From: Propionivibrio sp.
Lineage (GTDB): Bacteria; Pseudomonadota; Gammaproteobacteria; Burkholderiales; Rhodocyclaceae
Assembly (NCBI RefSeq): GCF_047602565.1
Contig: NZ_JASGGX010000001.1
Location: forward strand, 4,667,257 to 4,731,256
Length of the DNA stretch: 64,000 bases
Reading direction: 5' to 3'
In this document: positions 1 through 64,000 of the stretch, one piece after another
Layout of the letters: each line of letters begins with the position of its first letter
How positions within the stretch are numbered: the stretch's first letter is position 1
The notes under the pieces: generated by a model
What the model saw: only the letters and a program-made list of their open reading frames with translations
Told to the model about the DNA's origin: nothing
Databases searched by the model: none
Made by a program: the position numbers and the translations under genes

Positions 1-71
1 TCGATATACGGATTGAAGCAGTTCTCAAAACGTAATGACGCAACCGCGTCGACAAAGGGGTGTTGTTTCAT
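1..71 (-). CDS. 5' end of a probable uracil-DNA glycosylase-family protein (runs off window)
   Basis: Manual translation from ATG at 71: MKQHPFVDAVASLRFENCFNPYI. The F-x-N-x-FNPY start resembles UDG-like proteins found next to Nmad2 genes. Confidence 0.4.
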   Translation of the reverse strand, partial: MKQHPFVDAVASLRFENCFNPYI

Positions 72-246
72 TAACGGGTCCAATCCGGTCGTTCGTATCT
101 TATGGTCCACATTGTGCGATGCCAACCCCACCCTGCCTCCTAGATAGATACTAACCTTTCGGAAAACGTCGTAGCCTCGGCGAGTCGAGCGCTCCTAGAG
201 CTTGAGTCGGTATTGGTGATGATTGCTACACCACCGTTTCCACTTC

Positions 247-705
247 TTACCTCAAGCTGAGCCATTCATACGGCTCTCCCCGAAAACCGGAGGCTCCGAG
301 GCTTTCGAGCCAAGCCACAAATGCTGCAATGAGCTCCGGATCATCGAATTTTGAATGCCCGATACCGGTTTTGCAAAGTGAGCGCCCTTGGGCGTCGTGC
401 AGGTCTGGGAGCATGGGGCCATTGCCACCAACGTAAAGAAATTGCCGGCTGATGAGTACCCGGCTGACGCCCGTGTCTCTTGCAATATGGCCGGGGGCAG
501 CACTTCCGTCCTCGCGACTGTGGAACGAATCGCGTTGCTGCCATGGCGTATTCGGTCCAGTTCTGAAGTAGATGTTGTCGCCGCAGCTTTGTTTTCGGCT
601 TCCTCGGCGAAAAGGTTGCTTGGCTCGAAATCTGGGGTCGGTGCTGTATTCGTCCCAACTCAGCGCCTCCTCAACACGCATCGCAAACCGACGAGACGAT
701 GCCGC
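247..705 (-). pseudogene. Nucleotide modification associated domain 2 (Nmad2)-like protein, N-terminally truncated
   Basis: RLV-(gg)-FAMRVEE, DPRF, GDNIY and VLIS motifs. The N-terminus is missing and replaced by a DJ-1 fragment; 2-nt frameshift near 686. Confidence 0.6.
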
Positions 706-1001
706 CGCGCGTCAAACTCCGCCGGATTGATCTCATCCGGTCGCGCGGTGGATGACAGCAGCGCCATCCGCGTCGGATCGGCCAGCCAGTCCTTCACGGA
801 CGCATCGGCGAGCGGCCATTTCAGCGAGCGAGGCTCCAGCGGCGAGAGGCCACCCAGCGGACTCACGATGCGCTGCTCGTATCCATTGGCGGCGAAGACC
901 TGCCACGCATGGGTTAGCTCCGATAGCCACAAGCCGGTTGGCTGCGTCGGATCTTGGTAGTGAGCGACGTTGGTGACAACGTGGAGTATGCGCTTGGTCA
1001 C
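706..1001 (-). pseudogene. DJ-1/PfpI (type 1 glutamine amidotransferase-like) protein, C-terminally truncated
   Basis: GTG start with AGGAGG RBS; KRILHVVTN...TGLWLSELTHAW...SPLGG...EFDA, then similarity stops before the expected xFxxGGHG motif. Confidence 0.7.
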
Positions 1002-1156
1002 GCGTAACCTCCTCGAATCGTGTGTGGCCCGAACAAAGCCTGTGTGAAATACCTGTCCATCTCGTAGACCTTTCCAGTAAGGAACCAGTGGATGAACTCT
1101 AACGTTGAATACAACTTCAATATCAAGCGGCATATGCACCTTGGTGCGATGCCCCT

Positions 1157-1606
1157 CTAATGGCGGCGACGGGCCCTCCTGGTGGTCGGGGCACTGTCCG
1201 CCTCTACCAACCGCATTTCCGACAGAATGCGCCGGGCGTTGGCGGCGCAATCCATGTCCTGCGGCTTGGCTTCGATCTGCGCCATCAGTTCGACCAGATG
1301 GGCCTTGCTTTGTGCGAGCTGTGCTTGCAGGGCCTCAATGTCCTGCACCTTGCGGCGCAGCGTGTCGATCAGAGTGCCATGATCCCAGCTAGCGAGATCG
1401 CTGGGCAGCAACGTGCGCAACTCATCCAGGCTGAAGCCCGCACGCTGCCCGGCCGCGATGAGCTTAAGCGCCAATACCGCGTCGTCGGGGTAGCTGCGGT
1501 AGCCGTTTTCCTGGCGCTCGACCGCCTTGAGCAGGCCGATGCGTTCGTAGAAGCGGATGCGCGAAGGCGCCAGGCCCGTGCGCTGCGCGAGTTCTCCAAT
1601 TTTCAT
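1157..1606 (-). CDS. MerR family transcriptional regulator
   Basis: MKIGELAQRTGLAPSRIRFYERIGLL...NGYRSY HTH followed by a coiled coil. Confidence 0.93.
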   Translation of the reverse strand: MKIGELAQRTGLAPSRIRFYERIGLLKAVERQENGYRSYPDDAVLALKLIAAGQRAGFSLDELRTLLPSDLASWDHGTLIDTLRRKVQDIEALQAQLAQSKAHLVELMAQIEAKPQDMDCAANARRILSEMRLVEADSAPTTRRARRRH

Positions 1607-1635
1607 GATCGAGGTGCCCCGAGTGACTACAGAGT

Positions 1636-1666
1636 TTGACATTAAACATTACTTCAAAGTTAACCT
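1636..1666 (+). promoter_or_regulatory. MerR-type promoter for the epimerase gene
   Basis: TTGACA (1636-1641), 19-bp spacer, TAACCT (1661-1666). The spacer matches the palindrome at 5740-5755 at 12/16 positions. Confidence 0.6.
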
Positions 1667-1696
1667 TGAGGCCATCGCACTACCAGGTGCAACTTC

Positions 1697-2644
1697 ATGA
1701 AGGCGGACGGAATGCAGACGATATTGGGGGCGAACGGCCAGATCGCCGTAGAGCTGGCGCGGGAGCTACAGCGCAAATACACGAACGATGTGCGGCTCGT
1801 AAGCCGCAATCCACGCAAGGTCAACGACACCGACAGTCTGGTGTCCGCCAACCTTCTTGATGCGAAGCAGACCCTGGATGCGGTCAAGGGCAGCAGCATT
1901 GTCTACTTCACGGCCGGCCTGCCACCAGACACGGCGCTATGGGAAGCGCAGTTCCCCACAATGCTGAAGAATGCCCTGGATGCCTGCCGCGTGGTTGGCG
2001 CGAGCTTCGCCTATTTCGACAACACCTACATGTATCCGCAGGATGCGCGGCTGCTGACCGAGGAAACGCTCTTTGCTCCGGTGGGTCGCAAGGGCAAGGT
2101 GCGCGCAGCGATGGCCTCGATGGTGCTCGAAGAAATGGCACGCGGCGAGATCCCCGTGCTCATTGGCCGGGCCCCTGAGTTCTATGGCCCGGGCAAGACG
2201 CAGAGCTTCACGAACGCGCTGGTCATCGAAAAACTCCAGGCTGGCAAGAAGCCGCATGTGCCCGTGCGCGACGATACGCGGCGCACGCTCATCTGGACGC
2301 CCGACGCGAGCCGCGCCCTCGCGGCCCTGGGCAATGCACCCGATGCCTTCGGCCAGATCTGGCATCTGCCGTGCTGCGACGACCGGCCGACGTACAAGGA
2401 GTTCGTCGCGGTGGCCAGCCAAGTCTTCGGGCGCGAGCCTTCCTATGCAGTCATCGGCAAGCTGACGCTGACCGCGGCCGGGCTGTTCTCGAAGCAGGTG
2501 CGCGAGATCAGGGAGCTGCTGCCCCGCTACGAGCAGGACAACCTTTTCGATTCCACGAAGTTCAAGCGCCGCTTCCCCGAGTTCGAGGTGACGACCTATC
2601 GGGAGGGCTTGGAGCTGATACGGCGGGAGTGGTTAGGCAAATAG
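1697..2644 (+). CDS. NAD-dependent epimerase/dehydratase family protein
   Basis: TILGANGQIA Rossmann motif, YMY, APEFYGP; divergent from merR. Confidence 0.88.
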   Translation: MKADGMQTILGANGQIAVELARELQRKYTNDVRLVSRNPRKVNDTDSLVSANLLDAKQTLDAVKGSSIVYFTAGLPPDTALWEAQFPTMLKNALDACRVVGASFAYFDNTYMYPQDARLLTEETLFAPVGRKGKVRAAMASMVLEEMARGEIPVLIGRAPEFYGPGKTQSFTNALVIEKLQAGKKPHVPVRDDTRRTLIWTPDASRALAALGNAPDAFGQIWHLPCCDDRPTYKEFVAVASQVFGREPSYAVIGKLTLTAAGLFSKQVREIRELLPRYEQDNLFDSTKFKRRFPEFEVTTYREGLELIRREWLGK

Positions 2645-2793
2645 ATGCTCCGGCGCGCGACTGGCGGGGCGGAGCACCGTCCGATCCTGCCTCGGGGCTG
2701 GCCAACACCTGATCGCGCAGACGCCGGAAGCTATCGAATAAATAGCTCCCGGCGCTTTCCTGATGGTCACTTCAGGTCGATTCGACCATCCAC

Positions 2794-3873
2794 CTAGACG
2801 ATCTGTAGAGGCCCTGATCCGGGCAGGTGCGTCACCAGATCGGCGACCACCAACCTGGCCGGTGTGTAGGCGCCGCCAGTGGGCCGGGCCGTCATCAGGT
2901 ATTCGACCATGGCCAGCGAGCCGGTGATGGTCAGGCTATAGCCGTTGGCGGTGCGGATGCGCGCGGTCTTTTTCTCTCCGCGCGCGTTGCTGGCCTCGCC
3001 CCAGATGAAGGTGGGCATCTTCTCGCGCTTTTCCTCGCTGGGTCCCTTCACCGTCCTGGCGATGTGCGCCTTTATCAGCTTCTGCACCCACGACAACCCC
3101 AGCAGCGGCCGGACATAGTTGGCGCGCCTGGCGCTGGCGATCATGCGGGGCGAGCCTGGAATGAATACCTGAATGTTCGGAATGCCGGTGGTGTGGTACG
3201 CGGTGGATACGTCGCCCCAGGGGATGGTCATCGCGTCTTTCTCGCCGTCGCCGAAGTCGATGCGGCGCACCTCGTAGGCCAGCGGCACGGTGACGATCTT
3301 CCCGTCGCGGCGCACCTTGCCGCCCTGGGCCAGCCCCTCGACCGAGGTCTTGGCGGTGCCGGGCGAGAAGCCCGAGCGCGAGTCGAAGCCCAGCGCGAGA
3401 TGCGTGGCATCCGGCAGCGCCTCTTTCAGCGCGGCGGCCACGCAGTCGGTGGGGATGACGTCGAAGCCCACGCCAGGGCACAGCACCACGCCGGCGTCCC
3501 GTGCGCGGGCATGGAGCGACTGCGCGTGCTCGAACACGGCAATCTCGCCGGTGATGTCCAGGTAATGCGCGCGGGCGCGCAGGCAGGCTTCCATCATCGG
3601 CGCGGCGGTGGCCGAGAACGGGCCGGCGCAGTTCAGCACCAGCGCATGGCCCTGGATCTGCTCAGTCAACCGCCCCACATCATCAAGGCCGAAAGCACGC
3701 GCCTCCAGCCCCAGCGTGCGTGCCAGCGCCTCGACGCTTTCGCGCCTGCGGCCCGCCAGTACGGGCTTGAGCCCGCGCCGCGCCGCTTCGCGGGCGATCA
3801 GTTCCCCGGTGTAGCCATTCGCACCATAGATCATCCAGCGCATGGATGTGGGGCTGGCATTGTGCTCACTCAT
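2794..3873 (-). CDS. Saccharopine dehydrogenase-like NADP-binding oxidoreductase
   Basis: IYGANGYTG, NCAGPF, YLDITGE, GFDVIP motifs. Confidence 0.88.
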   Translation of the reverse strand: MSEHNASPTSMRWMIYGANGYTGELIAREAARRGLKPVLAGRRRESVEALARTLGLEARAFGLDDVGRLTEQIQGHALVLNCAGPFSATAAPMMEACLRARAHYLDITGEIAVFEHAQSLHARARDAGVVLCPGVGFDVIPTDCVAAALKEALPDATHLALGFDSRSGFSPGTAKTSVEGLAQGGKVRRDGKIVTVPLAYEVRRIDFGDGEKDAMTIPWGDVSTAYHTTGIPNIQVFIPGSPRMIASARRANYVRPLLGLSWVQKLIKAHIARTVKGPSEEKREKMPTFIWGEASNARGEKKTARIRTANGYSLTITGSLAMVEYLMTARPTGGAYTPARLVVADLVTHLPGSGPLQIV

Positions 3874-3909
3874 TGCGTCGCTCCTGTTTGGGTGATGGAT
3901 ATCTGATCT

Positions 3910-5349
3910 TCATGGCGATGACGCCTTGTTTCTTCCCAACGTGAGCGAGATGGCCATGTCGGCGAGCTTCCCGAAGGGCGCATGCAGTAGGCCGGGGAAG
4001 TTCCAGCGGCCCTGCACGAAGACGCCCTTGGCATGGCTCATCGCACGGAAACCCTCGATGCCGTGGTAGGCTCCCATGCCGCTCGGGCCGACGCCGCCAA
4101 AGGGCAGATCGTCCTGCGCCACGTGCATCAAGGTGTTGTTGATGCCTACGTTGCCCGACGTGGTGCGCGCCAGCAGCCGGGCGCAGTCGCCGTCCTCGGC
4201 ACCGAAGTAGTAGAGCGCGAGCGGGCGGGGCCGCGCGTTCACATGGGCGATGGCCTCGTCGATGGTGCCGTAGGTGCGCACAGGCAGGATAGGGCCGAAA
4301 ATTTCCTCCTGCATGAGGGGAGCTTCGTCGCCCGCGTTGACGACGAGCGTTGGCACCAGAGTGCGCTCTCGCCCAGGCATGTGGGCGGGGCGTTCTCCCA
4401 CCTCAATCACACGCGCGCCATTGCGGCGTGCGTCATCGACGAGCCAGCGCAGCCGGTCGTAGTGGCGGTCGCTGACGATGGTTGTGTGGTCGCGGCTGGC
4501 GGGACCGTCCGGGTAGAAGCGATGTACCGTGGCGGTGTATTGGGCGATAAAGGTGTCCAGGTCGTCCTCGTGCACCAGGGCGTAGTCCGGCGCCACGCAG
4601 GTCTGGCCGGCGTTGGACAGCTTGCCGTACACCAGACCCTGCATCGTGCGGTCGTTGACATGGCCGCGCGCCACGATGGCGGGGCTCTTGCCGCCCAGTT
4701 CCAGAGTCACGGGCACCAGGTTGTCGCTGGCGGCGCGCATCACCTTGCGGCCGACCTGCGTGCTGCCCGTGAACAGCAGGTGGTCGAACGGCAGTGCGCT
4801 GAACGCGGCGCCGACCTCGGGGCCACCCAGCACTACGGCCACCTCATCTTCCGCGAAAGCCTCGGCCAGCATATGCCGCAGCGCCTCGCTGGTACGCGGG
4901 GTCAACTCCGAGGGCTTGAGCATGGCGCGGTTGCCCGCCGCCAGCGCGGTGGCCAGCGGCACCAGTGTGAGGGAGATGGGGTAGTTCCACGGCGCCATCA
5001 CGCCCACGACGCCCAGCGGCTGGTATTCGACGTAGGCGCGCGCCGCGCGGTAGAAGAAATGCACGTGGCGGCGCTCGCGCCTCATGAAGCGGCGCAAGTG
5101 GCTGGAGAGGTAGTCGATGGCCTGGACGACGCAGGCCAGTTCCATGATGTCGGTCTCGTGGCGCGAGCGGTTGCCGAAATCGGCGCTGACCGCGTCCTTC
5201 AGGGCCTCACGGTGCGCGAGCACGGCGGCGCGCAGCCGGGCGAGCCGGGCCTTGCGCAGCGGCAGGTTCGGTGGGCCGTCGTGGAGGAAGGTGCTGCGCT
5301 GCCGGCCCAGGAGGGCGGCCATGCGGGTGCTGTCTTCATCGAGCGTCAT
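3910..5349 (-). CDS. Aldehyde dehydrogenase (coniferyl aldehyde dehydrogenase-like)
   Basis: PWNYP, FTGS, LELGGKSP, GQTCVAPDY, EEIFGP motifs. Confidence 0.92.
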   Translation of the reverse strand: MTLDEDSTRMAALLGRQRSTFLHDGPPNLPLRKARLARLRAAVLAHREALKDAVSADFGNRSRHETDIMELACVVQAIDYLSSHLRRFMRRERRHVHFFYRAARAYVEYQPLGVVGVMAPWNYPISLTLVPLATALAAGNRAMLKPSELTPRTSEALRHMLAEAFAEDEVAVVLGGPEVGAAFSALPFDHLLFTGSTQVGRKVMRAASDNLVPVTLELGGKSPAIVARGHVNDRTMQGLVYGKLSNAGQTCVAPDYALVHEDDLDTFIAQYTATVHRFYPDGPASRDHTTIVSDRHYDRLRWLVDDARRNGARVIEVGERPAHMPGRERTLVPTLVVNAGDEAPLMQEEIFGPILPVRTYGTIDEAIAHVNARPRPLALYYFGAEDGDCARLLARTTSGNVGINNTLMHVAQDDLPFGGVGPSGMGAYHGIEGFRAMSHAKGVFVQGRWNFPGLLHAPFGKLADMAISLTLGRNKASSP

Positions 5350-5695
5350 GGTGTCCTCCGACGGCTACGGCTTCAGCGGCTTGGGCGTGTACGACGGGCA
5401 GCTTGAGCACATAGCCCCAGAAGTGGTCGGCGAACGACTGGCCCAGCAGCGAGAGCTCCCCCCAGTTCGACGCACCCGGCTGGTTGGTGACGACGGACAG
5501 GCCGGTCTCGTTGTAGCTGTCGTTGTCGCAGTAGTGGTAGGAATAGGCGGTCAGGGCGACCACGCCCCGGCCCGGCCACACCTCAGGTACATCATAGTCA
5601 CCGATCTTGATGGCGGTGGTTTCGGCCGCCTGTGCGAATGTGGTCGCGACCAATAGGCATGCGCCGAAGACGGGGGCCAGGGAAGTGCCCTTCAT
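5336..5695 (-). CDS. Signal-peptide-bearing hypothetical protein, possibly a truncated SphA/MetA-like outer-membrane protein
   Basis: RBS-like GAGGT upstream, hydrophobic N-terminus with AQAA cleavage motif, stop overlapping the ALDH start, first gene after the MerR promoter. Confidence 0.45.
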   Translation of the reverse strand: MKGTSLAPVFGACLLVATTFAQAAETTAIKIGDYDVPEVWPGRGVVALTAYSYHYCDNDSYNETGLSVVTNQPGASNWGELSLLGQSFADHFWGYVLKLPVVHAQAAEAVAVGGHHDAR

Positions 5696-5730
5696 AGGGT
5701 TACCTCAGAGATGAAATGACATCACCGCAG

Positions 5731-5761
5731 AGCATAAGTTTGAAGTTAACTTCAAGGTCAA
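5731..5761 (-). promoter_or_regulatory. MerR-type promoter with perfect palindrome TTGAAGTTAACTTCAA
   Basis: -35 TTGACC (5761-5756), 19-bp spacer containing the 16-bp palindrome (5740-5755), -10 TATGCT (5736-5731). Confidence 0.8.
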
Positions 5762-6144
5762 CCCCCCTCTGTGTTGGCTCACGCTCAATGGAGCATTCCG
5801 CCTCAGGGATGTGCCGCCACGGGGTCAGGTCGGTCTGCGAGATGAGACGGCAGGCGGAAGTGCCAGCGCCCGCCGGAAGGGAGACTCAAAATGGTGATTG
5901 AGGCCGAGGCGCTGGCCGCTTGACCTGCGTAGAAGGCAAGCACCCCGGCTTAAACCGGGGCGCTTCGCTTTTTGTAGTGGCTCATCGAGACGAAGGAATA
6001 ACAGCCATCGGCACCGCGCCCAGGCCGTTCCGTCCTGGGCGCGGCGAATACAAAATCCGGGCGCGGCGGTGGCCGCGCCCGGTGTTGAGGTCCAACGGCA
6101 AGATCAAGCTGCCCTGTGAGACGTGATCTCACAAGCAGCCCACA

Positions 6145-6534
6145 TCATTTCATGCTGCCTATCTCGCGGTCGGACTCTGCGCCTTCGAGCATCAGCGTGG
6201 TTTCTTCGATGCACGCAAAGCGCCCTTCGGCATCCAGTTCCGCAAACAGATACACCTCCTGCACGACCTGGGTTCCGTCGCGCTTGGTGACGTGGACACG
6301 ATGGCGGTCTGCATAACGGTTGCCGTCGCGCAACTCGTCCAGCACCTCGATGTGCGCCGATGCCACGACTTCGCGGAGCTTGCGCGCATGGCGGGTGAAT
6401 GCCTCGCGGTCATCCCAGTGCCCGTTGGTGCGCTGCCGGTAGTCGGGACTGAAGTGGCGATCAAGCACGTCTTCGAGCGCGAGTTGCTGCTGGTTGAGGA
6501 TTTCATCCAGAGCTGAGCGGATGTCGGTCTGCAT
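6145..6534 (-). CDS. SnoaL/NTF2-like family protein
   Basis: HFSPDYRQRTNG...EVLDELRDG...YADRH...GRF..IEETT pattern. Confidence 0.8.
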   Translation of the reverse strand: MQTDIRSALDEILNQQQLALEDVLDRHFSPDYRQRTNGHWDDREAFTRHARKLREVVASAHIEVLDELRDGNRYADRHRVHVTKRDGTQVVQEVYLFAELDAEGRFACIEETTLMLEGAESDREIGSMK

Positions 6535-6807
6535 GTCGGTTGTTCTTGACTGTGAATCGAACCGACATTGTAGGCAACCCAAGATGGCGTTGGTACGGTA
6601 TTACGGAACCAAAATGATGGGCGAGATTCTCACGATCGCCCGGCGCAACGGATTCAATCTGCCGGTGGCGGCCATCCATGATCTGGACGATGCTGCCAAG
6701 GCAACGGGCGTCAGACACGGTGCAGGGAAGGTGCCGCCGGGCGGCGGCAATGGTGAATCCTGAACCCGGTTCAGATTCCGGTTTTCTGCATGATAGGAGA
6801 AGCAATC

Positions 6808-7521
6808 ATGAAGATCGATATTTGGTCGGACGTCATTTGCCCGTTTTGCTACATCGGCAAACGCAAGCTGGAGGCGGCGCTGGAGCAGACCGGCATCACG
6901 GCGCAAACCGAATGGCACAGCTTCGAACTGAATCCTTCTGCACCCCGGTCGTATGGAATGCCGCTGCCGGACGTGATGGATCATCTGTATGGCTTTGGCC
7001 GCCAACGCGCGCTTGGCATTCTGAATCATGAGGAACAGGAAGCGCGCCGCATGGGATTGGATTTCCAGTGGCGTATCGCCAAGCCGGGCAACACCTTCGA
7101 TGCCCATCGCCTGATTCATTTGGCCAGGCACGACGGAATCGGCGACAAGGTCAAGGAACGCTTTCTGCGCGCCTATTTCACCGAAGGGCAGGAAATCGGC
7201 GATCGGCAGGTGCTGCGTGCGCTGGCGCTCGAGACGGGGTTGGCGGCCACGGACGTGGATGCGGTGCTGGCCAGCGACCGCTTTGCCGACGAGGTGCGTG
7301 CCGATGAGCGGCAGGCGGCCGAATTGGGGATTCGCGGAGTACCTTACTTCGTGATCGACGGGCAGGTATCGGTGTCTGGAGCGCGCGACGTGGAGGAGTT
7401 CGTGCGCGTCTTGCGCGAACAGGCGCCGATCGCTTCGGACGCAGCCTCGGATACGGAGCCGGATACCGCGTCGGATGGGGCAGCAATGTGCGGAGACGGC
7501 TTTTGCAAAGTCCGTAAATGA
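6808..7521 (+). CDS. DsbA family oxidoreductase (FrnE-like)
   Basis: IDIWSDVICPFCYIG, NTFDAHRL, GVPYF motifs; GGAGA RBS. Confidence 0.92.
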   Translation: MKIDIWSDVICPFCYIGKRKLEAALEQTGITAQTEWHSFELNPSAPRSYGMPLPDVMDHLYGFGRQRALGILNHEEQEARRMGLDFQWRIAKPGNTFDAHRLIHLARHDGIGDKVKERFLRAYFTEGQEIGDRQVLRALALETGLAATDVDAVLASDRFADEVRADERQAAELGIRGVPYFVIDGQVSVSGARDVEEFVRVLREQAPIASDAASDTEPDTASDGAAMCGDGFCKVRK

Positions 7522-8345
7522 AGACGCCGCTTCCGGCAGACGGACGCGAGGCGCCCGCGCCGGGGGAGATCCCGGTCCTCGGCGTCCGGGAATTTCAATC
7601 CGAATTCCCGGCCTCGCCGATACGTATCGGATGTGCCGGATGGGGGCTGTCGGCCAGGGTAGCGGCGCGATTTCCCGCGCAGGGCAGCCATCTTGAGCGG
7701 TATGCGCGGGTCTTCTCTGCGGTTGAGATCAACTCGTCGTTCTATCGTCCGCACCAGCCGAAAACTTATGCCCGGTGGGCGGCGAGCGTGCCCGATGCAT
7801 TCCGGTTTTCGGTCAAGATTCCGCGAAGGATCTCGCACGAACTCAGGTTGCGCGACGCGGATGCCGCCGTTGGCGAATTCGTGCAAGAGGTCGCGCCTTT
7901 GGGCGAAAAACTAGGGTGCCTGTTGCTGCAGTTGCCACCCAGCCTGGCGTTGGACGAGGCCGCGGCACGAAAATTTTTTTCGCTGCTGCATAGCCTCACG
8001 GACGCACGTGTCGTCTGCGAACCGCGCCACGCGACGTGGTTTACCGAGGAAGGTGCGGAAACGATGAAAAATGCCGGGGTCGCCTGTGTGCGCGCCGACC
8101 CGCCGCCGGTTGCCGGCGTCGAACCGGCGGGTGACCTGGGTACGCTGTACATCCGGCTGCATGGTTCGCCGGAGATCTATTACTCCGCATATGACGAACC
8201 GTTCATCGAAGCGGTGGCCGCGCGGATCATCGTCGCTCGAAATTCGAATACCGAGGTCTGGTGTATTTTCGACAATACCGCGCGCGGCGAGGCGGTTCCC
8301 AACGCGCTGACGCTGATGGAAAAACTAGAAAAAACGGCCTGGTGA
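7518..8345 (+). CDS. DUF72 domain-containing protein
   Basis: IGCAGW, VEINSSFY, FSVK, LLQLPPS, EPRH, YIRLHG, FDN motifs. Confidence 0.9.
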   Translation: MKTPLPADGREAPAPGEIPVLGVREFQSEFPASPIRIGCAGWGLSARVAARFPAQGSHLERYARVFSAVEINSSFYRPHQPKTYARWAASVPDAFRFSVKIPRRISHELRLRDADAAVGEFVQEVAPLGEKLGCLLLQLPPSLALDEAAARKFFSLLHSLTDARVVCEPRHATWFTEEGAETMKNAGVACVRADPPPVAGVEPAGDLGTLYIRLHGSPEIYYSAYDEPFIEAVAARIIVARNSNTEVWCIFDNTARGEAVPNALTLMEKLEKTAW

Positions 8346-8514
8346 GACAAGCTCGCCGAAGAGCTCTTGGTATGCGTGCCGGCAGTCATTGCCGAAGGTA
8401 TGGGCGGACCTGTGTTGATGATGGCGCGGGAGTGATTCGGGCTTCTTCGTAGGCTTTCGCTCACATCGAACGCTGTAGCAGCCGGCCCACGGCAAGCGCA
8501 TGGCATGGCGCGCT

Positions 8515-11500
8515 TCAGAACAGCTTGTACTGCTGCTGTTCCGCGCGCGCCTTGCGCGGCGGGGCGTCCTGCGTGCGCAGCAATTCCGGCGCGATGTCAT
8601 CCAGGAAAGGCGAGGGCGGCGGCGTGCGGCGCTGGCCGCGCCAGGCGCGTTCGCGGGCGCGGGTGAGGAACAGCCGGTCCTTGGCGCGGGTCAGGGCGAC
8701 ATAGAACAGGCGGCGTTCCTCGGCCGCCGCGCCGGGGTCGGCCTCGCCGGCGGCGTTCCATGAGAAGGGCACCAGCCCGTCCTCGACGCCGACCACGAAT
8801 ACCACCGGGAACTCCAGTCCTTTGGCGGCGTGCATGGTGAGCAGCGAAGCGCGGTCGGCGCGGGCGTCCCAGAAATCGGCCTCGGTGGATAGCGCGACCC
8901 GTTCACGCAGTTGCGTTTCGTCCGCCGCGTCGGCGGCGAGCGCACCGAGCCACCGGCGGGCTTCGGCCAGCGCTGCCTGGCCGGCGGCGTCCTGCTCCGG
9001 GCGCAATTGTTCGGCCGCGGCGGCAATGCGGGAGGGCAGGACGGCGGTCTGTCGTTCGCCGTCCTGCCCGGCCAGGGCGTCGAGCAGCGCCGTCACCAGC
9101 GGCTGGTTGGCGATGGGCGCGGGCGAGCTTTTCTTGTACGGGATGCCGGCCCGGTCGAGGGCGTCGCGCAGCGCGGCGGCCTGCGCGTCGGTGCGGTAGA
9201 GCACGGCGAAGTCGGCGAAGCCGAGCCCGCCGCCATCGCGGGCGGCGCCCTTGCGGCCGGCGGCGAGCATGTCGTGGCCGCCGAGCAGGCTTTCGATCGT
9301 GGCGGCGACGAAGTCGGCTTCGGCCCGTTCGTCCGCGGCGGCGTACAGGATCAGCGGCTCGCGCATCGGCCGGGTGACGTCGTCGGGCGTGCCGTTGCCG
9401 ATGACCTGCGCGGCGGCGCCGACGATGCTGCCGGTGGAGCGGTAGTTGCGCCCGAGGCGCAGCGTGCGGGCGCCTTGGAAATCCTGGCCGAAGCGGGCGA
9501 AGCAGCCGGCGTCGGCGCCGCGGAAGCCGTAGATCGCCTGGTTCGGGTCGCCGATGGCGCAGAGGCTCGCGGCGTCGGGCGCGAGCAGTTGCAGCAGCCG
9601 GTACTGGCGCGCATCCACGTCCTGGAACTCGTCGACGCAGATGTGGCGGAAGCGTCGCCGCCAGCGGGCCGCGACGGCCGGGTCGTTTTCGAGGATGTCC
9701 ACCGGCAGCCCGACTAGATCGTCGAAATCCACCCACTGGCCGGCCTGGCCGAGCCGGCGGCAGGTGGCCAGCGCGGCGGCGCTTTCCTCATCGGCCGGTG
9801 GCGCGCCGGTGCGCTTGAGCAGCGACACGGTTTTCAGCAGGCGCATCGCCTTGGCGTGGCTGAGATCGAGGTCGGCGGCGAGCGCGGCGGCGCGTTCGCG
9901 CTCGTCGGCGATGCGGAAGTCCGCCGGCAGGCCGGCGGCCGCGCCTTCGGCGTGGAGGAAGGCCAGCCCGAGGGAATGGAAGGTGTGGATCGCGCATTCG
10001 CCCGCGCTGGCCGGGATCAGCGCGGCCAGCCGCGCGCGCAGTTCCTCGGCGGCGCGGCGGGTGAAGGTGATGGCGAGGCAGGCCTGCGCCGGTTCGCCGC
10101 CTTCGAGGATCAGGTGCGCGAGGCGGTGGGTGAGCATGCGCGTCTTGCCGGAGCCGGGGCCGGCGGCGACGATCAGCGGACCGTCCACCGTCGCCGCGGC
10201 GCGGGCCTGATCGGCGTCGAGCCCGGCGAGCAGGCCGGCGTGGCCGGAGGGCGCGGGCGCCGTCGGCGGCATGGGCTCCGCTGGCGCTTCGGCTACCTCG
10301 GGGACCGGCGCCGGCGCGGCCTGCGGGGACGGCGGCAAGGGCAGGTCGAACAGCAGGTCGCCGTGGCTGAGGCGCTTCAGTTCGCCGTCCTCGAACAGGC
10401 GGATGACGCCGTATTCGCCGTCGTAGCCGGCCTGCCGGATGACGCGGCCGGCGCGCAGCCGGGCGACCGCCTCGCCGAACAGCGCGTTCACCCGGCGGAT
10501 GTCCTCGACCGGCGTTTCGCCGAGGATGGCGAAATCCGGCCCGAGCGCGGCCGAGAGGCGGTCGTAGGCATGCGCCACGCGGCGCGAGGCGACACCGCTG
10601 TCGAGGATTTCGGCGAGCATTTCGGGCAGCGGCACGAGGCTGCTCACCGCGCCGGCGGTCGGCGGCGGCAGACCGGCCGCGCGGTCGGCCAGCGCCTCGA
10701 CCCGGTGCGCGACGCCGACGGTCAGCGGCTTGCCGCACACCGGGCAGCGTCCGCCGCGGGCGAGGGTTTCCACCGGGTCGAGGCACACGCCGCAGGCGCG
10801 GTGGCCGTCCAGGTGGTACTTGCCTTCCTCCGGGAAGAATTCGACGGTGCCGACGTAGCCGTCGCCGGTCTCCAACGCCCGGCGCATGGCGAAGAAGTCC
10901 GGCGCGCCGGCGAAGCGCGTCGCCTCGCGGCCGAGCTTGGCCGGCGAATGGGCGTCGGAGTTCGAGATCAGGCGGTAGCGGTCGAGCGAGGATACCCGCC
11001 AGTTCATTTCGGGGTCGGACGACAGGCCGGTTTCCACCGCGAAAACGTGGCCGGCCAGGTCGCCGTAGCATTCCTGGATCGAATCGAAGCCCGACTGCGA
11101 GCCGAGCGCGGCGAACCACGGCGTCCAGATGTGCGCCGGCACGAGGTAGGTGTCCGGCCCGGATTCGAGCGCCACTTCCAGCAGATCGCGCGAATCGAGG
11201 CCGAGGATGGGCCGGCCGTCGGAAGCGATGTTGCCGATCCGCGCGAGGCTGGCCGCCAGCCGGTCGGCGCCGGCGAAATCGGCCAGATAGATCAGGTGGT
11301 GGATCTTGCGCGTGCGCTCGCCCTTCTTGTAGATGGTCGAAATCTCGGTGGAGAGCATGAAGCGCACCGGCGTCCGGCAGGCCGGCGGCAGGGTCGCCAG
11401 CACCTCGGCTTCGAGGTCCGGCCGCAGGGCGAACAGGCCGTTGCCGGCGGGCACGAGCTTGTCCTTCATCTCGGCCAGCCACGCCGGGTGCACGCAATCG

Positions 11501-11622
11501 CCGGTGGCGACCACCGCGATGCCCTTGCGCGCCGCCCACCAGGCGAGGTGTTCCAGGTCGAGGTCGCGGCTGGTGGCGCGGGAATGGCGGGAATGTACGT
11601 GCAGGTCGGCGTGGAACGTCAT
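8515..11622 (-). CDS. PHP (TIGR00375-like) domain fused to UvrD/REP helicase
   Basis: N-terminal ADLHVHS, PAHIWTP, SNSDAHS and a CxxC pair; C-terminal AGPGSGKT, VDEFQD, NYRST, HAAKGLEF, EERRLFYVALTRA. Confidence 0.9.
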   Translation of the reverse strand: MTFHADLHVHSRHSRATSRDLDLEHLAWWAARKGIAVVATGDCVHPAWLAEMKDKLVPAGNGLFALRPDLEAEVLATLPPACRTPVRFMLSTEISTIYKKGERTRKIHHLIYLADFAGADRLAASLARIGNIASDGRPILGLDSRDLLEVALESGPDTYLVPAHIWTPWFAALGSQSGFDSIQECYGDLAGHVFAVETGLSSDPEMNWRVSSLDRYRLISNSDAHSPAKLGREATRFAGAPDFFAMRRALETGDGYVGTVEFFPEEGKYHLDGHRACGVCLDPVETLARGGRCPVCGKPLTVGVAHRVEALADRAAGLPPPTAGAVSSLVPLPEMLAEILDSGVASRRVAHAYDRLSAALGPDFAILGETPVEDIRRVNALFGEAVARLRAGRVIRQAGYDGEYGVIRLFEDGELKRLSHGDLLFDLPLPPSPQAAPAPVPEVAEAPAEPMPPTAPAPSGHAGLLAGLDADQARAAATVDGPLIVAAGPGSGKTRMLTHRLAHLILEGGEPAQACLAITFTRRAAEELRARLAALIPASAGECAIHTFHSLGLAFLHAEGAAAGLPADFRIADERERAAALAADLDLSHAKAMRLLKTVSLLKRTGAPPADEESAAALATCRRLGQAGQWVDFDDLVGLPVDILENDPAVAARWRRRFRHICVDEFQDVDARQYRLLQLLAPDAASLCAIGDPNQAIYGFRGADAGCFARFGQDFQGARTLRLGRNYRSTGSIVGAAAQVIGNGTPDDVTRPMREPLILYAAADERAEADFVAATIESLLGGHDMLAAGRKGAARDGGGLGFADFAVLYRTDAQAAALRDALDRAGIPYKKSSPAPIANQPLVTALLDALAGQDGERQTAVLPSRIAAAAEQLRPEQDAAGQAALAEARRWLGALAADAADETQLRERVALSTEADFWDARADRASLLTMHAAKGLEFPVVFVVGVEDGLVPFSWNAAGEADPGAAAEERRLFYVALTRAKDRLFLTRARERAWRGQRRTPPPSPFLDDIAPELLRTQDAPPRKARAEQQQYKLF

Positions 11623-11723
11623 GACGAAGCTGGCCTCGTTTGTTCGATTCCCCGAATTATAGGGGCCAGTCCACTGCCCAAAGCCGCGCCGCCGTGCCGG
11701 ACGGCGGACGTTTCAGGATGCCG

Positions 11724-12374
11724 CTAACCGGCAGCAGGCCCTGCGTCCTTGGTGGCCGCGCCGTTTCCCGAGCATGCCGCGGCGCGCGAGCGTTCCCAGT
11801 TGCGCGCGTCCGCGGCGATTCTTTCCGCTAGCGCGGCGACGAGGCGCTGCTGCCCCAGCACCAGTTCCGGATAGCCGCCCGCAGCGGCAGCTTCGAACTG
11901 GCCGCTGCATACCAGCCGGGCATCGGCCGCTTCGCCCGCGAAGCCCAGGGCCCAGTCCGCGTCGAGGCTGACTTTGCTGCCGGGCCAGGCGTCGAGCCGG
12001 CGGATCTGCACCTTGAGCCTCAACACGGGTTTGTTCGCCGGTTTGGCGAGGCCGGCGACGTCCCGGGTTTGCAGGCGATGCACGAGTTCGGCCGACAGCG
12101 CGTTGCGCACTTCCTCGCCCAGCGGCCCGGCCCAGCGTTCGCCGTCGAGCACGGCGACGCCGGTCGGACCCTGGCGTACCACCAGCTGCGGCTGGTCCAG
12201 CTGGGCCGGAATGCCGACCGCCAGGACGTCGATCGCGAATCCGGACGGAGGCTGGCCGGCCGTCGTCCGATTCTCCAGGACCGGCAGCAGGGTGTGGTAG
12301 TGCACCGGCGCGGAGGCGCAGGCGCCCAGGGCGAGCGAAACGGCGGTCAGGCCGTGTAGGATCGGGCGGTTCAT
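11724..12374 (-). CDS. pqiC: PqiC family lipoprotein
   Basis: LGAC lipobox, ERWAGPL motif, downstream of pqiB. Confidence 0.82.
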   Translation of the reverse strand: MNRPILHGLTAVSLALGACASAPVHYHTLLPVLENRTTAGQPPSGFAIDVLAVGIPAQLDQPQLVVRQGPTGVAVLDGERWAGPLGEEVRNALSAELVHRLQTRDVAGLAKPANKPVLRLKVQIRRLDAWPGSKVSLDADWALGFAGEAADARLVCSGQFEAAAAGGYPELVLGQQRLVAALAERIAADARNWERSRAAACSGNGAATKDAGPAAG

Positions 12375-14056
12375 CGTGATGGCTCCTGCACCGGGTCCTG
12401 CGCCGGCGGTTGGGCTGGTGATTGGACTGGCGACGGGGCCGGCATGGCGGCGCGGTCGTCCGGGCGGCCGCGCAGCAGGGATTCCGGATGGCGCCCGAGG
12501 AAATCGGTCAGCACGCGCAGCGAGCGGGCGGCGCGCTGCACTTCCTGCAGCGTCTGGCTCAGGTCGTGCTGCAGCGGCGCATCGTCGGCCAGCGCGCTTT
12601 CCGCCGTGCCGAATGTCTGCTGCGCGCGCTGCAGGGTCTTCGAGGCTTCCGGCAGGACGTCGCCGTCCAGCTGCTTGAGCGCCTTGTCCAGACTCGCCAG
12701 CGTGGTGTCGAGATTCTTGCCGATGGCTTCGAAAGGCACCTTCTCGATCCTTTCGACGATGCCGGCGACCTGTTCCTGCACCCGGTCGAAGCTGCTATTG
12801 ACGGTCGGCAGCATCAGCGGGCGCGCGGATTCGTCGAAGGCGACCTTCGGCGCGTTGGGCACGTGCTCGATCGAGATGTAAAGCTGCCCGGTCAGCAGGT
12901 TGGCCGAGCGGGCCTGCGCGCGCAGGCCGCGCGCGACCATGTCGCCGAGGAAGCGGGTGGCCTGCTGCTGCGGATCGTTGCCCGCCACGGGCACCTTCTT
13001 CAGCACCCGGCTCAGCCGCTGCGGATAGACCAGGATGCCGACCACGGTGGAGAAACTGTGCCTGGCCTGATCGTAGTCCAGGCTGATCGACACCACTTTC
13101 CCCAGGTCGACGCCCGAAAACACCACCGGCGCACCGACCGACAGGCCTCGCAGCGGCCGTTCGAAACGCAGCTGAAAGAACTGCGCCGGGCCGTCGGGCG
13201 GCGCCATCGCGGTCGTCTGGTCGCCGGCCAGGACGTACAGCGAGTTTTCGGCGGCGGGCTCGCCCGGTTCATGCTCGGGCGCGGCGAAGGCGATGCCGCC
13301 CGAGACGATGGTCGCCAAGGACTGCGTCCTGAGCTTGAGCCCGTCCGTCCCGAGCGAGACGTCCAGGCCGCTGGCATTCCAGAAGCGGGTGTTGGTGGTG
13401 ACGAAGCGGTCGTACGGCGCGTCGACGAAGATTTGCAGCCGGACGTATTTGCCGTCTTCGTCGAGCTGGTGCGAGGCCAGCCGGCCGACCTGCACGCGCC
13501 GGTAATACACCGGCGAGCCGATGTCCAGCGAACCCAGGTCGGGGGTGCGCAGGATGAAGGACTTGCCGGGCATGTCGCCGGCCACGGTGGGCGGCGTTTC
13601 CAGGCCGGTGAAGGTCTTGCTGGTCGCCGTGGCGGAACCCTTGTCGACGCCGATGTAGGCGCCCGAAAACAGGGTGTCGATGCCCGACACGCCGCTCGTG
13701 CCGATGCGCGGGCGCACGACCCAGAAGCGGGTGTCGGCGCGGGTCAGGTTGGCGGCGCTCTTGTCCAGCGAAATCGTGGCGACGATGCGCGAACCGTCCT
13801 CGTCCAGCGTGATGCCGGAGACCACGCCGACCGTCACGTCCTTGAACTTGACCGGCGTCTTGCCGGCTTCCAGCCCGGCGGCCGTGCGGAAGGTGACCGA
13901 GATTTCCGGCCCGATCGACAGCCAGGCGTGCACCAGCATCGATATCCCGATCAACGCGGCGACCACCGGCACCAGCCAGATCAGGGAGACGCGCCAGCGG
14001 GGGCGGATCACGGCGGGCTCGCCGGGTTCGGGCATCTGTTCGGATTCGTCGTTCAT
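12371..14056 (-). CDS. pqiB: PqiB/MlaD-domain intermembrane transport protein
   Basis: WLVP N-terminal TM, three MCE-like domains (GLEAGKT, GSLDIGSPV, GLSVGAPV), GLRAQ. Confidence 0.92.
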   Translation of the reverse strand: MNDESEQMPEPGEPAVIRPRWRVSLIWLVPVVAALIGISMLVHAWLSIGPEISVTFRTAAGLEAGKTPVKFKDVTVGVVSGITLDEDGSRIVATISLDKSAANLTRADTRFWVVRPRIGTSGVSGIDTLFSGAYIGVDKGSATATSKTFTGLETPPTVAGDMPGKSFILRTPDLGSLDIGSPVYYRRVQVGRLASHQLDEDGKYVRLQIFVDAPYDRFVTTNTRFWNASGLDVSLGTDGLKLRTQSLATIVSGGIAFAAPEHEPGEPAAENSLYVLAGDQTTAMAPPDGPAQFFQLRFERPLRGLSVGAPVVFSGVDLGKVVSISLDYDQARHSFSTVVGILVYPQRLSRVLKKVPVAGNDPQQQATRFLGDMVARGLRAQARSANLLTGQLYISIEHVPNAPKVAFDESARPLMLPTVNSSFDRVQEQVAGIVERIEKVPFEAIGKNLDTTLASLDKALKQLDGDVLPEASKTLQRAQQTFGTAESALADDAPLQHDLSQTLQEVQRAARSLRVLTDFLGRHPESLLRGRPDDRAAMPAPSPVQSPAQPPAQDPVQEPSR

Positions 14057-14676
14057 TCTCTGTCACAGTCCCAAATCAGGCGTGGATCGAAGCTCATGGC
14101 CGAGAGCATGGTCAGGATCACGACCAGGCCGAAAAACAGTATGCCGATGCGCGGCTCGATGTCGCTCAGCGCCTGGAACTTGACCAACGCGGAGACGATC
14201 GCCACGACCAGCACGTCGAGCATGGACCAGTAGCCGACCAGTTCGATCAGGCGATAAAGCTTGGCGCGTTCGCGCATGGCCCGGCGGCTTTGCCGCCGCG
14301 AGCTGGTCAGCAGCAGGCCGAGGACCAGGAACTTGGTGCAGGGCACGGCGATGCTGGCGATGAATATGATCAGCGCGATTTCGTAGGAACCTTCCCGCCA
14401 GAACTGGATGACGCCGCTCATGATGGTGCTGTCGATGCCGTGGCCGAACATGTTGGTATACATGACCGGCAGCACGTTGGCGGGGATGTAGAAGACGAGC
14501 GCGGCGACGAGCAGGGCCCAGGCCCGTCCGATGCTGTCCGGGCGGCGGCGGTGCAGGGCGCTGCCGCAGCGCGGGCAGGCGGCGTGTCCGGTCCGGTCCA
14601 GCGTGTCCTCGCACACCAGCCCGCAGCCGTGGCAGCCGATGACGCGCAGCTGGGATGCCCGGGGTATCTCGCTCAT
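14053..14676 (-). CDS. pqiA: Paraquat-inducible protein A (second copy)
   Basis: CxxC...CPRC zinc motif, PANVLPVM, WSMLDV. Confidence 0.9.
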   Translation of the reverse strand: MSEIPRASQLRVIGCHGCGLVCEDTLDRTGHAACPRCGSALHRRRPDSIGRAWALLVAALVFYIPANVLPVMYTNMFGHGIDSTIMSGVIQFWREGSYEIALIIFIASIAVPCTKFLVLGLLLTSSRRQSRRAMRERAKLYRLIELVGYWSMLDVLVVAIVSALVKFQALSDIEPRIGILFFGLVVILTMLSAMSFDPRLIWDCDRE

Positions 14677-15299
14677 GTCACGGTCCGCGGCGGCGGGTCG
14701 GCCTCGGTCAATTCCCACAGCCGGTGGGTGTCCCGGTTGGCGATCAGCGTGATCAGCACCATCAGCCCGGCCGTCGCCCAGATGCCGGCGCCGGGCGCCA
14801 CCTGCACCAGGCTGGAGAGCTTGATGACGGCCACCAGGATGCCGAGCAGGCAGACTTCGATCATGCTCCACGGGCGCAACGCGGCCAGCATGCGCATCGC
14901 CGGCGCGAAGCCGGGCGCGCGGCGGCCCGCGCGGGCGTGGACCAGCACCCAGGCGAGCAGGGTGATCTGCAGGAAGGGCACCACGATGATCGACAGCGCG
15001 GTGGGGACGGCGATGACGGCGATCGGGCCCTGCGCCAGCGCGGCGGCCGATTCCCAGAGCGTGGTCTCGTTATGGACGCCCTGCAGGCTGATGCGGATGA
15101 CCGGGCAGACGTTGGCGATGACGAAGGCGATGGCGGCGGCGAGCGTCAGCGCCAGCCAGCGGTTGACGTCGATGCGGCGGGCGCGGTAGAGGATCGCCGC
15201 GCAGCGGGCGCAGCGCGCCGCTTCGCCCACGGCCAGGGGCCGGCGCCGATAGACGCTGTCGCAGTGCTCGCAAACGATCAAATCGGAAAAAGTTCTCAT
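14673..15299 (-). CDS. pqiA: Paraquat-inducible protein A (first copy)
   Basis: CEHC...CARC, WSMIEV, IKL motifs. Confidence 0.9.
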   Translation of the reverse strand: MRTFSDLIVCEHCDSVYRRRPLAVGEAARCARCAAILYRARRIDVNRWLALTLAAAIAFVIANVCPVIRISLQGVHNETTLWESAAALAQGPIAVIAVPTALSIIVVPFLQITLLAWVLVHARAGRRAPGFAPAMRMLAALRPWSMIEVCLLGILVAVIKLSSLVQVAPGAGIWATAGLMVLITLIANRDTHRLWELTEADPPPRTVT

Positions 15300-15389
15300 A
15301 CGCTCTCCGCCCGCCGTTCACTATAGAACGAAACCGGCGTCTCCGGCCGCGACCGCCGGGCCTCGGTCCATCCCGGCCGGGCCGTCCGG

Positions 15390-17607
15390 CTAGACGCAGG
15401 CGGCCCGCTTGCGGTTCAGCGTTTCGCACAGGGCCGCCGGGGAGAGCGGCCGGTAGTAGTAGTACCCCTGCATCGTGGTGCAGCCGGACTGCTGCAGATA
15501 GCGCGCCTGGAGTTCGGATTCGACGCCCTCGGCGACGAGGTTGAGCCCCAGCCCGTGGGCGATCGAAATGATCGCCAGGATGACCGGGAAATGGCCGTCC
15601 TCGCGCTGGATTTCTTTGACGAAGGATTGATCGATCTTGACGGTGTTGATCGGAAAGCGGTGCAGGTAGGAGAGCGACGAGTAGCCGGTCCCGAAATCGT
15701 CGATGGCGACGCTGACGCCCAGTTCGCACAGGCGCGTGAGTTGGTCGTTGACCTGCTGCGGATTGCGGATGCAGATGTTCTCGGTGATCTCCACCTCGAT
15801 CATTTCCGGGGCGATGTCGAATTCGGCGAGCGTCCGGCGCATTCTCGCCGAGAAATCGCCGCGTTCGAGGCAGTGCGGCGAGATGTTCATCGAGATGCGG
15901 ATCGGCTCGATGCCGAGCCGGTTGCGCTCCTGGATGTCGCGGCACACGGCGTCGAGCATCCAGTCGTTGATCTGGATCATCAGCCCGTTTTCCTCGGCGG
16001 ATGGCAGGAATTCGCCGGGGGAAAGCAGGCCGCATTCGGGATGGTTCCAGCGGATCAGCGCCTCGGCCCCGGCAATCCGGCCCGTCGTCACGTCGACCTG
16101 CGGCTGGTAATAGATGATGAACTCGTTGCGTTCGAGCGCCCGGTGAATGTTCTTTTCGAGTCTCCATTTCCCGATAGGTGGCGTCGAACATCGCGCCTTC
16201 GTAGAAGGAGTGGCCGTTCTTGCCCTGCGCCTTGACGTGGTACATGGCCATGTCCGCGTGGCGCAGCAGCTCGTCGATCGACTCGCCGTCCTCGGGATAG
16301 ACGGCGATGCCGATGCTGGCGGAAATGTGGAACTCGGCGTTGTCCAGGACGAACGGCTGGCGGAAGGTTTCGAGGAACTTGCCGGCGATGACTTCGGCAT
16401 CCGTCTTGTCGTGCAGCTCGGGCAGCACCACGGTGAATTCGTCGCCGCCCAGGCGCGCCAGCGTGTCGCCGCGGCGCAGGCAGTTCTTCAGCCGCGTGGC
16501 CACCTGCTGCAGCAGCTCATCGCCCTTGACGTGGCCGAGCGTGTCGTTGACCAGCTTGAAGCGGTCCAGGTCGATGAACATCACCGCCAGCCCGCTCTGG
16601 TTGCGCTTGGCCTGGATCACCGCCAGCCCGAGCCGGTCCTTGAACAGCACCCGGTTCGGCAGATCGGTCAGGATGTCGTGATAGGCCTGGTACGAGATCA
16701 TCGCCTCGGCCCGCTTGCGGTCGGTGACGTCCCTGGCCACCCCGTAGGTGCCGAAGAATTCGCGCTGGGTCGGCTCGCTGCCCACCGCGTACATGCCCAT
16801 CGAATTGAAGGAGATGGTCATCAAGGTGTTTTCGAAGGTCAGCTCCTGGTCGTTGCCCGACTGGCCCTTGAGGCGCAGTTCGACGTTGCGGGACGCGCGC
16901 TGTCCGACGCGGCGCTCGTTGAAGACGTAATGCGCGCGTTCGATGTCCTCCTCGTGCACCAGCTCCGAATAGTGCTTGCCGATCAGTTCGGACGGCGCAT
17001 AGCCGAGCAGATGCTGGGCGCGGTCGTTGACGAAGGTGAACCGGCCTTCGTCGTTGAGCGTGTAGATGATGTCCGGGGAGCTGTCGACGAGGTAGCGGTA
17101 GAGCTTTTCCGAACATTCGAGCTGCCACGCGATGTTGCGGTTTTCGTTTTCCAGGCGCTTCTGCCGCAGCGCGTTGTCGACCGTCGTCAGCAGCTCCTCG
17201 CGGGTGTAGGGCTTGCGCAGGTAATCGTAGGCGCCGCGCTTCAGGGCGCCGATCGCCGCGTCGATGCCCGTGTCGCCGCTGACCACGATGACCTTCGTGT
17301 CGATGCCGCTGGTGTTGATGAAGTCCATGATCTCGTGCCCGCTGTAGTCGGGCAGGCGCAGATCGAGCAGCGCCAGGTCGAACTTCATCTTTTCGAGATG
17401 CGCGATGGCCTCGCTGCCGGTCGCCGCGGTGACCAGCTGGTAGCCGCGCCCCTTGAGCAGTTCGCACAGGCTGTTGAGCAGCATCGGCTCGTCATCGACG
17501 AGCAGCAGGCGGGGGCTCGTCGCCGTCAGGGCGAACGCCGTGGCGGCCGTATTGTGGTTCAAGGCGAAAACGAGAGCGGCGGAATCGTTGGCGGAAATTA
17601 AACTCAT
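15390..17607 (-). pseudogene. REC-PAS-GGDEF-EAL diguanylate cyclase/phosphodiesterase with a single +1 frameshift near 16160-16190
   Basis: Frame 1 gives REC (LLVDDE), PAS and GGDEF up to MFDATYREM; frame 2 continues RLEKNIHRAL...YQPQ...EAL...DDFGTGYSSL. May be a sequencing error. Confidence 0.8.
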
Positions 17608-17636
17608 CGTCTCCTCGCGCTGAACACGTCTGGACC

Positions 17637-19760
17637 CTAATGGCCGGCCGGCTTACGGATGGGCAGCAGTATTTCGAAATGCGTCCCCCGCGCGTTGCTG
17701 CGGCAGGTGATCAGCCCCTGGTGCTTCTTGATCAGCCCATGCACGATGGACAGGCCGAGGCCCTGGTGGCCTTCGCCCTTGGTGGTGCGCACCGGCTGGA
17801 ACAGGTTGGACAGAATCTCGGCGGGAATTCCCGGACCATTGTCGATCACGCAGATTTCCACGAACAGCGCTCCGTCCTTGTTGACGTGGCCGTTGTTGAC
17901 GATCTGGATCTCCCCGCCCGCGCGCACGGCCTCGACGGCGTTCTTGACCAGATTGACCAGGATCTGCTTGAGCGTATCCGGGCTGGTTTCGACCTCGGTT
18001 GGCAGATCCTGCGTGTGCACTGTGATCTTCACTGTATCGGGCACGAACTCCGTGTCGCGGAACAGCCGCACCACTTCGCGGATGACCCGGTTGGCCTCGG
18101 CGCAGTTTTCGCGCACGGCCGGCTTGAGGTTGGAGAGCCCCTGGATGATCGCGCCGACCCGGTCGATCTCCTCGTTGAGGATCGAGATCTCGCCGGACAC
18201 CGGTTCGCGGCGTTCGAGCTTGGTATCCAGGACGCTCAGATAGTTCTTGATGATCGACAGGGGATTGTTGATCTCGTGCGCGATCTTGCGCGAGGCCTCG
18301 CGGTAGTCCTCGACCACGGCGGCGACCCGGCGCGACGCTTCGCTGCGCTCGCCCAGCGCGGTTTCGAGCGCCATCGCCGCCTGCTCGCCGAACGATCGCA
18401 GGAAGCGTTCCCGTTTGCGCAGACCCTCCGTCTGCCAGGCGGCGATCCCGCCGATCAGCAGGCCCAGGCAGCGGCCGTGGGCGGCCAGCGGCAGGCAGAC
18501 CAGCGCGTCGCATTTGAGGATGTGCAGCAGTTGCTCTTCGGTGACGCCGAGCGGATTGCCGTCGTCCACGATGAACGCCGTGCGGCGCTGCAGCGCTGCT
18601 TCAGCCACGATGCCGCCGCTGGTCAGGGCGACCGTGAATTCCTTCAGGCGCTGCTTGTTTTCGCCGATGGGCACGCCGACCAGCGCGTTGCCGGTGCCGT
18701 TGGTGAGCAGGATGAGCGCATCCTCGAAATCGAACAGGATGCGCGCCGACCGGCTCATCGCTTCCAGCAGGGTCGCTTCCCCCTGCTGCGGGGCCAGCGC
18801 GCGGCCGGCTTCGGAAGACAGCACCAGATGCAGCACTTCGTCGGAGAGCTTCCTTTGCGCCGACTGGCCGGCCGGTTCGGCGGCCGGATCGACCGCGGTC
18901 GGAATGTCCAGTTCGTCGACGCCGGTCAGGTCGATGCCCAGATAGTCGGCCGCCTGCTTGACCTGCGCCGAGGCGCCCGCGGCGATCTTCGTCAGGTCTT
19001 CGTCGTCGATCCCGCACAGGGCGGCGGCCGCCTTGACGGTGGGGTCCTCCGTGTCGTTGTCGCTCAGCAGGTGCGCGAGCAGGACGATGCGGATCAGCGG
19101 ATGCGTATTGCCCAGCCGGGTCACCGACTCGTGGTGGTAGAGCACGCTGTCCGACAGGAAGGAGTCCAGGTTCCAGCGTTCGACCAGCCAGGCGCCGGCC
19201 TCCTGGTGGGTGATCTTCAGCGTCCGCTCCTCGATTTCGCAGAGAATCTCGTCGTCCCTGGCGAGGAAATTGGTGCCGTATTCCCGGGGCGCGGTGGCCA
19301 GCAGCGCGAGCCGGCCGACGTCGTGCAGCAGCCCGGCGAGGTAGGCCTCCTCGACGTGCGGATAACTGATCAATCCGGCGATCTCGCGCGCCAGGACGGC
19401 CGAGGACAGCGAGTGCTTCCAGAAGGCGCGCAGGTCGGTGCTGTTGGCATGCGAGAAGTTGTTGAATACCTGGAACACCGATTCGCTGATCACCAGCGTC
19501 TTGATGATGCCGACGCCCAGCGTCATCAGCGAATGTTCGAGCCCGAGCTTGCGGTTGCCGCGGTGATAGGCGGAACTGTTGGCCACCGAGAGGATTTTCC
19601 CGGTCATGCCGGGGTCCTTGGCCACCAGCTCGGCCAGGGCGTTCATGCCGACTTCTTCCGTCTGGCATTGCTCGATCAGTTTCAGCAGTATCTGGGGCAT
19701 GGCTGGCAGCCGTGCGACCAGCAAGCGGTGGCGAATATCAGATTCTTCTTGGCGCATCAT
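17637..19760 (-). CDS. HDOD-GAF-histidine kinase
   Basis: LPAMPQ, DPGMTGKIL, HDVG (HDOD); HEINNPL, NLVKNA, DNGPGI, GLGL (HisKA/HATPase). Confidence 0.9.
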   Translation of the reverse strand: MMRQEESDIRHRLLVARLPAMPQILLKLIEQCQTEEVGMNALAELVAKDPGMTGKILSVANSSAYHRGNRKLGLEHSLMTLGVGIIKTLVISESVFQVFNNFSHANSTDLRAFWKHSLSSAVLAREIAGLISYPHVEEAYLAGLLHDVGRLALLATAPREYGTNFLARDDEILCEIEERTLKITHQEAGAWLVERWNLDSFLSDSVLYHHESVTRLGNTHPLIRIVLLAHLLSDNDTEDPTVKAAAALCGIDDEDLTKIAAGASAQVKQAADYLGIDLTGVDELDIPTAVDPAAEPAGQSAQRKLSDEVLHLVLSSEAGRALAPQQGEATLLEAMSRSARILFDFEDALILLTNGTGNALVGVPIGENKQRLKEFTVALTSGGIVAEAALQRRTAFIVDDGNPLGVTEEQLLHILKCDALVCLPLAAHGRCLGLLIGGIAAWQTEGLRKRERFLRSFGEQAAMALETALGERSEASRRVAAVVEDYREASRKIAHEINNPLSIIKNYLSVLDTKLERREPVSGEISILNEEIDRVGAIIQGLSNLKPAVRENCAEANRVIREVVRLFRDTEFVPDTVKITVHTQDLPTEVETSPDTLKQILVNLVKNAVEAVRAGGEIQIVNNGHVNKDGALFVEICVIDNGPGIPAEILSNLFQPVRTTKGEGHQGLGLSIVHGLIKKHQGLITCRSNARGTHFEILLPIRKPAGH

Positions 19761-20181
19761 GTCCAGCCCCGCCGCAAGACAGCCGCGAGAAGTCGTCGCA
19801 CATCCGAATGCAAACGCCCATCGCCGCTTCCCTCGGGCAGAAAGCCTCTCCCTTGTCGATATTCCAGATGCTACTGAATGAAACTTATAACTTAAGTCAT
19901 AGCCAGGGAAATAATACAAAAACGGTTAAGCCTTAGCCAGCGATCCGTAAGTCAAGATTCAATTTACTGTCCCATCTGTATCAAACTGCGCCGAAATCCT
20001 GCGCGAAAGCGCCTTTTTTGCTCGTTCGGGCGATTCGCCCGATTCGGCAGAACGCGCGGAGAGGCGTCGGGATCGCGACTTGATGTACGCTATGCACCTC
20101 TTTGTCCATGCGCGGCGAAGGTCCGACAGAAAATCGGCGGCGCAGGGAATCCGAATTGTCTCCAGGGAGGGTGGAAGATCG

Positions 20182-20535
20182 ATGTTGCCAAGAAGGTCGA
20201 TAGCGCTTTGGGTCCTGCTGCCGGTGCTGGGGATGGCGAGCGGCATGGCCGCGGCCCAGCCCAGGATGCTGGGGTTCGACGACAATTCCTGCCAGGCCTG
20301 GGTCGGATCGAAAGACGATGCGGATCAGCGCAGGGAATATGTGTCGTGGGCGCGCGGCTTCCTGAGCGGCCACAACTACGCGAATCAGAAACAGCAGGTC
20401 TCGGACGTTTCGCGCGGCACGGTGGAGATGTTCATCGAGCGTTTCTGCCGCGACAAACCGACCGCGCCCTTCACCGAGGCCGTGTATCGCATGAGCGACC
20501 AGTACTCGGGGCGGGGAGCGCCCATCGCCAAATAG
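20182..20535 (+). CDS. Secreted hypothetical protein (two-Cys, HdeA-like size)
   Basis: Signal peptide, SC..W...GFLSGHN...FC pattern. Confidence 0.65.
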   Translation: MLPRRSIALWVLLPVLGMASGMAAAQPRMLGFDDNSCQAWVGSKDDADQRREYVSWARGFLSGHNYANQKQQVSDVSRGTVEMFIERFCRDKPTAPFTEAVYRMSDQYSGRGAPIAK

Positions 20536-20756
20536 CCGGGCCGGCGCGCCAGCATCTTTATGACTTTGGCGTTGCGGCGGACGGGAATCCAAAGGGGCGT
20601 GGCCGTCGGTTCGAGGGTTCGATTTTTGGCTGAACTATCAGTGGCTTAGCGGGAGCAAGTCGTCAGTTTACGTCGAACTGTCCATCAGTTTATTCCGATC
20701 ATCGCAGCCACCGATTGGCAGTATGCTTGGCGCACACCAAAAACCGTGGGGGCGCC

Positions 20757-21266
20757 GTGAGAAGACTGCTCATACCTGTCGATGGCTCGGCCAATTCCCT
20801 TTGCGCCGTTCACCATGCCCTTGGCGAGTACAGGAAAAATCCGCAGACCAGCATCCATCTGCTGAACGTGCGGCCCAGGATGTCGCGTTACCTGGCCCGG
20901 CATGTGAGCAAGCGGGATCGCGAGCAATGGCGCCAGGGCGAGGCGGAGAAGGCGCTGCGCCCCGCGCGGGAACTGCTCGACAAATCCGGGATTCCCTACG
21001 CCGCCCACGTCGAAACGGGCGACACCGCGGAAGCGGTCGTGACCAAGGCCCGTGACCTGCGCTGCGACTGCATCCTGATCAGCACGGCCCGCAAGGATTC
21101 GCTGAACCGCCTGCTGGCCGCTTCCGTGACGAACCGCATCCTGGCGCTGACCGACATTCCGGTCGAAATCGTCGTCGGCCGCGACGTGTCGAACCTGGAG
21201 AGCATCGGCATCCCGGCCGGCGTCGGCCTGGGCATCGCCGGGCTGATCATGCTCGTCCTCGACTGA
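20757..21266 (+). CDS. Universal stress protein
   Basis: LLIPVDGS start, LLNV, G-x-TAE, SVT; C-terminal TM tail. Confidence 0.85.
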   Translation: MRRLLIPVDGSANSLCAVHHALGEYRKNPQTSIHLLNVRPRMSRYLARHVSKRDREQWRQGEAEKALRPARELLDKSGIPYAAHVETGDTAEAVVTKARDLRCDCILISTARKDSLNRLLAASVTNRILALTDIPVEIVVGRDVSNLESIGIPAGVGLGIAGLIMLVLD

Positions 21267-21305
21267 GCGGACGCGCGGCCCGGCTGCCGCGCATCCCGGC
21301 GCCCG

Positions 21306-22811
21306 CTATTCCGGGCGCATCTGCGGGAAGAGGATGACGTCGCGGATGTTGGCCGAATCGGTCAGCAGCATGACCAGGCGGTCGATGCCGATGCCGCAGC
21401 CGCCGGTCGGCGGCAGGCCGTATTCCAGGGCGCGAATGTAGTCGGCGTCGTAGTACATCGCTTCCTCGTCGCCCGCGTCCTTGGCCTTGGCCTGCGCCAG
21501 GAAACGCTCCGCCTGGTCTTCCGGGTCGTTCAGCTCGGAGAAGCCGTTGGCGATTTCGCGGCCGACGATGAACAGCTCGAAGCGTTCCGTGATCTCGGAA
21601 TTATCGTCGCTGCAGCGCGCCAGCGGGCTGATCTCGGCCGGGTAGTCGATGATGAAGGTCGGGTCCCACAGTTCGGCTTCCGTGGTTTCCTCGAACATCA
21701 GCAGCTGCAGCGTGCCGAGGCCCATGCCGGGCTTGAGCTCGGCCTTCATCGCGGCCAGCTTCTGGCGCAGCCAGTCGGCGTCGGTCAGCTGTTCCAGCGT
21801 GTACTGCGGGCGGTACTTCATGATCGCCTGGACCATGGTCAGGCGGTCGAACGGCTTGGACAGATCGAGCGGGCGGCCCTGATAGACGAAGACCTCGGTG
21901 CCGAGCGCCTCGCGCGCCGAGTGGCGCAGCAGGCCCTCGGTGAAGTCCATCAGCTTGTGGTATTCCGAGTACGCCTCGTAGAACTCCATCATGGTGAACT
22001 CAGGGTTGTGCCGGGGGCTCATGCCTTCGTTGCGGAAGTTGCGGTTGAGTTCGAACACCTTCTCGAAGCCGCCGACGACCAGCTTCTTGAGGTACAGCTC
22101 GGGCGCAATGCGCAGGAACAGCTCCATGTCCAGCGCGTTGTGGTGCGTCTTGAACGGGCGCGCCGAGGCGCCGCCGGGGATCGGATGCATCATCGGCGTC
22201 TCGACTTCCAGGAAGCCGTGGCTGCACATGTAGTTGCGGATCGACTGCACGATGCGGCTGCGCGCCATGAAGGTGAAGCGCGACTGCTCGTTCATGATCA
22301 GGTCGAGATGGCGCAGGCGGTACTTCTGCTCCTGGTCGCTGAGGCCGTGGAATTTTTCCGGCAGCGGGCGCAGCGATTTCGACAGCAGGCGCAGTTCGGC
22401 GCACTGCACGGTCAGTTCGTTGGTGCGGGTGCGGAAGAGGGTGCCGACGGCGCCGACGATGTCGCCGATGTCCCAGCGCTTGAAGGCGGCGTAGGTCTCC
22501 TCGCCGACCTTGTCGCGCGCGACGTAGAGCTGGATGCGGCCGCCGACGTCCGAGATGGTGATGAACGACGCCTTGCCCATGACGCGCTTGAGCATGATGC
22601 GGCCGGCCACCTTGACTTCGACCGGATTGGCCTCGAGTTCCTCGCCGGTCTTCGCGTCGTACAGCTCGATGATCTTGCCGGAGATGTTTTCGCGCTCGAA
22701 ATCGTTCGGGTAGGCCTTGCCGGCGGCGCGCCATTCGGCGAGCTTGGCGCGGCGTTCCGCGATGATGTGGTTTTCGTCCTGCTCCGGGGCGATGGGGGTC
22801 TGGTCAGACAT
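21306..22811 (-). CDS. lysS: Lysine--tRNA ligase (class II)
   Basis: [28 protein letters not shown] motifs. Confidence 0.98.
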
Positions 22812-22858
22812 GTCGTCTCTCTGCATGGGTTTGAATTCTTGGTTCGCTGCGGCGGTGC

Positions 22859-23963
22859 CTACACGCCCTGCTTGAGGCTGGCTGCGATGAAAAGATCGAG
22901 GTCGCCGTCGAGCACGCGCTGCGTGTCGCCCACTTCGACGTTGGTGCGCAGATCCTTGATGCGCGACTGGTCCAGCACGTAGGAACGGATCTGGTGGCCC
23001 CAGCCGATGTCGGTCTTGGCATCCTCGAGTTTCTGCTGTTCGGCCTGGCGCTTGCGCATTTCGGCCTCGTACAGGCGCGATTTCAGCATGGCCATCGCCT
23101 CGGCGCGGTTGCGGTGCTGCGAGCGGTCGTTCTGGCACTGCACGACGATGCCCGACGGCAAGTGCGTGATGCGCACCGCCGAGTCGGTCTTGTTGATGTG
23201 CTGGCCGCCCGCGCCCGAGGCGCGGTAGGTGTCGATGCGCAGGTCGGCGGGGTTGATCTCGATCTCGAACGAATCGTCGATTTCCGGGTATACGAACACC
23301 GAGGCGAAACTGGTGTGCCGGCGGGCGTTCGAGTCGAACGGCGACTTGCGCACCAGGCGGTGGATGCCGGTTTCCGAGCGCAGCATGCCGAAGCAGTATT
23401 CGCCGGAGAGCTTGATGGTGGCGGTCTTGATGCCGGCCACGTCGCCTTCGGATTCTTCCAGCACCTCGACGGCGTAGCCCCTGCGCTCGCCGTACTTCAC
23501 GTACATGCGCAGGAGCATCGACGCCCAGTCCTGGGCCTCGGTCCCGCCGGCGCCGGCCTGGATGTCGAGAAAGCAGTTGAGCGGGTCGGCCGGGTTGTTG
23601 AACATGCGGCGGAATTCGAGGCCGGCGATCTCCTTTTCGATGCCGTCGATGTCGTCGGCGACTGCGAGCAGGGTCGCGTCGTCATCCTCGTCGCGCGCCA
23701 TGGCGAAAAGCTCCTCGGTGTCCTTGAGGCCGTCCGCCACGCGGTTCAGGGTCAGCACGACGCCTTCGAGCGCCTTCTTTTCCTTGGCCAGTTCCTGCGC
23801 GCGCTCCGCGTTGTTCCAGACCGCGGGGTCTTCCAGTTCGCGGTTGACCGCGCTCAGTTGATCGAATTTCTGATCGTAGTCAAAGATACCTCCGGAGCTC
23901 GGTGGCGCGCTGGGCGATGTCCACGAGCCGGTTGGCGATCTGATTGAGTTGTTCTGCTTCCAT
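22859..23963 (-). CDS. prfB: Peptide chain release factor 2 with programmed +1 frameshift
   Basis: MEAEQ...LRRYL then CTT-TGA-C with an internal SD; GGQ and SPF motifs downstream. Confidence 0.97.
23879..23894 (-). promoter_or_regulatory. prfB +1 frameshift site (GGAGGT-AT-CTTTGAC)
   Basis: Canonical autoregulatory shift site CTT TGA C at 23885-23879 preceded by an SD-like sequence. Confidence 0.95.
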
Positions 23964-24106
23964 GATGTTCCGGAGAAAAAAGCGTGAAGCGAAGGATTAT
24001 ATACGCGGAGCGCCGCTTGGATTCAGCGCCTGCAAGTCATTTCCGACGGCGCCCGCGGCACCGGAAGCTGCTATGATGCCGCGTCGCTATTGCCTGGTCG
24101 TCGAAA

Positions 24107-24325
24107 ATGGCACGAAAAAAAGCCTGGCTGCCGCAAATCGGGATTGTCGCCACCTACGTCGGCCGTTCCAGCCGGATGGCGAAGGGCGGGTACAACGTGC
24201 GCGTGGTGGCCGAAGCGTGCGGCGGGCGCATGGTGGTGGAAGGCATCGGCCGGCGCGGCGTCGCGGTGCGCTTCACCATCAAGCGCGAAAACCTGGCGCC
24301 GCTCCAGCCGGGCCTGTTCGACTGA
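24107..24325 (+). CDS. Small hypothetical protein
   Basis: 72-aa ORF filling the prfB-rdgC gap, host-like codon usage. Confidence 0.6.
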   Translation: MARKKAWLPQIGIVATYVGRSSRMAKGGYNVRVVAEACGGRMVVEGIGRRGVAVRFTIKRENLAPLQPGLFD

Positions 24326-24331
24326 GCCGCC

Positions 24332-25237
24332 TCAAGCGGCGGCCGGCTGTTCCCCGCCGAGCGCGGCCGTCAGGTCGTCGAGCAGGTGGGCGAGTTCGCC
24401 CGTCATCAGCGCGAAATCCAGGTCGAAGCGTTCTTCCTCGTTTTCCGCCTGTCCGTCCGTCGATTCCTTGAGGATGTCCAGGAAGCCCAGGCGTTTGAGC
24501 TGCAGCTTGTCGTCCAGCACGAACGAGATCTTGTCTCCCCAGGTCATTCCCAGGCGGGTCACCACCTTGCCGGCCGCGATGTGCCCGGGGATTTCCTCCC
24601 CGTCCAGCGGGTGCTTGGCGTAGCGCACGACCGCGTTTTCCGCCGAACGCAGCTCCATGTCCTGATCGATGGAGAAGCCCGCCGGAGCCGCGCCGTCGGC
24701 GATCCAGCCGGTCATCGCCGAGGAGGGCGACTGCATCACCTTCAGCGGCGAGATCGACAGCTTGTCCACCGACTTGTGCAGCAGTTCAATCGCCTCGTCG
24801 GCCTTGGCCGGGGCGGCGGCATCGATCACCAGCCAGCCGTGGACCGGGTCGATCCAGCAGTAGGTCGTGCGTTTGCGGACGAAGGCGCGCGGCAGCAGTT
24901 CCTGGGTGACCGCTTCCTGGAGGTCCCGCAGCTCCCGGCGGCCGACGCGGCGTCCTTCCTTCTCCTCGATGAGCTGCGCCCGATCCTTGACGTGCTGCTT
25001 GACGACCGATGCCGGCAGGAGCTTTTGCTCGATGCCGAGGGCGAGCAGCCATTGCCGGTTGACCGCATGCACCAGCGCCCCGTCGGCGCACGGAGGAATC
25101 CAGCCGAGACTCGACGGCAGGCTGCTGCTGCAGGGCTGGAGGGGACTGCGCGCAAGCTGCTCCTCGATCGCCTCGACGGCCAGGGCGTCGGGCTCAAGCA
25201 GGCGGAATAGTTGGAGATTTCTGAACCACATACCCAT
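24332..25237 (-). CDS. rdgC: Recombination-associated protein RdgC
   Basis: MWFRNLQLFRL start, KLLPASVV, LLPRAF, DFALMTGEL. Confidence 0.93.
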   Translation of the reverse strand: MGMWFRNLQLFRLLEPDALAVEAIEEQLARSPLQPCSSSLPSSLGWIPPCADGALVHAVNRQWLLALGIEQKLLPASVVKQHVKDRAQLIEEKEGRRVGRRELRDLQEAVTQELLPRAFVRKRTTYCWIDPVHGWLVIDAAAPAKADEAIELLHKSVDKLSISPLKVMQSPSSAMTGWIADGAAPAGFSIDQDMELRSAENAVVRYAKHPLDGEEIPGHIAAGKVVTRLGMTWGDKISFVLDDKLQLKRLGFLDILKESTDGQAENEEERFDLDFALMTGELAHLLDDLTAALGGEQPAAA

Positions 25238-25374
25238 CGAATCCGAAAAGTGGCAAATTATAGGTTAGAAGCGCCGGCCGTTTGCTTCGGGATTCATTTT
25301 TCCGGCCGTGCATCGCCGGGCGGAGTTTTCCGCGAATTATTGTATGGGGAGGGGCTGTGGTTCATAATATTCAA

Positions 25375-25809
25375 ATGGATGATATGCAACCAATCGATAT
25401 GCGTCGCCGGATTCGCGAACTCCTTTCCATTCCGGAGCGCGATCGCACCGATGCGGAATGGGACGAGTTGAACGAACTCGAAATCCGGACGGCGCCGGGC
25501 AATCGCGATTACGACCGTACGCAGGACCGCCAGGGCCAGGTGGACCGGCGCCAGGGCGCCGTCATCGGGCAGGGCAGGCGGCCCGAGCGGAACAACAAGC
25601 CGCAGGGCAACAAGAACGGCAACATCCTGCGGCAGCAGCCCGAGGGTCGGCCGGAAGGGCGCATGCTCAAGCGGCAGCACCGGCGTCCCAAGCGGCAGGG
25701 AGAAGGTCAGCCGGGCGCCGGCGGGGCGAATCCGAATGGCGGGAATGCCGCGTCTGCGGCGCCGATCATCGTGGAAATCCCCGCCAACGGCGACAAATCG
25801 GAAGGGTGA
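25375..25809 (+). CDS. Hypothetical protein with low-complexity C-terminus
   Basis: RRRIRELLSIPERDRTDAEWDELNELEI N-terminal helix, then a Q/R/G-rich tail. Confidence 0.65.
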   Translation: MDDMQPIDMRRRIRELLSIPERDRTDAEWDELNELEIRTAPGNRDYDRTQDRQGQVDRRQGAVIGQGRRPERNNKPQGNKNGNILRQQPEGRPEGRMLKRQHRRPKRQGEGQPGAGGANPNGGNAASAAPIIVEIPANGDKSEG

Positions 25810-25830
25810 GCGCCGGCCTGGCGGCCGCGC

Positions 25831-26562
25831 TCAGGCAGGCGCCGTGTCGGCCAGCCACAGACACTTTCCCTTGCTTTCCTTCTGAATCGAAGCCAGGAGT
25901 TGGTCGTGCTCGGCCAGTTCCTGCCCGGTCGCCCGCAAGACCGTGTGCGCGTGCCGGATCTCCTCGTGCATGCCCTGGGGCAGCGGGCTCAGGATCGTTT
26001 CCTGGGCGCTCGCCTTGTCCTGGTCGATTTCCATGATCAGGCTTTCCTGGCCCCGCGTCATGGCCACGTACACTTCGGCGAGAATCTCGGCATCCAGCAG
26101 CGCGCCGTGCAGCGTGCGCTTCGAATTGTCGATCCCGTAGCGTTCGCAGAGTACGTTGAGGTTGTTCTTCTTGCCGGGATGCAGCTCTTTCGCCAGGCGC
26201 AGCGAATCGAGCACGCCGTGGCAGATGGTCTCGATCGGCGCCATGTCCAGCAAGGCCAGTTCGGCGTTCAGGAAGCCGATGTCGAACGAGGCGTTGTGGA
26301 TGATCAGTTCCGCACCGCGCACGAAGTCGAGGAACTCTTCGGCGATCTCCGCGAAACGCGGCTTGTCCTGCAGGAATTCGAGGCTGATGCCGTGCACCGC
26401 CAGGGCGCCGGCATCGATGTCGCGGTCGGGGTTCAGGTAGTGGTGGAAATGGTGGTTGGTCAAACGGCGGTTGACCATTTCGACGCAGCCGATCTCGATG
26501 ACGCGGTGCCCCAGCTTGTGTTCCAGACCTGTCGTTTCGGTGTCGAGAAATATCTGACGCAT
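25831..26562 (-). CDS. dnaQ: DNA polymerase III epsilon subunit
   Basis: LDTETTG, HNASFD, HGALLDA exonuclease motifs. Confidence 0.97.
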   Translation of the reverse strand: MRQIFLDTETTGLEHKLGHRVIEIGCVEMVNRRLTNHHFHHYLNPDRDIDAGALAVHGISLEFLQDKPRFAEIAEEFLDFVRGAELIIHNASFDIGFLNAELALLDMAPIETICHGVLDSLRLAKELHPGKKNNLNVLCERYGIDNSKRTLHGALLDAEILAEVYVAMTRGQESLIMEIDQDKASAQETILSPLPQGMHEEIRHAHTVLRATGQELAEHDQLLASIQKESKGKCLWLADTAPA

Positions 26563-26584
26563 GCTTCGCCTTTGCGGAAAGTGT

Positions 26585-27046
26585 TCAATTGCAGTTCGCC
26601 GGCGCGCTCAATTCGTCGATGCCCCGGTTGGCCAGACGGTCCGCGCGCTCGTTGCCGGGATGTCCGGCGTGCCCCCGGACCCAGAACCAGGAGATCTCAT
26701 GGGCGCCGGTCAGGCTGTCCAGCCGCTGCCACAGATCGGCGTTCTTGACCGGTTTCTTGTCCGCGGTTCGCCAGCCGTTCCTCTTCCAGTTGTGAATCCA
26801 CTGGCTGATCCCTTTCTGCACGTATTGGGAGTCGGTGTGGATATGCACGGCGACGGGGCGCGTCAAGGCCTCCAGCGCGCGAATGACGGCGGTGAGCTCC
26901 ATCCGGTTGTTCGTGGTGTTCCGTTCGCCGCCCCAGAGCTCCTTTTCGGTCGTTCCCGCCTGGAGCAGCGCGCCCCAGCCGCCGGGTCCCGGATTTCCGC
27001 GGCAGGCGCCGTCGGTGAAAATAATCACGGTCGATTCAGTGGACAC
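26585..27046 (-). CDS. rnhA: Ribonuclease HI
   Basis: [40 protein letters not shown]. Confidence 0.98.
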
Positions 27047-27764
27047 GTTTTTCGCTTCCTTCTTTATGGATCAGAGGGCGGAGCGCCTTCGTCGCGGGTT
27101 TCGCCGCGTTCCAGGCGGGCATGATCAAACGCATGCCGCGGACGCGCTTGATGGCGCGCAGCAGGTAGACGCCGCCGGCGAAACTCCACCACCGGTCTCC
27201 TGCCGCCTCCATGAAATGCCATCGTTTGAGCCACCGCGCCTGCACGCACGGCGGGGCATAGCAGCCGAAGTTGCCGCGGTCGACCTCGAAATTCAGCAAC
27301 TGCAGCCAGTCCTTGAGGCGCAGGACGGAAAGATAGCTGCCGTTGAACGGAAATGCCGGCGGGCAATTCGGCAGTTTCTTGCGCAGCCCCCATAGCGAGA
27401 TCGGGTTGAACCCGGTGAGCACCAGCTGCCCGTCGGGGATGAGGATGCGCTCGACTTCCCGAAGTATCTGGTGCGGATCGTCGTGGAACTCCAGCATGTG
27501 CGGCATGACCACCAGATCGATGCTGTTGGCGGCGAACGGCAGTTCCCGGAGGTCGCACAGGACGTCCACGTCGCCCGATTCCCCGGCGATCTGGCGCAGC
27601 GGTATCCGGTTGCAGGCGAGCAGCTTCAGCTGGGGCAGGCCGAGCTGCAGCGCGTTGTACCCGAACAGATCGTCGACCACGGCATCGATTTTCTCCTGCT
27701 CCCAGGACATGACGTAGCGCCCCTGCGGCGTGTCAAGCCAGTCCTCGATCCCGCGTATTGACAT
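27036..27764 (-). CDS. Class I SAM-dependent methyltransferase (YafS-like)
   Basis: [27 protein letters not shown]; conserved position between gloB and rnhA. Confidence 0.88.
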
Positions 27765-27791
27765 TTCTCGCTATTCTTCCAAAATCGCCCA

Positions 27792-28556
27792 ATGTTCGAT
27801 GTGATCCGGATTCCGGCATTCAAGGATAACTACATCTGGCTGTTGCGCAAAGGCGCGGCGGCGGTCGTGGTCGATCCTGGCGACGCAGCGCCCGTCCTCG
27901 AGGTTCTGCGGCGGGAAAGCCTTTCGCTGGCTTCGATTCTGATCACCCATCACCACCACGACCATCAAGGCGGCGTCGCGGGTCTGCTGGAGTTTTCGCC
28001 GTCCGCGGAAGTTTTCGGTCCGGCGCAAGAGTCTATCACAGGCGCGACGAGACCCTTGCGGGGCGGGGAACGCATCCGCCCGGAGCCGCTCGGCGTCGAC
28101 CTGCAGGTCATCGCCGTTCCCGGCCATACGCTCGGGCATCTGGCGTACTACGGCGAGGGCTGCCTGTTCTGCGGGGATACCTTGTTCGCGGGCGGCTGCG
28201 GGCGCGTCTTCGAGGGCACGCCGCGTTCGATGTACGAATCCCTGGCGCGGCTGGCGGCGCTTCCCGACGACACGCTGGTCTATTGCGCGCACGAATATAC
28301 CGAGGCCAACCTGCGCTTCGCGCTGGCCGTCGAGCCGGGAAACCGCGCGTTGCGCCGCCGGGCCGACGAAGTCGCGGTGGTGCGCGCCAAGGGCATGTCA
28401 ACCGTGCCGTCCACGCTGGCGGTCGAAAAAGCCACCAATCCCTTCCTGCGCTGCCGGGAGCCGCAAATCGTCGACTCCGTGCGCGCGAGGGGGAGCATGG
28501 AAAGCGATCCCGTCGCGGTGTTCACCGCCCTCCGGGAGTGGAAGAATTCGTTCTGA
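27792..28556 (+). CDS. gloB: Hydroxyacylglutathione hydrolase
   Basis: THHHHDH, PGHT, GDTLF.GGCGR, CAHEYT, NPFLR. Confidence 0.96.
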   Translation: MFDVIRIPAFKDNYIWLLRKGAAAVVVDPGDAAPVLEVLRRESLSLASILITHHHHDHQGGVAGLLEFSPSAEVFGPAQESITGATRPLRGGERIRPEPLGVDLQVIAVPGHTLGHLAYYGEGCLFCGDTLFAGGCGRVFEGTPRSMYESLARLAALPDDTLVYCAHEYTEANLRFALAVEPGNRALRRRADEVAVVRAKGMSTVPSTLAVEKATNPFLRCREPQIVDSVRARGSMESDPVAVFTALREWKNSF

Positions 28557-28572
28557 TCGGGGCCTGTTTTAG

Positions 28573-30474
28573 TTATTGGCGCCCCACGGCCTGCACCGCC
28601 GGCGTGTCGAGCGTTCCCGAAACCAGCACCGGCATGCGCGTCTGATTCACGCTGCCCTTCATCTGCAGCTCCAGCTTGCCGGCTACCCGTCCCTTGCCGG
28701 CGACATCGACGTAACCGGTGGACTGCATCAATCCCGAAGCGATGTTCAGGTCGTAGAACTGGTTCTTTTCCCGAGCCAGCCGCATCCGGCCGGACATCTG
28801 TTCGAAGGCGGTCGTGCCGCCTTGCACGGGCGTTCCGGAGACCCGGCGCGCCGCTTCAGCGAGATCGATGCCGTAAAGACTGCCGCGCTGGATGCTGAAT
28901 TCGCCCTCTCCGTCGATCGCCGAGAAGATCGCCGGCCATGTTTCCGCTCTCGCCGTAAACCGCATCTTGCCGGCGATGCCGCCGGCCAGCCGCTTGCCGA
29001 TCCCCAGGACGTCTCCCAGCGCGGTCCCGCTGATCCGCTCGAAGGCGACGTTGCCGGAGAGGTTCGGCTTCGCGCCGCCAGCGCGAACGACGGCGTTGCC
29101 GCGGACAAGGCCATCGAGCGCGCGGATTTCCAGGCTGGAGATCGTCAGAGTGTCCTTTTCCAGCCGGCCCTTGAAGTTCAGCGAATCGGCACGGAACTTC
29201 GAGTCTGCGCCGGGACGCCAGTCGAAGCCCTCCACCGTCAGGTTGATTCCGCCGGCGGCCGGTTCGGCAACCAGGATCAGGCTTTTGTCCTCCGCGCGCA
29301 TCTCCAGGGCCTGCATGGCGCCTTTCCCGTCCAGCCGGATTTCCGCTTCCGCATCTTTCAAGGTCATGCCGCTGAACGAGACGTCGCTGTGTTCGAGCAG
29401 GATATAAGCGATCTTCGGGGATTTTTCAGGGTCGGAAAGCGAAGCGAAAATGGCCGGCATGCCCGCGATGCGTTCGAGCCGCAGTTGCGCGCCGCTGACG
29501 ACGACCTTGCGCAAGCTCTGCCGTTCCGAGAACAGGCTGGCCAGATCGGGCTGCAGGCGAATTTCGCGCACCGAGATCGCCTCATCGCCTTGTCCGAGCC
29601 GGACTCCGTCCAGAACCAGCGCGGGTGCGGGGGAGAGGTCGACGCGCAGTTCCTGGATGCCGACCGGGCGACCGATGGCCGAGGAGACGGCCGTCTCGAC
29701 GCGCGGCACGAAAATGCTGAAAGGAAACAGCCGTATCCCCGCGTAACCTAAAACGAGCACTCCCGCCAGGCCGAAAAACACCCACGCCAGCCAACCCGCG
29801 CCTCCGCCCGACCTGCGCCGGACGGGTTTCAGCTTTACCGGCTCGTCCTCGATCAGGCGATCCGCGCCGGCCCACATGGACTTGAATTGCGCGACGAAGG
29901 AGGGCTTGGCGGCCGGAGGATCGTCCTTCCTCGCGGCGCGCCGGCGCTTGTCGGCGTTTTGCCTTACCTCGTCCCCCGGGATGGACTGTTTGAGCGTACC
30001 GAGGCCGGGCGGCAGCGAAAAGCGGGAGGTTGAGAATTCCGCTGCGTCCTTGGCATCGAATATCGAGTGCAAGGAAATCGGCATGTCCGAGGCCTGATTC
30101 TTCGCGTCGTCGGACGGGCGCGAGGGCACGCTCTGCTGGAAATCCGGATATTCTCCGCGGCTTTCCCTGGCCGCTGAAAACTGGGTGACCTTTTCCACCG
30201 CGGCGGAGCGGATTTCCTGCGCCACCCGCTTGCTTTCCTCCCACAGCGAATCGTGCTGTTCCACCTTCAGCTCGATGAATCCGCCTTTCTCCAGTTCGGC
30301 CAGGGCGTTCTCGGTCAGTTGGAGATTTCCGGTCTTGCGGGCCAGGTCGGCCACCGAGGACTGTCCGTCGACCAAAATGAGCACCATGCGGATGTTGCGC
30401 TGGATGACGCGGGTGCGCTGCTGAATCGCGTTTTCGCCCGCGGCGGTTTTTACGTAGATGAGATTCGGGTCCAT
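28573..30474 (-). CDS. AsmA-like protein with N-terminal wHTH-like extension
   Basis: TM segment followed by AsmA-like beta region; GSLYGIDL and GGTTAF C-terminal motifs. Confidence 0.75.
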   Translation of the reverse strand: MDPNLIYVKTAAGENAIQQRTRVIQRNIRMVLILVDGQSSVADLARKTGNLQLTENALAELEKGGFIELKVEQHDSLWEESKRVAQEIRSAAVEKVTQFSAARESRGEYPDFQQSVPSRPSDDAKNQASDMPISLHSIFDAKDAAEFSTSRFSLPPGLGTLKQSIPGDEVRQNADKRRRAARKDDPPAAKPSFVAQFKSMWAGADRLIEDEPVKLKPVRRRSGGGAGWLAWVFFGLAGVLVLGYAGIRLFPFSIFVPRVETAVSSAIGRPVGIQELRVDLSPAPALVLDGVRLGQGDEAISVREIRLQPDLASLFSERQSLRKVVVSGAQLRLERIAGMPAIFASLSDPEKSPKIAYILLEHSDVSFSGMTLKDAEAEIRLDGKGAMQALEMRAEDKSLILVAEPAAGGINLTVEGFDWRPGADSKFRADSLNFKGRLEKDTLTISSLEIRALDGLVRGNAVVRAGGAKPNLSGNVAFERISGTALGDVLGIGKRLAGGIAGKMRFTARAETWPAIFSAIDGEGEFSIQRGSLYGIDLAEAARRVSGTPVQGGTTAFEQMSGRMRLAREKNQFYDLNIASGLMQSTGYVDVAGKGRVAGKLELQMKGSVNQTRMPVLVSGTLDTPAVQAVGRQ

Positions 30475-30490
30475 TTTGTTGGCAAAAACG

Positions 30491-30519
30491 TTGACGGGAT
30501 AGGCCTCAGTGTCTAAAAT
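30491..30519 (+). promoter_or_regulatory. Sigma70 promoter of tRNA-Asn
   Basis: TTGACG, 17 bp, TAAAAT, GC-rich discriminator. Confidence 0.75.
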
Positions 30520-30533
30520 GCGCGCTTCGCTGT

Positions 30534-30609
30534 TCCCCGATAGCTCAGTCGGTAGAGCGCCGGACTGTTAATCCGTAGGTCCCTGGTTCGAGCCCAGGTC
30601 GGGGAGCCA
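30534..30609 (+). tRNA. tRNA-Asn (GTT)
   Basis: 76-nt cloverleaf: TCCCCGA acceptor stem, D arm, CTGTTAA anticodon loop, GTTCGAG T loop, 3' CCA. Confidence 0.98.
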
Positions 30610-32154
30610 ACACTCCTTACTATGAACCACCGAGAAGCCTCTCTGGTTCACTAATTTTTCCCTGAAGTACTCAACGTGCACACTCGTGTCGTTGAGTACG
30701 ATTTTCTCGATGAACTGGGAGAAAAAGGATCGTAGTTTGGCTGGATCGTCCGACGAAATCACCAGGTTACGAAAAAAGGAAGACGCCTCGGCAATCTGTG
30801 CCTCGTCGATTTCAATCTCAGGAATCACTTCTTCCTCCAACTTCGTCAGGCTTTTTTCCGCCATTTCGATCTGTTTTTTTAATTGACGCAGACGATCGGT
30901 AAGGTCACCCAGGTTTGGCGCGGCCTTTCCATGCAGCTCCAGCGTCTCGAACAAATTGTTGCGGCGTCGCTCAGCATCCCGAATTTCTGACACCAAGGCA
31001 TCTCGCCGTCGTTCGCGCTCAATATACCATTCACCTCGAAGTTCATAGATTTCTTTGATGATTTCTGCAAGTCTATCGGGCGTCAAAACCTTGTCCAAGA
31101 TCGCGGAAATCATCCAGTCGTCGAAGGCCTGGGCGGGAATTCTGCGATTTTTACATCCCACCCCTTTGAGAGCCGACCGGCAGTTGTAATAGCGATAGAC
31201 CCCACTTCTTCCGGTCGCGCTTTCAGTCTGCATCGCCGCCCCACAAGAACCGCAACGGAGCAGCCCGCTAAAAACGAAGCGGCTATGAGGAGATCCTCCT
31301 CCTTCACGGGGCGCTCGATTTGCCATGAGCTTCTGGACGGTCATAAAAACCTCCTCCGTAACAATTTCAGGATGGCTTTTTGTCATTACCCATTCCGGTC
31401 TGGGGCGGGTCAATCGATCCACGTGAGACACGCGGTTGAAGACCAAGAAGCCGGCATAAACAGGGCTTTTCAGAAGTAATCCAAGCGTGTTTTTATTCCA
31501 GCGAACCCCCCGTTTCAGGCGACCTTCGGCATTGAATCGCAACGACAGTTCTTTGCAGCCAGCACCAGCCAGGTAGGAATTGAATATCTCGCGCACCAGT
31601 GGGGCCTCGTTCTCGTCGATGGCCAGCCGCTTCCTCTTCCCGTCGGTCACCGTCTTGTATCCGAACGGTATACGGCCACCATTGAAGAATCCATCCTGCG
31701 CGTTTTTCATCATGCTGCGCCGCGTGTCTTTCGAAATTACCCGGCTGTAGTGCTCATCGACAATTTCAAAAAACGACTCAAGCAACCATCCTTCGTCTGT
31801 CTGCGCATCAATGTCTCCTGAGACATAAACGACATTGGTTCCACCGAGCCGAAGCTGCTTTTTATAGTTCGCGGCGTCGATCTTATTCCGTGCGAAACGC
31901 GATGTATTCCATACGATAAAAAAATTGACTTTGTAATGTTCGCAAAAGGCAATTGCCTCTTGAAACGATGTCCGGTGAGAGGTTCTTCCTGAAACCCCCT
32001 CGTCCTTGAAAATACGAAGAACAGTGGCGCCGAGCTGCTCAGCTTTTTTCTCCGCCTGTTCGATCTGGCTTTCGATAGGCAGCCCTTCGTCGGCTTGTTT
32101 TTCCGTCGATACCCGTACGTAGATAATCGCTGTTGTTTTTTTCCCCATCGTCAC
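30568..32154 (-). CDS. Large serine recombinase (prophage integrase)
   Basis: YVRVST catalytic Ser, SRFARN, recombinase domain (PFGY), Zn ribbon LLRCGSC...YNC...C, coiled coil. The C-terminus overlaps the tRNA. Confidence 0.93.
   Translation of the reverse strand: MTMGKKTTAIIYVRVSTEKQADEGLPIESQIEQAEKKAEQLGATVLRIFKDEGVSGRTSHRTSFQEAIAFCEHYKVNFFIVWNTSRFARNKIDAANYKKQLRLGGTNVVYVSGDIDAQTDEGWLLESFFEIVDEHYSRVISKDTRRSMMKNAQDGFFNGGRIPFGYKTVTDGKRKRLAIDENEAPLVREIFNSYLAGAGCKELSLRFNAEGRLKRGVRWNKNTLGLLLKSPVYAGFLVFNRVSHVDRLTRPRPEWVMTKSHPEIVTEEVFMTVQKLMANRAPREGGGSPHSRFVFSGLLRCGSCGAAMQTESATGRSGVYRYYNCRSALKGVGCKNRRIPAQAFDDWMISAILDKVLTPDRLAEIIKEIYELRGEWYIERERRRDALVSEIRDAERRRNNLFETLELHGKAAPNLGDLTDRLRQLKKQIEMAEKSLTKLEEEVIPEIEIDEAQIAEASSFFRNLVISSDDPAKLRSFFSQFIEKIVLNDTSVHVEYFREKLVNQRGFSVVHSKECWLPDLGSNQGPTD
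30623..30659 (+). terminator. Candidate hairpin terminator downstream of the tRNA (inside the integrase, antisense)
   Basis: TGAACCA..GAGA-AGCC-TCTC-TGGTTCA stem-loop followed by ctaattttt. Confidence 0.4.
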
Positions 32155-32642
32155 AGTCTATCCCCGTCAGCGATCCGCGAAATGTGACGCAGGCTCACGG
32201 ATTCACGAAGTTGCCGGTTCAGATGCCACTGAATTTCGAGGGGCCTGAGCCCCTTTCTGGCCAGCGCCTCGATATAGCGGTTTCGCTGGAAGCGTAGATA
32301 CGAGCGGTACAACTTCAAATTGAGCTGCAGGCGGCCTTCCTTATGGTGTGACGCCGGCTCGGCGTCGAGAATGCGCCACATGGTCAGAAAGGCGTCAACG
32401 CCGATTGCTTCGGCCACCTCCAGCCACACGCGCTGAATGCCCATTCGCGCCAACTCGTCGAGGCGCGGATCGGCATTTTTTTTTGCTTCGGGCGGGCGCG
32501 CCGAAAATTTCAGTACCGTGCATGTCTCCTGGTACCCACCCCCCGGGGGGGATGGCGGGGGGCAGGCCTGCCGAGCCCCCACCCCTTCCTCGAAGAGGGA
32601 GAACTGTGCGTTTTCCTCGATTGAGCTTCGTTTTTCGTTCAT
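32151..32642 (-). CDS. Phage hypothetical protein, possible Mor/C-like DNA-binding regulator
   Basis: EVAEAIG..FL..W and RNRYI...EI...SLRHISRI resemble the Mor-family layout; stop overlaps the integrase GTG. Confidence 0.5.
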   Translation of the reverse strand: MNEKRSSIEENAQFSLFEEGVGARQACPPPSPPGGGYQETCTVLKFSARPPEAKKNADPRLDELARMGIQRVWLEVAEAIGVDAFLTMWRILDAEPASHHKEGRLQLNLKLYRSYLRFQRNRYIEALARKGLRPLEIQWHLNRQLRESVSLRHISRIADGDRL

Positions 32643-32893
32643 CTGTTCCCCCTGTGAATGCCGGTGGTTGCGTGCCTCTACTTCGTTTTATGGCAAAAAG
32701 CGCAGTTGTGGGCGCCTATCGATTTAGCCCGATCTTGATAAGAGTTTGCTTATGTAGTGCGACCATACGCCGCCGCCTCATACCACAAGGGATTCATCCC
32801 TATCCTTTCTCCACATCTACCCCCTACACAGTGCGTTGTGGGCGGCAATGAGAACCCGGGCGCGGGCATGGCTGGATCCTCCAGGAAGTGGCG

Positions 32894-33880
32894 CTACTTG
32901 TTCAGGCGGGAAAGCAGCTCGCTGACCGGGGTCCTGATCTTGGCCAGCGGGCCGCCTCGATCGAGGTCCTCGAGCTTCTTGCGGGTGGCGAGGTGCGTGT
33001 AGATCTTGGTGTGCTTGACGTCCTCGTGGCCCATGAGGTCCTGGCGCACGAGCAGGTCGACGTCGGACTCGGCTAACTCGGTGCCGAAAAGGTGGCGCAT
33101 GGCGTGCGGGTGCAACTGCTCGACGGGGACGCCGGCCGCCTTACCGTATTGGCGGATCATGTCGCGGATCGATCGGGGGTGCATGCGGCGGGCCTCGCCG
33201 ATGTACTCGTGCGGCGGGATTGATCGGTTGCCGGTCGAGACGAACAAGACCTGGTCGCCGTCGGGCAGGGTGCGGTCGATGTCCTTGAGCTCGGGGTGCT
33301 CGAGGTAGAGGCGCAGGACCATCTCGGCTTCACGCGGCACGGGCACCAGGCGTTCCTTGTCGCCCTTTTCGCGGGTCTTGATGACCATGCGCACCTGGCC
33401 CTGGTGCTCGACGCCGGCGAGATTACGCTGGTTGAGCCCGGTCAGGCCGCTGATGCGCAGGCCGCAGCCGATCAGCACCGAGAGGATCGCGGCGTCGCGC
33501 ACGCCGCGGAAGGTGTTGAAATCCGGCGCCCACATCAGGCGCTCGGCGTTGGTCAGGCTGAGCACGCGCGGCAGTTTCCGGCCGGTCTTCGGGTAGGAGA
33601 GGCCGGCGGCGGGGTTGTCGCGGGCGCGTTTGGTGTGGCGCGCCCACTTGAAGAATTCGCGCACCGCGGCGATGTACGGCCGGCGCGCGACGGCCATGAC
33701 GCCTTGCTTGTGCAGCCAGGGGCCGCAGAACATCTCGAGCTCGTCGGGCTGGGCGGAGAGCAGATCGCGGCCATCGAGGAAGAGCTGCAGGCGGCGCAGC
33801 GCGTCGCCGTAGGCCGCCGCGGTGCGGGCGCCGCGGCCCTGGTTGCGCTGCTTGAAGGTCAGGAAGTCCTCGATGATCAC
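32894..33880 (-). CDS. Tyrosine recombinase (XerC/D-like, full length)
   Basis: GLRISGL (R), HPHAMRH (HxxR), GHEDVKHTKIY (H, Y); GTG start coupled to the upstream stop. Confidence 0.93.
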   Translation of the reverse strand: MIIEDFLTFKQRNQGRGARTAAAYGDALRRLQLFLDGRDLLSAQPDELEMFCGPWLHKQGVMAVARRPYIAAVREFFKWARHTKRARDNPAAGLSYPKTGRKLPRVLSLTNAERLMWAPDFNTFRGVRDAAILSVLIGCGLRISGLTGLNQRNLAGVEHQGQVRMVIKTREKGDKERLVPVPREAEMVLRLYLEHPELKDIDRTLPDGDQVLFVSTGNRSIPPHEYIGEARRMHPRSIRDMIRQYGKAAGVPVEQLHPHAMRHLFGTELAESDVDLLVRQDLMGHEDVKHTKIYTHLATRKKLEDLDRGGPLAKIRTPVSELLSRLNK

Positions 33881-34095
33881 AGCCACCACCGCCTCCCTTC
33901 GCCGCCGCAGTACTCGCATGGGGTGGAAAAATCTGTCAGCGGGTCGCCGCCGCTGCCGTCACAGCAAGGGCAGATATCGTCCTCGTCGAGGAGCGCAGCG
34001 AGGTCGAGTTCGAGGTCCTCAGGTAAACCACACGCAGAACAAGGGGTGGACGCGTGGATGGGGGTGTCCATTGCGCTTATCTCCATGATTTGCAA
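33877..34095 (-). CDS. Small Cys-rich zinc-finger-like protein
   Basis: CSAC, CPCCDGSG, CEYCGGEG (DnaJ-type CxxCxGxG repeats). Confidence 0.6.
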   Translation of the reverse strand: MQIMEISAMDTPIHASTPCSACGLPEDLELDLAALLDEDDICPCCDGSGGDPLTDFSTPCEYCGGEGRRWWL

Positions 34096-34105
34096 TCAGA
34101 AAACG

Positions 34106-34408
34106 TTCCACGTGTATCCACGGAAAAGGGGTGGAACGGGTGAATAACACGTGGATTAAAAAATAGGCACTCTGGAAAACACGTGGATGCCCGTCTCTCT
34201 TCTCCCTGCTCTTCTCTTCTTCTTTTCTTCTTTAAATAGAGAGAGATAGAGAGAAAAAGACACGGACGGCCGAAAAACCGACATGTGGAAAAAACGGGAA
34301 AACATGTGGAATATGCGCTGCGACAGGTGGAAAATTGCATGCAACCTGTGGGGCCATAGTTGTACACAATCAAGGACTTAGGCGAGGCTGACCAGGAAAT
34401 CCACGTGT
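34106..34408. repeat. Putative phage replication origin with iterons ACA(C/T/G)GTGGA
   Basis: Copies at 34106 (rev), 34146, 34178, 34281, 34301, 34323 and 34400 (rev) flank an AT-rich pyrimidine/purine tract, immediately downstream of the primase. Confidence 0.65.
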
Positions 34409-34528
34409 CAGGTGTACACCGCCCGGCAACCTTTTGGCGAAAACGCCCTGGCCGCCCCCCGCCTTTCTTTGAAGAGCCCGAAGGGCTTAGGGGCGGCAGC
34501 TGACACTCTTGGGGGGTGCGGGGGGCGT

Positions 34529-37276
34529 TCATGCGGGAGCGAGGTCCGTTTCGAACAGGGCGTTGGGCGCCGCGTAGAGGCTGTAGTCGGCCAGCCTGGC
34601 CAGGCTGATCGCGGCCATGTGCGCGACGCGGCGCATACCGATGGTGCGCTCGACGCTGTCGTTGATGATCACCTCGGCGTCCAGCAATTGGCGCTTGAAG
34701 ACGCGGTCGCTCTTGATCGGCAGGGCGTTCCAGGCCTCGCGCAGGGCCGGCGTGCTGGACAGGTGGTGCATGATGTCGCTGGTGCGGATGATCAGGCATT
34801 CTTGGTCCGCCACCAGGCCCCACTGATACGGCGCCTTAAAGTTGCTGGTGGCCAGCTCGTTCAGCAGGGTCTCCATGATCCACACCCACGGCTCGCGGTC
34901 GGCGCTCGTCTCGTTGATGTGGGCGTTCATGCCGGCGACCAGGTCGGTCGGGAAGTTGCCCTGCTTGACGTCGATGTCCGCGAACTCGCACAACAGACGC
35001 CAAGCGGTGAGCAAGGCGGCGTAGTTGCCGGCCATGCGCGTGGCGCCCTCATCAGCCTCGGTGGCGCGGCTCATGCGCAGGCACTGGGCGCGAAAAGCGC
35101 TGTAGATCCCGCGGACCTGCGCCGGCGAGAAGCCGGTGAGGAATTCGAGCCACTCGCGGACCGGGAAGCGCGGCAGATCCTCCGGCATCAGCGGCCCCTT
35201 GACCTTGAGCTCAGTGCGCACCAGCTTGCCGATAATGTCGCGCATGGGGACGTCCTCGCCGGCGAGCAGCACGGGAGCGGACAACAGGAACTCGGTCATT
35301 TCCGAGCCGCGGCGATTGACGGTGTACTGGTAATTCTCCTGCAGCAACGCGGTTGCCTTATTCAGGATTTCCTGGCGTCGCGCCGATATTTCTTCCCAGC
35401 CGATCGGATGCGAGGTATGCGATATCGATGTCAGCAGCCGGAATTCCGTCTGCAGTGACTGTCCAGAGAACATGGTGAAGCCGATGCTGCGTTCGAGGCG
35501 CTTGATCAGGGTCGACTTGCCCATGCCCTTCTTCGCCTGCATCTGCATGTGGGGCCAGAAACCGAGCAAAACCTTCAAATGCCCGCCAAGGCCCCAAACG
35601 AGCGCCAGAAGCGCGGCGGACCGCTCAAATGTATGTTGGTATGCCTCGATGACTTTTCTCGCGTCCTGGCGCGATCCTGAGGGGAAGGTCAGATTGTGGT
35701 ACGGGCACTGCTGGTCCGGGTTGGTGAAGTAGCAGTCGGGGCCTTCGTTGACGATCAGGCGGCCCTCGCGCCAGCACAGCCCGACGAAGTTGGCGGCGTG
35801 CCGCGCGCCGAGGTGGGCGGCGTTCTCGAGGATGTTGATCATGCGCAGGAACTGCGCCTGGTTCCAGACCGGGCCGAAGCGCTTCCAGGTGTCGATGTTG
35901 TGCAGCTTGTCGTCGTCGACCACCTTGCGCAGCAGCTGCGCGCCGTGGCGGGTGGTCTGCACGCTGACGGCGAACATGGTGTGCGCCTGGCTGTCCTCGT
36001 CGCCGGACATGGTCGCGGTGGCGCTGGCGATGGTGACGCGCGAGATCGAGGCGACGCGGAAACCGGCCAGTTCGGTGTATTCCATCTGCACTTCGCCTTC
36101 GGCGCCCGACTCGACCTTGGCCACGTAGGAAGTAAACTCCGGCCGCACGCGGTAGCGCCAGTACTTGAGATCGTGGTGGTACGGCAGGTAGATGCGGCGC
36201 TTGACGGCGCGATCGAAGAGCTCGCCGTCGCGGCTGGCCGGCATGCCGGGGATCAGCCAGGGTTCGAGCTTGACCATGTGGCGCTTGAGCACGTCGGCCC
36301 CCTCCTTCTTGAGGATGTCGTTGACGTCGTTGTATTGCCACTCTTCCTGATCGACCAGGAGCGCGGAGATGTCCATCGCGGTCAGGCGTTCGTGCAGCTG
36401 CCACGCGGCCTTGAGCCCGGGCCGGAAGCCGGCCTGCGCGTGGCCCTCGGGGAAGGGCTCGTCGTTGTCCATGACGATGATCATCTGCTTGCCGCGCGCC
36501 CAGGAGAAATCGATGTTGCCGGCGTTGCCGGTGCCGCGGATGGCGAAGGCCGCCGAGTCATACAGGTGGCAGCACTCGATCGAGAGGGCGTTGATCGGGG
36601 ACTCCACCAGGTAGATCGTTTTGGCGGCAAGCAGCCGCTTGATGTCGCTGGTCCAGCCGTAGCCCTGTTTCTCGCCCTGGCACTGGGTCTTGGTGCCGCC
36701 ATTGATCGCGGGATTCAGGTAGCGCATGTCGACGGCAACGACGTGGCCGGGGTTCAGGGTCTTGACGACGAAGGCCACCGCGGGGCCGCCGTGGCCGTGC
36801 TCGCCGGCCGGCACCTTGGGGCTGACGTAGTCGTTGTAGCCGACGGCGCCCTTCTCGATGGCGCGGCGCGCGACGTCCTCGTGGATGCCGCGCTCGCCGG
36901 CGAGATAGTCGATGGCCTTGAGGCGCTCGGCCATGCAGCGGTCGGCAATGAACTCGGCGCGGGACTTCTCGCGCTGCTCGCGCGGCGCCGGCGTGTCGAA
37001 CGGGATGCCGTAGAGCTCGTGCAGACGCTTGATCGCGGCCGAGGTGTCGCAGCCCTCGACGTACATCACCAGATCGATGCAGGTGCCGCCGCGGGCGGCC
37101 GAGTGATCCTTCCAGCCCTGGCTGCCTTTGCGCGTGAAGACGGAGAGCGACGGGGATTTGTCGTCGTGCGCCGGCGAGTGGTAGTTCGCCAGCTTGCCGA
37201 CGCCGCGCTTCAGGCCGAGCTTCTCGGCCAGGTCGTGCAGGTCGATGCGGGATTTGAGGTCGTCGATTGAGGCCAT
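34529..37276 (-). CDS. Phage DNA primase-helicase (CHC2-like, TOPRIM and C-terminal ATPase domains)
   Basis: SPAHDDKSPS, LVESPINALS, VMDND, Walker A KKGMGKST. Confidence 0.87.
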   Translation of the reverse strand: MASIDDLKSRIDLHDLAEKLGLKRGVGKLANYHSPAHDDKSPSLSVFTRKGSQGWKDHSAARGGTCIDLVMYVEGCDTSAAIKRLHELYGIPFDTPAPREQREKSRAEFIADRCMAERLKAIDYLAGERGIHEDVARRAIEKGAVGYNDYVSPKVPAGEHGHGGPAVAFVVKTLNPGHVVAVDMRYLNPAINGGTKTQCQGEKQGYGWTSDIKRLLAAKTIYLVESPINALSIECCHLYDSAAFAIRGTGNAGNIDFSWARGKQMIIVMDNDEPFPEGHAQAGFRPGLKAAWQLHERLTAMDISALLVDQEEWQYNDVNDILKKEGADVLKRHMVKLEPWLIPGMPASRDGELFDRAVKRRIYLPYHHDLKYWRYRVRPEFTSYVAKVESGAEGEVQMEYTELAGFRVASISRVTIASATATMSGDEDSQAHTMFAVSVQTTRHGAQLLRKVVDDDKLHNIDTWKRFGPVWNQAQFLRMINILENAAHLGARHAANFVGLCWREGRLIVNEGPDCYFTNPDQQCPYHNLTFPSGSRQDARKVIEAYQHTFERSAALLALVWGLGGHLKVLLGFWPHMQMQAKKGMGKSTLIKRLERSIGFTMFSGQSLQTEFRLLTSISHTSHPIGWEEISARRQEILNKATALLQENYQYTVNRRGSEMTEFLLSAPVLLAGEDVPMRDIIGKLVRTELKVKGPLMPEDLPRFPVREWLEFLTGFSPAQVRGIYSAFRAQCLRMSRATEADEGATRMAGNYAALLTAWRLLCEFADIDVKQGNFPTDLVAGMNAHINETSADREPWVWIMETLLNELATSNFKAPYQWGLVADQECLIIRTSDIMHHLSSTPALREAWNALPIKSDRVFKRQLLDAEVIINDSVERTIGMRRVAHMAAISLARLADYSLYAAPNALFETDLAPA

Positions 37277-37291
37277 GAGGCATCCACAGTT

Positions 37292-37519
37292 CTAATTACA
37301 GGAGTTGCGGAGGGTCTTGAGTTCTCTCAGTGCCCCGAGAACATCGCCAGGGTGTCCGAGCTCGGCGAGGAGGGAACGGGTCCGGTCCTCGCGTCGAGCG
37401 GCACGAGCGGCGGCAGCGTCGGACCGCTTCTTCTCCGCGCACGGATAGGAACGACCGTCCGCCAGCCAAGGATCGTCGCCGCAATAATTCAGGCAATCGC
37501 AGGGTTCGGGCATGATCAA
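37292..37519 (-). CDS. Phage hypothetical protein
   Basis: Start overlaps the upstream stop (ATGA); CDCLNYCGDDPW motif. Confidence 0.6.
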   Translation of the reverse strand: MIMPEPCDCLNYCGDDPWLADGRSYPCAEKKRSDAAAARAARREDRTRSLLAELGHPGDVLGALRELKTLRNSCN

Positions 37520-37776
37520 TCCCTCTTTTCGCCTTTCTCTCGATCAGTCCATTCCAACCCGGCCCAGATCAAGGACGAGACAAAAACGATCGCGATCGCG
37601 TAGAACGGCCAAAATTTGTAGGTTCCATCCGTCCATAGCGCGTCCCACCAGTGCCCGTATGTCAGCCACTTTCCGGACGCGACCATCCAGGCGAGATCGA
37701 GGCAGCGCAACAGCCAGGGCCAAAAAATGAAGAACACAAGAACGACAGCGAAGATGGTCCGAGCCACTGTTTTCAT
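37516..37776 (-). CDS. Small membrane protein
   Basis: Two hydrophobic segments; translationally coupled. Confidence 0.6.
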   Translation of the reverse strand: MKTVARTIFAVVLVFFIFWPWLLRCLDLAWMVASGKWLTYGHWWDALWTDGTYKFWPFYAIAIVFVSSLIWAGLEWTDREKGEKRD

Positions 37777-38183
37777 TGGTCGCCTCCCTGGTTTTTGGTC
37801 TCAACCCGCACGTAACGTACGCCGGACGGATGCGATAGGCGCTCGATCGTTTTCCGCTGCCCCTGGCTGTTGCCGAGGCCGATGAAGTCGAGGGACCAGT
37901 CGCGGGGGAACAGCGCAGCGAGCTGGGGCCAGCGGGCATGCAGGCCTTCCTCGAGGATTTCGCGCGCGTCCTCGACCGGCGTGTCGAGCACCGCCCATAT
38001 CTCGTCCCAGGGCAGCGGGCAGCGGTCGATTACCTCGTTGAGGTTGCACAACACCTGCGCGACGGGGATAAACAGCAGGCCGCCGGCGAAGGGCGCGATC
38101 AGATGGTCGAAGGCGCGGTAGACGATTCTTCCGCGGGACAGAGGGGCGACGATTTCGAGGGGAATCAGCGGGTAGTTGATCAT
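37773..38183 (-). CDS. Phage hypothetical protein
   Basis: Coupled ATGA overlaps on both sides. Confidence 0.6.
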   Translation of the reverse strand: MINYPLIPLEIVAPLSRGRIVYRAFDHLIAPFAGGLLFIPVAQVLCNLNEVIDRCPLPWDEIWAVLDTPVEDAREILEEGLHARWPQLAALFPRDWSLDFIGLGNSQGQRKTIERLSHPSGVRYVRVETKNQGGDQ

Positions 38184-39067
38184 CGCTGGACCTCTGGATA
38201 TCCGTCATGCAGCACGCCGTCAAGCAAGCGGCCGGCGGCTTTCTTACCGACGCGGGCGACGTGGGTGATTGGTCCCATGTTTTCCGTGCTGCCAGCTTCC
38301 GTCAGGGTTCGCCCGGAGCGGTCGATCATTTCCCATTTGTGAAACGGCGCGCGGAAGTCAAGATCGCCGCAAAACTCGCCCCACTGTTTGAAGAGAAATG
38401 GGATTTCGGAATCAGCGCACTGGTCGCGCAGGCTGCGTACCCAATCCGGATGCATCGGCCGCGCCGAAGGGCCGGACTCGCCGCCGACGACAACCCAGTC
38501 CAGACCGAACGCGTCATGCAGACTGCCGCCGATGTAGAACTCCAGGTATCGCTCTACATCGATCGCGCCGAGCAAAGGTTCGGCGCTGATCCAGCGTACG
38601 GCGGCCGGGGTCTCCAGCAGCAGCGGAATACGCGCGTCGGCGATTTCCTGATTCTCGACGCTGACGCCGAGCCAGACGTTCGGCAGCGGTATCCAATCGA
38701 ACTCGGACCACAACAGGAACTGCATGCGTTCCGCCCGCTTGGTCAGAATCTGGAAGGTGTGCTGCGGGCAACGCGCCATGACCTCGAATACTGCGCGGAT
38801 AAAGTCGACGGGGACATCCTCGTGGAACAGGTCCGACATGCTGTTGACGAAGATCCGCCGCGGCCTCTTCCAGAGCAGCGGCTGCTCAAGCCGTTCCGGA
38901 TGGCAGCGCATGTCGGTGAAGGCCCGCCCGGCGTAGGACGGCACCAACTTGGTCATGCGCGGCCATTCGCGCTCGGCGTAGCAGTGCTTGCAGCCGGCGC
39001 TGATCTTCGTGCAGCCCGTTACTGGATTCCAGGTCTCGTCGGTCCATTCGATTTTCGATTTGCTCAT
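38180..39067 (-). CDS. Phage Gp37/Gp68 (DUF5131) radical-SAM-like protein
   Basis: IEWTDETWNPVTGC...GCKHCYA, FVNSMSDLFH, LTKR, SAEPLL, GGESG, FKQWG. Confidence 0.88.
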   Translation of the reverse strand: MSKSKIEWTDETWNPVTGCTKISAGCKHCYAEREWPRMTKLVPSYAGRAFTDMRCHPERLEQPLLWKRPRRIFVNSMSDLFHEDVPVDFIRAVFEVMARCPQHTFQILTKRAERMQFLLWSEFDWIPLPNVWLGVSVENQEIADARIPLLLETPAAVRWISAEPLLGAIDVERYLEFYIGGSLHDAFGLDWVVVGGESGPSARPMHPDWVRSLRDQCADSEIPFLFKQWGEFCGDLDFRAPFHKWEMIDRSGRTLTEAGSTENMGPITHVARVGKKAAGRLLDGVLHDGYPEVQR

Positions 39068-40293
39068 ACAAATTCCTCCAGTCCGAAAAGGTCGTGCTGC
39101 TCGGCACCGTTGGCGTAGATGGTCACCGGCAGGAAGGTATCGGCGGTCGGTTCGTCGCCGTCCCAGCCTTCCGGCCACGTCTCGGCGGCGATCAGCTCGC
39201 GGATGCGGGATTCTTCGATGTCGTCGATGAGCAGGAAGGGTGCGTGCCGACCGGCGGCGCCGGCGTTGATCCGGCGCTGGATGTCCAGCACGCGCTCCAA
39301 GGCTTCCGACCGAGCTTCGAGGGTGAGCGGCCCCATGCGCTGCGGGTTCTTACCGATCGACCCGTCTTTCAGGCGCTCGATGCCGGATTTCCTGAGGCGC
39401 TGCGCCGGCTCGCGCAGCCAACGGTAGAGCGGCTTGAGTTCGCGCAGCGGCGCAAGGTGCGACCAGCGCGGCATGGCCAGGATCGACTCCAGGGCTTTTT
39501 CCTCCTGAGCCAGTGGGCAACCGACACAGCCGGTGCGGGCGTTGACCTCCTCGGCCTCGTCGCCGCCGTAGGCGTCGGCGATGATCTCGGTCGGCCAATC
39601 GCCGTATTCGGCGCGGGGCGCCCAATGGCGCAGCCACTCCCATACGTGGCAGACGCGCCAGTGCAGGAGCGGTGCCAGCGTGGCGATGCGGCCGCGCACG
39701 CCCTTGCTCTCGGGCAGCACCTGCTGATACCAGCCCTGGCCGCATTCGGCACCGTCCTTGCTGCAGCTCATCTCGATGCGGCGGTCGCGGATCGCGCTCT
39801 CGCCCTGGCGCACGCCGGTAAGCACCAGCGCCGTACCGTCGCCGAGCGATTCGGCGATGGCGGCGGTCATCGGATCGACTTTAATCTGGCGCGTGCACCA
39901 TCGCAGCGTGTTGTTGTTCGGCGGCGGCACGCCGCGGCCGAGCATGTAGGGCATGAAGCGCTTGTCGAGCGGGGCGCGGACGATGCGGAACTCGATGCCT
40001 CGCTCGGCCAGGCAGTCCATAATTTCCATGGCGGCGATGGCCAGCGGCGGCAGTTCCTGGCGGGTGTCGGCGTAGAGGACGGTGATGCGCCGGGGCGCTT
40101 TGACGAGCCCGGCCGCGATCAGGTAGAGGATGATGGTCAGCGTGGCCGTGCTGTCCTTACCACCGGACCAGGCGATGACCCAGTGATCGTGCGCCGGGCC
40201 GTAGGCCTGCAGGCTCTGGATGGTGAGCTCGATGGACTCGGTCATCTGCAGGCGGGCGCCACCTACGAAGAGGGAGAGGTCGCGGACGGTCAT
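39064..40293 (-). CDS. PAPS-reductase-family (DndC-like) protein
   Basis: PP-loop SGGKDS, RWCTRQIK, GVRQGES, RTGCVGC. Confidence 0.85.
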   Translation of the reverse strand: MTVRDLSLFVGGARLQMTESIELTIQSLQAYGPAHDHWVIAWSGGKDSTATLTIILYLIAAGLVKAPRRITVLYADTRQELPPLAIAAMEIMDCLAERGIEFRIVRAPLDKRFMPYMLGRGVPPPNNNTLRWCTRQIKVDPMTAAIAESLGDGTALVLTGVRQGESAIRDRRIEMSCSKDGAECGQGWYQQVLPESKGVRGRIATLAPLLHWRVCHVWEWLRHWAPRAEYGDWPTEIIADAYGGDEAEEVNARTGCVGCPLAQEEKALESILAMPRWSHLAPLRELKPLYRWLREPAQRLRKSGIERLKDGSIGKNPQRMGPLTLEARSEALERVLDIQRRINAGAAGRHAPFLLIDDIEESRIRELIAAETWPEGWDGDEPTADTFLPVTIYANGAEQHDLFGLEEFV

Positions 40294-40670
40294 GAGACGA
40301 TCTCCGGCACGTCGAAGAAGCGTCGGCGGCCTTTATATAGGACGAATGGCATTGGCCTCGGATCGCGAAGCACGAAGCCGAAGCGGCCGAAGAACCAGGG
40401 CGAGTCCGAGGCCGTCACGCAATCAACGATCTCGACCGAGCCGACGATGCCGCCGCGCTCCAGTTGCTCGATTGGAGGCAGTTCTATCGTTGGGCCGCCG
40501 CTGGCCCACAGCGGGTCTTCTCCGTCCTCGTATTCATCCCGCGTCATGCCCTTGCTGGCATGGATCAGCACGCGTCCGCGAATGCGCGTCGGCCAGCCGC
40601 GGTTCTCGATGTCCTTCCCGCTGTTCAGGATGTGCCAGGCCCAGGGCTGGCGGATGGATAGGGCGATCAT
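40290..40670 (-). CDS. ASCH domain protein
   Basis: ALSIRQPWA, GKDIENR, RGRVLIHA, GGIVG motifs. Confidence 0.88.
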   Translation of the reverse strand: MIALSIRQPWAWHILNSGKDIENRGWPTRIRGRVLIHASKGMTRDEYEDGEDPLWASGGPTIELPPIEQLERGGIVGSVEIVDCVTASDSPWFFGRFGFVLRDPRPMPFVLYKGRRRFFDVPEIVS

Positions 40671-42478
40671 GCCGCACCTCCCTGCGCCACGGAGAGCGCC
40701 ACCGCAACCGGCCGCACCCAGATCGGCGTGGCCGAGAGCATGAAGGTCTCGCCCGACCAGGCCAGCAGCAGGGTGTGGAACATCGTGCTGGCGATCGCCT
40801 CGGCGGCGGCCGGCGGTACGGCGTTGCCGATACGCTCGCGCCAAGCGCTGTCGGAGAGGCCGTCCAGTTCAAGAACCTCCTCGGGATCGACCAGCGACTG
40901 GATCGCGGCGAGCTCGAGCGTGGTGAATGGCCGGTGCCAGGTGCCATCGAGGGCGCGGATGACCGCGACCAGCTTGTCGCTGGCCTCCGGCAAGCGCGGG
41001 TCGGCCACGGACCAGCGGCCGTTGTCGTGGCAGGCGGCCGACGATACGGCGCCGCTCGATTGCTCCCACTTGCAGACGCCGTAGTGGCCGCCGGTCAGGT
41101 AGTGGTCGCCGGGCTGCGGGATGCCGTTCGGGCGGGGGTCTGCAACGGCGTAAGCGCCGGAGTCATCGCTGCTGATCACCGTCCCGGTGCTGCCGCTGAA
41201 TTTCGCCACGGCGTATTTGCCGAACGGTTTGCGGTCTTGTGGCGGCCGTGGATCGGCCACGCATTGCCCGGAGCCATGCGCGCTGGTGACGGCGACCGCC
41301 GAACGCTGCCACGGGACGATACGAAACTCGTTCGAATGCTTGGCCGGGCCGGCGTGCCGCGGATCGGCGACGCAGAACGTGCCCTGCCCGGGCGACTTGA
41401 TGTTGATGATCGCGCCGGACGTATCTTCCATGCGCATCACGCCGTACTGCGAGTATTCCAGCATGCCTGCCGGCGGACGCGGATCAGCGATCGAGAAGGC
41501 GCCGTTGCTCGGGCTCGATCGGCCCTGGATCGTGCCGCTGGTATCCTCCCAGCGCTGCACGCCGAGATAGCCGTGATGATAGCCGGGAACGATCAGGTAG
41601 TCGCGCAGATAGCCGTCCTCGACCGCCAGCCGGTTCAGGCTGCGCCAGTCGCTGCCGGCTTCGACGAAGGCCAGCCGGACCCACGTTTTCCACTGTAGCG
41701 AAGGAATCCGGTGCATCGGACCGCCGGCGGGATCGCCCGGCAGCGGCATGCGGCCGAGGACGGTGCCGACGGCCTGCAGGCGCTTCTTCGGCGGCTCGTA
41801 CAGGAACGGCGGCACCTTGGCGGTGTTGCGCGCGACCAGCAGGAAGCGCTTACGGCTCTCGGCCAGCCCGCCGAGCTCGCCGCAGTCGTGCGTCGTCTCG
41901 GCCACGGCGTAGCCGTAGGCGCGCAGCAGGTCGCCGATCTGGTCGAGCAGGTGCCGGCCGCGCGTCGCGATCCTGGGCACGTTCTCGAAAACGATCAGCT
42001 CGGGCAGATTGTCCTTGAACGCCACGAGCATCAGCCAGACGCCACGCAGCGTCAGGCGGTTGAGCGCCTGGTATTTGTCCGTCTTGCTCCGGGTCTCGTT
42101 GAGCAGCCCGGAGAAGCCCTTGCACGGTGCAGAGAGGAAGACGATGTGCGGGAATTCGTGGCCGGCGGCCTTGCGGATGTCCTCGGGCGTGGCCTCGCAC
42201 CAGCCGGCCGGCGGCTCGCGGCCGTGGAAGGCGATGTACTGCGCGCGGTCGAAGAGGTCCAGCGTCGTGGCCTCGACGCCGACCAGGCGCTTGAAGTCGC
42301 GGTTGGCCGCGGCGTCGACGTCGACCGAACCGATGCAGCGCGAGCGCGCGATCATGTTGCCGACGCGCGCCTTGCCACGCATGAAGCCCTTGGCGCCGCC
42401 GCCGATAGCGCCGAAGAGGTGAAAATGGCGGATCTCGCGGACGTCCGGCGCAGCGAAGGTAAAGGCGTCGCGTTTCAT
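40667..42478 (-). CDS. Phage DNA cytosine-5 methyltransferase
   Basis: HLFGAIGGG (motif I variant), PCKGFS (IV), ENV (VI), RKRF (VIII), IGNAVPP (X). Confidence 0.88.
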   Translation of the reverse strand: MKRDAFTFAAPDVREIRHFHLFGAIGGGAKGFMRGKARVGNMIARSRCIGSVDVDAAANRDFKRLVGVEATTLDLFDRAQYIAFHGREPPAGWCEATPEDIRKAAGHEFPHIVFLSAPCKGFSGLLNETRSKTDKYQALNRLTLRGVWLMLVAFKDNLPELIVFENVPRIATRGRHLLDQIGDLLRAYGYAVAETTHDCGELGGLAESRKRFLLVARNTAKVPPFLYEPPKKRLQAVGTVLGRMPLPGDPAGGPMHRIPSLQWKTWVRLAFVEAGSDWRSLNRLAVEDGYLRDYLIVPGYHHGYLGVQRWEDTSGTIQGRSSPSNGAFSIADPRPPAGMLEYSQYGVMRMEDTSGAIINIKSPGQGTFCVADPRHAGPAKHSNEFRIVPWQRSAVAVTSAHGSGQCVADPRPPQDRKPFGKYAVAKFSGSTGTVISSDDSGAYAVADPRPNGIPQPGDHYLTGGHYGVCKWEQSSGAVSSAACHDNGRWSVADPRLPEASDKLVAVIRALDGTWHRPFTTLELAAIQSLVDPEEVLELDGLSDSAWRERIGNAVPPAAAEAIASTMFHTLLLAWSGETFMLSATPIWVRPVAVALSVAQGGAA

Positions 42479-43290
42479 GCGGCACCGTCCTGATCCTTCG
42501 TTTCGAGGGCCGCCGCCGCTTTGCCGGACTGCCGGATCTCGCCGCGCAGGCCATGCAGCACTTCGGTCAACCGTCCGAGCTTAGTGCCATAACCCCAGTC
42601 ACCGGGAGAGCCGAGGTAGCGCAGCAGCGGCATCAGCTCGGCTTCCATCCGCACGGCCTCGTCGTAGCTCAGCGGCGACGAGCACAGCGCCATGTCGGCG
42701 TATTTCGTTGATGCGGGTTTAGTCTGTCGATCGAGAGGGATGCGTGCCGGGCCGTCCGGATCGGTCAACTCCCAATACCGGTCGAGGAAGTACTCTTCCG
42801 CCTCGTCGGGTGACCACGCCACGATGCTGTCCGGCAGCGGGTCGACGTGCGCGATGAGGGACCATTCGTCGTCGTGCTCGGGCATCAGGTCGCGCTGCTC
42901 AGTGGCCAGCAGGATCAGGTCCGCATGCTTGACCTCCGCGGGGATCTGCGCGGGCAGGCCGAGCTTGCGGAAGATGTCGGCCTGCAGGCGCGCTTCGATG
43001 ACGCGGTATTCGGGCAGCAGGTTCTTCAGCGGCCGGGTGACGTCGCCGATGTAGGCCTCGACCGCGTCGTGGAAGAGCGCGATCAGGGCGTTCTCGGGGG
43101 AGACGACGTCGCTGACCAGAACGCTGTGCTGCGCGACCGAGTAGAACTCGCGGGTGTGTCCGGCGAAGCGGCAGACCTGCGACAGCGCGTGCGCGATGTC
43201 GGCGACCTGGACGACGTTGTGCGTCGGGTCGAGGAAGTCGAAATAATGGCCCGAGGCGGTGAGGATGTCGGGGCGGATGGAGATGGTCAT
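42475..43290 (-). CDS. HD-domain phosphohydrolase (YfbR/5'-deoxynucleotidase-like)
   Basis: DIAHALS..CRFAGH, YSVAQHS, LFHDAVEAYIGD. Confidence 0.85.
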   Translation of the reverse strand: MTISIRPDILTASGHYFDFLDPTHNVVQVADIAHALSQVCRFAGHTREFYSVAQHSVLVSDVVSPENALIALFHDAVEAYIGDVTRPLKNLLPEYRVIEARLQADIFRKLGLPAQIPAEVKHADLILLATEQRDLMPEHDDEWSLIAHVDPLPDSIVAWSPDEAEEYFLDRYWELTDPDGPARIPLDRQTKPASTKYADMALCSSPLSYDEAVRMEAELMPLLRYLGSPGDWGYGTKLGRLTEVLHGLRGEIRQSGKAAAALETKDQDGAA

Positions 43291-43622
43291 CAGAAAACCC
43301 CTCCTTCGTCGTCCGAGTCCGGCAGGAAGGACAACTCCTTTTGGCCGAGTAATTCACGCAGCTCGGGCAACTCGTAGAGCGACACCGGACGGGCATTGAA
43401 CTGCGCGGCGGCGGCCCGGGCGATCGGCTCGGCGACCGGGTTGATGGCGTAGATCGCGCCGTTGCCGAAGAAGCGTGTGTATTCGGGCACGTCGCCGCAG
43501 GATGGCACGTTGACGCGCACGAAGCTGCTGCTGCCGATGGTCTGCTCGGTGACGAGCCCGGCGATGCGCTGGTGGCCGAACAGTTCGACGATGCACCAGG
43601 ATTCGAATTTCGAGTTTTCCAT
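43290..43622 (-). CDS. Conserved phage hypothetical protein
   Basis: WCIVELFGHQRIAG...GAIYAINP; coupled to neighbours. Confidence 0.75.
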   Translation of the reverse strand: MENSKFESWCIVELFGHQRIAGLVTEQTIGSSSFVRVNVPSCGDVPEYTRFFGNGAIYAINPVAEPIARAAAAQFNARPVSLYELPELRELLGQKELSFLPDSDDEGGVF

Positions 43623-44953
43623 TACGCGGATCTCCTGTAGGTTTTGGTGAGGTTGGTTTTGACGCAGTGCCCGCGCCGGCGCAGCAGGTTGGTCAGCTCG
43701 GCGCGGTCGTGGTGGCTGTGGGAGGCCTGCCGGAACAGGCCGAAGTAGCTGTTGGCCGTGGCGAACAGGTCGTCGTCATCGACCTCGTAAACCCGGCAGA
43801 TGGCTTCGTGGAAGGTGCGCCGGCGCAGGGTGCGGTGCCATGGCTTGACGACCTGGCCGACGAAATCGATGCCGCGGGCGATCGGCTGCAGGACGGTCTT
43901 CTTCGGGTTCAGCCGGGCGTGCAGCCTGTCCTGCAGCACGGCCTCCATCTTTTCCTTCGCCGCGTTGAGCCAGTCGGGCGATTCATGGAGCAGAACGAAG
44001 TCGTCCACGTAGCGGATGAAGTGGCGGCAGTGCAGGACGTGCTTGGCGAACTGGTCGAGCACGTCGAGGTAGACGTTCGCCCCGAACTGGCTCGGCAGGT
44101 TGCCGATCGCCATGCCGATGTGCCCCGGCTGGCTGGCCAGGCGCTTGTGCGGCGGCACGCGCTCGATCAGGCGGGCGTTCCCGCGCAGCTCATAGTTCTG
44201 GCGCGGGTCGTGGAACATGATCACCTCGGCGAGCCACAACCACCACGGATCGTCGATGTGCGGGGCCAGCAGGCCCATCAGGATGCGCTTGTCGATCCGG
44301 ACGAAGAAGTTCTCCAGGTCGCATTTCAGGTAATACGCGGGACGGCTCCAGTTCTGGGTGATGCTGCGCACCTTGGCCTCCAGGCGCTCGGCGGCGTACA
44401 GCGTGCCGCGGCCCGGGATGCAGGCGCAGGAATCGGCGATGAAGCGGGCGTGAAAATAGGGCGCGAGGCGGTTGTGCAGAAGGTGATGAACGATGCGATC
44501 ACGGAAATCTGCTGCCCACACCTCGCGCGGCTTCGGCCGGGTGATGACGAAACAGATGGATTTGCCGGGAGCGTAGCTGCCCTCGGTCAGTTCCTCATGG
44601 AGTTGCCACAAGTTGCGTTCCAGATCCTGCTCGAACGCCAGCGCGCTTGCCGTGTTCCGCTTGTTCTTGCGGCAATCGATATAGGCGCGGAGCAGGAGCT
44701 CGAAGGAGTAGTTGGATGAATCTGCTGACGGCACGGACGCGGACCTCCGACGAGAGGTTGTTGTTGTTCTGATTGCCGTTGTCGAAGTTCTGGACGAACG
44801 CCGTGTGTTCGCACTTTCCACGTCGCCCCGCCGACTGTTCGGCAGGGAAACTGCACCGGACCGGCGGGAGCCGGGCTCCCCGGTATCCGCGGTGTGCATA
44901 GCCGTGCCCTCGTGAGGCAGGGGTGCGACCAGATTCATAATGCGCACGGTCAT
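43622..44953 (-). CDS. DGR reverse transcriptase (start codon uncertain; TR lies within the 5' part of the ORF)
   Basis: FRDRIVHH, KCDLENFF, IGNLPSQ (DGR-type GxxxSQ), RYVDD, LNPKKT, GIDFVG; adjacent to avd and TR. Confidence 0.95.
   Translation of the reverse strand: MTVRIMNLVAPLPHEGTAMHTADTGEPGSRRSGAVSLPNSRRGDVESANTRRSSRTSTTAIRTTTTSRRRSASVPSADSSNYSFELLLRAYIDCRKNKRNTASALAFEQDLERNLWQLHEELTEGSYAPGKSICFVITRPKPREVWAADFRDRIVHHLLHNRLAPYFHARFIADSCACIPGRGTLYAAERLEAKVRSITQNWSRPAYYLKCDLENFFVRIDKRILMGLLAPHIDDPWWLWLAEVIMFHDPRQNYELRGNARLIERVPPHKRLASQPGHIGMAIGNLPSQFGANVYLDVLDQFAKHVLHCRHFIRYVDDFVLLHESPDWLNAAKEKMEAVLQDRLHARLNPKKTVLQPIARGIDFVGQVVKPWHRTLRRRTFHEAICRVYEVDDDDLFATANSYFGLFRQASHSHHDRAELTNLLRRRGHCVKTNLTKTYRRSA
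44724..44804 (-). repeat. DGR template repeat (TR)
   Basis: 81 nt with 20 adenines, rich in AAC codons; differs from both VRs only at A positions. Confidence 0.95.
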
Positions 44954-45327
44954 GGGAGCCTTGGCCCCGATGAATCAGACGCGGTTGCTGACTTCTTCAA
45001 CCAGCCGCCGGCCTGTCTGTTGAGGATGTTCGTCATTTCGATGGCCCTGGCCCACAGCTTCCAGGACACAAAACCTTTGTCGGCACTGACGCGCATCATC
45101 AGCGACACCACCTCCAGCCCGCGGAGGACGTTGCGGATGTGCTCGCAACGTTTTTCCCCGCGGCTGGCATTGGCGTAGCCGATCTCCAGGAGCAGGTCGA
45201 CACACTCGTCATGGACCCGCCGCCCCAGGCTTTGCTTGAACGTGCGCGGCATGTTCAGGTGCACGTCGGCGGCCAGGGTGAGCAGGTCGTACCCTTTCTT
45301 GTAGATCGGCAGGTCGGTATGCAGCAT
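44950..45327 (-). CDS. avd: DGR accessory variability determinant (four-helix bundle)
   Basis: LPIYKKGYDL...PRTFKQSLG...LEVV....RV...QAGGW; position between targets and RT. Confidence 0.9.
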   Translation of the reverse strand: MLHTDLPIYKKGYDLLTLAADVHLNMPRTFKQSLGRRVHDECVDLLLEIGYANASRGEKRCEHIRNVLRGLEVVSLMMRVSADKGFVSWKLWARAIEMTNILNRQAGGWLKKSATASDSSGPRLP

Positions 45328-45329
45328 GG

Positions 45330-45361
45330 CTGAAGGACTAAAGGATCAAAGGGTCAAAGAG
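45330..45361 (-). repeat. 8-bp tandem repeat downstream of VR1
   Basis: CTCTTTGA CCCTTTGA TCCTTTAG TCCTTCAG on the minus strand. Confidence 0.7.
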
Positions 45362-45848
45362 GAATCTCGCTGACGGCACGGACGCGGACCTCCGACGAGA
45401 GGTGGCTGTAGTCCTGACTGCCGCTGACGAAGCTCTGGACGAACGCCGCCTTGCCGCTGAGCGTCTTAGTGAGCAGCCAGTACCAGGGAGACGTCTCGAA
45501 GCGATCGCGCAGGTTGTCGAACAGCGTGAGGCCCTGGTGGCGGGTCGGCAGGTGGCTGTCCATATCCGGCTTGACGTTCTCGGCGTGCTTGACGGCGTCC
45601 TCGTAATTCATTGCCACCTGCGGATCGTCGTCCCACAGGATCAGGTGCACCAGGCGGTCGCCGGTCTTCGAGAGCGAGACGCCGGCGTAGGTGGCGGCGA
45701 GGCCGGGCCACTTGTCGCCGACGGCCGGGACGGCCCGGGGGGCGGACGAGGCCTTGGCGGCGGAGGCAATGGCCAGCGCGGCGAACAGGCCGACCGGCGG
45801 TTGCGCGTGGGCCAGGGTGATGTTGACGTTTTCGATGTGAAGTTTCAT
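45354..45848 (-). CDS. DGR target protein 1 (DUF1566/C-type lectin-like fold, C-terminal VR)
   Basis: LPTR, WYWL, AFVQSF..G.Q......VRVRAV C-terminus; contains VR1. Confidence 0.9.
   Translation of the reverse strand: MKLHIENVNITLAHAQPPVGLFAALAIASAAKASSAPRAVPAVGDKWPGLAATYAGVSLSKTGDRLVHLILWDDDPQVAMNYEDAVKHAENVKPDMDSHLPTRHQGLTLFDNLRDRFETSPWYWLLTKTLSGKAAFVQSFVSGSQDYSHLSSEVRVRAVSEIPL
45369..45449 (-). repeat. DGR variable repeat VR1
   Basis: 72/81 identical to TR; all 9 mismatches at TR adenines. Confidence 0.95.
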
Positions 45849-45863
45849 GTTGGGGGATTCCTG

Positions 45864-45887
45864 ATGAAGGATTAAAGGACTGAAGAA
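45864..45887 (-). repeat. 8-bp tandem repeat downstream of VR2
   Basis: TTCTTCAG TCCTTTAA TCCTTCAT on the minus strand. Confidence 0.7.
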
Positions 45888-46492
45888 CCGAGTTGAATCA
45901 GCCTGACGGCACGGACGCGGACCTCCGACGAGAGGCCGTCGTCGCACTGAAGGCCGTTGTCGAAGTACTGGACGAACGCCGTCATGCCGCCGGGGAAAAG
46001 AGTCGAAGAGCCGTACCACGCGGCGTCGAACGCCTCCGAACCGCCCGCCTTGAAGGCCTTCAGCGTCGTCTGCGCCGGGTTGTCCTCGGTGTACAGCCAG
46101 CCGGGCGGCACGCTGTTGGGGTTCTCGCCGTCGCGCCATGAGCAGCAATTGGGATACGCGGTCGGCTTAAAGTGGCGGTAGCCCAGTTCGAGCACATCGC
46201 GGCTGGGGACGAGCCAGTCGCGGTAGCCGTTGATATCCAGCTCGGCGACGCGCTTGGCGGCTTCGCTGCCGGAGGCGATCAGGGCCGTGGTGTTGGCGGC
46301 GCAGTCGTGGGGGCTGTACTCGCCCTGAGCGGTCTTGCCGGTGAACAGGAGTCTGGCGATGATCTGTCCGGCCGCTTTCGGCGCCCAAACGAAGCCTTTG
46401 TGGGTGCCATTGATGTTGATGACGCCGCCGAAATAGCCGCCGTCGATGAAGGTGCCGATTCGCGGGGTTGCTGAAGGGGTGAATTGGTGCAT
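45872..46492 (-). CDS. DGR target protein 2 (DUF1566/C-type lectin-like fold, C-terminal VR)
   Basis: GGYFGG, INGYRDWLVPSRDVL, WYGSST, AFVQYFDNG.Q......VRVRAV; contains VR2. Confidence 0.9.
   Translation of the reverse strand: MHQFTPSATPRIGTFIDGGYFGGVININGTHKGFVWAPKAAGQIIARLLFTGKTAQGEYSPHDCAANTTALIASGSEAAKRVAELDINGYRDWLVPSRDVLELGYRHFKPTAYPNCCSWRDGENPNSVPPGWLYTEDNPAQTTLKAFKAGGSEAFDAAWYGSSTLFPGGMTAFVQYFDNGLQCDDGLSSEVRVRAVRLIQLGSSVL
45903..45982 (-). repeat. DGR variable repeat VR2
   Basis: 71/80 identical to TR; all 9 mismatches at TR adenines. Confidence 0.95.
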
Positions 46493-46500
46493 GGTCGCTC

Positions 46501-46808
46501 CTAGGTGGTGGTGGGGTGGTCGGGGTGAAGGCAGAAGACTCGTATCCCGTTCGCGTTGCGGCGGACGATCTGCTCCAGCGCGATCAGGGTGTTGAGTGAT
46601 GCAGCGTGCTGTCCTTGCTGAAACCGGTGGCCTCGGCGCACTGCCGCGCGGTCAGCGGGCCGTGCTGCGAGATCGCGTCGAGCAGCCCCTGCCGCCGGGC
46701 GAGGCTGATCGCGTCCCGTTGGGAGTTCGCCAACGCTTCCGCCCGCCGGGCGGCCTCGGCGGCCACGGCCAATTCGAGCGCGCGCATTTCGTCGGCGAAG
46801 GTCAGCAT
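46501..46808 (-). pseudogene. Small winged-HTH protein with a 1-nt frameshift near 46595
   Basis: LDAISQHGPLTARQCAEATGFSKDSTLHH, continuing in another frame as (L)NTLIALEQIVRR. Confidence 0.55.
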
Positions 46809-46878
46809 GTCTTTCGCCTCCCCGCCGACGACGGGTGGATGAATACGGCATTGATCATGATTTTTCGCTCCTGATGGG

Positions 46879-47103
46879 TTACTTGCAGGCCGCGCAGCGC
46901 GAGACGAGCTGGCTCAGCGCGGAGGGGGTCGAGCGCCGGCCGAGGAAGACCGGGCGCGTCGGGGTGCGGCGGAAGAGGGCGAAGGCCTCGCCCTGGCGGG
47001 TGAAGAACATGTTGTGGCGGCTGGCGAGCCGGCGGGCCTGCTCGAGCAGGTCGTCGGGGTCGAGCGGATCGCGCTGTCCCATGGCGGCCTCAATCGCCCG
47101 CAT
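46879..47103 (-). CDS. Phage hypothetical protein
   Basis: ORF within the coupled early operon. Confidence 0.55.
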   Translation of the reverse strand: MRAIEAAMGQRDPLDPDDLLEQARRLASRHNMFFTRQGEAFALFRRTPTRPVFLGRRSTPSALSQLVSRCAACK

Positions 47104-47179
47104 ACCGGGCGATGCAGGCGCCGGCGAGCAGGCTGACCGGCACGGACAGGACCAGCCAGAGGAGCAGCGCGGTGATCAT
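47090..47179 (-). CDS. Very small hydrophobic peptide (MITALLLWLVLSVPVSLLAGACIARYAGD)
   Basis: ATGA overlap with the upstream stop, GGAGG RBS, single TM segment. Confidence 0.4.
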   Translation of the reverse strand: MITALLLWLVLSVPVSLLAGACIARYAGD

Positions 47180-47643
47180 GCCGCCTTCCTCCGCCGCTTC
47201 TCGAAGCCCCAGGTGGCGATCATCCGTTCGAACAGATCGCCGCCGTCGACGAAGAAGGTGTGCGGCTCGCGGCGCGTCTCGTAGCACAGGCGGATGACGT
47301 TGAGCGCGTGCTCGAGATTGGGGCCGTCGAGCACGAAGACCAGGCGCGAGGCATCCATCTTCACGCGGTCGCCGTTGTACAGGCTGGCCAGCAGGCGCGC
47401 GAAGACGGCGGCGGCGGAGCAGTCGTGGTGCATCGCCCAGTCCATGGCCACCTGGATGGACTTGAGGCAGGTCTGCAGATCGGCGTTGCGCAGGGCCTGG
47501 CGCTTGTCCCAGTCGTCCGAATGCATGGCGGCCTGGAACCTTTCGAACTCGGCGTAGCGCATCGTGGTGGTGACCGTGAGCCAGTGATCGTTCTGGCCGT
47601 TGCCGTCCTCGAGCGGCTTGACCTCGATCTTGAAGTCGCTCAT
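47176..47643 (-). CDS. Phage hypothetical protein
   Basis: ATGA coupling; AVFARLLASLYNG motif. Confidence 0.7.
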   Translation of the reverse strand: MSDFKIEVKPLEDGNGQNDHWLTVTTTMRYAEFERFQAAMHSDDWDKRQALRNADLQTCLKSIQVAMDWAMHHDCSAAAVFARLLASLYNGDRVKMDASRLVFVLDGPNLEHALNVIRLCYETRREPHTFFVDGGDLFERMIATWGFEKRRRKAA

Positions 47644-48341
47644 GCCGCGGCCCTCCCATAGAACGCGCGGCGCAGGGCCGCCAGGGTGACGCGGCCGGCG
47701 GCGCCAACGTCGATCTCGTCGAGCGCGGCCTCGACCTCCTCGCGCGGGGTCTGGGTGTAGACGCCGCTGGAACGGATGTCGGCGTGGCCGAGGGCCTTCT
47801 GCACCACGCCGCGCGGGTCGCGCGCGGTGCTCGACTGCATGATCGCCATGGCGCGGGTGTGGCGCAGCCAGTGCGGCGAGACGCCCGGGGGCAGCCCTGC
47901 CTTCTCGGCCCAGGCGGAGAGGCGCAGCTGGTAGCTGCGCACGCTCATCGCCGTGCCGTGGCGCGAGACGACGAGCGGATCGAACTCGCGGCAGTCGGCG
48001 CCGGTAAGCTCGAAGCGGCACTTCAACAAGTCCTGCAGCGCGCGGCGCAGGGCGTCGGTGAGGTAGACGCTGTGGTCCTTCGGCGGCTTGCGCAGCTTGC
48101 CGTCCTGCGTGGGCTTGCGGTTCCAGCCCTTGCGGTGCTCGCGCGGGACGAAGAGATAGCCCGAGCGCAGCGCGGCTAGCGCGTCGCCGACGCTGATGTG
48201 CGAGAACTCCTGGATGCGCAGCCCGGAATGGCGCAGTGCGCGCACCCAGGCGTAGTCGCGTGCGGCCAGCGGGTCGCCGCTGTGCAGCTTCAAGGTCCAG
48301 AGCAGCTTGGTCTGCTCCTCCTCGGTGAGATACCGGTTCAT
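47640..48341 (-). CDS. Minimal tyrosine recombinase (catalytic domain only)
   Basis: RYLTEEE start, GLRIQE (R), PHWLRHT (HxxR), LGHADIRSSGVY (H, Y); GGAG RBS. An in-frame upstream extension to 48461 is possible. Confidence 0.88.
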   Translation of the reverse strand: MNRYLTEEEQTKLLWTLKLHSGDPLAARDYAWVRALRHSGLRIQEFSHISVGDALAALRSGYLFVPREHRKGWNRKPTQDGKLRKPPKDHSVYLTDALRRALQDLLKCRFELTGADCREFDPLVVSRHGTAMSVRSYQLRLSAWAEKAGLPPGVSPHWLRHTRAMAIMQSSTARDPRGVVQKALGHADIRSSGVYTQTPREEVEAALDEIDVGAAGRVTLAALRRAFYGRAAA

Positions 48342-48460
48342 CGTTCGCTCCTGTCCGATCCGGGGAAGTTCGGCCGGCGCGGCGGGATCGATCGCCGACG
48401 TGACCGTGGAGAAGACGAGGACGGCGGCCAGGGCCTGCAGCCAGTCGCGGAACGTGGGCA

Positions 48461-48655
48461 TCAACGGTCCTCCTGCGGCAGGCGCCGGGTGACTGCCGGC
48501 GCGGGCTTGGTCCAGCCGTAGAGGCGCTGCTCGAGGTCGGCGCGGAAGATGCGGACGAAATCTCGGGCGATGTCCAGCGAAACGCCCTCGGGCAGGTTGT
48601 CGGTCAGGTGTTCGAGGCCGGCGCGGCGCAGCGGCTCGGGGAGGGGGTTAGTCAT
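48461..48655 (-). CDS. Phage hypothetical protein
   Basis: Coupled small ORF. Confidence 0.55.
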   Translation of the reverse strand: MTNPLPEPLRRAGLEHLTDNLPEGVSLDIARDFVRIFRADLEQRLYGWTKPAPAVTRRLPQEDR

Positions 48656-49109
48656 CGACCAGTCCCTCGATGCGGGCCATCGTCTCGGCGATGGCGGCCA
48701 TGTATTCCTGGCCCTCCTTGCGGATGCGGCCGTAGTCGGCGCGGGAGAAGCGCGCGCCGGAAAGGCCGGCGTTGATGGCCCGGTAGAAATCGCCGCCTTC
48801 GTCGCCGATGCGGCAGACCAGCTCGACGAGCGCCGTGTCGGAGACGTTCGAAAGGTCGGGGACCGGGAAACAGACTTCGCCCAGGGTGGCCCCCATGGCG
48901 TGCAGGATGCGATGATCCCGGGACACGACCTGCATGCGCACCGAGGTCGCCAGCCAGAGTTTGTGCGTTTCCTGCTCGGGGTTCAGGCGGTTGAGGAAGG
49001 TGCCGGGGTTCTCGCCCAGGTCCTGGGCCATGCGCACCGCGCCACCCTTGTTCGCGGCGCCGCCCTTGTAGTCGTGCGCGACGCGATATGCCGCCTCGAA
49101 GACGTCCAT
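48648..49109 (-). CDS. Phage regulatory CII family protein (186/P2-like)
   Basis: AAYRVAHDY.GG...LA..LG....L.N.LNP....HKL...RILHAM pattern. Confidence 0.8.
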   Translation of the reverse strand: MDVFEAAYRVAHDYKGGAANKGGAVRMAQDLGENPGTFLNRLNPEQETHKLWLATSVRMQVVSRDHRILHAMGATLGEVCFPVPDLSNVSDTALVELVCRIGDEGGDFYRAINAGLSGARFSRADYGRIRKEGQEYMAAIAETMARIEGLVDD

Positions 49110-49236
49110 TGTTGATCGCTCCCTTCCATCAACTTTCTTGTGGTCGGGCGGCGACGGATACTGGGCTTGCGAAGTCCGGCGGTATCCATCCCGCACCGCC
49201 GCCGACGGGCGCGCCAACGCCCGCCGGCGGCACCTG

Positions 49237-49398
49237 TCATGCCGCGGCGCGCTCGCGCTTCTCCATGGCCTTGCGCAGCAGCATGCCGGCAAGGTTGGAA
49301 ATGGTTCGCTGTTCCCTCTGGGCCAAGGCCTTCAGGCGCGCCTTGTCGCGCGCCGGAAAGTGGATGGTCAACAGGGATTCGCTGCGTTTTTCGCTCAT
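49237..49398 (-). CDS. Ribbon-helix-helix (Arc/CopG-like) protein at the Cro position, 53 aa
   Basis: Manual translation MSEKRSESLLTIHFPARDKARLKALAQREQRTISNLAGMLLRKAMEKRERAAA; divergent from the repressor. Confidence 0.7.
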   Translation of the reverse strand: MSEKRSESLLTIHFPARDKARLKALAQREQRTISNLAGMLLRKAMEKRERAAA

Positions 49399-49474
49399 GT
49401 GATACCCTCAGCATGTGTAGTACATTGTATGTGCTTGTAAGCACATGAATACATACTAGTGAGCTTATAAACAC
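49399..49474. promoter_or_regulatory. Immunity switch region with palindromic operator candidate
   Basis: AT-rich; ATGTGCTT-GT-AAGCACAT at 49429-49446 plus further ATGTG/CACAT half-sites. Confidence 0.6.
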
Positions 49475-50227
49475 ATGTCAAGCGGTTCCGCGACAAATTT
49501 TTTCGAACGGCTGATGGCCCTGCTCGAGGACCGGAAACCCAACGTCTGGGTGGTCGAAACGGGCCTGGACCGGAGCGTGATCAGGAACGCCAAGGAGAAA
49601 GGGGCGATCCCCGGCTGGGAGACGCTGTTCGCCATCCGCCGCGCCGAAGGCGTGCGCGTGGAATGGCTGACGGAAGGGCAGGGCGAGCCGTTCGAGGTCT
49701 GGCGTTTCGTCGACGAGGATGAGTGCGCCGAGACCCTCGACACGCATCTGCACGACGAGCCATGGACGGTGACGATCGCGACCGACGGGCAGCGGCACGC
49801 GGCGGTGCTCAGCCAGCCGATGGAGAGCGAGGTACACGGCCGCGCCGGGCGCGTGACGACGTACCGCTACCTGGCGACCGAGATCCTGCTCGGCGTACGC
49901 AAGAAATCGCTCGATGCGATCATGGCGCGGGGGCGGGACATCCGCCTGGCCAAAGTCAGCGCCGAGCGAATTGACGCGATCTACGGCGGACAGGCGGGAA
50001 CGTACCGCCTGCTACGGGCGCGGGATGCCTGGCTCGGAGATGCGAAACCCATCGACGCCCGGCATGCGATCTTCACGCAGGCCGAGCCGGAACCGCGAGT
50101 GCTGACGAACGACGAAGAGCAGTTGATTCAGATCTACGGGAGTCTCGCCGCTGAAAAGCGCGCGACCTACAAGGCGATTGGGCATACGCTTGCTCAACAA
50201 GAGCCTTCTGGCGAAGCAGCAGACTGA
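49475..50227 (+). CDS. Probable prophage repressor (N-terminal HTH, no clear S24 peptidase)
   Basis: ERL...TGLDRSVI...IPGWETL..I...GVRVEWLTEGQGEPF; the only plus-strand gene identified in the prophage. Confidence 0.72.
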   Translation: MSSGSATNFFERLMALLEDRKPNVWVVETGLDRSVIRNAKEKGAIPGWETLFAIRRAEGVRVEWLTEGQGEPFEVWRFVDEDECAETLDTHLHDEPWTVTIATDGQRHAAVLSQPMESEVHGRAGRVTTYRYLATEILLGVRKKSLDAIMARGRDIRLAKVSAERIDAIYGGQAGTYRLLRARDAWLGDAKPIDARHAIFTQAEPEPRVLTNDEEQLIQIYGSLAAEKRATYKAIGHTLAQQEPSGEAAD

Positions 50228-50246
50228 AACCGTGGAATGAGGAGTG

Positions 50247-50654
50247 CTACCGCCGGCACATCGGCGTGCCCGACTCCGCAAAGCCCCGCACCCGGGCGAA
50301 GCTCGAGCTCTGCCCAGGCTTGTCCATGACGTCGATACGCGCCGTTCCGCTACCCGCGTCCAGGACGTCGACCACCAGCAAGGTCGTGGTAATGCCGCTC
50401 AACACGGTGACCTCGATCACGCCCTTCTTCAGGTCCTGGTGGAGATCGCCCTGCACCAGCCAGGTCGAACCGATCGATCCAAACTGGAAACAGCGCCGCA
50501 TTTCCTCGAGCAGCGAACGATAGGCCGCCTGGTAGTCCTGGCCTACGGAAAAGCTCTTGGGCGCTGACTGTTCCCGGATTTCACGGGCGGTCATCGGCGC
50601 ACAGCCGGCGACGACGAAGGCCGCGACAACGATAAACGATGATGTGATTTTCAT
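50247..50654 (-). CDS. Lipoprotein (moron-like)
   Basis: Lipobox VAGC after a hydrophobic leader. Confidence 0.7.
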   Translation of the reverse strand: MKITSSFIVVAAFVVAGCAPMTAREIREQSAPKSFSVGQDYQAAYRSLLEEMRRCFQFGSIGSTWLVQGDLHQDLKKGVIEVTVLSGITTTLLVVDVLDAGSGTARIDVMDKPGQSSSFARVRGFAESGTPMCRR

Positions 50655-50748
50655 GGATACCCCTTTTTTCAAGGAAGCCTAGCATCGTCGAGCAAACCTC
50701 TCAATCGTCGAAACATGCGGCGCGCCACGGCCTTGGTGCGGGTGAAGC

Positions 50749-51270
50749 TCAAACCGGCCACGCCAGCGCGGGCAGATCGGCCTCGATATCGGCGATCGAG
50801 GACGGTACCGGGCGCTCGCCGCTCAGAACTTCCGCTGTCAGGATCTCGCCCTTAGCCCAGGTCTCCGCGGTCTTCACTTTCAGATACCTCGTCTCCGCGC
50901 GATACCGCGTGACGATCGCCTGCAGAACGTCCGGCAGCGAAGCGATCTCGGCATCCGTGAGATCGTCGTACTTCGGTCCGGAGCCCACGTTGTCGTAACG
51001 CCTGGTCTTTGCGAAATTATCCAGGCGCTTCTGGATCTGCGCCGATAGCCCCGCGATGATCTCGTCGCTGGTCGGCACATGCGGCGCGAATGTGCCGTCC
51101 ACCTGTTTTTCCCACCCGACCTTGACATTGGCTGGCACACCATAAGTGTTCGGCTGCGGAGGTTCCTCAGGGTCGAATCCGGGAACCACCTCGAGCGGCA
51201 GGACGACTACGATACGCTCGATGCCATCAACGAGCCTTGTACTTGCGTATTGCGTGATTTCCTGTTGCAT
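50749..51270 (-). CDS. Tail fibre assembly/chaperone-like protein
   Basis: Follows the fibre gene; IQKRLDNFAKTRRYD...LPALAWP pattern. Confidence 0.6.
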   Translation of the reverse strand: MQQEITQYASTRLVDGIERIVVVLPLEVVPGFDPEEPPQPNTYGVPANVKVGWEKQVDGTFAPHVPTSDEIIAGLSAQIQKRLDNFAKTRRYDNVGSGPKYDDLTDAEIASLPDVLQAIVTRYRAETRYLKVKTAETWAKGEILTAEVLSGERPVPSSIADIEADLPALAWPV

Positions 51271-51273
51271 GTT

Positions 51274-51765
51274 CTAGCCTCCTCCCTCCCCACCACCGCC
51301 AGCGCCGGTCTGGGTGACTTGAAAATCGAATATCCCTCCATTGGCGCGCGTAGCTCTACAGAAGTCAGTTCCGTTAGAGTCTCGATGCAACCAAGCTATA
51401 TTGACCACGGCAGTCATCGGGGCGTTGTTCGATGCAGTACCGGCATACGTGGCGTAATTGACAGAGAAATTCGACGGACTCCAAACGTAAAAATTGCTCC
51501 CGTCGTTGCTGCCCCAGACGTACGTCGGTTGACCTGTTTGGCCGGCCCACTGCCAGTTCCCCGCGATATTCGGTGTCGTCGGCTTGCCGGTGATATTTCC
51601 CCAGGTCAACGTCGCGACGCCCAGCGCGTTGCGGGCATCGGCGGGTAATCCGGTGGTCCCGAGCAGTCCCGCGAGAAACTCGCGCAACGCCGTGAGGTAG
51701 GTTTTGACGTCTCCCTCGCTCGCCGCGGCGTTGGTGGCATTTGATGCCGGTGGCAGTGCGGTCAT
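51274..51765 (-). CDS. Short tail fibre protein
   Basis: WGNITGKPT, GQPTYVWGSNDG...YVWSPSNFSVNYA fibre-type motifs. Confidence 0.7.
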   Translation of the reverse strand: MTALPPASNATNAAASEGDVKTYLTALREFLAGLLGTTGLPADARNALGVATLTWGNITGKPTTPNIAGNWQWAGQTGQPTYVWGSNDGSNFYVWSPSNFSVNYATYAGTASNNAPMTAVVNIAWLHRDSNGTDFCRATRANGGIFDFQVTQTGAGGGGEGGG

Positions 51766-51768
51766 GGC

Positions 51769-54700
51769 TCAGTACCTCCACATCAGATTGCTGTCGTTGG
51801 TCCACATGGCGTTCGCATCGTTGGTCCACATGTAGTCCGACGACATGGAATAATTGACTTGCACCCAGGGGCCGGGCTCCAGGCCGACGGCACAGACGCG
51901 GATGATCGTGGCGGCGCCGTACAGCGCGGTCGCGGTGTAGTTGCAGGCCGACGGCTCGCCCGAGCGCACCCAGTTGATTCCGTCGCTGGACTGCTCGATC
52001 AGGTAATAATTGGCCCAGGGCGACGGCTGCCACGAAAGGATCATCCGTTCCGAGTGCCCGGGCATCGAACGCGCGGTCAGCCCCTTGAGCAGCGGCGCCA
52101 CGGTGTAGGTCGGCAGCTGCGACGACTTCACCGGCGGCGCGACGACGCCCTGGTCGGCGGTATGCACCGATGGGTCCTCGTTGATCGCCTCGATTTCGAC
52201 GGTGTTCATCGAGCGCGGACGGATCGCAACGACGCGCGCCAGCTGCGCCCAGGTGTCGCCCCAGCCGAACGAGCCTTGCGTGCGCTCCGCGGCCAGACCG
52301 GTGTACGGCGCCTCGTCTGGCTCGTCCGCCAGGATCAGGCTGCGAGGGTCGGTCTTCTTGAGCGATAGGGCATCGACGTGCAGCGTGTCGGGCGTGGTGT
52401 AGTTCGCCAACACGAGCATCCGTACGTATTTCGTCCCAGCCCGCAGGGTGCTGCTGCCGGGTTCAACGGAGAAATCAAGCTGCCGCGACATCGAGCCGGA
52501 AAACTCGGTCCACGTCGATGTAACCGGACCGGCCAACAACGCATAGGTATACGTGCTGCCCGCATGGCTGTTGCCGACAGGGGTTCCGGCCGCCCAGGCG
52601 CGGACCAACGGCGCCCCCAGCACCAGGACCCAATACGCCGGATTCGACGTGTCGATGGCGGTGATCGGGGGGCAATCAAGCTGCGGCAGGTCAGAAAATC
52701 CCAATTCGATGCCGAGTTGCAGAAAGCTTCCCGCCGGCCACGAGGGCGATGCCGGGGCGAACCAGGCTTCCGCCGCCGGCAGAATCTTGACGGAGGTCGA
52801 TCCCTCCGCCGCCGGTTCGTAAAGGGTGGTGGTCTTGCCTGGATCGCGCCAGGAGCCTTGAATCGGGATGACCCGTTTATCCGCGTCGTAGCACACCACG
52901 CCGGCGTACGTGAGATTGCTGGCGGCTTCGCAGCGGAAAGCGCCGCGCAGTTTGTACGTGGGATCCGCTTCAATCGGAATCCAGTCATCGCCGAGGATCT
53001 CGCCTGCCGGCCCCGTGTAGGTGAAATGGGGGCCGCCGCCGTATCCATCGGAGGTTGCATAAGTCAGCTGCGAAAAATGCGCATTGCTGCCCAGCGAAGC
53101 ATCGCCGTTCTCGAGGATTTCGGGGCTCAGTCCAGGTGTCACCGCGATCGGGCCGTCAACGCTGCCGTCCCGTCGGCGCAACGCCACGTAGTTGATCGAG
53201 TACTCCCAGGTGATCGGCTCGCTGACGCGCAGCGTGCGCGTGCCGGCGTCCCACGCGACGCACTCGAACGACTGGCCCCATTGCGGCATGTCGTGGCTGA
53301 CTGCGATCAGGTCGGCGAAGGAGGGGATGAAGCCCTCCATCTCGGTCTGGAACTTCATGACCGTGCGCCGGTAGCGGTTCGCCGCGGCGAAATACAGTCC
53401 CTCGTGGTGAGCTTGTTCACGGTCAGTGACGCCGAACAGGTCGATCTTGGCCGGCTTGCTCGAAGCGCTGTCCGGCAGCGTGCACGGCACTCTGCGCGTG
53501 GCCCAGGCGTTCTCGTCGTAATAGCTGACCGAGACGCTGTCGGCGGTGTCGTCCGAGGGCGTGATGTATTCGAGGCTGAACGATCCCTTGACGATGTTGC
53601 GCATCGAGTACATCGCCACCGGCACCGAGACAGCCTGGTCGCGAGCAACGTAGAGCAGCCCGCCCTGCATATAGGGCTTGGAGCGGCCGGCGCGGCCGAT
53701 CTGGGTCAGCGCATCCCACAACGTGCCAAGCGTGTCGAAGCGCGCGTTGTACCGGTCGCCGCGCGCCGACCAGACGCCGTCGAGCGCCAGCAGACCGTCG
53801 AGATCGAGGCGTGAATCCGCCAGGCCGCCGCCGTAGTCCGCATCGCGCGCGGCGTCGGCCAGCGCCCAGGCGATCGAACGCGTGGCCGTCGGTGCGCTCC
53901 AGGACGACCCGTTCCAGATCGGCAGCTTGCGCGTGGAAATGACGTTGATCTTGCGCGAGGACTGCGACGAGAGGTTGTTCGTCGCGCGCATCTTGACCGC
54001 CAGCAGCGTGACGTTGCCGTAGTCGTCCGTCTCCGGCAGGTAGGCGCGCAGCCCGGACCAGTCGAGTTCGTGGCCGTAGCGCGTCGAGGTCTGCTTGGTG
54101 TCCGTGCGCTGCAGGCGCACCTCGTAGCGGCCGGCGTTGACCGCGTACTTGAAGCTGTAGCGCTGCGCCGTGGCGGTGGCGCCCGGCAGCGTGTGCGTAC
54201 CCAGGGTCGTCCAGCCGCTGGTGGCGTTGCCGTTGGCGTCGATCGCGCGCGCCTGGACGGTGAACGTCATGGATACTTCATTGAGTCCGCCGGAGTCGTT
54301 GGCGTAGTAGATGCCGCGCGGCGCCACCACATCAACGCCCAAGAAATTCGCCGTGGTCTCGGCGGCATTGGCCGTAAACGGCCCCAGCCAGGTGCCGGTC
54401 AGCGCTTCCTGTCCGGCCACTTCCTCGGACGTGACGACGTTGGCGGGGAACAGCGTCAGCGTGCCTCCCGGCGGGACGATCTGTGTCTCGACGTCCTCGA
54501 AATTGGTGATCGCCGTGTCCGCGATGCGGATCGTCTCGATGTCGTACTGCCCGGCGCCGATGCACAGCAACTGGTAGAGATACTGCTCGTTGCCGGCATA
54601 CTCGACGAACGGCAGCGCGGCGAAATCGGGGAAACTGAGCATGCGGCCGTACTGCACCGGGATCGGCGCTTCCAGGCGGGCGGCGTTGCCCTGCGCGGTC

Positions 54701-55173
54701 AGCGAGTAGGTCGGGGACGATGAATAGGAGGCGGCCGCCGCGCTTGAAGCGGAGGACGATGCCGTCTTGACCGGAACGATGGCGTTGACCAGCGCCGCGC
54801 CGATCATGCCGACCGCAGCATTGGCGATCGCCACGCCGACGCTGCCAACAGCGGCCGCGCCATTGACGCCGAGCAGCGCCCCGCCGAGGCCCGCCGTGAA
54901 GTACGCCACGACGATCATCAGCACTAAACGCAGCGGGTTCGAGCCGCCGCCCCCGCCCTGCGGCAGCATTACCACGGCGACCAGATCGCCGCGCTCAATA
55001 GCCTGCCCCCAGTCCTTGCGCAGCACGGCGACGCCGTTGCGCATCAGGATGTGCGGCCGATCCGTCTCCGGCACGATGGCCGAGAGCGGCCCCGGTGCGT
55101 CCAGTCCACGTACTTCCCGATGCCGCGCCGGGTGGTACGGGTCATGCACGATGACCAGCGTGGCGTAGCTCAC
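51769..55173 (-). CDS. TipJ-like host-specificity/tail tip protein with internal insertion
   Basis: PIPVQYG, GRYEVRLQR, LAVKMRAT..LS, FN3-like C-terminus; ubiquitin-like gpI portion fused at the N-terminus. Confidence 0.88.
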   Translation of the reverse strand: MSYATLVIVHDPYHPARHREVRGLDAPGPLSAIVPETDRPHILMRNGVAVLRKDWGQAIERGDLVAVVMLPQGGGGGSNPLRLVLMIVVAYFTAGLGGALLGVNGAAAVGSVGVAIANAAVGMIGAALVNAIVPVKTASSSASSAAAASYSSSPTYSLTAQGNAARLEAPIPVQYGRMLSFPDFAALPFVEYAGNEQYLYQLLCIGAGQYDIETIRIADTAITNFEDVETQIVPPGGTLTLFPANVVTSEEVAGQEALTGTWLGPFTANAAETTANFLGVDVVAPRGIYYANDSGGLNEVSMTFTVQARAIDANGNATSGWTTLGTHTLPGATATAQRYSFKYAVNAGRYEVRLQRTDTKQTSTRYGHELDWSGLRAYLPETDDYGNVTLLAVKMRATNNLSSQSSRKINVISTRKLPIWNGSSWSAPTATRSIAWALADAARDADYGGGLADSRLDLDGLLALDGVWSARGDRYNARFDTLGTLWDALTQIGRAGRSKPYMQGGLLYVARDQAVSVPVAMYSMRNIVKGSFSLEYITPSDDTADSVSVSYYDENAWATRRVPCTLPDSASSKPAKIDLFGVTDREQAHHEGLYFAAANRYRRTVMKFQTEMEGFIPSFADLIAVSHDMPQWGQSFECVAWDAGTRTLRVSEPITWEYSINYVALRRRDGSVDGPIAVTPGLSPEILENGDASLGSNAHFSQLTYATSDGYGGGPHFTYTGPAGEILGDDWIPIEADPTYKLRGAFRCEAASNLTYAGVVCYDADKRVIPIQGSWRDPGKTTTLYEPAAEGSTSVKILPAAEAWFAPASPSWPAGSFLQLGIELGFSDLPQLDCPPITAIDTSNPAYWVLVLGAPLVRAWAAGTPVGNSHAGSTYTYALLAGPVTSTWTEFSGSMSRQLDFSVEPGSSTLRAGTKYVRMLVLANYTTPDTLHVDALSLKKTDPRSLILADEPDEAPYTGLAAERTQGSFGWGDTWAQLARVVAIRPRSMNTVEIEAINEDPSVHTADQGVVAPPVKSSQLPTYTVAPLLKGLTARSMPGHSERMILSWQPSPWANYYLIEQSSDGINWVRSGEPSACNYTATALYGAATIIRVCAVGLEPGPWVQVNYSMSSDYMWTNDANAMWTNDSNLMWRY

Positions 55174-55565
55174 GCCCGGCTCCGGTGGCGCAGGACGCCG
55201 ACGATCTTCCAGCCCGTCTTGCGCAGCGACTGGCGCGAGGACAACACCACGCCGGCGCCCTCGACGCAGTGCAATACGCCGCCGCCGTCAACGTCAACCC
55301 ACAGGCCGACGTGGTGCGGGTACTTCGAGTGGCTCATGCGGATGCAATCGCCCTCGCGCGGGACATCGACCGCGATCCAGTTGGCGAACTCGGGATGCTC
55401 GCCGTTGAGCGCGCGGATGCACGAGCGCAGGCTCAGCGCGTCGGCGTCGATCACCTGCACGTCCAGGCCGAACTGCTCACGCTGCACCGTGCAGAAGAAA
55501 TGCCCGCACTCGTGCTCTTTCTCGATCCACGGCCGGCCGATGTACTGTTCCGCCCAATGGCTCAT
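55170..55565 (-). CDS. NlpC/P60 tail tip peptidase (gpK-like)
   Basis: YIGRPW...ECGHF, HHVGLW, VLHC. Confidence 0.82.
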   Translation of the reverse strand: MSHWAEQYIGRPWIEKEHECGHFFCTVQREQFGLDVQVIDADALSLRSCIRALNGEHPEFANWIAVDVPREGDCIRMSHSKYPHHVGLWVDVDGGGVLHCVEGAGVVLSSRQSLRKTGWKIVGVLRHRSRA

Positions 55566-56068
55566 GAGACGAGCCCCGGAAAGCGTTCCGACGTGTATTC
55601 CTGCGCCGGGAATTTTTTGTTGACCAAGTCCGGGAAACCGGCCGTCGCGGTGATGCGGAACACGTCGGCCTTGATCGACAACACGGTCATGGTCAGCGGC
55701 GGGTCGTTCTGCGGGCCGGACAGGTCGGTCGAGAGGTACTCGCGATAGGTGATCGTGATCTTGTCCAGGCTCTGCAGCGCCAACTGGATGTTGGCCAGGA
55801 TCTCGCGGCTGACGTTGTCGATGGTGATCGTGCATTGCGGCACGCCGTTGGCGGAAACCTCGGGCTTGACCAGGTCGAAGGCGTAGCGCACGAAGGTCAC
55901 CGGCGCGCCGGTCTCCAGGTGGGCGACGAGGTCGACGGTGTCACGCACGACGTAGATCGGCTGAGTGAAATTCGGGTGGTCGAGCGCCAGGGTGTGATAG
56001 ACGATCACGTTCGACGGCGCGGAGGCGTAGGCCTCCTTGATCGCCTGGGAAAGGGTCGGATCGGGCAT
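55562..56068 (-). CDS. DUF1833 / gpL-like minor tail protein
   Basis: EAYASA...TLALDHP, IDNVSR, YREYL...PQ. Confidence 0.8.
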   Translation of the reverse strand: MPDPTLSQAIKEAYASAPSNVIVYHTLALDHPNFTQPIYVVRDTVDLVAHLETGAPVTFVRYAFDLVKPEVSANGVPQCTITIDNVSREILANIQLALQSLDKITITYREYLSTDLSGPQNDPPLTMTVLSIKADVFRITATAGFPDLVNKKFPAQEYTSERFPGLVS

Positions 56069-56406
56069 CAGCGCACCTTGACCGACGCCTTGACGGACCA
56101 CATCAGGCCCGGGCGCGTGGCCTTCCACATCTCGGCGAATTGCGCCTCGCAGGAAACAATACCGGCGCCGAGGTCCAGATCGACGGCGAACCAGGCGACA
56201 CCGCCGCCGAGATCCGTGTCGTACCAGTCGCGGAACGCCGCCATCTGGTAGGGGGTGAGCCTCCACTCGATCGCCACGACGTCCAGGCGGGCGGCGGTGC
56301 GGCGCCGGACGCGGGCGGCGCCGACTTCCATGTCGGTACGCAGGCACGGGTCGGCCGGCGCGAGCTCGTAGGCGGCACGGAGGGGCGGCGGCGGCGTCCA
56401 GGGCAT
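56068..56406 (-). CDS. gpM-like distal tail protein
   Basis: LRTDMEVGAARVRRR...F..WY...L..G..WF; directly after the tape measure gene. Confidence 0.78.
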   Translation of the reverse strand: MPWTPPPPLRAAYELAPADPCLRTDMEVGAARVRRRTAARLDVVAIEWRLTPYQMAAFRDWYDTDLGGGVAWFAVDLDLGAGIVSCEAQFAEMWKATRPGLMWSVKASVKVR

Positions 56407-56407
56407 T

Positions 56408-58567
56408 TCAGAAGGCTCCCGCCGCGCGGTTGAGGCCGTAGGTTTGCTCCAAGGACGAGGCCAGCACGCCGCTGCCGCGCGCAATGCCGCTGGCAATGCG
56501 GTTCTCGACCTGCGCGAACAGCACCTCGATGATCGTGTCGCCGTTACCGTCCTGGCGCGTGCTTTGGGTGGCCTGGGCGCCGGGCACGGTGTTGTTGATG
56601 ATCACCTGGACGTTGCCGCCTGCCGGTCCGGCAACGCCGAGTTTGCCGTCCTTGCCCTCCTTGAGCGGCAGGATGGCTTCGGGACCGTCCTCGCCCATGA
56701 GGCCGACCCCTTTCGCGAAGGGAAAAAACGTCGGCCGATCGACGATCGTCCCCGAATAGGCCGAGAGCCCCGGCGAGCGATAGACGCCGCCGTCGGCGTT
56801 GGCGGAAAACAGCCCGGCGAAAAAGCCGGAATAGTCGAATTCCGCGATCGACTTGGCGAACGGCGTGGTGATGTTCTGCTGCACGACGATACGCGCGATG
56901 TCCTTGATGATGGAATTGGCGAGATCGGTGAAGGATGCCTTGCCGTCGACGACGAAATCGACGATGGCATCGGCCGAGGCCTTGCCCCACTGGTTGATCG
57001 CGGAGGTGAGCTCGCCGAAGGTGTCCTTCCCTTCCTTCTTGACCTCGCGCAGGTTTTCGAGGATCTCGTCGAAGGTCTTCCGGTCGATCTGTCCGGAGAG
57101 CAGGGCAGATTCCGCCAGGGCTTCCTTCTGCAGGCGATCCTGGATCTTCCCGGTCGGCGTGGCGCCGATCAGCTGCTGCAGCTGCCGTTCCTGCGCGGTG
57201 TATTCCGCGCTCACCTTCTTCACCGCGGCGAGTTCGTCGTCGAGCTGCTGACGGATCAGTTCACGCTGGTCGATCTGTGCGGCGAGGGAGAGGGCGATGT
57301 CGGTCTCTCCGGCGGTGATCTTGGCGTACTTGCCGTCGGCGAGCTGAGCCTGCAGCTTTTCCACCTCGGTCAGTCGCTCGGCGGTGTAGAGCCGGCCCTG
57401 CAGTTGCTCGATCAGGCGCTGGCCGTCGCTGATCTCGGCGGCGTGCGCCTTCTTGCGCGTCTCCTCCTTCTCGCGCAGCTTGGCGATGCCATCCTGCTGG
57501 GCAGCGTTCCAGGCCTGTATCGATGCCGTCGATTCTTCTTGCGCGGCGAGGGCGGCGAGCAGCCCGGCGCGCTGCTGGCGCAGCTGCTCGACCTGCGCGG
57601 TGTTGCCGAAAAACCCCTTGAACGCCGCGTTCGACTCGGTGACCTTGTTCACCTTCTCGGCGATGGCGATCTGCTTGTCGAGTTCGGCGATCTGTTCGCT
57701 CAGCGTCTGCGCGCGGCCGAGGTCCATCAGCGCCGACTTGGCGCGGGTGATCGCCGAGGTGACGGCGTTCCAGCCGCGTTCGAGGAGGCCGAGGTTGTTG
57801 CTGACGCCGGCGGCCATGGTCTCGGCGGCTTCGGCGAAGGTGCGCTGGGCCAGCGCGGCCGCGTCGCGCTGCCGGCCCTCGTCGGTCAGGGCCTTGATCT
57901 GGGCGTAGATGGCGGCGGTGAGGTAGTTGTACTGCTGGTTGAGGCGGTAGGAGGCCTCGACCGGGTCCTTGCCCAGGGCGGCGAACTGCTCGGCGGTCTT
58001 GGCGACGGCCTGCACGCCGGATTTTTCCAGGTCGAGCGCGGCCCGGGCGGCCACCTTCAGGGTTTCCTCGGCGACGCCGCCTGCGCGCACCAGCTGGGTG
58101 AGCGCCGCGGTGGTTTCGCTCTTCGCGTCGCCGGTTGCTCGGGCGACCTCGCCGGACAGATCGTAGAGGCGGTCGACGGTCGAGCCGACGGCGTTGCCGG
58201 TCGTGATCAGGGTGTTGGAAAGCGCGACGGTCTCCTTGTTGCCGTCGTAGAACGCCTTGCCCATCACCCCGGCCGCGGCCGCCAGCGCGGCGAATGGGCT
58301 GAGCAGGCTGACGAGGCGCAGGGACAGTTCCGGCGCGGCCAGCGCCGCCTCGCCGATCGATGCCGGTATCCGGGAAAAATCTCCGTTGACCACTTCACGT
58401 CCGACCTGGCCGAGCGCCTCGGCCGCCTTGCGCGAGGCGGCGGTGATCTCGCCGCTCGATTTCGCCACCGAGGTGGCGTATTCCTGCGTGCGCTTCTCGG
58501 CGTGGTCGAAGCCCTGGTCGAGACCGGTGACGCCGGCGGTGATATCGACGCGGATCGGGTCAACCAT
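56408..58567 (-). CDS. Tail length tape measure protein (lambda-like)
   Basis: Ala-rich coiled coil, TGNAVG, LGKDPV..S..LN.QYNYLT, C-terminal GLMGEDGPEAILPL. Confidence 0.92.
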   Translation of the reverse strand: MVDPIRVDITAGVTGLDQGFDHAEKRTQEYATSVAKSSGEITAASRKAAEALGQVGREVVNGDFSRIPASIGEAALAAPELSLRLVSLLSPFAALAAAAGVMGKAFYDGNKETVALSNTLITTGNAVGSTVDRLYDLSGEVARATGDAKSETTAALTQLVRAGGVAEETLKVAARAALDLEKSGVQAVAKTAEQFAALGKDPVEASYRLNQQYNYLTAAIYAQIKALTDEGRQRDAAALAQRTFAEAAETMAAGVSNNLGLLERGWNAVTSAITRAKSALMDLGRAQTLSEQIAELDKQIAIAEKVNKVTESNAAFKGFFGNTAQVEQLRQQRAGLLAALAAQEESTASIQAWNAAQQDGIAKLREKEETRKKAHAAEISDGQRLIEQLQGRLYTAERLTEVEKLQAQLADGKYAKITAGETDIALSLAAQIDQRELIRQQLDDELAAVKKVSAEYTAQERQLQQLIGATPTGKIQDRLQKEALAESALLSGQIDRKTFDEILENLREVKKEGKDTFGELTSAINQWGKASADAIVDFVVDGKASFTDLANSIIKDIARIVVQQNITTPFAKSIAEFDYSGFFAGLFSANADGGVYRSPGLSAYSGTIVDRPTFFPFAKGVGLMGEDGPEAILPLKEGKDGKLGVAGPAGGNVQVIINNTVPGAQATQSTRQDGNGDTIIEVLFAQVENRIASGIARGSGVLASSLEQTYGLNRAAGAF

Positions 58568-58871
58568 CAGACGTCTCCCCGTCCGTCAGCTCCTGCCGTT
58601 CGACGCATTGCAGCAGTTCGAGCGCGAAGGGCAGGTTCCAGCCCAGCGCGCGGATGATGGCGATGGCCGGACCGTAGTCCAGCCCGGTGCGCCGGCCGAA
58701 GGCCGTGACGCGCCACTGCGTCTGCACGCGCAGGTACAGCCACCAGATGCCTTTTTCCCAGGCGAGCTCCGGCGGCAGATCGTCCGGGTGCACCGGGCGC
58801 CCGGACTTCCTGATGGCCTCGACGTACTCGCGTCCGCCGTTGAATTCCCAGCGGGCGCGAGCGGTCAGGCG
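58560..58871 (-). CDS. Tail assembly chaperone T portion (GT fusion via -1 frameshift)
   Basis: The -1 frame after AAAAAAC reads KKRLTARARWEF...QTQWR...GLDY. Confidence 0.75.
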   Translation of the reverse strand, partial: RLTARARWEFNGGREYVEAIRKSGRPVHPDDLPPELAWEKGIWWLYLRVQTQWRVTAFGRRTGLDYGPAIAIIRALGWNLPFALELLQCVERQELTDGETSDG

Positions 58872-59212
58872 TTTTTTCCGGCTTCGGCCTCATCGCTGAA
58901 CAGGGCCGGATCGACGGCCTTTTCGATCAGGAATCCGACGATGCGCCCGAAGCGCTCGCCGAAGCGGATGCGCGCCTCCGGCGTACAGGGCGTGGCCACG
59001 CCCTTGTCGCCGACGCCGTCCCAGTCGCGGACGATGTGCTCGGCGACCAGGCCGTTGTAGGTGACGTGGTCGATCTCGCCGGTCTTCTTGTTGCGGGCAG
59101 CCTGGAGCAGACGCTGGCCGTCGCGCGGCTGCAGCGGCTGGATCAGGTAGCGCGTGCCGGTGTCCTCGTGCGTGACCCAGACCTGGGGAATGATGTCGCC
59201 GATGCTCAGCAT
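58865..59212 (-). CDS. Tail assembly chaperone G
   Basis: Between tail tube and tape measure; DWDGV motif; ends GKNA with a slippery site. Confidence 0.8.
   Translation of the reverse strand: MLSIGDIIPQVWVTHEDTGTRYLIQPLQPRDGQRLLQAARNKKTGEIDHVTYNGLVAEHIVRDWDGVGDKGVATPCTPEARIRFGERFGRIVGFLIEKAVDPALFSDEAEAGKNA
58871..58877 (-). promoter_or_regulatory. Programmed -1 frameshift heptamer A AAA AAC
   Basis: Canonical X XXY YYZ two codons before the G stop, opening into the T frame. Confidence 0.8.
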
Positions 59213-59213
59213 G

Positions 59214-60437
59214 TCAGTACCCCGCCACGTCGTTGATCAGGGTGACCACCGGCAGGCTGCCGGCGGTGTCGCGGTGCGCCGACCAGTCGAGTTCGACGAA
59301 GAGCCCGGACTTGCCTTCCTTGGGCACGGCCTGCTCGACCAGCTCGGTGTTGGGAATGTCCCAGTACAGCGCGAAGGTGTCGGCGCCCTCGACCGATGTC
59401 GAACCCACGCGCAGACGGGTGCTGGTGCTGGTGCGCGCGAGCTGGTAGGCGCCGGCGCCGTCGAAGATGGTCTTGATCTTGCCGCCGATGTTGAGCTCGC
59501 CCTGATCGATCAGGCCGTAGCCTTCGCGGCCGTCGACCAGCGGATAGCCGGTCATGTTGTTGTTGATCTCGATGGTGCCGCTGACGATGGTGCCCAGCGT
59601 GGCGTCGACGCCGTTGCTGATCACGCCGCCCGAGCCGCAGGCGCGCACGCTGGCGTAGGCCGTGGGCGCGGCGTCGTGGACGGTGGCGTACTCGGTCTCG
59701 TCGCCAGCCAGCACGTCGAGGGTGATGTTCTGCTCGCGCGCGGTCAGGTCGTAGGACAGCTTGTTGATCTTGGCGCCGAGCGTGCGGTAGTACGTGCCGG
59801 TGTCCAGGTGCCCGAGCTCGAGCAGGGCGGACGGGCGCACGCCGAGATTGATCGGGAAGACGTGGCACTTGAGCGCGGTGCTCACCGCGATGTCGGTGTC
59901 CGACTTGTCGGCGGAAGCCAGCGCGCCGGCATTGACGGTGACGGTCAGCGCGTGCGAGCCGGTGCCGGACTGCAGCGTGAAGGTGCCGCCGGCCGAGACA
60001 TCGACCGCCGTGCCGGCGGTGGCGTCGCCCTGGGCCTTCCAGGACAGCGTCTTCGCGGCGCTGACGTAGGTCAGCGTGCCGGCGCCGGCGGGCGCGGCGC
60101 TCTGCGCGTATTGCGCAGTGACGCCGGTGACGTTGGTCGGCTGCTTGGTCACCGCCTTGCCGGTGGTCGGCACGCCGAGCAGCAGGGCCAGTAGGTGGCC
60201 GATGCTGCGCAGGTCGAGGATGGACTCGATGCTGCCCTGGACGACGGCATCGCCCAGGCCCGACTTGCCGGGCAGCGGCGAGGACGAGATCGACGGGTCG
60301 CGCACTTTCTGCGGGTCGCGGCCCATGTTGTACTTGGTGAACGGCAGCTTGAACGCGGCGGCGGGCGTCGGCCGCACGCGGAAGCTGGCTTCGCGCTGCA
60401 GCAGCAGCTGCATCATCGCGCCGATGGCTTGGGCCAT
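59214..60437 (-). CDS. Major tail tube protein
   Basis: LLLQRE..F start, GAKINKL, GELNIGGK, C-terminal LINDVAGY; position upstream of the chaperones. Confidence 0.82.
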   Translation of the reverse strand: MAQAIGAMMQLLLQREASFRVRPTPAAAFKLPFTKYNMGRDPQKVRDPSISSSPLPGKSGLGDAVVQGSIESILDLRSIGHLLALLLGVPTTGKAVTKQPTNVTGVTAQYAQSAAPAGAGTLTYVSAAKTLSWKAQGDATAGTAVDVSAGGTFTLQSGTGSHALTVTVNAGALASADKSDTDIAVSTALKCHVFPINLGVRPSALLELGHLDTGTYYRTLGAKINKLSYDLTAREQNITLDVLAGDETEYATVHDAAPTAYASVRACGSGGVISNGVDATLGTIVSGTIEINNNMTGYPLVDGREGYGLIDQGELNIGGKIKTIFDGAGAYQLARTSTSTRLRVGSTSVEGADTFALYWDIPNTELVEQAVPKEGKSGLFVELDWSAHRDTAGSLPVVTLINDVAGY

Positions 60438-60440
60438 GTC

Positions 60441-60668
60441 TTACTCCTCGGAAACGGGGGCGGGGATGGCGAGCGGGTCGCCGGTGAAGGTGAAGCCGAA
60501 CTGCGCGGCGTCGGGGCGCGCCTGCAGGGCGGCGAATTCGGCGTCGGACAGCGGCTGCGCACGGCCGCGCAGCCAGCGGCGGCCGACGAACTCGATCTCC
60601 GGCGGGCCGTCGTGGTAGGCCGCCTGTCCGGTGGCGGCGGCGGCGGGGGATGCGGTTTTCTTGGTCAT
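60441..60668 (-). CDS. Small phage hypothetical protein
   Basis: ORF between the lysis cassette and the tail tube. Confidence 0.6.
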   Translation of the reverse strand: MTKKTASPAAAATGQAAYHDGPPEIEFVGRRWLRGRAQPLSDAEFAALQARPDAAQFGFTFTGDPLAIPAPVSEE

Positions 60669-60678
60669 GGGATTCCTC

Positions 60679-61044
60679 TCAAAAGCGCAGAGACAGCTTG
60701 ATGGCGGCGAACAGGACGAGGCCGACCAGGGAGATGACGCCGGCCTTGACCCAGCCGGAGGTCTCGCGCACCGCCGGCATATCGGCTTCCAGCGAGCGCA
60801 GGCGGCGATCGATGTCCTTCTCCAGCCCCTTCATCTCGTCGCGGGTGCGGGAGATCGCGGAAAACGCCCGCTCCAGCGCTTCGCGCGTCTCGCTGTGGCG
60901 TTCCTCGAGCCGGGCGATCTTCTCCGTGGTCTCGGCGATGCTCTTCACGGCCCGACTGATTTCCTCGATCGACTTCTCGAGCGCCTGGATGCGGTACTCG
61001 ACCACGTCGGCGTTGAAGGGGCAGCGCACGTCGTCGTCGTTCAT
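60679..61044 (-). CDS. Coiled-coil protein with C-terminal TM segment (XhlA/DUF1515-like)
   Basis: IARLEERH, RLRSLE, hydrophobic C-terminus. Confidence 0.65.
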   Translation of the reverse strand: MNDDDVRCPFNADVVEYRIQALEKSIEEISRAVKSIAETTEKIARLEERHSETREALERAFSAISRTRDEMKGLEKDIDRRLRSLEADMPAVRETSGWVKAGVISLVGLVLFAAIKLSLRF

Positions 61045-61328
61045 GGCGCGCTCCGGTAGGCGGGCTGGCGTTCGATGTCGGCCTGCAGGTCGTTGAGCTG
61101 CAGCGTGGCGCGGGCGCAGTCGGCGACTACTCCGGGCTCGTCCGCCGCATGTCCTCCTGCAGCAGGTACTGCGTCGGCGCCGGCCGCATCAGGTCCGGCG
61201 GCGGCCGGTAGAACGGAGGGTCGGACCACAACCTCCGGCGGACACGTCGCGCACGACTGCACCGCACTTGCCAGCAGCCACACAGCGGCGATACGCGTCG
61301 CCCGCGGCAATCCGTTTTTCCAGTTCAT
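61041..61328 (-). CDS. o-spanin (Rz1-like lipoprotein)
   Basis: Lipobox VQSC, Pro-rich, starts inside the i-spanin gene. Confidence 0.6.
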   Translation of the reverse strand: MNWKNGLPRATRIAAVWLLASAVQSCATCPPEVVVRPSVLPAAAGPDAAGADAVPAAGGHAADEPGVVADCARATLQLNDLQADIERQPAYRSAP

Positions 61329-61584
61329 CGCTCAACCTCCGGTGATCGTCGGCCGCTCGGCGCCGTGCGGCGTCGGCGCGCTGCGCCTCTTCCTCTTCCT
61401 GCAGGGCCAGCGCGGCCTTGAAGCGGGTGAAGGCCTGGCGCGCTTCGGCGAGGTCGTCGCGCGCCTCGTCCAGGCGTACGCCCTGGATCGACCAGGCCGC
61501 CCAGGCGCCGAACGCCGCGCCGGCCACGAGCAGGGCGATCGACAGCCAGTTGCGGCGCAGCAGGTCAAGCAGCAGGGGCAGCAC
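61189..61584 (-). CDS. i-spanin (Rz-like)
   Basis: GGAGG RBS plus GTG, N-terminal TM then coiled coil. Confidence 0.7.
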   Translation of the reverse strand: MLPLLLDLLRRNWLSIALLVAGAAFGAWAAWSIQGVRLDEARDDLAEARQAFTRFKAALALQEEEEAQRADAARRRAADDHRRLSDELEKRIAAGDAYRRCVAAGKCGAVVRDVSAGGCGPTLRSTGRRRT

Positions 61585-61811
61585 GATTGGCCTCCACCTG
61601 TTTGCCGTTCGACGTAGCTGTAGCCGGCCAGCCCGGCGAGCGGCACCGAGACGGCGCCGAGCTCGCCGGCGACGGGATGGCCGAGCAGCGCCGCCACCGA
61701 GAGCACGACGACCGAGACGGACAGGGCCGCGCCGCCCATCAGCATGACGATGCGCTTGCTCGATGCCTTGCCGGTGCGGCCGTCGTTGATCGCTTCGCGC
61801 AGCCAGCCCAT
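61565..61811 (-). pseudogene. Probable holin with a 1-nt insertion at about 61610
   Basis: SSKRIVML plus two TM segments; removing one base gives YVNGKQVEANRAAPAA*. Confidence 0.55.
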
Positions 61812-62243
61812 CAGAGCACCTCCATCCACGCATCGCGCCCGGCGGCGAGCGCCTGGGCGACGGTCTTTTCCAGGTGGGCGAGGACGTCGGCGCACAGGGC
61901 GATGCCGTCGCCCCGCCGCACGGCGCCGACGCCGATGCAGCCCCGCACGTCGCGGTCGGTGTTGGCACCGTGCACGCGGATGCCGGTGAAGCCCGGCACG
62001 TCGAGGAGGTGCAGCATCGGCCGGCCGAAGCGCGCGGAGTCGTCGATGACCACGCGGTAACGGCCGCGCGGGATGGCGGTATGTCCGGCGATCTTCCACT
62101 CCGCGACCGGCACGCCGGGCCGCTCGCGCAGCGTGTCCTCCAGCGTTTCGCAGAAGCGGCGGCCGTCGAACGTAGAGGGTGCCGAGCGTGCTGTGCGCGC
62201 CGGCCTTGTCGCGCACGAGGCGCAGTTCGAGCGGCTCGCTCAT
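61811..62243 (-). pseudogene. Endolysin (DUF5675-like) with a 1-nt insertion at about 62168
   Basis: STLGTLYV/DGRRFCETLED, TAIPRGRY, GIRVHGAN, GCIGVG motifs split over two frames. Confidence 0.75.
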
Positions 62244-62650
62244 GACGGCATCTCCAGATCCACGGCGATCCAGCCGTAGGGGTGCTCGACCTGGCCGCTC
62301 TGGCGGAACGCCTTCATTTCCAGGCAGGCGAAGCCGGCCGGCAGGTCGCGCATGACGTCCTTGATCTGCTCGACCATGGCGAACTCGGCGTCCTCGACGG
62401 CCTCGGCGTCGGCCGATTCGTGCACCTGGATCTGGCCGACCAGCAGCAGCCGGTGGCGGCCGTCCATCGCGGCGCGCTCGCGCAGGTTGGCGTAGTCGGA
62501 TTCGCCCAGGCTGAGCAGGGTGTAGATGCCGCGCTTGAGCTCGGCCGGCTGGCGCTCGGCGAAGTCGCGCAGCGAGCGCGTGACGCGGCGTGACGGGCAG
62601 CGTTCGGCCAGCAGCGCGGCCAGGGCCTCCATGCGTTCGGCGAGGGTCAT
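62240..62650 (-). CDS. Tail completion/terminator-like protein
   Basis: Position after the HK97 gp10-like gene; QSGQVEHPYGWI motif. Confidence 0.6.
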   Translation of the reverse strand: MTLAERMEALAALLAERCPSRRVTRSLRDFAERQPAELKRGIYTLLSLGESDYANLRERAAMDGRHRLLLVGQIQVHESADAEAVEDAEFAMVEQIKDVMRDLPAGFACLEMKAFRQSGQVEHPYGWIAVDLEMPS

Positions 62651-63127
62651 GCCATCACCTCCCGCACGCCCTGGGCCACGGCGTAGCGCACCAGATCGAC
62701 GACGCGGCTGGTCTGCGCTTCGGCGGCCGGCGCCAGGTACGGCTGCGGCTGGATGCCGCGGCGGCCGATGGCGCGGGCGATGAGGAACGTGGTGCGGTCG
62801 AGCTCGCGGCCCTGCAGCCCGGTACGGAAGCGCACCCATTCGGTGAGTCCGGCGCCGGGCATGACGCCGGGGCGGCGGCCTTCCTCGACCGGACGTGCGT
62901 AGTTCGACGCCCGGCTGCACGCGCCAGTGCAGCGGCCCGACCCGGGTCGCCAGGATCGAATTGACCAGCAGGGAAAACGCCTTGGGCGCGCGCTGGCGGG
63001 CGTCGCGCGCCACTTCCTGCGCGCCGCGCGCGAGCCCCCCGTCAACGTGCCGGTGCATCACCTCCGGCGCCTTCCTGAACGCGGCGACGGCGCGGGCGTG
63101 ATCGACCTTGACCGTGATGCCGTTCAT
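62647..63127 (-). pseudogene. HK97 gp10-like head-tail component with a 1-nt insertion at about 62905
   Basis: APKAFSLLVNSI...PGV/NYARPVEEG...GIQPQPYL split over two frames. Confidence 0.7.
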
Positions 63128-63747
63128 GCCGCCACCCTGAATTCGTCGAGCAGCGCCTGGTAGAGCGCCGCAGGCGTGCCGTTGCGCGGCGCGCTGTTGA
63201 GACCGTCGCGCAGCGCCACGGGCTTGCCGATGTTGCGCATGGCGAGCTCGCGCATGGCCTCGGCCTGGGCGCGCAGCAGCAGCAGGCCGCGGTCGCCGGC
63301 GTCGAGGGTGGTCTGCGCGGCCGCCTCGCCGATGAGGTGGCGGGCGAAGTAGTAGTAGCGGAAGGCGCTGCCCCAGGCGGCGATCTGTTCCCAGGTCGGC
63401 GCCGGGAAGAAGATCAGCCGCTGCACGCCGTCGATGAAGGCCACGGCGATCCGGGGCGCGGGGCCAGCGTAGTGCTTCTCCCACGGCTTGCCGGCGCGCG
63501 CGGGATCGATCCACAGGTCCGTCTTGTAGGCGTGGAAGTCGTCGGGCAGGGCGTAGTCGGCGGTGCCGGCGGCGAGCAGCACGCTGCCGATCAGCGTGCG
63601 CGGGCGCGGGCGGGCGAAGTCCAGCGCGGCGAGGTCGAGCAGCCGGGCGAAGTCCGCCCCGCCGGCGGCCGTGAACACCTCGGCGGCGTCGTGCAGCGAC
63701 GCCTTGAGGTCGGCCACCAGGTCGGCGCGGCTCATCGTCCCGGACAT
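63124..63747 (-). CDS. Phage head-completion/adaptor-like protein
   Basis: Intact 207-aa ORF in the virion operon. Confidence 0.6.
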   Translation of the reverse strand: MSGTMSRADLVADLKASLHDAAEVFTAAGGADFARLLDLAALDFARPRPRTLIGSVLLAAGTADYALPDDFHAYKTDLWIDPARAGKPWEKHYAGPAPRIAVAFIDGVQRLIFFPAPTWEQIAAWGSAFRYYYFARHLIGEAAAQTTLDAGDRGLLLLRAQAEAMRELAMRNIGKPVALRDGLNSAPRNGTPAALYQALLDEFRVAA

Positions 63748-63750
63748 GGC

Positions 63751-64000
63751 CTACTCCGCGGGGCCTTCGGGTTCGTCCGGCGGCGGCGCGGCCGGGTCCT
63801 GCGCAGCGGGATCGGCGGGGGCCGGCTCTGACGGCGGCGGTACGGCGGGGTCCTGCGCGGCATCCAGCTTCTTCGCGGCGCGGTCGAGCGTGACCGCGGC
63901 GATCTCGGCGAGCAGGGTCTTGCGCTTCTGCCCGGCTTCCTCGATGGCCTTGAGGCGCGCCAGGTCCTCGTCGGAGAGGTCGGCCAGGATCGGGATGATG
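63751..64000 (-). CDS. 3' end of a phage structural-operon protein with Pro/Ala-rich tail (partial)
   Basis: LADLSDEDLARLKAIEEAGQKRKTLL followed by a repeated AQDPA linker; TAG at 63751. Confidence 0.6.
   Translation of the reverse strand, partial: IIPILADLSDEDLARLKAIEEAGQKRKTLLAEIAAVTLDRAAKKLDAAQDPAVPPPSEPAPADPAAQDPAAPPPDEPEGPAE

Follow-up and report, generated by a model that had tools for sequence, protein, structure and literature searches.

Two-target elements account for about 13% of catalogued diversity-generating retroelements (DGRs) (PMC5758913), and half of the 'category d' DUF1566/CLec2 targets are short, DUF1566-only proteins (Wu et al. 2018). We found the cassette described here in at least 200 genomes and in published phages, among them Burkholderia phage Magia, in which it had been noted before (PMC7883833). 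Among 80 related loci, two VRs are the norm (57 loci), eight have three and one has four. Our element is an ordinary two-target member of this widespread family, whose members number in the hundreds among prophages of Burkholderiales and Pseudomonas, and it adds one more example, clearly a recently active one.

The cassette in our window, by which we mean the whole 64,000-nucleotide stretch of DNA that was analysed, is arranged as in the phages Magia and vB_E192a. Magia (MT701587) shares with it two short targets, avd, the structured RNA RT-15, a template repeat (TR) overlapping the start of the reverse transcriptase (RT) and the RT, whose DNA is 69% identical to that in the window. Also as in the window, the cassette of Magia and its relatives adjoins the integrase or early genes. 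The Magia targets are 120 and 154 aa long, whereas target 2 of the window is a 206-aa protein of the DUF1566 type. Furthermore, Magia is a myophage, while the phage in the window has tail genes of the siphovirus type.

Results

A preliminary description of this DNA had reported a complete two-target DGR in a prophage, and both parts of the claim held. The RT, avd, one TR and two C-terminal VRs were all present and intact on the minus strand, and we located the TR and both VRs where they had been placed before. Along this strand the order is target gene 2 (45872-46492, a 206-aa ORF), target gene 1 (45354-45848, 164 aa), avd (44950-45327, 125 aa), TR (44724-44804, 81 nt) and RT (43622-44734, 370 aa from GTG 44734), so that avd adjoins the TR and the RT. 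The two targets are the variable proteins: VR1 (45369-45449) falls within the final 31 codons of target 1 and VR2 (45903-45982) within the final 36 of target 2. All cassette ORFs are intact. A scan of the minus strand within the cassette gave no promoter-like or terminator-like site, and the cassette is presumably co-transcribed. The prophage setting was also borne out by an integrase at tRNA-Asn, a primase, tail fibre J and tape measure. The tail genes (tape measure, J-type central fibre) are of the siphovirus type, and no tail sheath gene was seen within the window. We are highly confident that this is a complete DGR of the common avd-TR-RT architecture, carried by the prophage at tRNA-Asn as part of its leftward early operon.

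The best PDB match of the RT was the Bordetella phage bRT (8ub7, E 7e-34), with the group II intron RT GsI-IIC at 1.6e-7. The RT also matched phrog_1423 (E 1e-115) and Pfam RVT_1. RTs of the DGR clade are marked by YxDD and by [I/L/V]GxxxSQ, which stands where group II and retron RTs have a motif of their own. The translation contains the IGNLPSQ and YVDD motifs reported earlier, which align opposite IGSLTSQ and YMDD of bRT, and together with the bRT-like best match they point to an RT of the DGR clade. The accessory protein was recognised by its match to phrog_3206, 'Avd protein of DGR' (E 1.8e-22). It stayed below the curated cut-offs of both Pfam bAvd, where it scored 34.6 bits and 40 are required, and NCBIfam DivGenRetAVD, where it scored 30.8 bits and 80 are required, and a sequence search of solved structures with Avd gave no match.

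The RT coding sequence most likely begins within the TR, at GTG 44734. A Shine-Dalgarno sequence GGAGG (44745-44749) is positioned inside the TR, 9 nt upstream of this codon, and the start puts the conserved N-terminal motif SFELLL at residue 10, compared with residue 14 in bRT. An independent gene caller picked the same GTG on the sister contig. The RT could also be read as a 443-aa protein from ATG 44953, with the TR as its N-terminal extension: the frame is open from there through the TR, the ATGA overlap with the avd stop resembles translational coupling, and the annotation of phage Magia uses the long form. However, the gap between avd and the TR corresponds to a full-length match to the structured RNA RT-15 (44802-44984, minus strand), so the long frame is probably spurious. 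About 20 relatives have an in-frame stop in or just before the TR and their first ATG inside it, and the bRT homology starts only at SFELLL, just past the TR. Together with the GGAGG and the start called on the sister contig, this makes the 443-aa form unlikely, and we dropped it in favour of a non-coding RT-15 and a start at GTG 44734.

Compared with the TR, VR1 differs at 9 of 81 positions and VR2 at 9 of 80. Every mismatch falls on a TR adenine (18/18 in total), just as had been observed before. Since the TR contains 20 A in 81 nt, the hypergeometric probability of all VR1 mismatches falling on A is about 6e-7. For VR2 the value was 1e-7, to be read as an order of magnitude only, since the computation took 10 mismatches and a register of 81 nt, one of whose bases is a boundary base other than A; with 9/80 the figure is similar. 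At the outermost VR1 mismatch (44804/45449) the sister prophage has the same G. This position may therefore fall just beyond the repeat, and VR1 would then have eight mismatches.

The substitutions sit at codon positions 1 or 2 of AAC, AAT and GAC codons, and the change of NNNN in the TR into DYSH in VR1 and CDDG in VR2 was reproduced. The variable TR codons (seven AAC, one AAT and one GAC) are followed by a GC-rich invariant 3' block that resembles IMH*. Simple arithmetic over the eight AAY codons and one GAC gives a potential diversity of up to ~1e10 protein variants per target. The invariant block of 33 nt is common to all three copies, and a 32-nt stretch of invariant 3' sequence has exactly three occurrences, both in the window and across the complete 4.86-Mb genome. 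A search of all 4.86 Mb for remote targets found no copy beyond TR, VR1 and VR2. The copies part directly after GTCAG, the VRs have one or two extra bases ahead of GATTC, and they end 15 and 28 nt ahead of the target stop codons. The TR, at 81 nt, is short compared with the 100-110 nt of most relatives; for Magia and the prophage relatives together the range is about 90-110 nt.

Could the three repeats be ordinary duplicated gene ends, diverged by mutation or gene conversion without reverse transcription? The homologous C-terminal segment common to both targets would fit such an origin. Against it stands the confinement of all 18 mismatches to TR adenines (P of about 1e-6 to 1e-7 per VR), and the third copy is not lectin-coding but located between avd and a bRT-like RT. 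Moreover, nearly all TR/VR mismatches in the related loci are at A, and the adenine-only pattern is repeated in about 70 of them. The adenine bias effectively refutes duplicated gene ends, whose probability we regard as negligible.

The two targets had been described as tandem paralogues. In BLASTP and hhalign comparisons the C-terminal 43-52 residues do align, but homology is found only in the C-terminal ~50 residues and paralogy over the full length was rejected. Both proteins are nevertheless predicted to adopt C-type-lectin/Lcl_C folds, and in both models the VR is placed at the C-terminus of the C-type-lectin scaffold. Target 1 has a conserved N-terminus (MKLHIEN) and an Ala-rich helix, after which the C-type-lectin fold starts from about residue 40; 72 homologues cover 100% of its length. 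Its AF2 model (pLDDT 84.9) matched best 8q4e in the PDB (E 6e-5, TM 0.58/0.72), followed by snake-venom C-type lectins. Target 2 is modelled as a C-type-lectin fold of the DUF1566/Lcl_C type (pLDDT 80.7). Its best PDB match was again 8q4e, the Lcl C-terminal domain (E 6e-4), and there was no other match below E 1. A sequence search of solved structures with target 2 returned only spurious antibody light chains. Pfam PF07603 (Lcl_C) has a cut-off of 34.9 bits; target 2 reached 17.2 bits, and target 1 was not matched. Target 2 has ~165 homologues of ~200 aa, many with a precomputed PF07603 match, and many of the latter are 60-70% identical to it.

Target 2 has no evident N-terminal signal peptide, and neither target shows a lipobox or a clear signal peptide. 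The targets are positioned far from the tail genes, and the cassette, targets included, moves between phages of different tail types. These three features make it most likely that the targets are soluble binding proteins that undergo diversification, and not the tips of tail fibres.

To look at the history of the element, we compared it with a sister prophage (L086) that is 95.9% identical to it across 7 kb. Its TR differs from that in the window at 1 of 81 positions (G to T at window 44748), and this change is matched at 45393 in VR1 and at 45926 in VR2. VR1 differs between the two prophages at 11/81 and VR2 at 14/80 positions, compared with 4.2% in the flanking 7 kb. Apart from the shared change, 22 of the 23 VR differences are on TR-A positions, the exception being one non-adenine difference in VR2 of L086. 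The mirrored TR change and the confinement to TR-A positions suggest that both targets were rewritten since the lineages split. The sequence comparison thus supports TR-to-VR transfer into both targets since the divergence from L086 and recent activity of the element, in line with the earlier proposal that one TR independently diversifies two proteins and that the element has been active.

Alternatively, the element might be a relic which diversified its targets formerly and is inactive now in this lysogen, owing for example to the short TR, a missing VR-proximal hairpin or a regulatory defect. The TR is indeed ~25 nt shorter than in most relatives, and the GC hairpin which many relatives have past their VRs is absent. 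However, the short-TR variant is also found in L086 and in another related locus (L006), each with its own A-only VR differences, and the L086 TR change has reached both VRs. All ORFs are intact, the catalytic YVDD is present, and RT-15 is matched over its full length with 157 bits. We consider a relic very improbable and favour a recently active element.

The sequences flanking the VRs were compared across the family. A GC-rich inverted repeat downstream of IMH is needed for efficient homing in BPP-1, but it is not universal. It occurs in only 34% of DGRs (PMC5758913). We found no such repeat after the VRs in the window, and the DNA folds of both flanks were no better than those of shuffled sequences, although a GC hairpin after the VR is present in many relatives. 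Instead, VR1 is followed by TTTGACCC TTTGATCC TTTAGTCC TTCAGCC, in which TTYR motifs are spaced by 8 nt (45330-45362, minus strand), and a comparable run is found past VR2 (~45864-45887). Family-wide, at least two in-phase TTYR motifs occur in 83% of 150 VR flanks; the corresponding shares for TR flanks and random segments are 4% and 2%.

The RT-15 match (RF03018) scored 157 bits (E 8e-39; gathering score 82) and covered model positions 1-192 of 192. On the DNA it reaches from the avd 3' end into the first TR bases. RT-15 was found in 16 of 16 related loci, and its end was always at the TR start. RT-10, the BPP-1-type DGR RNA, gave no match up to E 1 in 43000-47000, and in the literature we found no description of RT-15 beyond the original motif catalogue. 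The RNA is made up of a P1 hairpin (44943-44981), followed by a linker (44929-44942) and by a domain of three hairpins, which is closed by the pairing of 44923-44928 with 44809-44814 (helix B). Helix B is 4 nt ahead of the TR in the window and within ~10 nt of it in relatives.

The linker strand AUGAAUCUG (44930-44938, minus strand) can pair with the 9 nt CAGAUUCAU (44716-44724, minus strand) directly 3' of the TR. This helix A shows covariation in 74 loci and appears in the unconstrained MFE fold. An invariant G (44929) follows the linker strand and another (44725) precedes the post-TR strand. The pairing and its covariation suggest a retron-like order of the RNA, with a priming module upstream of the TR. 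The linker pairs on average with 7.8 of 9 bp of post-TR sequences vs 6.4 for post-VR sequences. As a means of telling donor from recipient, this pairing does not offer a clean explanation, since many VR1-type flanks pair equally well or better.

Discussion

We propose that the TR is transcribed within an RNA that has RT-15 as its 5' leader. RT and Avd would copy the TR into cDNA with misincorporation at template adenines, and either of the two C-type-lectin-fold genes could then have the homologous VR at its 3' end replaced by the cDNA. By homology, we infer that the biochemical mechanism is that of Bordetella phage BPP-1.

RT-15 may be the module that both positions and primes reverse transcription, and it would do so from the 5' rather than the 3' side of the TR. 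The order would be P1 hairpin, primer strand, invariant G, a 'stop' helix around three hairpins, TR and template strand. Helix A, the pairing of 44930-44938 and 44716-44724, would then serve as the template:primer duplex, with the linker as candidate primer strand (its 5' strand) and the post-TR sequence as candidate template strand (its 3' strand). The first templated base would be the invariant G 44725 and helix B would act as the stop of reverse transcription. On the target side, the TTYR repeats past each VR could mark it as the recipient. All pairings of the BPP-1 ribonucleoprotein would be retained, with the order of the modules swapped. That RT-15 primes from 5' of the TR in this way, with BPP-1 modules permuted, is in our judgement an evenly balanced proposition. 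If it is true, the orphan Rfam motif RT-15 gains a functional role, the BPP-1 ribonucleoprotein architecture is permutable, and DGR RNAs are linked topologically to those of retrons. The target proteins, for their part, indicate that phage DGR targets can be small, probably intracellular lectin-fold proteins and not tail fibres.

Compared with the BPP-1 element (mtd-avd-TR-brt), the gene order target, avd, TR, RT is the same. BPP-1 provides the closest solved RT (8ub7). In both elements an Avd is present, the VR is C-terminal in a C-type-lectin fold, mutagenesis affects adenines only and makes use of AAC codons, and the 3' block is invariant and rich in GC. BPP-1 has a single tail-fibre target, whereas the window has two small stand-alone ones. 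The element in the window differs further in the 183-nt structured RNA (RT-15) positioned 5' of the TR, and its VRs have TTYR repeats with 8-nt spacing instead of a GC hairpin. The P1 hairpin has 11 bp and a tetraloop in BPP-1, and 10 bp and a tetraloop in the window. In this family the template RNA appears to have the opposite order to that in the single case that has been studied.

The LdtA DGR of Legionella pneumophila, grouped with the 'category d' targets, also has its VR in a C-type-lectin domain of the DUF1566/Lcl_C type. LdtA is a surface lipoprotein, while the targets in the window are phage-borne and without a lipobox or clear signal peptide.

With retron msr-msd RNAs, the proposed likeness lies in the succession of duplex 5' strand, invariant G, structured RNA, template and duplex 3' strand, and in reverse transcription that would start beside the terminal duplex. 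Unlike retrons, the element in the window has an RT of the DGR clade, a template homologous to its target genes, adenine mutagenesis and Avd.

Cassette layout and template-directed variation

Reading of the region 42800-47200 and listing of its ORFs placed the cassette on the minus strand, as two target ORFs, an avd ORF, a non-coding stretch and an RT ORF. Target 2 (206 aa) occupies 45872-46492, target 1 (164 aa) 45354-45848 and avd, the accessory gene (125 aa), 44950-45327, and the reverse transcriptase (RT) ORF ends at 43622, all on the minus strand. A repeat search found a 32-nt block, CTCTCGTCGGAGGTCCGCGTCCGTGCCGTCAG, in three occurrences in register. Ungapped alignment around it recovered repeats of 80-81 nt on the minus strand, namely the template repeat (TR, 44724-44804) and the variable repeats VR1 (45369-45449) and VR2 (45903-45982), where the preliminary description had placed them. 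A genome-wide pattern search returns only these three copies, so there are no remote targets.

Each VR carries nine mismatches to the TR, and all 18 fall on TR adenines. With 20 A among the 81 nt of the TR, the hypergeometric chance of this is ~6e-7 for VR1; the value for VR2, 1e-7, gives the order of magnitude only, as it rests on 10 mismatches in an 81-nt register with one non-A boundary base. The VR1 count may be 8 instead of 9 if position 44804 is excluded, because this outermost mismatch is a boundary base and is likewise G in the sister element. Across both VRs 13 distinct TR adenines are mutated, all at codon position 1 or 2 of AAC, AAT or GAC in the target frame; those in two CAG codons and in the 3' block are untouched. 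The amino-acid changes proposed earlier, from NNNN to DYSH in VR1 and to CDDG in VR2, are right.

The RT matches Pfam RVT_1 and phrog_1423 (1e-115). Its closest solved structure is the Bordetella phage bRT (8ub7, E 7e-34), whereas group II intron RTs reach only 1.6e-7. In the 8ub7 alignment IGNLPSQ pairs with bRT IGSLTSQ and YVDD with YMDD, in agreement with the earlier assignment to the RT type of diversity-generating retroelements (DGRs). The product of the adjacent gene was also correctly named: it matches phrog_3206 'Avd protein of DGR' (1.8e-22), with Pfam bAvd and NCBIfam DivGenRetAVD scores under the curated cut-offs.

The prophage location holds as well. The prophage fills the window from ~30.5 kb onward, and one end is marked by a large serine integrase (30534-32154; phrog_95, E 2.5e-103) which ends inside or against tRNA-Asn (30534-30609). 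The integrase is followed by a primase, a PAPS-reductase-like protein, a methylase, an HD phosphatase and then the DGR, and the stretch at 51-60 kb contains tail fibre J, the tape measure and a minor tail protein. This puts the DGR in the leftward early operon, with >5 kb separating it from any tail gene. Two more genes are tyrosine-recombinase-like (32894-33919 and 47640-48464). A 110-aa ORF (43290-43622, minus strand) with a weak match to phrog_29525 directly adjoins the stop codon of the RT and has a conserved counterpart in the sister prophage; after it come an HD protein (42475-43290) that resembles deoxyribonucleoside 5'-monophosphate phosphatases and a C5 methylase of 603 aa.

Comparison with a sister prophage

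A target 1 homologue with 90% identity sits on contig L086 (JGI 3300048576, Ga0498943_000834, 2837-9848), a metagenome-derived sister prophage whose genes are in the same order and which is 95.9% identical across 7 kb. The two differ at 11/81 positions in VR1 and 14/80 in VR2, compared with 1/81 in the TR, ~2% in the RT-avd region and 4.2% over the whole 7 kb. Within the TR the one difference is a G to T change (window 44748), synonymous in the target frame. Both L086 VRs have this change too, at the matching window positions 45393 and 45926, and 22 of the remaining 23 VR differences are on TR-A positions. The apparent event is a concerted TR-to-VR transfer that reached both targets once the lineages had diverged. 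Among the sequence evidence considered, this comparison lends the most weight to the claim that one TR diversifies two proteins and that the element has been active. The TR/VR mismatches of L086 VR2 include one at a non-adenine position (G to T).

The observation is confirmed and its interpretation as a DGR supported. The RT has counterparts at 66-70% identity among phage records searched at the DNA level: Magia, vB_E192a and vB_PL1 of Burkholderia, phages of Pseudomonas and one Shewanella phage. Magia and vB_E192a share the layout of the window, with three 90-nt repeats each and A-only mismatches, and a DGR with short target frames had already been raised as a possibility in the Magia genome announcement (PMC7883833). 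With one genome scanned per species, at least 200 relatives were recovered. The 80 related loci retrieved have two VRs in 57 cases, three in 8 and four in 1 (those with fewer are mostly truncated), and nearly all their TR/VR mismatches are at A. According to the survey of Wu et al. (PMC5758913), two targets occur in 13% of DGRs, DUF1566-type 'category d' targets make up 14%, half of those short, and B, avd-TR-RT, is the commonest architecture. The window DGR is thus an ordinary element of an already known type. What deserves experiment is the layout of the RNA and the repeats flanking the VRs, not the two-target feature.

Target proteins and VR flanks

Target 2 belongs to a family of ~200-aa proteins, many with a precomputed PF07603 (Lcl_C/DUF1566) match, and target 1 to a separate family of ~163 aa without a Pfam match. 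AlphaFold models built on homologue alignments (pLDDT 80.7 for target 2 and 84.9 for target 1) both have the Legionella Lcl C-terminal domain 8q4e as best structural match. Classical C-type lectins come next for target 1; beyond 8q4e, target 2 gave no structural match with E < 1. The genes had been called tandem paralogues, which stands for the C-terminal 43-52 residues, with nothing alignable beyond them. Within residues 1-35 of target 1 (45757-45848, minus strand), the N-terminus MKLHIENxNI is strongly conserved. It is followed by an Ala-rich hydrophobic helix of low model confidence, which could be a docking or membrane segment and does not resemble a typical signal peptide.

No significant hairpin follows VR1 or VR2 in the window; many relatives, in contrast, have an extra GC hairpin after the repeats described here. 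Both VRs are followed by TTYR motifs with 8-nt spacing (45330-45362 and about 45864-45887, minus strand), the post-VR1 sequence being TTTGACCC TTTGATCC TTTAGTCC TTCAGCC. Counted across family loci, at least two in-phase motifs occur in 83% of VR flanks (n=150), 4% of TR flanks (n=74) and 2% of random segments (n=222), and at least three in 43%, 0% and 1%, respectively. We regard these repeats as a candidate recipient-site element. They also form the pyrimidine-rich sequence upstream of the avd and target 1 starts (45318-45335 and 45846-45870, minus strand), where a Shine-Dalgarno-like purine run is absent before both start codons.

Predicted leader RNA and probable RT start

The RT frame is open back to ATG 44953, which overlaps the avd stop codon, so that the TR appears embedded in the RT ORF. 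Four lines of evidence indicate that the RT is probably not translated from this ATG through the TR (44734-44953, minus strand). A full-length match to the Rfam RT-15 RNA (44802-44984, minus strand; 157 bits against a gathering score of 82) fills the space from avd to the TR; RT-15 was found in 16/16 related loci tested, always ending at the TR start; ~20 relatives have an RT frame that is interrupted within the TR or shortly ahead of it, and their first ATG is inside the TR; and bRT homology begins just past the TR. The RT in the window likely starts at GTG 44734, with GGAGG (44745-44749) 9 nt upstream. Both elements are inside the TR, and with this start the ribosome-binding site and start codon of the RT would therefore lie within the template. 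The JGI gene call for L086 has the same RT start (370 aa).

Because it ends exactly at the TR start in the window and all 16 relatives, RT-15 is the predicted 5' leader of the template RNA in this DGR family. The motifs RT-1 to RT-19 were published as orphans located close to RT genes; RT-10, identified with the spacer that separates TR from brt in BPP-1, is the only one that was tied to a DGR (PMC5737381). We found no description of RT-15 in the literature later than the original motif catalogue.

A proposed long-range helix and comparison with known RNAs

The RT-15 linker, unpaired in Rfam, is AUGAAUCUG (44938-44930), and its exact complement, CAGAUUCAU (44724-44716), forms the 9 nt directly 3' of the TR. 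This proposed 9-bp helix A closes the TR into a loop, with an invariant G flanking each strand, and forms in the unconstrained MFE fold of 44706-44990. In an alignment of 74 loci, 86.8% of helix A cells pair, against 24-45% with the partner slid by 1-3 columns. The covariation score of 0.235 exceeds those of slid partners (0.02-0.10) and of shuffles (0.08), and 0/500 shuffles attained it. One pair occurs as UA 38, GC 24, CG 8 and AU 1 times; at one internal position an A·C mismatch predominates. CUGGU, at the end of the linker, and G|CAG, at the end of the TR, show little or no variation.

The BPP-1 cryo-EM structure has an Avd-binding hairpin (11 bp and a UNCG tetraloop) before the primer strand, a template:primer duplex of TR 117-129 with Sp 47-56 and, two nt later, a 'stop' duplex of Sp 59-70 with the segment just 5' of the TR, the TR being looped out between (bioRxiv 10.1101/2023.10.23.563531). 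By analogy, we infer that helix A would be the template:primer duplex and that reverse transcription would be primed at the linker G. The survey in the cryo-EM paper (bioRxiv 10.1101/2023.10.23.563531) spanned only 40 nt on the 5' side of the TR and 100 nt on the 3' side, so the arrangement described here would escape it. The order in the window family is the P1 hairpin (44943-44981; 10 bp and a CAAG, CACG or UACG tetraloop), the linker strand, G, helix B (44923-44928 with 44809-44814) enclosing three hairpins, the TR and the complementary strand. The pairing relationships match those of the BPP-1 RNA, but the Sp-like module here lies 5' of the TR, and this module order is the same as in retron RNAs.

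Follow-up and report, generated by a model that had tools for sequence, protein, structure and literature searches.

Phage DGRs are by default viewed as systems that diversify receptor-binding tail proteins (PMC8144416; 10.1101/2024.11.15.621889). A prophage in Propionivibrio sp. raises the question of what a DGR does when its targets are two small proteins encoded among early genes. All coordinates given here are positions in the window, by which we mean the whole stretch of 64,000 nucleotides of contig NZ_JASGGX010000001.1 that was analyzed. On the minus strand, the elements of this DGR occur in the order target 2 (T2), target 1 (T1), bAvd, template repeat (TR) and reverse transcriptase (RT), and an HD-domain gene lies beyond them.

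45872..46492, minus strand: ORF of T2 (206 amino acids), a predicted standalone C-type-lectin-fold protein of DUF1566/Lcl_C type, with variable repeat VR2 at its 3' end
45903..45981, minus strand: VR2, the variable repeat of T2, with 9 differences from the TR, each at an adenine site
45354..45848, minus strand: ORF of T1 (164 amino acids), with its ATG at 45848 and variable repeat VR1 at its 3' end
45369..45448, minus strand: VR1, the variable repeat of T1, with 8 differences from the TR, each at an adenine site
44950..45327, minus strand: accessory protein bAvd, 125 amino acids (Pfam bAvd, 2.9e-8, with a score of 34.6 bits that is under Pfam's 40-bit cut-off; phrog_3206, "Avd protein of DGR", 1.8e-22)
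44724..44803, minus strand: TR, 80-nucleotide core, inside the 5' extension of the RT ORF
43622..44953, minus strand: RT ORF (RVT_1, 1.9e-11; generic RT model, 1.6e-35), whose conserved domain starts near 44700
42475..43290, minus strand: HD-domain gene (YfbR-like 5'-deoxynucleotidase), which travels with the cassette in many loci and is a possible, unproven DGR accessory

Throughout the 80-nucleotide block homologous to the TR, all 17 mismatches between TR and VRs are located at TR adenines (8/8 in VR1 and 9/9 in VR2). The TR core contains 20 adenines and, in the VR reading frame, seven AAY codons and one GAC codon. A 33-nucleotide 3' anchor has three occurrences within the window. TR and VRs part immediately after ...GTGCCGTCAG, and the VRs stop 11 and 5 codons short of the stop codons. 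The BPP-1 system has a GC hairpin at this place, whereas none was seen after the VRs here; instead, short 8-bp repeats of the TCCTTTAR/TCCTTCA type follow both stop codons.

Queried with the TR, the whole 4.86-Mb genome yielded the TR and the two VRs alone (next match, E 0.097). Therefore, the J gene, the fiber genes and all other genes are non-targets. The prophage does have its own J, a small fiber gene and an adjoining unannotated small ORF, and a VR is present in none of these. The original prediction, made from the window's letters, held that the DGR acts on two small proteins and not on the tail fiber, and that no TR-like sequence occurs in the fiber or TipJ genes; both statements are borne out. 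Given the TR/VR pair, the RT beside the TR, Avd and the 3'-end VRs in a C-type-lectin (CLec) fold, the locus is confirmed as a complete DGR.

A second prophage (L060) is 95% identical to the prophage in the window, and the VRs of the two differ at nearly all adenine-derived positions. The two have the same TR apart from one non-adenine change (G>T) in that of L060, and this change is found in both L060 VRs as well, which shows that retrohoming is recent. As judged from these two prophages, information flows from TR to VR, and the DGR has been active recently.

Variable columns were analyzed in 51 T2 and 38 T1 homologues. Their entropy is roughly 3 bits, stop codons are absent from them in this set, and residues outside the NNC codon set are nearly absent (3/51 in one T2 column and 1/38 in one T1 column). 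Invariant A, F, G and Q residues stand between the variable columns. Although the CAG codons for Q bear TR adenines, Q is kept in 49-50 of the 51 sequences; its retention despite these adenines indicates selection on function. Across beta- and gammaproteobacterial phages, the T1 and T2 scaffolds are 40-90% identical, with many invariant residues and intact reading frames, and the scaffold is under purifying selection.

A C-type-lectin fold had been proposed for both targets, and structural modeling agrees. The AF2 model of T2 has a pLDDT of 88.4 and a pTM of 0.88, and that of T1 has a pLDDT of 83.8, with low confidence for residues 1-40. In Foldseek searches, the best PDB match of both targets is 8q4e, the C-terminal domain of Legionella Lcl (T1, E 8.2e-5 and TM 0.75; T2, E 2.2e-3 and TM 0.61). 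The next-best PDB matches of T1 are many CLec domains (E 9e-4 to 0.1), and the further CLec matches of T2 in the PDB are not significant (E > 1). T2 matches Pfam Lcl_C (PF07603) with an E-value of 0.0067 and 17.2 bits, below the 34.9-bit cut-off, and T1 has no match to PF07603; precomputed PF07603 matches are present on many T2 homologues. Lcl-type motifs (DW.[IV]P[SA]RD.LE and WYWSST...A...F..G.Q) were also found, and a PDB sequence search with the T2 profile gave one marginal match alone, to Lcl/HbP1 (E 0.22). The models thus support the assignment of T1 and T2 to DUF1566/Lcl_C-type C-type-lectin folds.

The two proteins, for which we found 165 (T2) and 72 (T1) homologues, differ in their N-termini. 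T2 is a bare lectin domain without extension. T1 has an extension of approximately 40 residues, in which a conserved N-terminal motif (MKLHIENLxIT), an Ala-rich hydrophobic helix of 13-14 residues and a linker, whose length varies among homologues, precede the lectin domain. Together, these parts might serve T1 in docking or trimerization. The claim that neither target has a fiber region had overlooked them. The companion claim, that signal peptides and transmembrane (TM) segments are absent, stands for both: neither a signal peptide nor a canonical membrane segment was found in T1 or T2, hydropathy peaks at 0.93 in T2 and at 1.43 in T1 (Kyte-Doolittle, 19 residues), below the TM level, and there is no conserved covarying cysteine pair, T1 being without any cysteine. 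Because hydropathy is below that level and such a pair is lacking, there is no sign of export, a situation that is also compatible with a role on the virion.

Other family members vary in their N-termini. T1-like domains with other N-termini occur among early genes (Gp157, dUTPase) with no adjoining Avd or RT, and three proteins (P0186-P0188) have real alternative N-terminal domains with no Pfam match. A long member (P0014) is most likely a start-codon call fused with an upstream wHTH gene. Another (P0120), which has an N-terminal hydrophobic extension, lies on a 3.5-kb contig and was set aside.

Within the prophage, a cII-like gene (phrog_101, 2e-22) and a tyrosine recombinase gene precede the cassette, which is followed by genes for an HD hydrolase, a C5 methylase, a PAPS-reductase-like protein, a primase and an integrase. 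Stops and starts of the operon genes are closely spaced or overlapping. The distance to the last tail-module gene (50749) is 4.26 kb, in keeping with the predicted location in a leftward early operon, more than 4 kb from the tail genes. The leftward early promoter lies approximately 3 kb upstream of the cassette.

49453..49481, minus strand: sigma-70-like promoter TTGACA-17-TAGTAT, located where the CI-like repressor gene borders the early operon and directed leftward

Judging from its sequence, this promoter is the probable source of the transcript covering the DGR. A crude consensus scan revealed no minus-strand terminator-like site between the early promoter and the cassette, and no promoter or terminator of the cassette's own. 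The early position could, however, reflect where a mobile cassette is tolerated, not when its proteins act.

The T2-T1-Avd-RT cassette was found at 26 beta- and gammaproteobacterial genome loci, on 4 metagenome contigs and in several cultured phages. It typically has recombination or nucleotide-metabolism genes on one side and methylase or integrase genes on the other, and its RT in the window shares 62-76% identity with those of related phage cassettes. When five genes on each side of the 26 loci were scanned, the upstream neighbors included genes for exonuclease, RecT, YqaJ, DUF2303, dNMP kinase/phosphatase and ParB, and the downstream neighbors included genes for integrase (15/121 scanned downstream genes by phrog_1 and 13/121 by Pfam Phage_integrase) and DNA methylases. 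A tail gene is near the cassette at one of the 26 loci. Early placement is also seen in L037, L038, L050 and L060 and in cultured phages, namely the Pseudomonas phages LPPA56 and phPA-G, Shewanella QDWS and Magia. The cassettes of L037, L038 and phPA-G are downstream of, and co-directional with, a CI-like repressor gene, and the cassette of Shewanella QDWS adjoins genes for a C5 methylase and a Gam-like nuclease inhibitor. The same cassette is carried by LPPA56, phPA-G and Cruim01, and a related one, with the same RT type and other targets, by Magia and Shewanella QDWS. It is sporadic (5/201 genomes of the family), and target genes are kept intact without an RT in phage Medea1 and at two genome loci.

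LPPA56 is informative regarding mobility. Its T2, RT and HD proteins are 38%, 62% and 45% identical to those of the window prophage, and Avd is also common to both. Using tblastn, we detected no match to the J, tape-measure or other tail proteins of the window prophage in the whole of LPPA56. In LPPA56, the DGR operon and the structural operon occupy opposite strands and converge. Phages whose tails are unrelated share the cassette, and it moves between them. Searches of five phage records with the Pfam sheath and Phage-tail_3 models were uninformative, giving no match even in Magia, for which a sheath is reported.

The original prediction named structural similarity to a tail receptor-binding protein as evidence that would count against it, and at the domain level such similarity is present. 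The T2 profile aligns along its whole length with domains at the C-termini of long proteins (E 1e-46 to 1e-128) whose N-termini belong to tail-fiber or virion-structural families (tail-fiber families phrog_12796, 26622, 2631, 454 and 23008; virion protein phrog_2163). T2-type domains also occur in multi-domain proteins with Ig, fn3 or ALTTAQ domains. T2 matches the C-terminus of phrog_4245 (2.3e-17), whose tail-fiber or virion proteins have the same domain of approximately 200 residues, including the conserved insertion of T2. Fold matches in BFVD include S74 and collagen-repeat fiber-like proteins, and the virulent phage PMBT3 has a 31%-identical homologue at the end of its late/lysis module, after a 495-amino-acid ORF. 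However, the phrog_4245 fiber proteins have N-terminal anchor, Ig, fn3 or repeat regions of 200-2000 residues, whereas T2 has none and T1 has 40 residues. Also, T1 and T2 are without Mtd-type N-terminal trimerization or fiber-attachment domains, and their genes are outside the tail module.

The prophage, a temperate siphophage, thus has a complete, recently active DGR as part of its early operon, which resembles that of lambda PL. In this scheme, the TR transcript of 80 nucleotides is copied by the RT and bAvd with errors at adenines, and the cDNA takes the place of the last ~80 nucleotides in each of two tandem genes. Thus, 8-9 NNC-type codons on the C-terminal face of two small soluble lectin proteins are re-randomized, giving about 10^8-10^9 variants per protein. 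T1 and T2 would be transcribed early with recombination and DNA-modification genes, would not be parts of the virion, and would work unattached inside infected cells as hypervariable binders. What they most probably bind would be a host component that varies among strains, for instance a defense protein or other host factor; each progeny genome would then try its own variant in the next host.

That T1 and T2 are early, off-virion hypervariable binding proteins, possibly in counter-defense, is the reading we prefer and has in our judgment about an even chance of being correct. Counter-defense specifically is a tentative suggestion that leans toward the doubtful, and an anti-defense or host-takeover role of any kind is conjecture. 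The proposal that this widespread temperate-phage DGR lineage makes antibody-like intracellular lectin binders, produced early and directed against strain-variable host immunity proteins, is possible but distinctly doubtful. The original prediction of intracellular binders is supported in part and gains from the early-operon position throughout the lineage; its appeal to missing signal peptides does not help, since virion proteins lack them too. Searches of PADLOC (defense) and NCBIfam gave no match to T1 or T2, and Pfam gave nothing beyond the lectin domain. DGR targets and DUF1566 proteins of known function are all extracellular or on the virion (PMC5758913, PMC8144416), and in a 2026 virome survey, a search for DGRs with known anti-defense proteins as targets found none (10.64898/2026.03.05.709809). 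In the part of the journal literature covered by our search, we found neither DGR targets in phage early operons nor an intracellular role for DGR targets.

Alternatively, T1 and T2 might be accessory host-surface adhesins that are made in the cytoplasm and then attached non-covalently to the virion or freed at lysis. T1 would attach by its N-terminal peptide, T2 perhaps via T1, and the two would broaden or change the range of receptors recognized, in the manner of Mtd or the T2-type gp38 adhesin; the early-operon site would be merely where a mobile cassette landed. Phage DGR targets of known function are all receptor-binding proteins (PMC5758913, PMC8144416), and the kinship of T2 with fiber tips and with Ig/fn3/ALTTAQ multi-domain proteins, the fiber-like BFVD matches, the late-module PMBT3 homologue and the conserved motif, helix and flexible linker of T1 all fit such adhesins, for which a signal peptide is unnecessary. 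We nevertheless consider them unlikely, if worth serious attention, because the early-left position is consistent, the LPPA56 operon opposes the late operon, the cassette is common to phages without detectable tail similarity, and T2 is without any anchor. Moreover, lambdoid virion proteins are not known to be encoded in a PL-type operon.

The proteins might instead serve the lysogen, as prophage-expressed hypervariable sensors or blockers of superinfecting phages. In lambdoid phages, rexAB and sieB occupy the same region. The co-directional arrangement with a CI-like repressor gene in L037, L038 and phPA-G and the sporadic occurrence, like that of accessory cargo, are consistent with this idea, under which T1 and T2 would be the phage counterpart of antigen sensors that DGRs diversify in multicellular bacteria; intracellular DGR-diversified conflict-system sensors are indeed known (PMC10907252). 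However, the window cassette lies about 3 kb past the leftward early promoter, lacks any promoter-like site for itself, is tightly packed with lytic-cycle genes, and has no PADLOC match, effector domain or partner gene. Also, if the operon is repressed in lysogens, it yields neither T1 and T2 nor the RT. We therefore find a role in the lysogen quite improbable. Little credence at all can be given to the notion that the cassette is a selfish passenger whose lectin domains, as remnants of tail-fiber tips, are mere homing sites useless to the phage. Transfer between unrelated phages and the loci with targets but no RT would agree with it, but those targets stay intact after RT loss, the scaffolds are conserved in frame, the TR-adenine-bearing Q codons are fixed, and the variable columns are nearly all NNC-encoded and free of stop codons.

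Several known systems resemble this DGR. The BPP-1 DGR (mtd-avd-TR-brt) likewise has the order target, Avd, TR, RT, adenine-specific mutagenesis and a 3'-end VR that encodes the binding face of a C-type-lectin fold. However, Mtd, a trimeric tail-fiber-tip protein of 381 amino acids, has N-terminal domains, and its gene comes last in the tail module, whereas each of the two targets described here is a bare lectin domain, and their early operon is 4.3 kb away from tail genes. In addition, the lectins are of different subtypes, DUF1566/Lcl_C here and Mtd/FGE in BPP-1.

The same VR class and domain characterize the category 'd' targets of Wu et al. 2018 (DUF1566/CLec2 VRs; Legionella LdtA). About half of these are short and consist of DUF1566 alone, and one TR can serve several tandem DUF1566 targets, as in the multi-VR DGR of Stenotrophomonas SKA14 described by Yan et al. 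2019 (PMC5758913, PMC6642488). LdtA, unlike T1 and T2, is a surface lipoprotein with an export signal. The two surveys give no genomic or temporal context or function for short signal-less targets, which here are found in a phage early operon.

Further related DGRs are those of Magia, LPPA56, phPA-G/Detrevirus and QDWS, with 62-65% identical RTs, small lectin-fold targets and Avd, and in Magia, LPPA56, phPA-G and QDWS the early-left operon position between recombination genes and integrase is likewise shared. The targets of Burkholderia phage Magia are shorter (120-126 amino acids) and form a different sequence family, and one of them lies at a distance of 6 kb. The Magia genome announcement mentions just "relatively short reading frames" and suggests host-range adaptation (PMC7883833), and the literature that we searched contains no comment on the early-operon placement. 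That a DGR can target conflict proteins which are putatively intracellular, by way of a lectin domain at the C-terminus, has a precedent in the STAND/NLR-like "antigen sensors" (PMC10907252); these are cellular, large and multi-domain with effector modules, whereas T1 and T2 are phage-encoded, small and single-domain.

This lineage has its targets in a lambda PL-type early operon, beside recombination, methylase and Gam-like genes. Because the layout recurs in many phages, one can test whether phage hypermutation extends to proteins with a role inside the cell; the test can be direct, because cultured phages have the same or a related cassette. If T1 and T2 do act off the virion, the inside of the infected cell would be a second arena for phage DGRs, and the small, well-folding, signal-less DUF1566 scaffold would be a natural library of intracellular binders. 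If they act in counter-defense, this would be the first targeted hypermutation used for that purpose rather than for adsorption. If they are instead add-ons to the virion, then the genes for adhesins, and their synthesis, can be remote from the structural module.

The DGR comprises five elements on the minus strand, from 46492 to 43622, with short gaps or none between them:

46492-45872, minus strand: T2, the larger target protein, a 206-aa ORF
45848-45354, minus strand: T1, the second target protein, a 164-aa ORF
45327-44950, minus strand: bAvd, the DGR accessory protein, 125 aa, four-helix (Pfam bAvd, 2.9e-8; phrog_3206 'Avd protein of DGR', 1.8e-22)
44803-44724, minus strand: TR, the 80-nt template repeat
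to 43622, minus strand: RT, the reverse transcriptase (RVT_1 match), in a long ORF that begins upstream of the TR

A repeat search reported a single three-copy repeat family. The variable repeats of T1 and T2 (VR1 and VR2) were compared with the TR by anchoring on an invariant 33-nt block at the 3' end, which has three copies in the window. The TR is mismatched at eight positions in VR1 and nine in VR2, and all 17 are TR adenines. Translated in frame with the VRs, the TR gives TAFVQNFDNGNQNNNNLSSEVRVRAVS; with its seven AAY codons and one GAC codon, roughly 10^8-10^9 peptides are possible per target. A whole-genome search with the TR found no matches beyond the TR and the two VRs, so neither a tail gene nor a distant gene is a target, in agreement with the original prediction that the tail fibre is not diversified.

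The 5' portion of the long RT ORF contains the TR, and no ATG or GTG separates the TR from the first conserved RT helix (44724-44953, minus strand). In L060, a related prophage on a metagenomic contig, the gene caller placed the RT start within the TR region. Directly 3' of the stops of both VR genes (45330-45353 and 45849-45880, minus strand), no GC-rich hairpin was seen, and short direct repeats of the TCCTTTAR/TCCTTCA type are found instead; the TR lacks these repeats.

The minus-strand tail module (tape measure, L-like protein, J of 1134 aa, a 163-aa fibre-like protein and a 173-aa protein) is followed by a lipoprotein and a plus-strand CI-like repressor. The lipoprotein (50247-50672, minus strand; NCBIfam BPTD_2524 family at 2.7e-9, below the cut-off) stands alone between the module's end and the CI-like gene and looks like a moron. 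The leftward operon carries, before the cassette, an RHH protein, a cII-like protein, a tyrosine recombinase, DUF7673 and small genes; next come T2, T1, Avd, TR and RT; and after RT follow a 110-aa protein, an HD hydrolase, a C5 methylase, ASCH, a PAPS-reductase-like protein, a primase and an integrase. The predicted placement, in an early leftward operon more than 4 kb from the tail module, is therefore borne out, at a distance of 4.26 kb. By consensus matching, a leftward-facing sigma-70-like promoter (TTGACA-17-TAGTAT) is located at 49481-49453, and a consensus scan of the minus strand from this promoter to the cassette found no terminator-like site. T2 starts 10 nt past the stop of the gene before it, and the RT stop directly adjoins the start of the following gene.

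A 1-nt deletion near 46596/46597 (GCATCA-CTCAAC), due to a sequencing error or else a true frameshift, breaks the winged-helix gene directly upstream of T2 (46501-46851, minus strand) into two frames; the gene's L060 counterpart is a single intact 106-aa ORF (GCACCACCTCAAC). The ACC-rich tract encoding its Thr/Pro-rich C-terminus (46505-46530, minus strand) is 12 nt shorter than that of L060.

A survey of one genome per species, with genes in related loci called by a simple GC3-based caller, found 33 loci. In 26 of these, Avd and RT come after T2, in most cases with a T1-like gene present too. The hosts are Beta- and Gammaproteobacteria, including Sulfuriferula, Rhodocyclaceae, Pseudomonas, Comamonas, Polaromonas, Variovorax, Cupriavidus, Chromobacterium, Aquitalea and Aidingimonas. 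When five genes on each side of the 26 cassettes were scanned, the upstream neighbours included exonucleases, RecT, YqaJ, DUF2303, dNMP kinase/phosphatase and ParB, and the downstream ones integrase (15 of 121 genes matching phrog_1, 13 matching Pfam Phage_integrase) and DNA methylases. Only one locus had a tail gene this close to the cassette. Four metagenome contigs have the same arrangement. Within the window's taxonomic family, the domain is present in 5 of 201 genomes, a pattern of accessory prophage cargo.

Individual phages conform to this picture. Pseudomonas aeruginosa phage LPPA56 carries HD, T2-like, T1-like, Avd, TR and RT elements with adenine-specific VR differences, in an operon convergent with the structural operon on the opposite strand. 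The cassette lies between CI (upstream) and an exonuclease (downstream) in phPA-G (Detrevirus), and adjoins a C5 methylase and a Gam-like 'host nuclease inhibitor' in Shewanella phage QDWS; in Burkholderia phage Magia, short lectin-fold targets lie between RecT/nuclease genes and integrase (PMC7883833). P. syringae phage Medea1 has tandem DUF1566 genes (gp71 and gp72; 8268-9576 of its locus) with a fossil VR, a 114-nt 3' repeat of 82% identity, flanked by ERF/YqaJ/SSB genes and methylases. TR, Avd and RT are absent from this locus, which has a 164-aa ORF instead, so that it looks like a DGR minus its engine, with the targets still intact.

A gene for an HD-domain (YfbR-like 5'-deoxynucleotidase) protein travels with the cassette, even between phages that otherwise share nothing, either just upstream of T2 or a few genes downstream of RT. 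The gene could be an accessory of this DGR lineage that has so far escaped notice, or no more than linked cargo. Its positions are:

42475-43290, window: HD gene
8447-8989, related locus L002: HD gene
13395-13937, related locus L037: HD gene
13696-14217, related locus L038: HD gene
6992-7546, related locus L050: HD gene

Comparison with L060, which is 95% identical to the window prophage over 5.6 kb, shows that the element is active. The L060 TR has a single non-adenine change (TCGTCGGAGG to TCGTCTGAGG), a G>T in the invariant 3' block that recurs in both of its VRs (ends at VR2 6590, VR1 7123 and TR 7768) and is absent from all three window copies. Such recurrence is the signature of TR-to-VR copying, for which this change is a clean natural marker. 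Almost all adenine-derived VR positions differ between the two prophages. Alignments of 51 T2 and 38 T1 homologues each have nine columns with an entropy of about 3 bits, alternating with invariant A, F, G and Q. Almost all residues in the variable columns are NNC-encodable, except three W in one T2 column and one residue in one T1 column. The Q codons (CAG) hold TR adenines, yet Q is kept in 49-50 of 51 sequences; selection thus filters variants, and the target proteins matter to the phage. That the cassette is a functionless passenger is accordingly very improbable.

T2 has one Pfam match, sub-threshold, to Lcl_C (DUF1566), and T1 has none; both match the C-terminal 160 positions of phrog_4245 (583 positions, function unannotated). 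AlphaFold2 monomer models built with family alignments were confident, reaching pLDDT 88.4 and pTM 0.88 for T2 and pLDDT 83.8 for T1, with low confidence at T1 residues 1-40. Among solved structures, both are closest to the C-terminal domain of Legionella Lcl, 8q4e (T1, E 8.2e-5, TM 0.75; T2, E 2.2e-3). The next matches of T1 are C-type lectins of snake venoms and NK receptors and the Bdellovibrio fibre tip Bd2740 (E 9e-4 to 0.1); the remaining C-type-lectin matches of T2 are not significant (E > 1). Sequence likeness between T1 and T2 is confined to the TR-dictated part, no cysteine pair is conserved in the targets, and T1 is free of cysteine.

T2 consists of the bare domain, which holds a conserved insertion of about 55 residues (…NYCSWRDGENPNSVP.GWLYT…). 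A nearly invariant loop of this insertion, WRDGENPNSVP.GWLY (T2 residues 115-135; gene 45872-46492), is reminiscent of the EPN-type loops with which classical C-type lectins bind Ca2+ and sugars; calcium binding, if it occurs, would favour an extracellular role. T1 begins with a strongly conserved MKLHIENLxIT, a 13-14-residue Ala-rich hydrophobic helix and a variable-length linker before the lectin domain, and the more distant second targets of LPPA56 and Medea1 have an analogous extension. Three longer family members (P0186, P0187 and P0188) fuse frozen-VR T1-type lectin domains to other N-terminal domains, of about 130 aa and without Pfam matches, one with a CxxC...CxxC motif; P0188 (1346-2164 of locus L052) lies among early genes without an adjoining Avd or RT gene.

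The original prediction took T1 and T2 for intracellular lectin-fold proteins, possibly a heterodimer, acting in anti-defence or host takeover. Its observation of an early-operon DGR with two small targets holds and can be generalised to a lineage, and the intracellular role is partly supported. The best reading, which we believe about as much as we doubt, is that they are early, off-virion, hypervariable binding proteins. The invariable early-left placement, with the LPPA56 operon opposite the late genes, supports this reading, as does the lack of any attachment region in T2. So does a T1-type domain joined to another N-terminal domain among early genes (Gp157, dUTPase) on a myovirus-like contig, where neither Avd nor RT adjoins it. 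Lambdoid phages keep recombination and host-nuclease- or restriction-evasion genes in this operon (lambda gam/ral, P22 abc), and by analogy the cassette's neighbours, which are of that kind, lend support. At low multiplicity, an early intracellular protein would tie phenotype directly to genotype, with each phage genome testing its own variant in the next cell. Within the off-virion reading, counter-defence specifically is proposed tentatively. That the proteins serve the lysogen, in exclusion or as sensors, seems quite improbable.

A virion-attached or lysis-released adhesin is rather unlikely, and has evidence of its own. In an exhaustive T2 profile search, 9,620 cluster representatives scored E ≤ 1e-3, and 532 of them E ≤ 1e-30. 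Among the best 150 matches, 70 are standalone (260 aa or less) and 80 longer, with the T2-type domain C-terminal or in tandem copies. The N-terminal regions of the long matches belong to tail-fibre/virion-structural families (phrog_12796, 26622, 2631, 454, 23008 and 2163), and several have Big_13, fn3, He_PIG, ALTTAQ or Laminin_G_3 domains. Among the BFVD fold matches, too, small DUF1566 proteins occur alongside S74 and collagen-repeat fibre-like proteins. The domain is therefore the same as that at the tips of true receptor-binding fibres, a domain-level likeness that counts against the original prediction. A 31%-identical homologue at the end of the late/lysis module of virulent phage PMBT3 weakens it further, and DGR targets and DUF1566 proteins of known function all act outside the cell (PMC5758913, PMC8144416). 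The targets do lack a signal peptide, as well as a lipobox and a canonical membrane segment, but the former absence is uninformative about an intracellular site because virion proteins share it. Against an adhesin, whole-genome tblastn of LPPA56 with the window prophage recovered T2 (38%), Avd (43%), RT (62%) and HD (45%), but neither J nor the tape measure, L-like protein, small fibre or other tail proteins had a detectable relative there. Judged by these sequences, the cassette is portable across unrelated tails, so a docking adhesin would need to fit unrelated virions.

Earlier catalogues already include DGRs that have several small DUF1566 targets (Wu 2018, category 'd'; Yan 2019; PMC5758913, PMC6642488), and a genome announcement noted the Magia cassette (PMC7883833). 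A full-text literature search of incomplete coverage retrieved no paper recognising the early-operon placement or proposing non-structural phage DGR targets, and a 2026 survey reports finding none that target known anti-defence proteins (10.64898/2026.03.05.709809). Because cultured carriers exist, the hypothesis is testable.

Follow-up and report, generated by a model that had tools for sequence, protein, structure and literature searches.

Which DNA receives the mutagenised cDNA is an open question in DGR biology, and the defined target-side elements, the IMH and a GC hairpin, come from one phage only. In that phage, Bordetella phage BPP-1, IMH and hairpin mark the acceptor, with hairpins located 4 to 34 bp from the VR (PMC3240598). 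Inverted repeats have been found in only 34% of DGRs, hairpins being missing in the other 66%, and for cases in which IMH and IMH* are the same it has been argued that 'recognition would have to extend downstream' (PMC5758913). RT-Avd synthesises the cDNA on TR RNA; the cDNA then takes the place of the VR, integration favouring single-stranded target DNA. According to the model proposed, the cDNA anneals to a transiently single-stranded target, whose open state is prolonged by the stem-loop, and the 2026 paper that reports the reconstitution states that the integration step 'remains unknown' (PMC12875486). The locus described here, a DGR with two targets in a 64,000-nt stretch of Propionivibrio sp. 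DNA (the window), raises the question of what distinguishes a VR from the TR when no hairpin marks it. A sequence-only reading of the window had pointed to short tandem repeats behind both VRs and had proposed them as an alternative target-recognition element. We analysed these repeats in the window, in its genome and in related and more distant DGRs.

A prophage DGR with two hairpin-less targets

The window contains a prophage DGR with all parts on the minus strand, in the order target gene 2, target gene 1, avd and an RT ORF that contains the TR (Table 1). The RT has the sequence IGNLPSQ, which conforms to the DGR-type motif 4, (I/L/V)GxxxSQ, as well as the YVDD catalytic motif, matches Pfam RVT_1 (E 1.9e-11) and has hundreds of relatives among DGR RTs. 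Adjoining TR and RT is an avd-type accessory gene, as in other DGRs, whose product matches PF22296 (bAvd) with an E of 2.9e-8 and 34.6 bits, below the gathering score of 40. The VRs lie at the 3' ends of the target genes and, as expected for TR/VR pairs of a DGR, their differences from the TR are centred on adenines: over the final 85 nt, 10 of the 12 mismatches in VR1 and 11 of the 14 in VR2 are at TR adenines, and those away from TR adenines are at the ragged 5' edge. An adenine-free GC-rich end, CCTCTCGTCGGAGGTCCGCGTCCGTGCCGTCAG, is identical in TR, VR1 and VR2, and all three diverge beyond it, which reproduces the IMH versus IMH* layout of a BPP-1-type target site (a common adenine-free end followed by VR-specific sequence). 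Reading of the minus strand also confirmed the earlier observation that GATTC occurs just past the homology end in all three repeats, preceded by different bases in each (AGCA-, AGCGA- and AGGCT-). In itself, the DGR is an ordinary member of a known family.

Table 1. Positions of the DGR features in the window (all on the minus strand)
Feature	Position	Strand	Description
Target gene 2	45872..46492	-	206 aa; weak Lcl_C/DUF1566 match; VR2 at 3' end
VR2	45888..45990	-	3' end of target gene 2; TR identity stops at 45903
VR2-array linker	45902-45888	-	GCTGATTCAACTCGG
VR2 array	45864..45887	-	three tandem 8-bp units: TTCTTCAG TCCTTTAA TCCTTCAT
Target gene 1	45354..45848	-	164 aa; VR1 at 3' end
VR1	45362..45457	-	3' end of target gene 1; exact TR identity stops at 45369
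VR1-array linker	45368-45362	-	GAGATTC
VR1 array	45330..45361	-	four tandem 8-bp units: CTCTTTGA CCCTTTGA TCCTTTAG TCCTTCAG
avd	44950..45327	-	125 aa; bAvd-like four-helix-bundle accessory protein
RT ORF	43622..44953	-	open from ATGA overlap with avd stop, through TR
TR	44717..44812	-	followed by CAGATTCATCCAACTAC and RT coding sequence; without array
Unit-like octamer	44700..44707	-	TCCTTCGA; single copy after TR; RT codons S-F-E

Neither VR is followed by a hairpin. When 96 nt round each VR end were folded as DNA, on either strand, the folds were no more stable than those of shuffled sequences (z of +0.2 and +0.5), in agreement with the sequence-only reading, a stem scan gave no window hairpin among the examples listed, and the GC-rich inverted repeat of the BPP-1 type (a 7–10 bp stem with a 4-nt GRNA loop, 4–34 bp downstream) was found at neither VR. 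Comparison with a near-identical phage, locus L081, whose avd is 98.8% identical to that of the window, indicated that these hairpin-less targets are active acceptors. The L081 TR differs from the window TR by a single G/T difference (TCGTCTGAGG versus TCGTCGGAGG), and both VRs of the window and both of L081 bear the base of their own TR at this site; in either locus, the VRs differ from one another at TR-adenine sites. Because the TR point difference has been copied into both VRs of each locus, this comparative evidence implies that TR information has moved into both targets since the window and L081 split, that is, by recent retrohoming.

Tandem 8-bp units directly behind both VRs

The units were present exactly as the sequence-only reading had written them (Table 1), and the two arrays have TCCTTTARTCCTTCA in common. 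The stop codons of both target genes, 8–29 nt beyond the VR ends, are inside the arrays: the TGA of target gene 1 (45356-45354) in unit 1 of the VR1 array, and the TAA of target gene 2 (45874-45872) in unit 2 of the VR2 array. Unit 4 of the VR1 array is separated from the avd ATG by just 2 nt (CC), and the VR2 array from the ATG of target gene 1 by 15 nt. Tandem Repeats Finder reported a period-8 repeat at 45340-45359, and the arrays have a GC content of 44% in a genome of 66% GC.

It is the tandem form of the motif, and not the single octamer, that is specific. TCCTTYRR as a single octamer is not enriched in the window (9 found versus 10 expected). Two adjacent full units ([CT][ACT][AC]TT[CT]A[AGT] twice), for which we estimate from base composition a genome-wide chance expectation of ~0.7, occur three times on both strands of the 4.86-Mb genome, each time within one of the two VR flanks, and the tandem motif is thus far beyond chance. 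The earlier statement that the consensus is absent after the TR needs qualification: no tandem array is found there, but a single TCCTTCGA lies 17 nt past the homology end. This octamer is RT coding sequence and not an array member: it specifies residues S-F-E in the conserved N-terminal part of the RT (..SFELLLRAY.. in the window, ..FSFEEL.. at this place in most relatives).

Arrays in related DGRs

The search of related DGR loci for 8-bp periodic repeats that the sequence-only reading had suggested was carried out with the RT as query, which gathered 80 loci from species-representative genomes and 80 from IMG/VR, with RTs 59–97% identical to that of the window. Exact 16-mers served to place the TR and VR ends, with success in 155 of the 161 loci (160 relatives plus the window), and the 312 VR ends yielded 263 distinct VR 3' flanks, to be compared with 131 distinct TR flanks. 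TR and VR of this clade share an identical sequence as far as ..GCCGTC(C/A)G.., past which they are wholly divergent, and the sole VR-specific conserved feature beyond the divergence point is a run of three to four 8-bp units. Self-identity at lag 8 was 0.50 in VR flanks versus 0.22 in TR flanks, and at lag 16 it was 0.44 versus 0.20. At least two in-phase units of the consensus YMMTTYAD were present in 246 of the 263 VR flanks, and degenerate arrays were still visible in the remaining 17, so that the clade provides no array-less VR as a natural negative control. Among the TR flanks there was no tandem array and no pair of adjacent units; the 14 with at least two in-phase TTYR proved to be non-adjacent chance matches inside RT coding sequence.

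The arrays are essentially confined to the 3' ends of VRs. Over both strands of 1.27 Mb of loci, 191 of the 192 clusters with two full units, and 111 of the 112 with three phased TTYA, were at most 40 nt 3' of a VR end; together with the three out of three occurrences in the window's own genome, this shows that the motif is not equally common after non-target genes, the observation that would have spoken against a marker of target genes. The sequence logo gave Y-M-(A/C)-T-T-Y-A-D for the unit, with T4, T5 and A7 nearly invariant and G excluded from positions 1–6. A typical array has three units, and information content falls to ~0 directly behind unit 3. The register is fixed: out of 233 flanks, 143 have the first TT precisely 8 nt past ..CGCAG, and 167 have it at 0 mod 8. 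In the window's subclade the unit is TCCTTYAR, and the closest relatives (L081, L001, L082 and L087) have the TCCTT/CCCTT subtype in four to six units, L082 having six.

We considered whether the arrays might lack a function of their own, having been inherited as 3' flanks when a target cassette was duplicated, or left as scars or by slippage when cDNA repeatedly integrated imprecisely, as the TCCTTTARTCCTTCA shared by the two window arrays and the difference in copy number (4 to 6 units, the latter in L082) among close relatives might suggest. Several findings make this very improbable. The window targets are alike only in their final 43, VR-encoded residues and nowhere outside the VR, and we therefore rejected the idea of a recent target duplication remnant. 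The arrays are unlike the TR flank, so they are not copies of the template, and the pattern is kept down to 59% RT identity, while the sequence just past the array is not conserved. DGR clades, moreover, differ in the unit and share the architecture. Homogenisation by slippage, and slipped-strand structures, were likewise rejected, since unit identity was 0.65 within arrays and 0.64 between loci; units no more alike within than between arrays favour reading unit by unit over slipped pairing. Finally, substitutions between close relatives preserve the consensus. The window and L081 arrays differ at 5 of 56 positions, while avd has changed by 1.2%, and therefore only the pattern is constrained; all five substitutions are at degenerate unit positions, which is suggestive only, as by our own estimate such a distribution would arise at random about one time in ten.

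Arrays and hairpins as separate modules

In relatives of the window, a hairpin (scored as a perfect GC-rich stem of 6 bp or more within 100 nt of VR flank) was found in 60 of the 263 VR flanks (23%). It lies directly behind the array, its median start being 32 nt past the VR end, and its commonest loops were of the GNA type (C-GCA-G and C-GTA-G). An intrinsic terminator was discarded as an explanation, given that the window has no hairpin and that a T-run lies behind the hairpin in only 7 of the 60 hairpin-bearing flanks. Arrays are essentially universal among the VRs of this clade, hairpins are an optional addition, and the window has the array alone. The proposal of an alternative target-recognition element therefore holds in part: the arrays are VR-specific, conserved in the clade and essentially confined to VR 3' ends, but they are no plain substitute for a hairpin, because a GC hairpin is found directly behind the array in 23% of the related VR flanks. 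Array and hairpin are separate modules, the array lying between the end shared by VR and TR and the optional hairpin.

Relative to the BPP-1 target site (PMC3240598, PMC5758913), the window arrays are in an equivalent place, immediately 3' of the VR and past TR/VR identity, are absent at the TR, and are preceded by a GC-rich invariant VR end; the hairpins of the relatives that have one are within the published 4–34 bp. Unlike the inverted repeats of BPP-1, the arrays are direct repeats with no stable structure, and where BPP-1 has a hairpin the window has three to four degenerate 8-bp units in fixed register. The window RT is ~30% identical to Brt of BPP-1. In the BPP-1 clade itself (55 distinct flanks), we found no array (lag-8 self-identity 0.21); instead, a conserved CACCTGnnnCTTGAnTrAG is followed directly by a hairpin with a GNRA loop. 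Arrays are thus not universal among DGRs, and the clade without them is the only one that has been studied in depth.

Two other groups combine both modules. In DGRs of Firmicutes phages, represented by Faecalibacterium phage FP_Lagaffe and Bacillus phage BalMu-1, four to five units of NAATCTGR are always followed by a GC hairpin (lag-8 self-identity 0.55), an example from the FP_Lagaffe clade being CCCGG AAATCSGG TAATCTGG CAATCTGA AAATCTGG and one from the BalMu-1 clade TAATCTGG AATCTGAG AAACTGTG AATCTGAC. All 23 array clusters in 196 kb of these loci were in the same position, 22 of them directly behind a recognisable VR end; in the other, at locus L294, the array is preceded by other sequence. 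In the Bacteroides phage F4 clade, five 7-bp units (xxTTWAx) precede a GAAA hairpin (lag-7 self-identity 0.58, n = 4). Both groups have the architecture of the window, in their case with four to five tandem units of 7–8 bp, which start a few nt past the VR and are found nowhere else in the loci; they differ from the window in unit sequence, in always having the hairpin behind the array and in their RTs, which are ~34% identical to that of the window. The regular occurrence of a hairpin behind the array in these Firmicutes and Bacteroides phages again makes the array a module of its own. Single representatives of other clades (Bise, Vibrio, Aeromonas, Helicobacter and BS-TP1 phages) had hairpins and no clear array.

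A candidate acceptor-site label and its reader

The reading that we favour, with a probability of roughly 60%, is that the arrays are a cis-acting, VR-specific marker of the acceptor site and would constitute the discriminating half of the IMH, each unit being read sequence-specifically. The array would tell the VR, which receives mutagenised cDNA, from the TR, which acts as donor only, and its reading would dock and position, or license, the complex that carries the cDNA where the VR ends on its 3' side, whether or not a GC hairpin is present. From comparative sequence, we infer that retrohoming requires the array. Counting against an acceptor marker of this kind are the missing arrays of the BPP-1 clade, the degeneracy of the units, of which only the pattern is constrained, and their spacing: with 8 bp from one site to the next, neighbouring sites face different sides of the B-DNA helix, an unusual arrangement for a protein that simply binds duplex DNA.

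A physical role was the first of the competing explanations weighed here. A low-stability, easily opened stretch beside the GC-rich VR end could keep the sense strand accessible to cDNA, as would be in line with the A+T-richness of the VR flanks (67% A+T) within GC-rich hosts, with the placement of the arrays where BPP-1 has its hairpin and with the model in which cDNA anneals to a transiently single-stranded target kept open by a stem-loop (PMC12875486). We regard this as unlikely: A+T richness needs no 8-bp period, no invariant T4, T5 and A7, no exclusion of G from one strand and no fixed register, and the Firmicutes unit NAATCTGR is only moderately A+T-rich. The lack of homogenisation within arrays disfavours slipped-strand pairing as the means of opening.

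Alternatively, the arrays could serve expression of the target operon, by providing stops in three frames, by coupling termination to re-initiation or as a site of transcript pausing or processing. Since 8 mod 3 is 2, the period rotates through the reading frames, and behind VR1 the codons TGA, TGA and TAG close all three of them; avd begins 2 nt past the last unit without a Shine-Dalgarno sequence. In the clade, the stop codon is mostly inside the array, and 43% of VR flanks, compared to 7% of shuffles, have a stop in every frame within 32 nt. However, 57% of the flanks leave some frame open and 27% close only one, 44% of the units have C at position 6 and hence no stop, and stops are rare in the Firmicutes units. 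Arrays are also present behind every VR whatever follows (avd, a target gene with its own SD, or a hairpin), remote VRs included, and after no other gene. An expression role is therefore quite improbable, and a pure three-frame stop device, enriched yet far from universal, was set aside as a by-product. Nor are the arrays explained by the protein that they might encode. In the 105 flanks with an unambiguous frame, the stop was before the array in 9, in unit 1 in 61, in unit 2 in 29, in unit 3 in 2 and after the array in 4. In L081, the TAA of unit 2 has been lost and the ORF continues (for nine codons, by reading), and the array pattern has been kept.

Guide-like pairing of the arrays with the DGR RNA (the avd 3' end, the TR and the RT 5' end) might also bring the RNA-cDNA to its target; it has nothing but plausibility in its favour. 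In BPP-1, the RNA spacer behind the TR matters for function (PMC6182149, PMC12875486). When each array, on either strand, was tested against the RNA region of its own locus, a comparison that could miss a partner conserved throughout the clade, duplex energies were the same as with the RNA of other loci (−11.55 versus −11.60 and −11.47 versus −11.59 kcal/mol; mean z ~0), and we give this explanation almost no weight.

Returning to the acceptor-marker reading, the likeliest reader would be the RT-Avd complex, possibly acting on the unwound sense strand with which the cDNA pairs, since no gene apart from avd and RT is common to all loci. An avd homologue is at the same position in 160 of the 161 loci, and a dedicated DNA-binding gene in the neighbourhood was ruled out as a candidate, since conservation among the ORFs around the arrays is limited to avd and RT. 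Unit subtype (C or A before TT) also co-varies between the arrays of one locus, with an r of 0.53 (permutation maximum 0.29) that is inflated by kinship of the loci, and in 115 loci an A-type array was never paired with a C-type one. The conservation of avd and RT, the tracking of the RT clade by unit type and this covariation point to a reader encoded by the DGR rather than a host factor, although common descent of the loci could account both for the covariation within loci and for unit types that are specific to a clade.

Contiguous short direct repeats that specify the binding of a protein have precedents. The heptad arrays of the omega repressor are read by a small DNA-binding protein, and in bacterial origins the DnaA-trio and the 13-mer elements, repeats that adjoin a GC cluster, direct opening and the binding of single strands. 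By analogy, the window arrays resemble both in being contiguous repeats shorter than a helical turn with a few invariant positions, and they would resemble the origin elements also in adjoining a GC-rich block; they differ in period and in sequence, and no such protein is encoded near these DGRs.

Post-VR arrays as a proposed class of target-site element

Our full-text search of openly accessible papers, together with the principal papers on DGR target sites, surveys and reconstitution, yielded no published description of direct-repeat arrays behind VRs, and the arrays are apparently an undescribed variant of a known DGR target-site architecture, 'undescribed' being provisional to that extent. 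We provisionally group them as post-VR short direct-repeat arrays, that is, at least two to three tandem units of 7–8 bp, a few nt past the homology end, absent after the TR, conserved in the clade and not found elsewhere in the genome, and the window arrays show each of these sequence features. A broader proposal, to which we would give somewhat less than an even chance, is that such arrays determine the target site in DGRs generally, as a class that has so far gone unrecognised, with RT-Avd reading them one unit at a time on the unwound sense strand and with units specific to each clade (YMMTTYAD, NAATCTGR or 7-bp). If correct, it would explain how VR is discriminated from TR in the approximately two-thirds of DGRs without a hairpin and would supply orthogonal 'address labels' for engineered DGR mutagenesis. 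Should the arrays be an acceptor label, DGR targets could be better predicted, remote VRs being recognisable by their arrays, and several orthogonal DGR diversifiers could run in one cell. With a VR-exclusive, clade-conserved element of only 24–32 bp at two hairpin-less and, by comparison with L081, recently retrohomed targets, the question of acceptor choice is directly testable at this locus.

The closest cultured relatives of the window DGR are those of Burkholderia phage Magia (MT701587) and Pseudomonas phage Haboob (OR683404), with RTs 63–65% identical to that of the window and the same gene order (small lectin-fold targets, avd, TR and RT). In each phage, arrays follow both VRs, for example CGCTTTAA CCCTTCAT CCATTCAC and TCCCTTCAG TCTTTTGA TCATTTGA, which are left unannotated in records that mention only an 'IMH-like region', and their units are mostly A/C-mixed versus the uniform TCCTT type of the window. 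On prophage contigs, some of which may be mis-binned, the type-A unit tracks the RT clade across MAGs assigned to Burkholderiales, Pseudomonas, Geobacteraceae, Verrucomicrobiaceae, Planctomycetota and Enterobacteriaceae.

Arrays and hairpins behind variable repeats in related and more distant DGR loci

In some of the related DGR loci (L001–L160, RT 59–97% identical to the window RT), GC-rich hairpins begin ~30 nt 3' of the VR and immediately after the array, many with three-base loops closed by C-G (C-GCA-G, C-GTA-G) and others, for example in Pseudomonas-type loci, with four-base loops (G-CTTG-C); most of them are without a T-run. Outside this RT clade, the DGRs of Faecalibacterium phage FP_Lagaffe, Bacillus phage BalMu-1 and related phages have 4–5 tandem 8-bp NAATCTGR units with the VR on one side and a GC hairpin on the other, an architecture like that in the window but with an unlike unit sequence. 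In the Bacteroides phage F4 clade, the VR is followed by five 7-bp units and then a GAAA-loop hairpin. In one locus of the NAATCTGR kind (L294), the sequence before the array and hairpin is unlike that clade's usual VR end; the target there may have decayed or be another one.

Coordinates of arrays, hairpins and DGR features (window positions unless a locus is named)
Feature	Locus	Position
GC hairpin directly behind array	L010, L015, L036, L049, L059, L060, L063, L066–L069, L074, L075, L090, L152	VR flanks
NAATCTGR arrays (FP_Lagaffe/BalMu-1 phages and relatives)	L264	5097–5150
NAATCTGR arrays (same phages)	L274–L296; L167 and L175–L178	
NAATCTGR-type array plus hairpin, with preceding sequence	L294	about 2200–2290
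Five 7-bp units, xxTTWAx (F4 clade)	L168	about 4246–4295
Five 7-bp units, xxTTWAx (F4 clade)	L169–L173	
Segments compared	L081; window	2700–4000; 44700–46000
Array after VR2	L081	about 2808–2870
Array after avd-proximal VR	L082	3326–3390
DGR target genes	window	45354–46492
ATGA, avd stop/RT start	window	44953–44950 (−)
TR read-through by RT ORF	window	44700–44953 (−)
TR end to RT N-terminus	window	44731–44708 (−)
Pyrimidine-rich repeat	window	34196–34254

Variation among close relatives

We compared the window with L081, an IMG/VR phage that is nearly identical to it (98.8% in avd). The L081 TR differs from that of the window by a single G-to-T change that is present in both L081 VRs, a natural record of TR-to-VR transfer; window and L081 VRs differ at TR-adenine sites. 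In the L081 array after VR2, unit 2 is TCCTTCAA rather than the TCCTTTAA of the window and the stop of target 2 is therefore lost, so that, as read from the sequence, the target extends nine codons to a TGA overlapping the ATG of the next gene; the array pattern is retained despite this loss. Unit copy number also differs among close relatives, with six units, TCCTTTAG among them repeated, after the avd-proximal VR of L082 compared to four in the window.

Targets, avd and RT reading frames

The two targets are small (164 and 206 aa), unrelated except for the VR-encoded C-terminus, and encoded within the prophage's early/regulatory region rather than with the tail genes; a Lcl_C/DUF1566 match was obtained for target 2 alone and is weak. 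In the window and most avd-proximal flanks of L001–L160, avd starts 2–10 nt past the last array unit, many relatives having ..TTCAGCATGG.. at this junction, and avd lacks a Shine-Dalgarno sequence in the window (45325–45330) and in most of these flanks. Unlike avd, second targets are preceded by a clear GGAG after the upstream array. Efficient avd translation may therefore require translational coupling with the target gene. From an ATG overlapping the avd stop, the RT ORF stays open and in frame through the whole TR, with no in-frame ATG, GTG or TTG in the 24 nt between the TR end and the conserved RT N-terminus (..YSFELLLRAY..).

Elsewhere in the window, Tandem Repeats Finder reported a simple repeat rich in pyrimidines (TCTTCTTT and variants of it, then ATAGAGAGAG), which is unrelated to the DGR.
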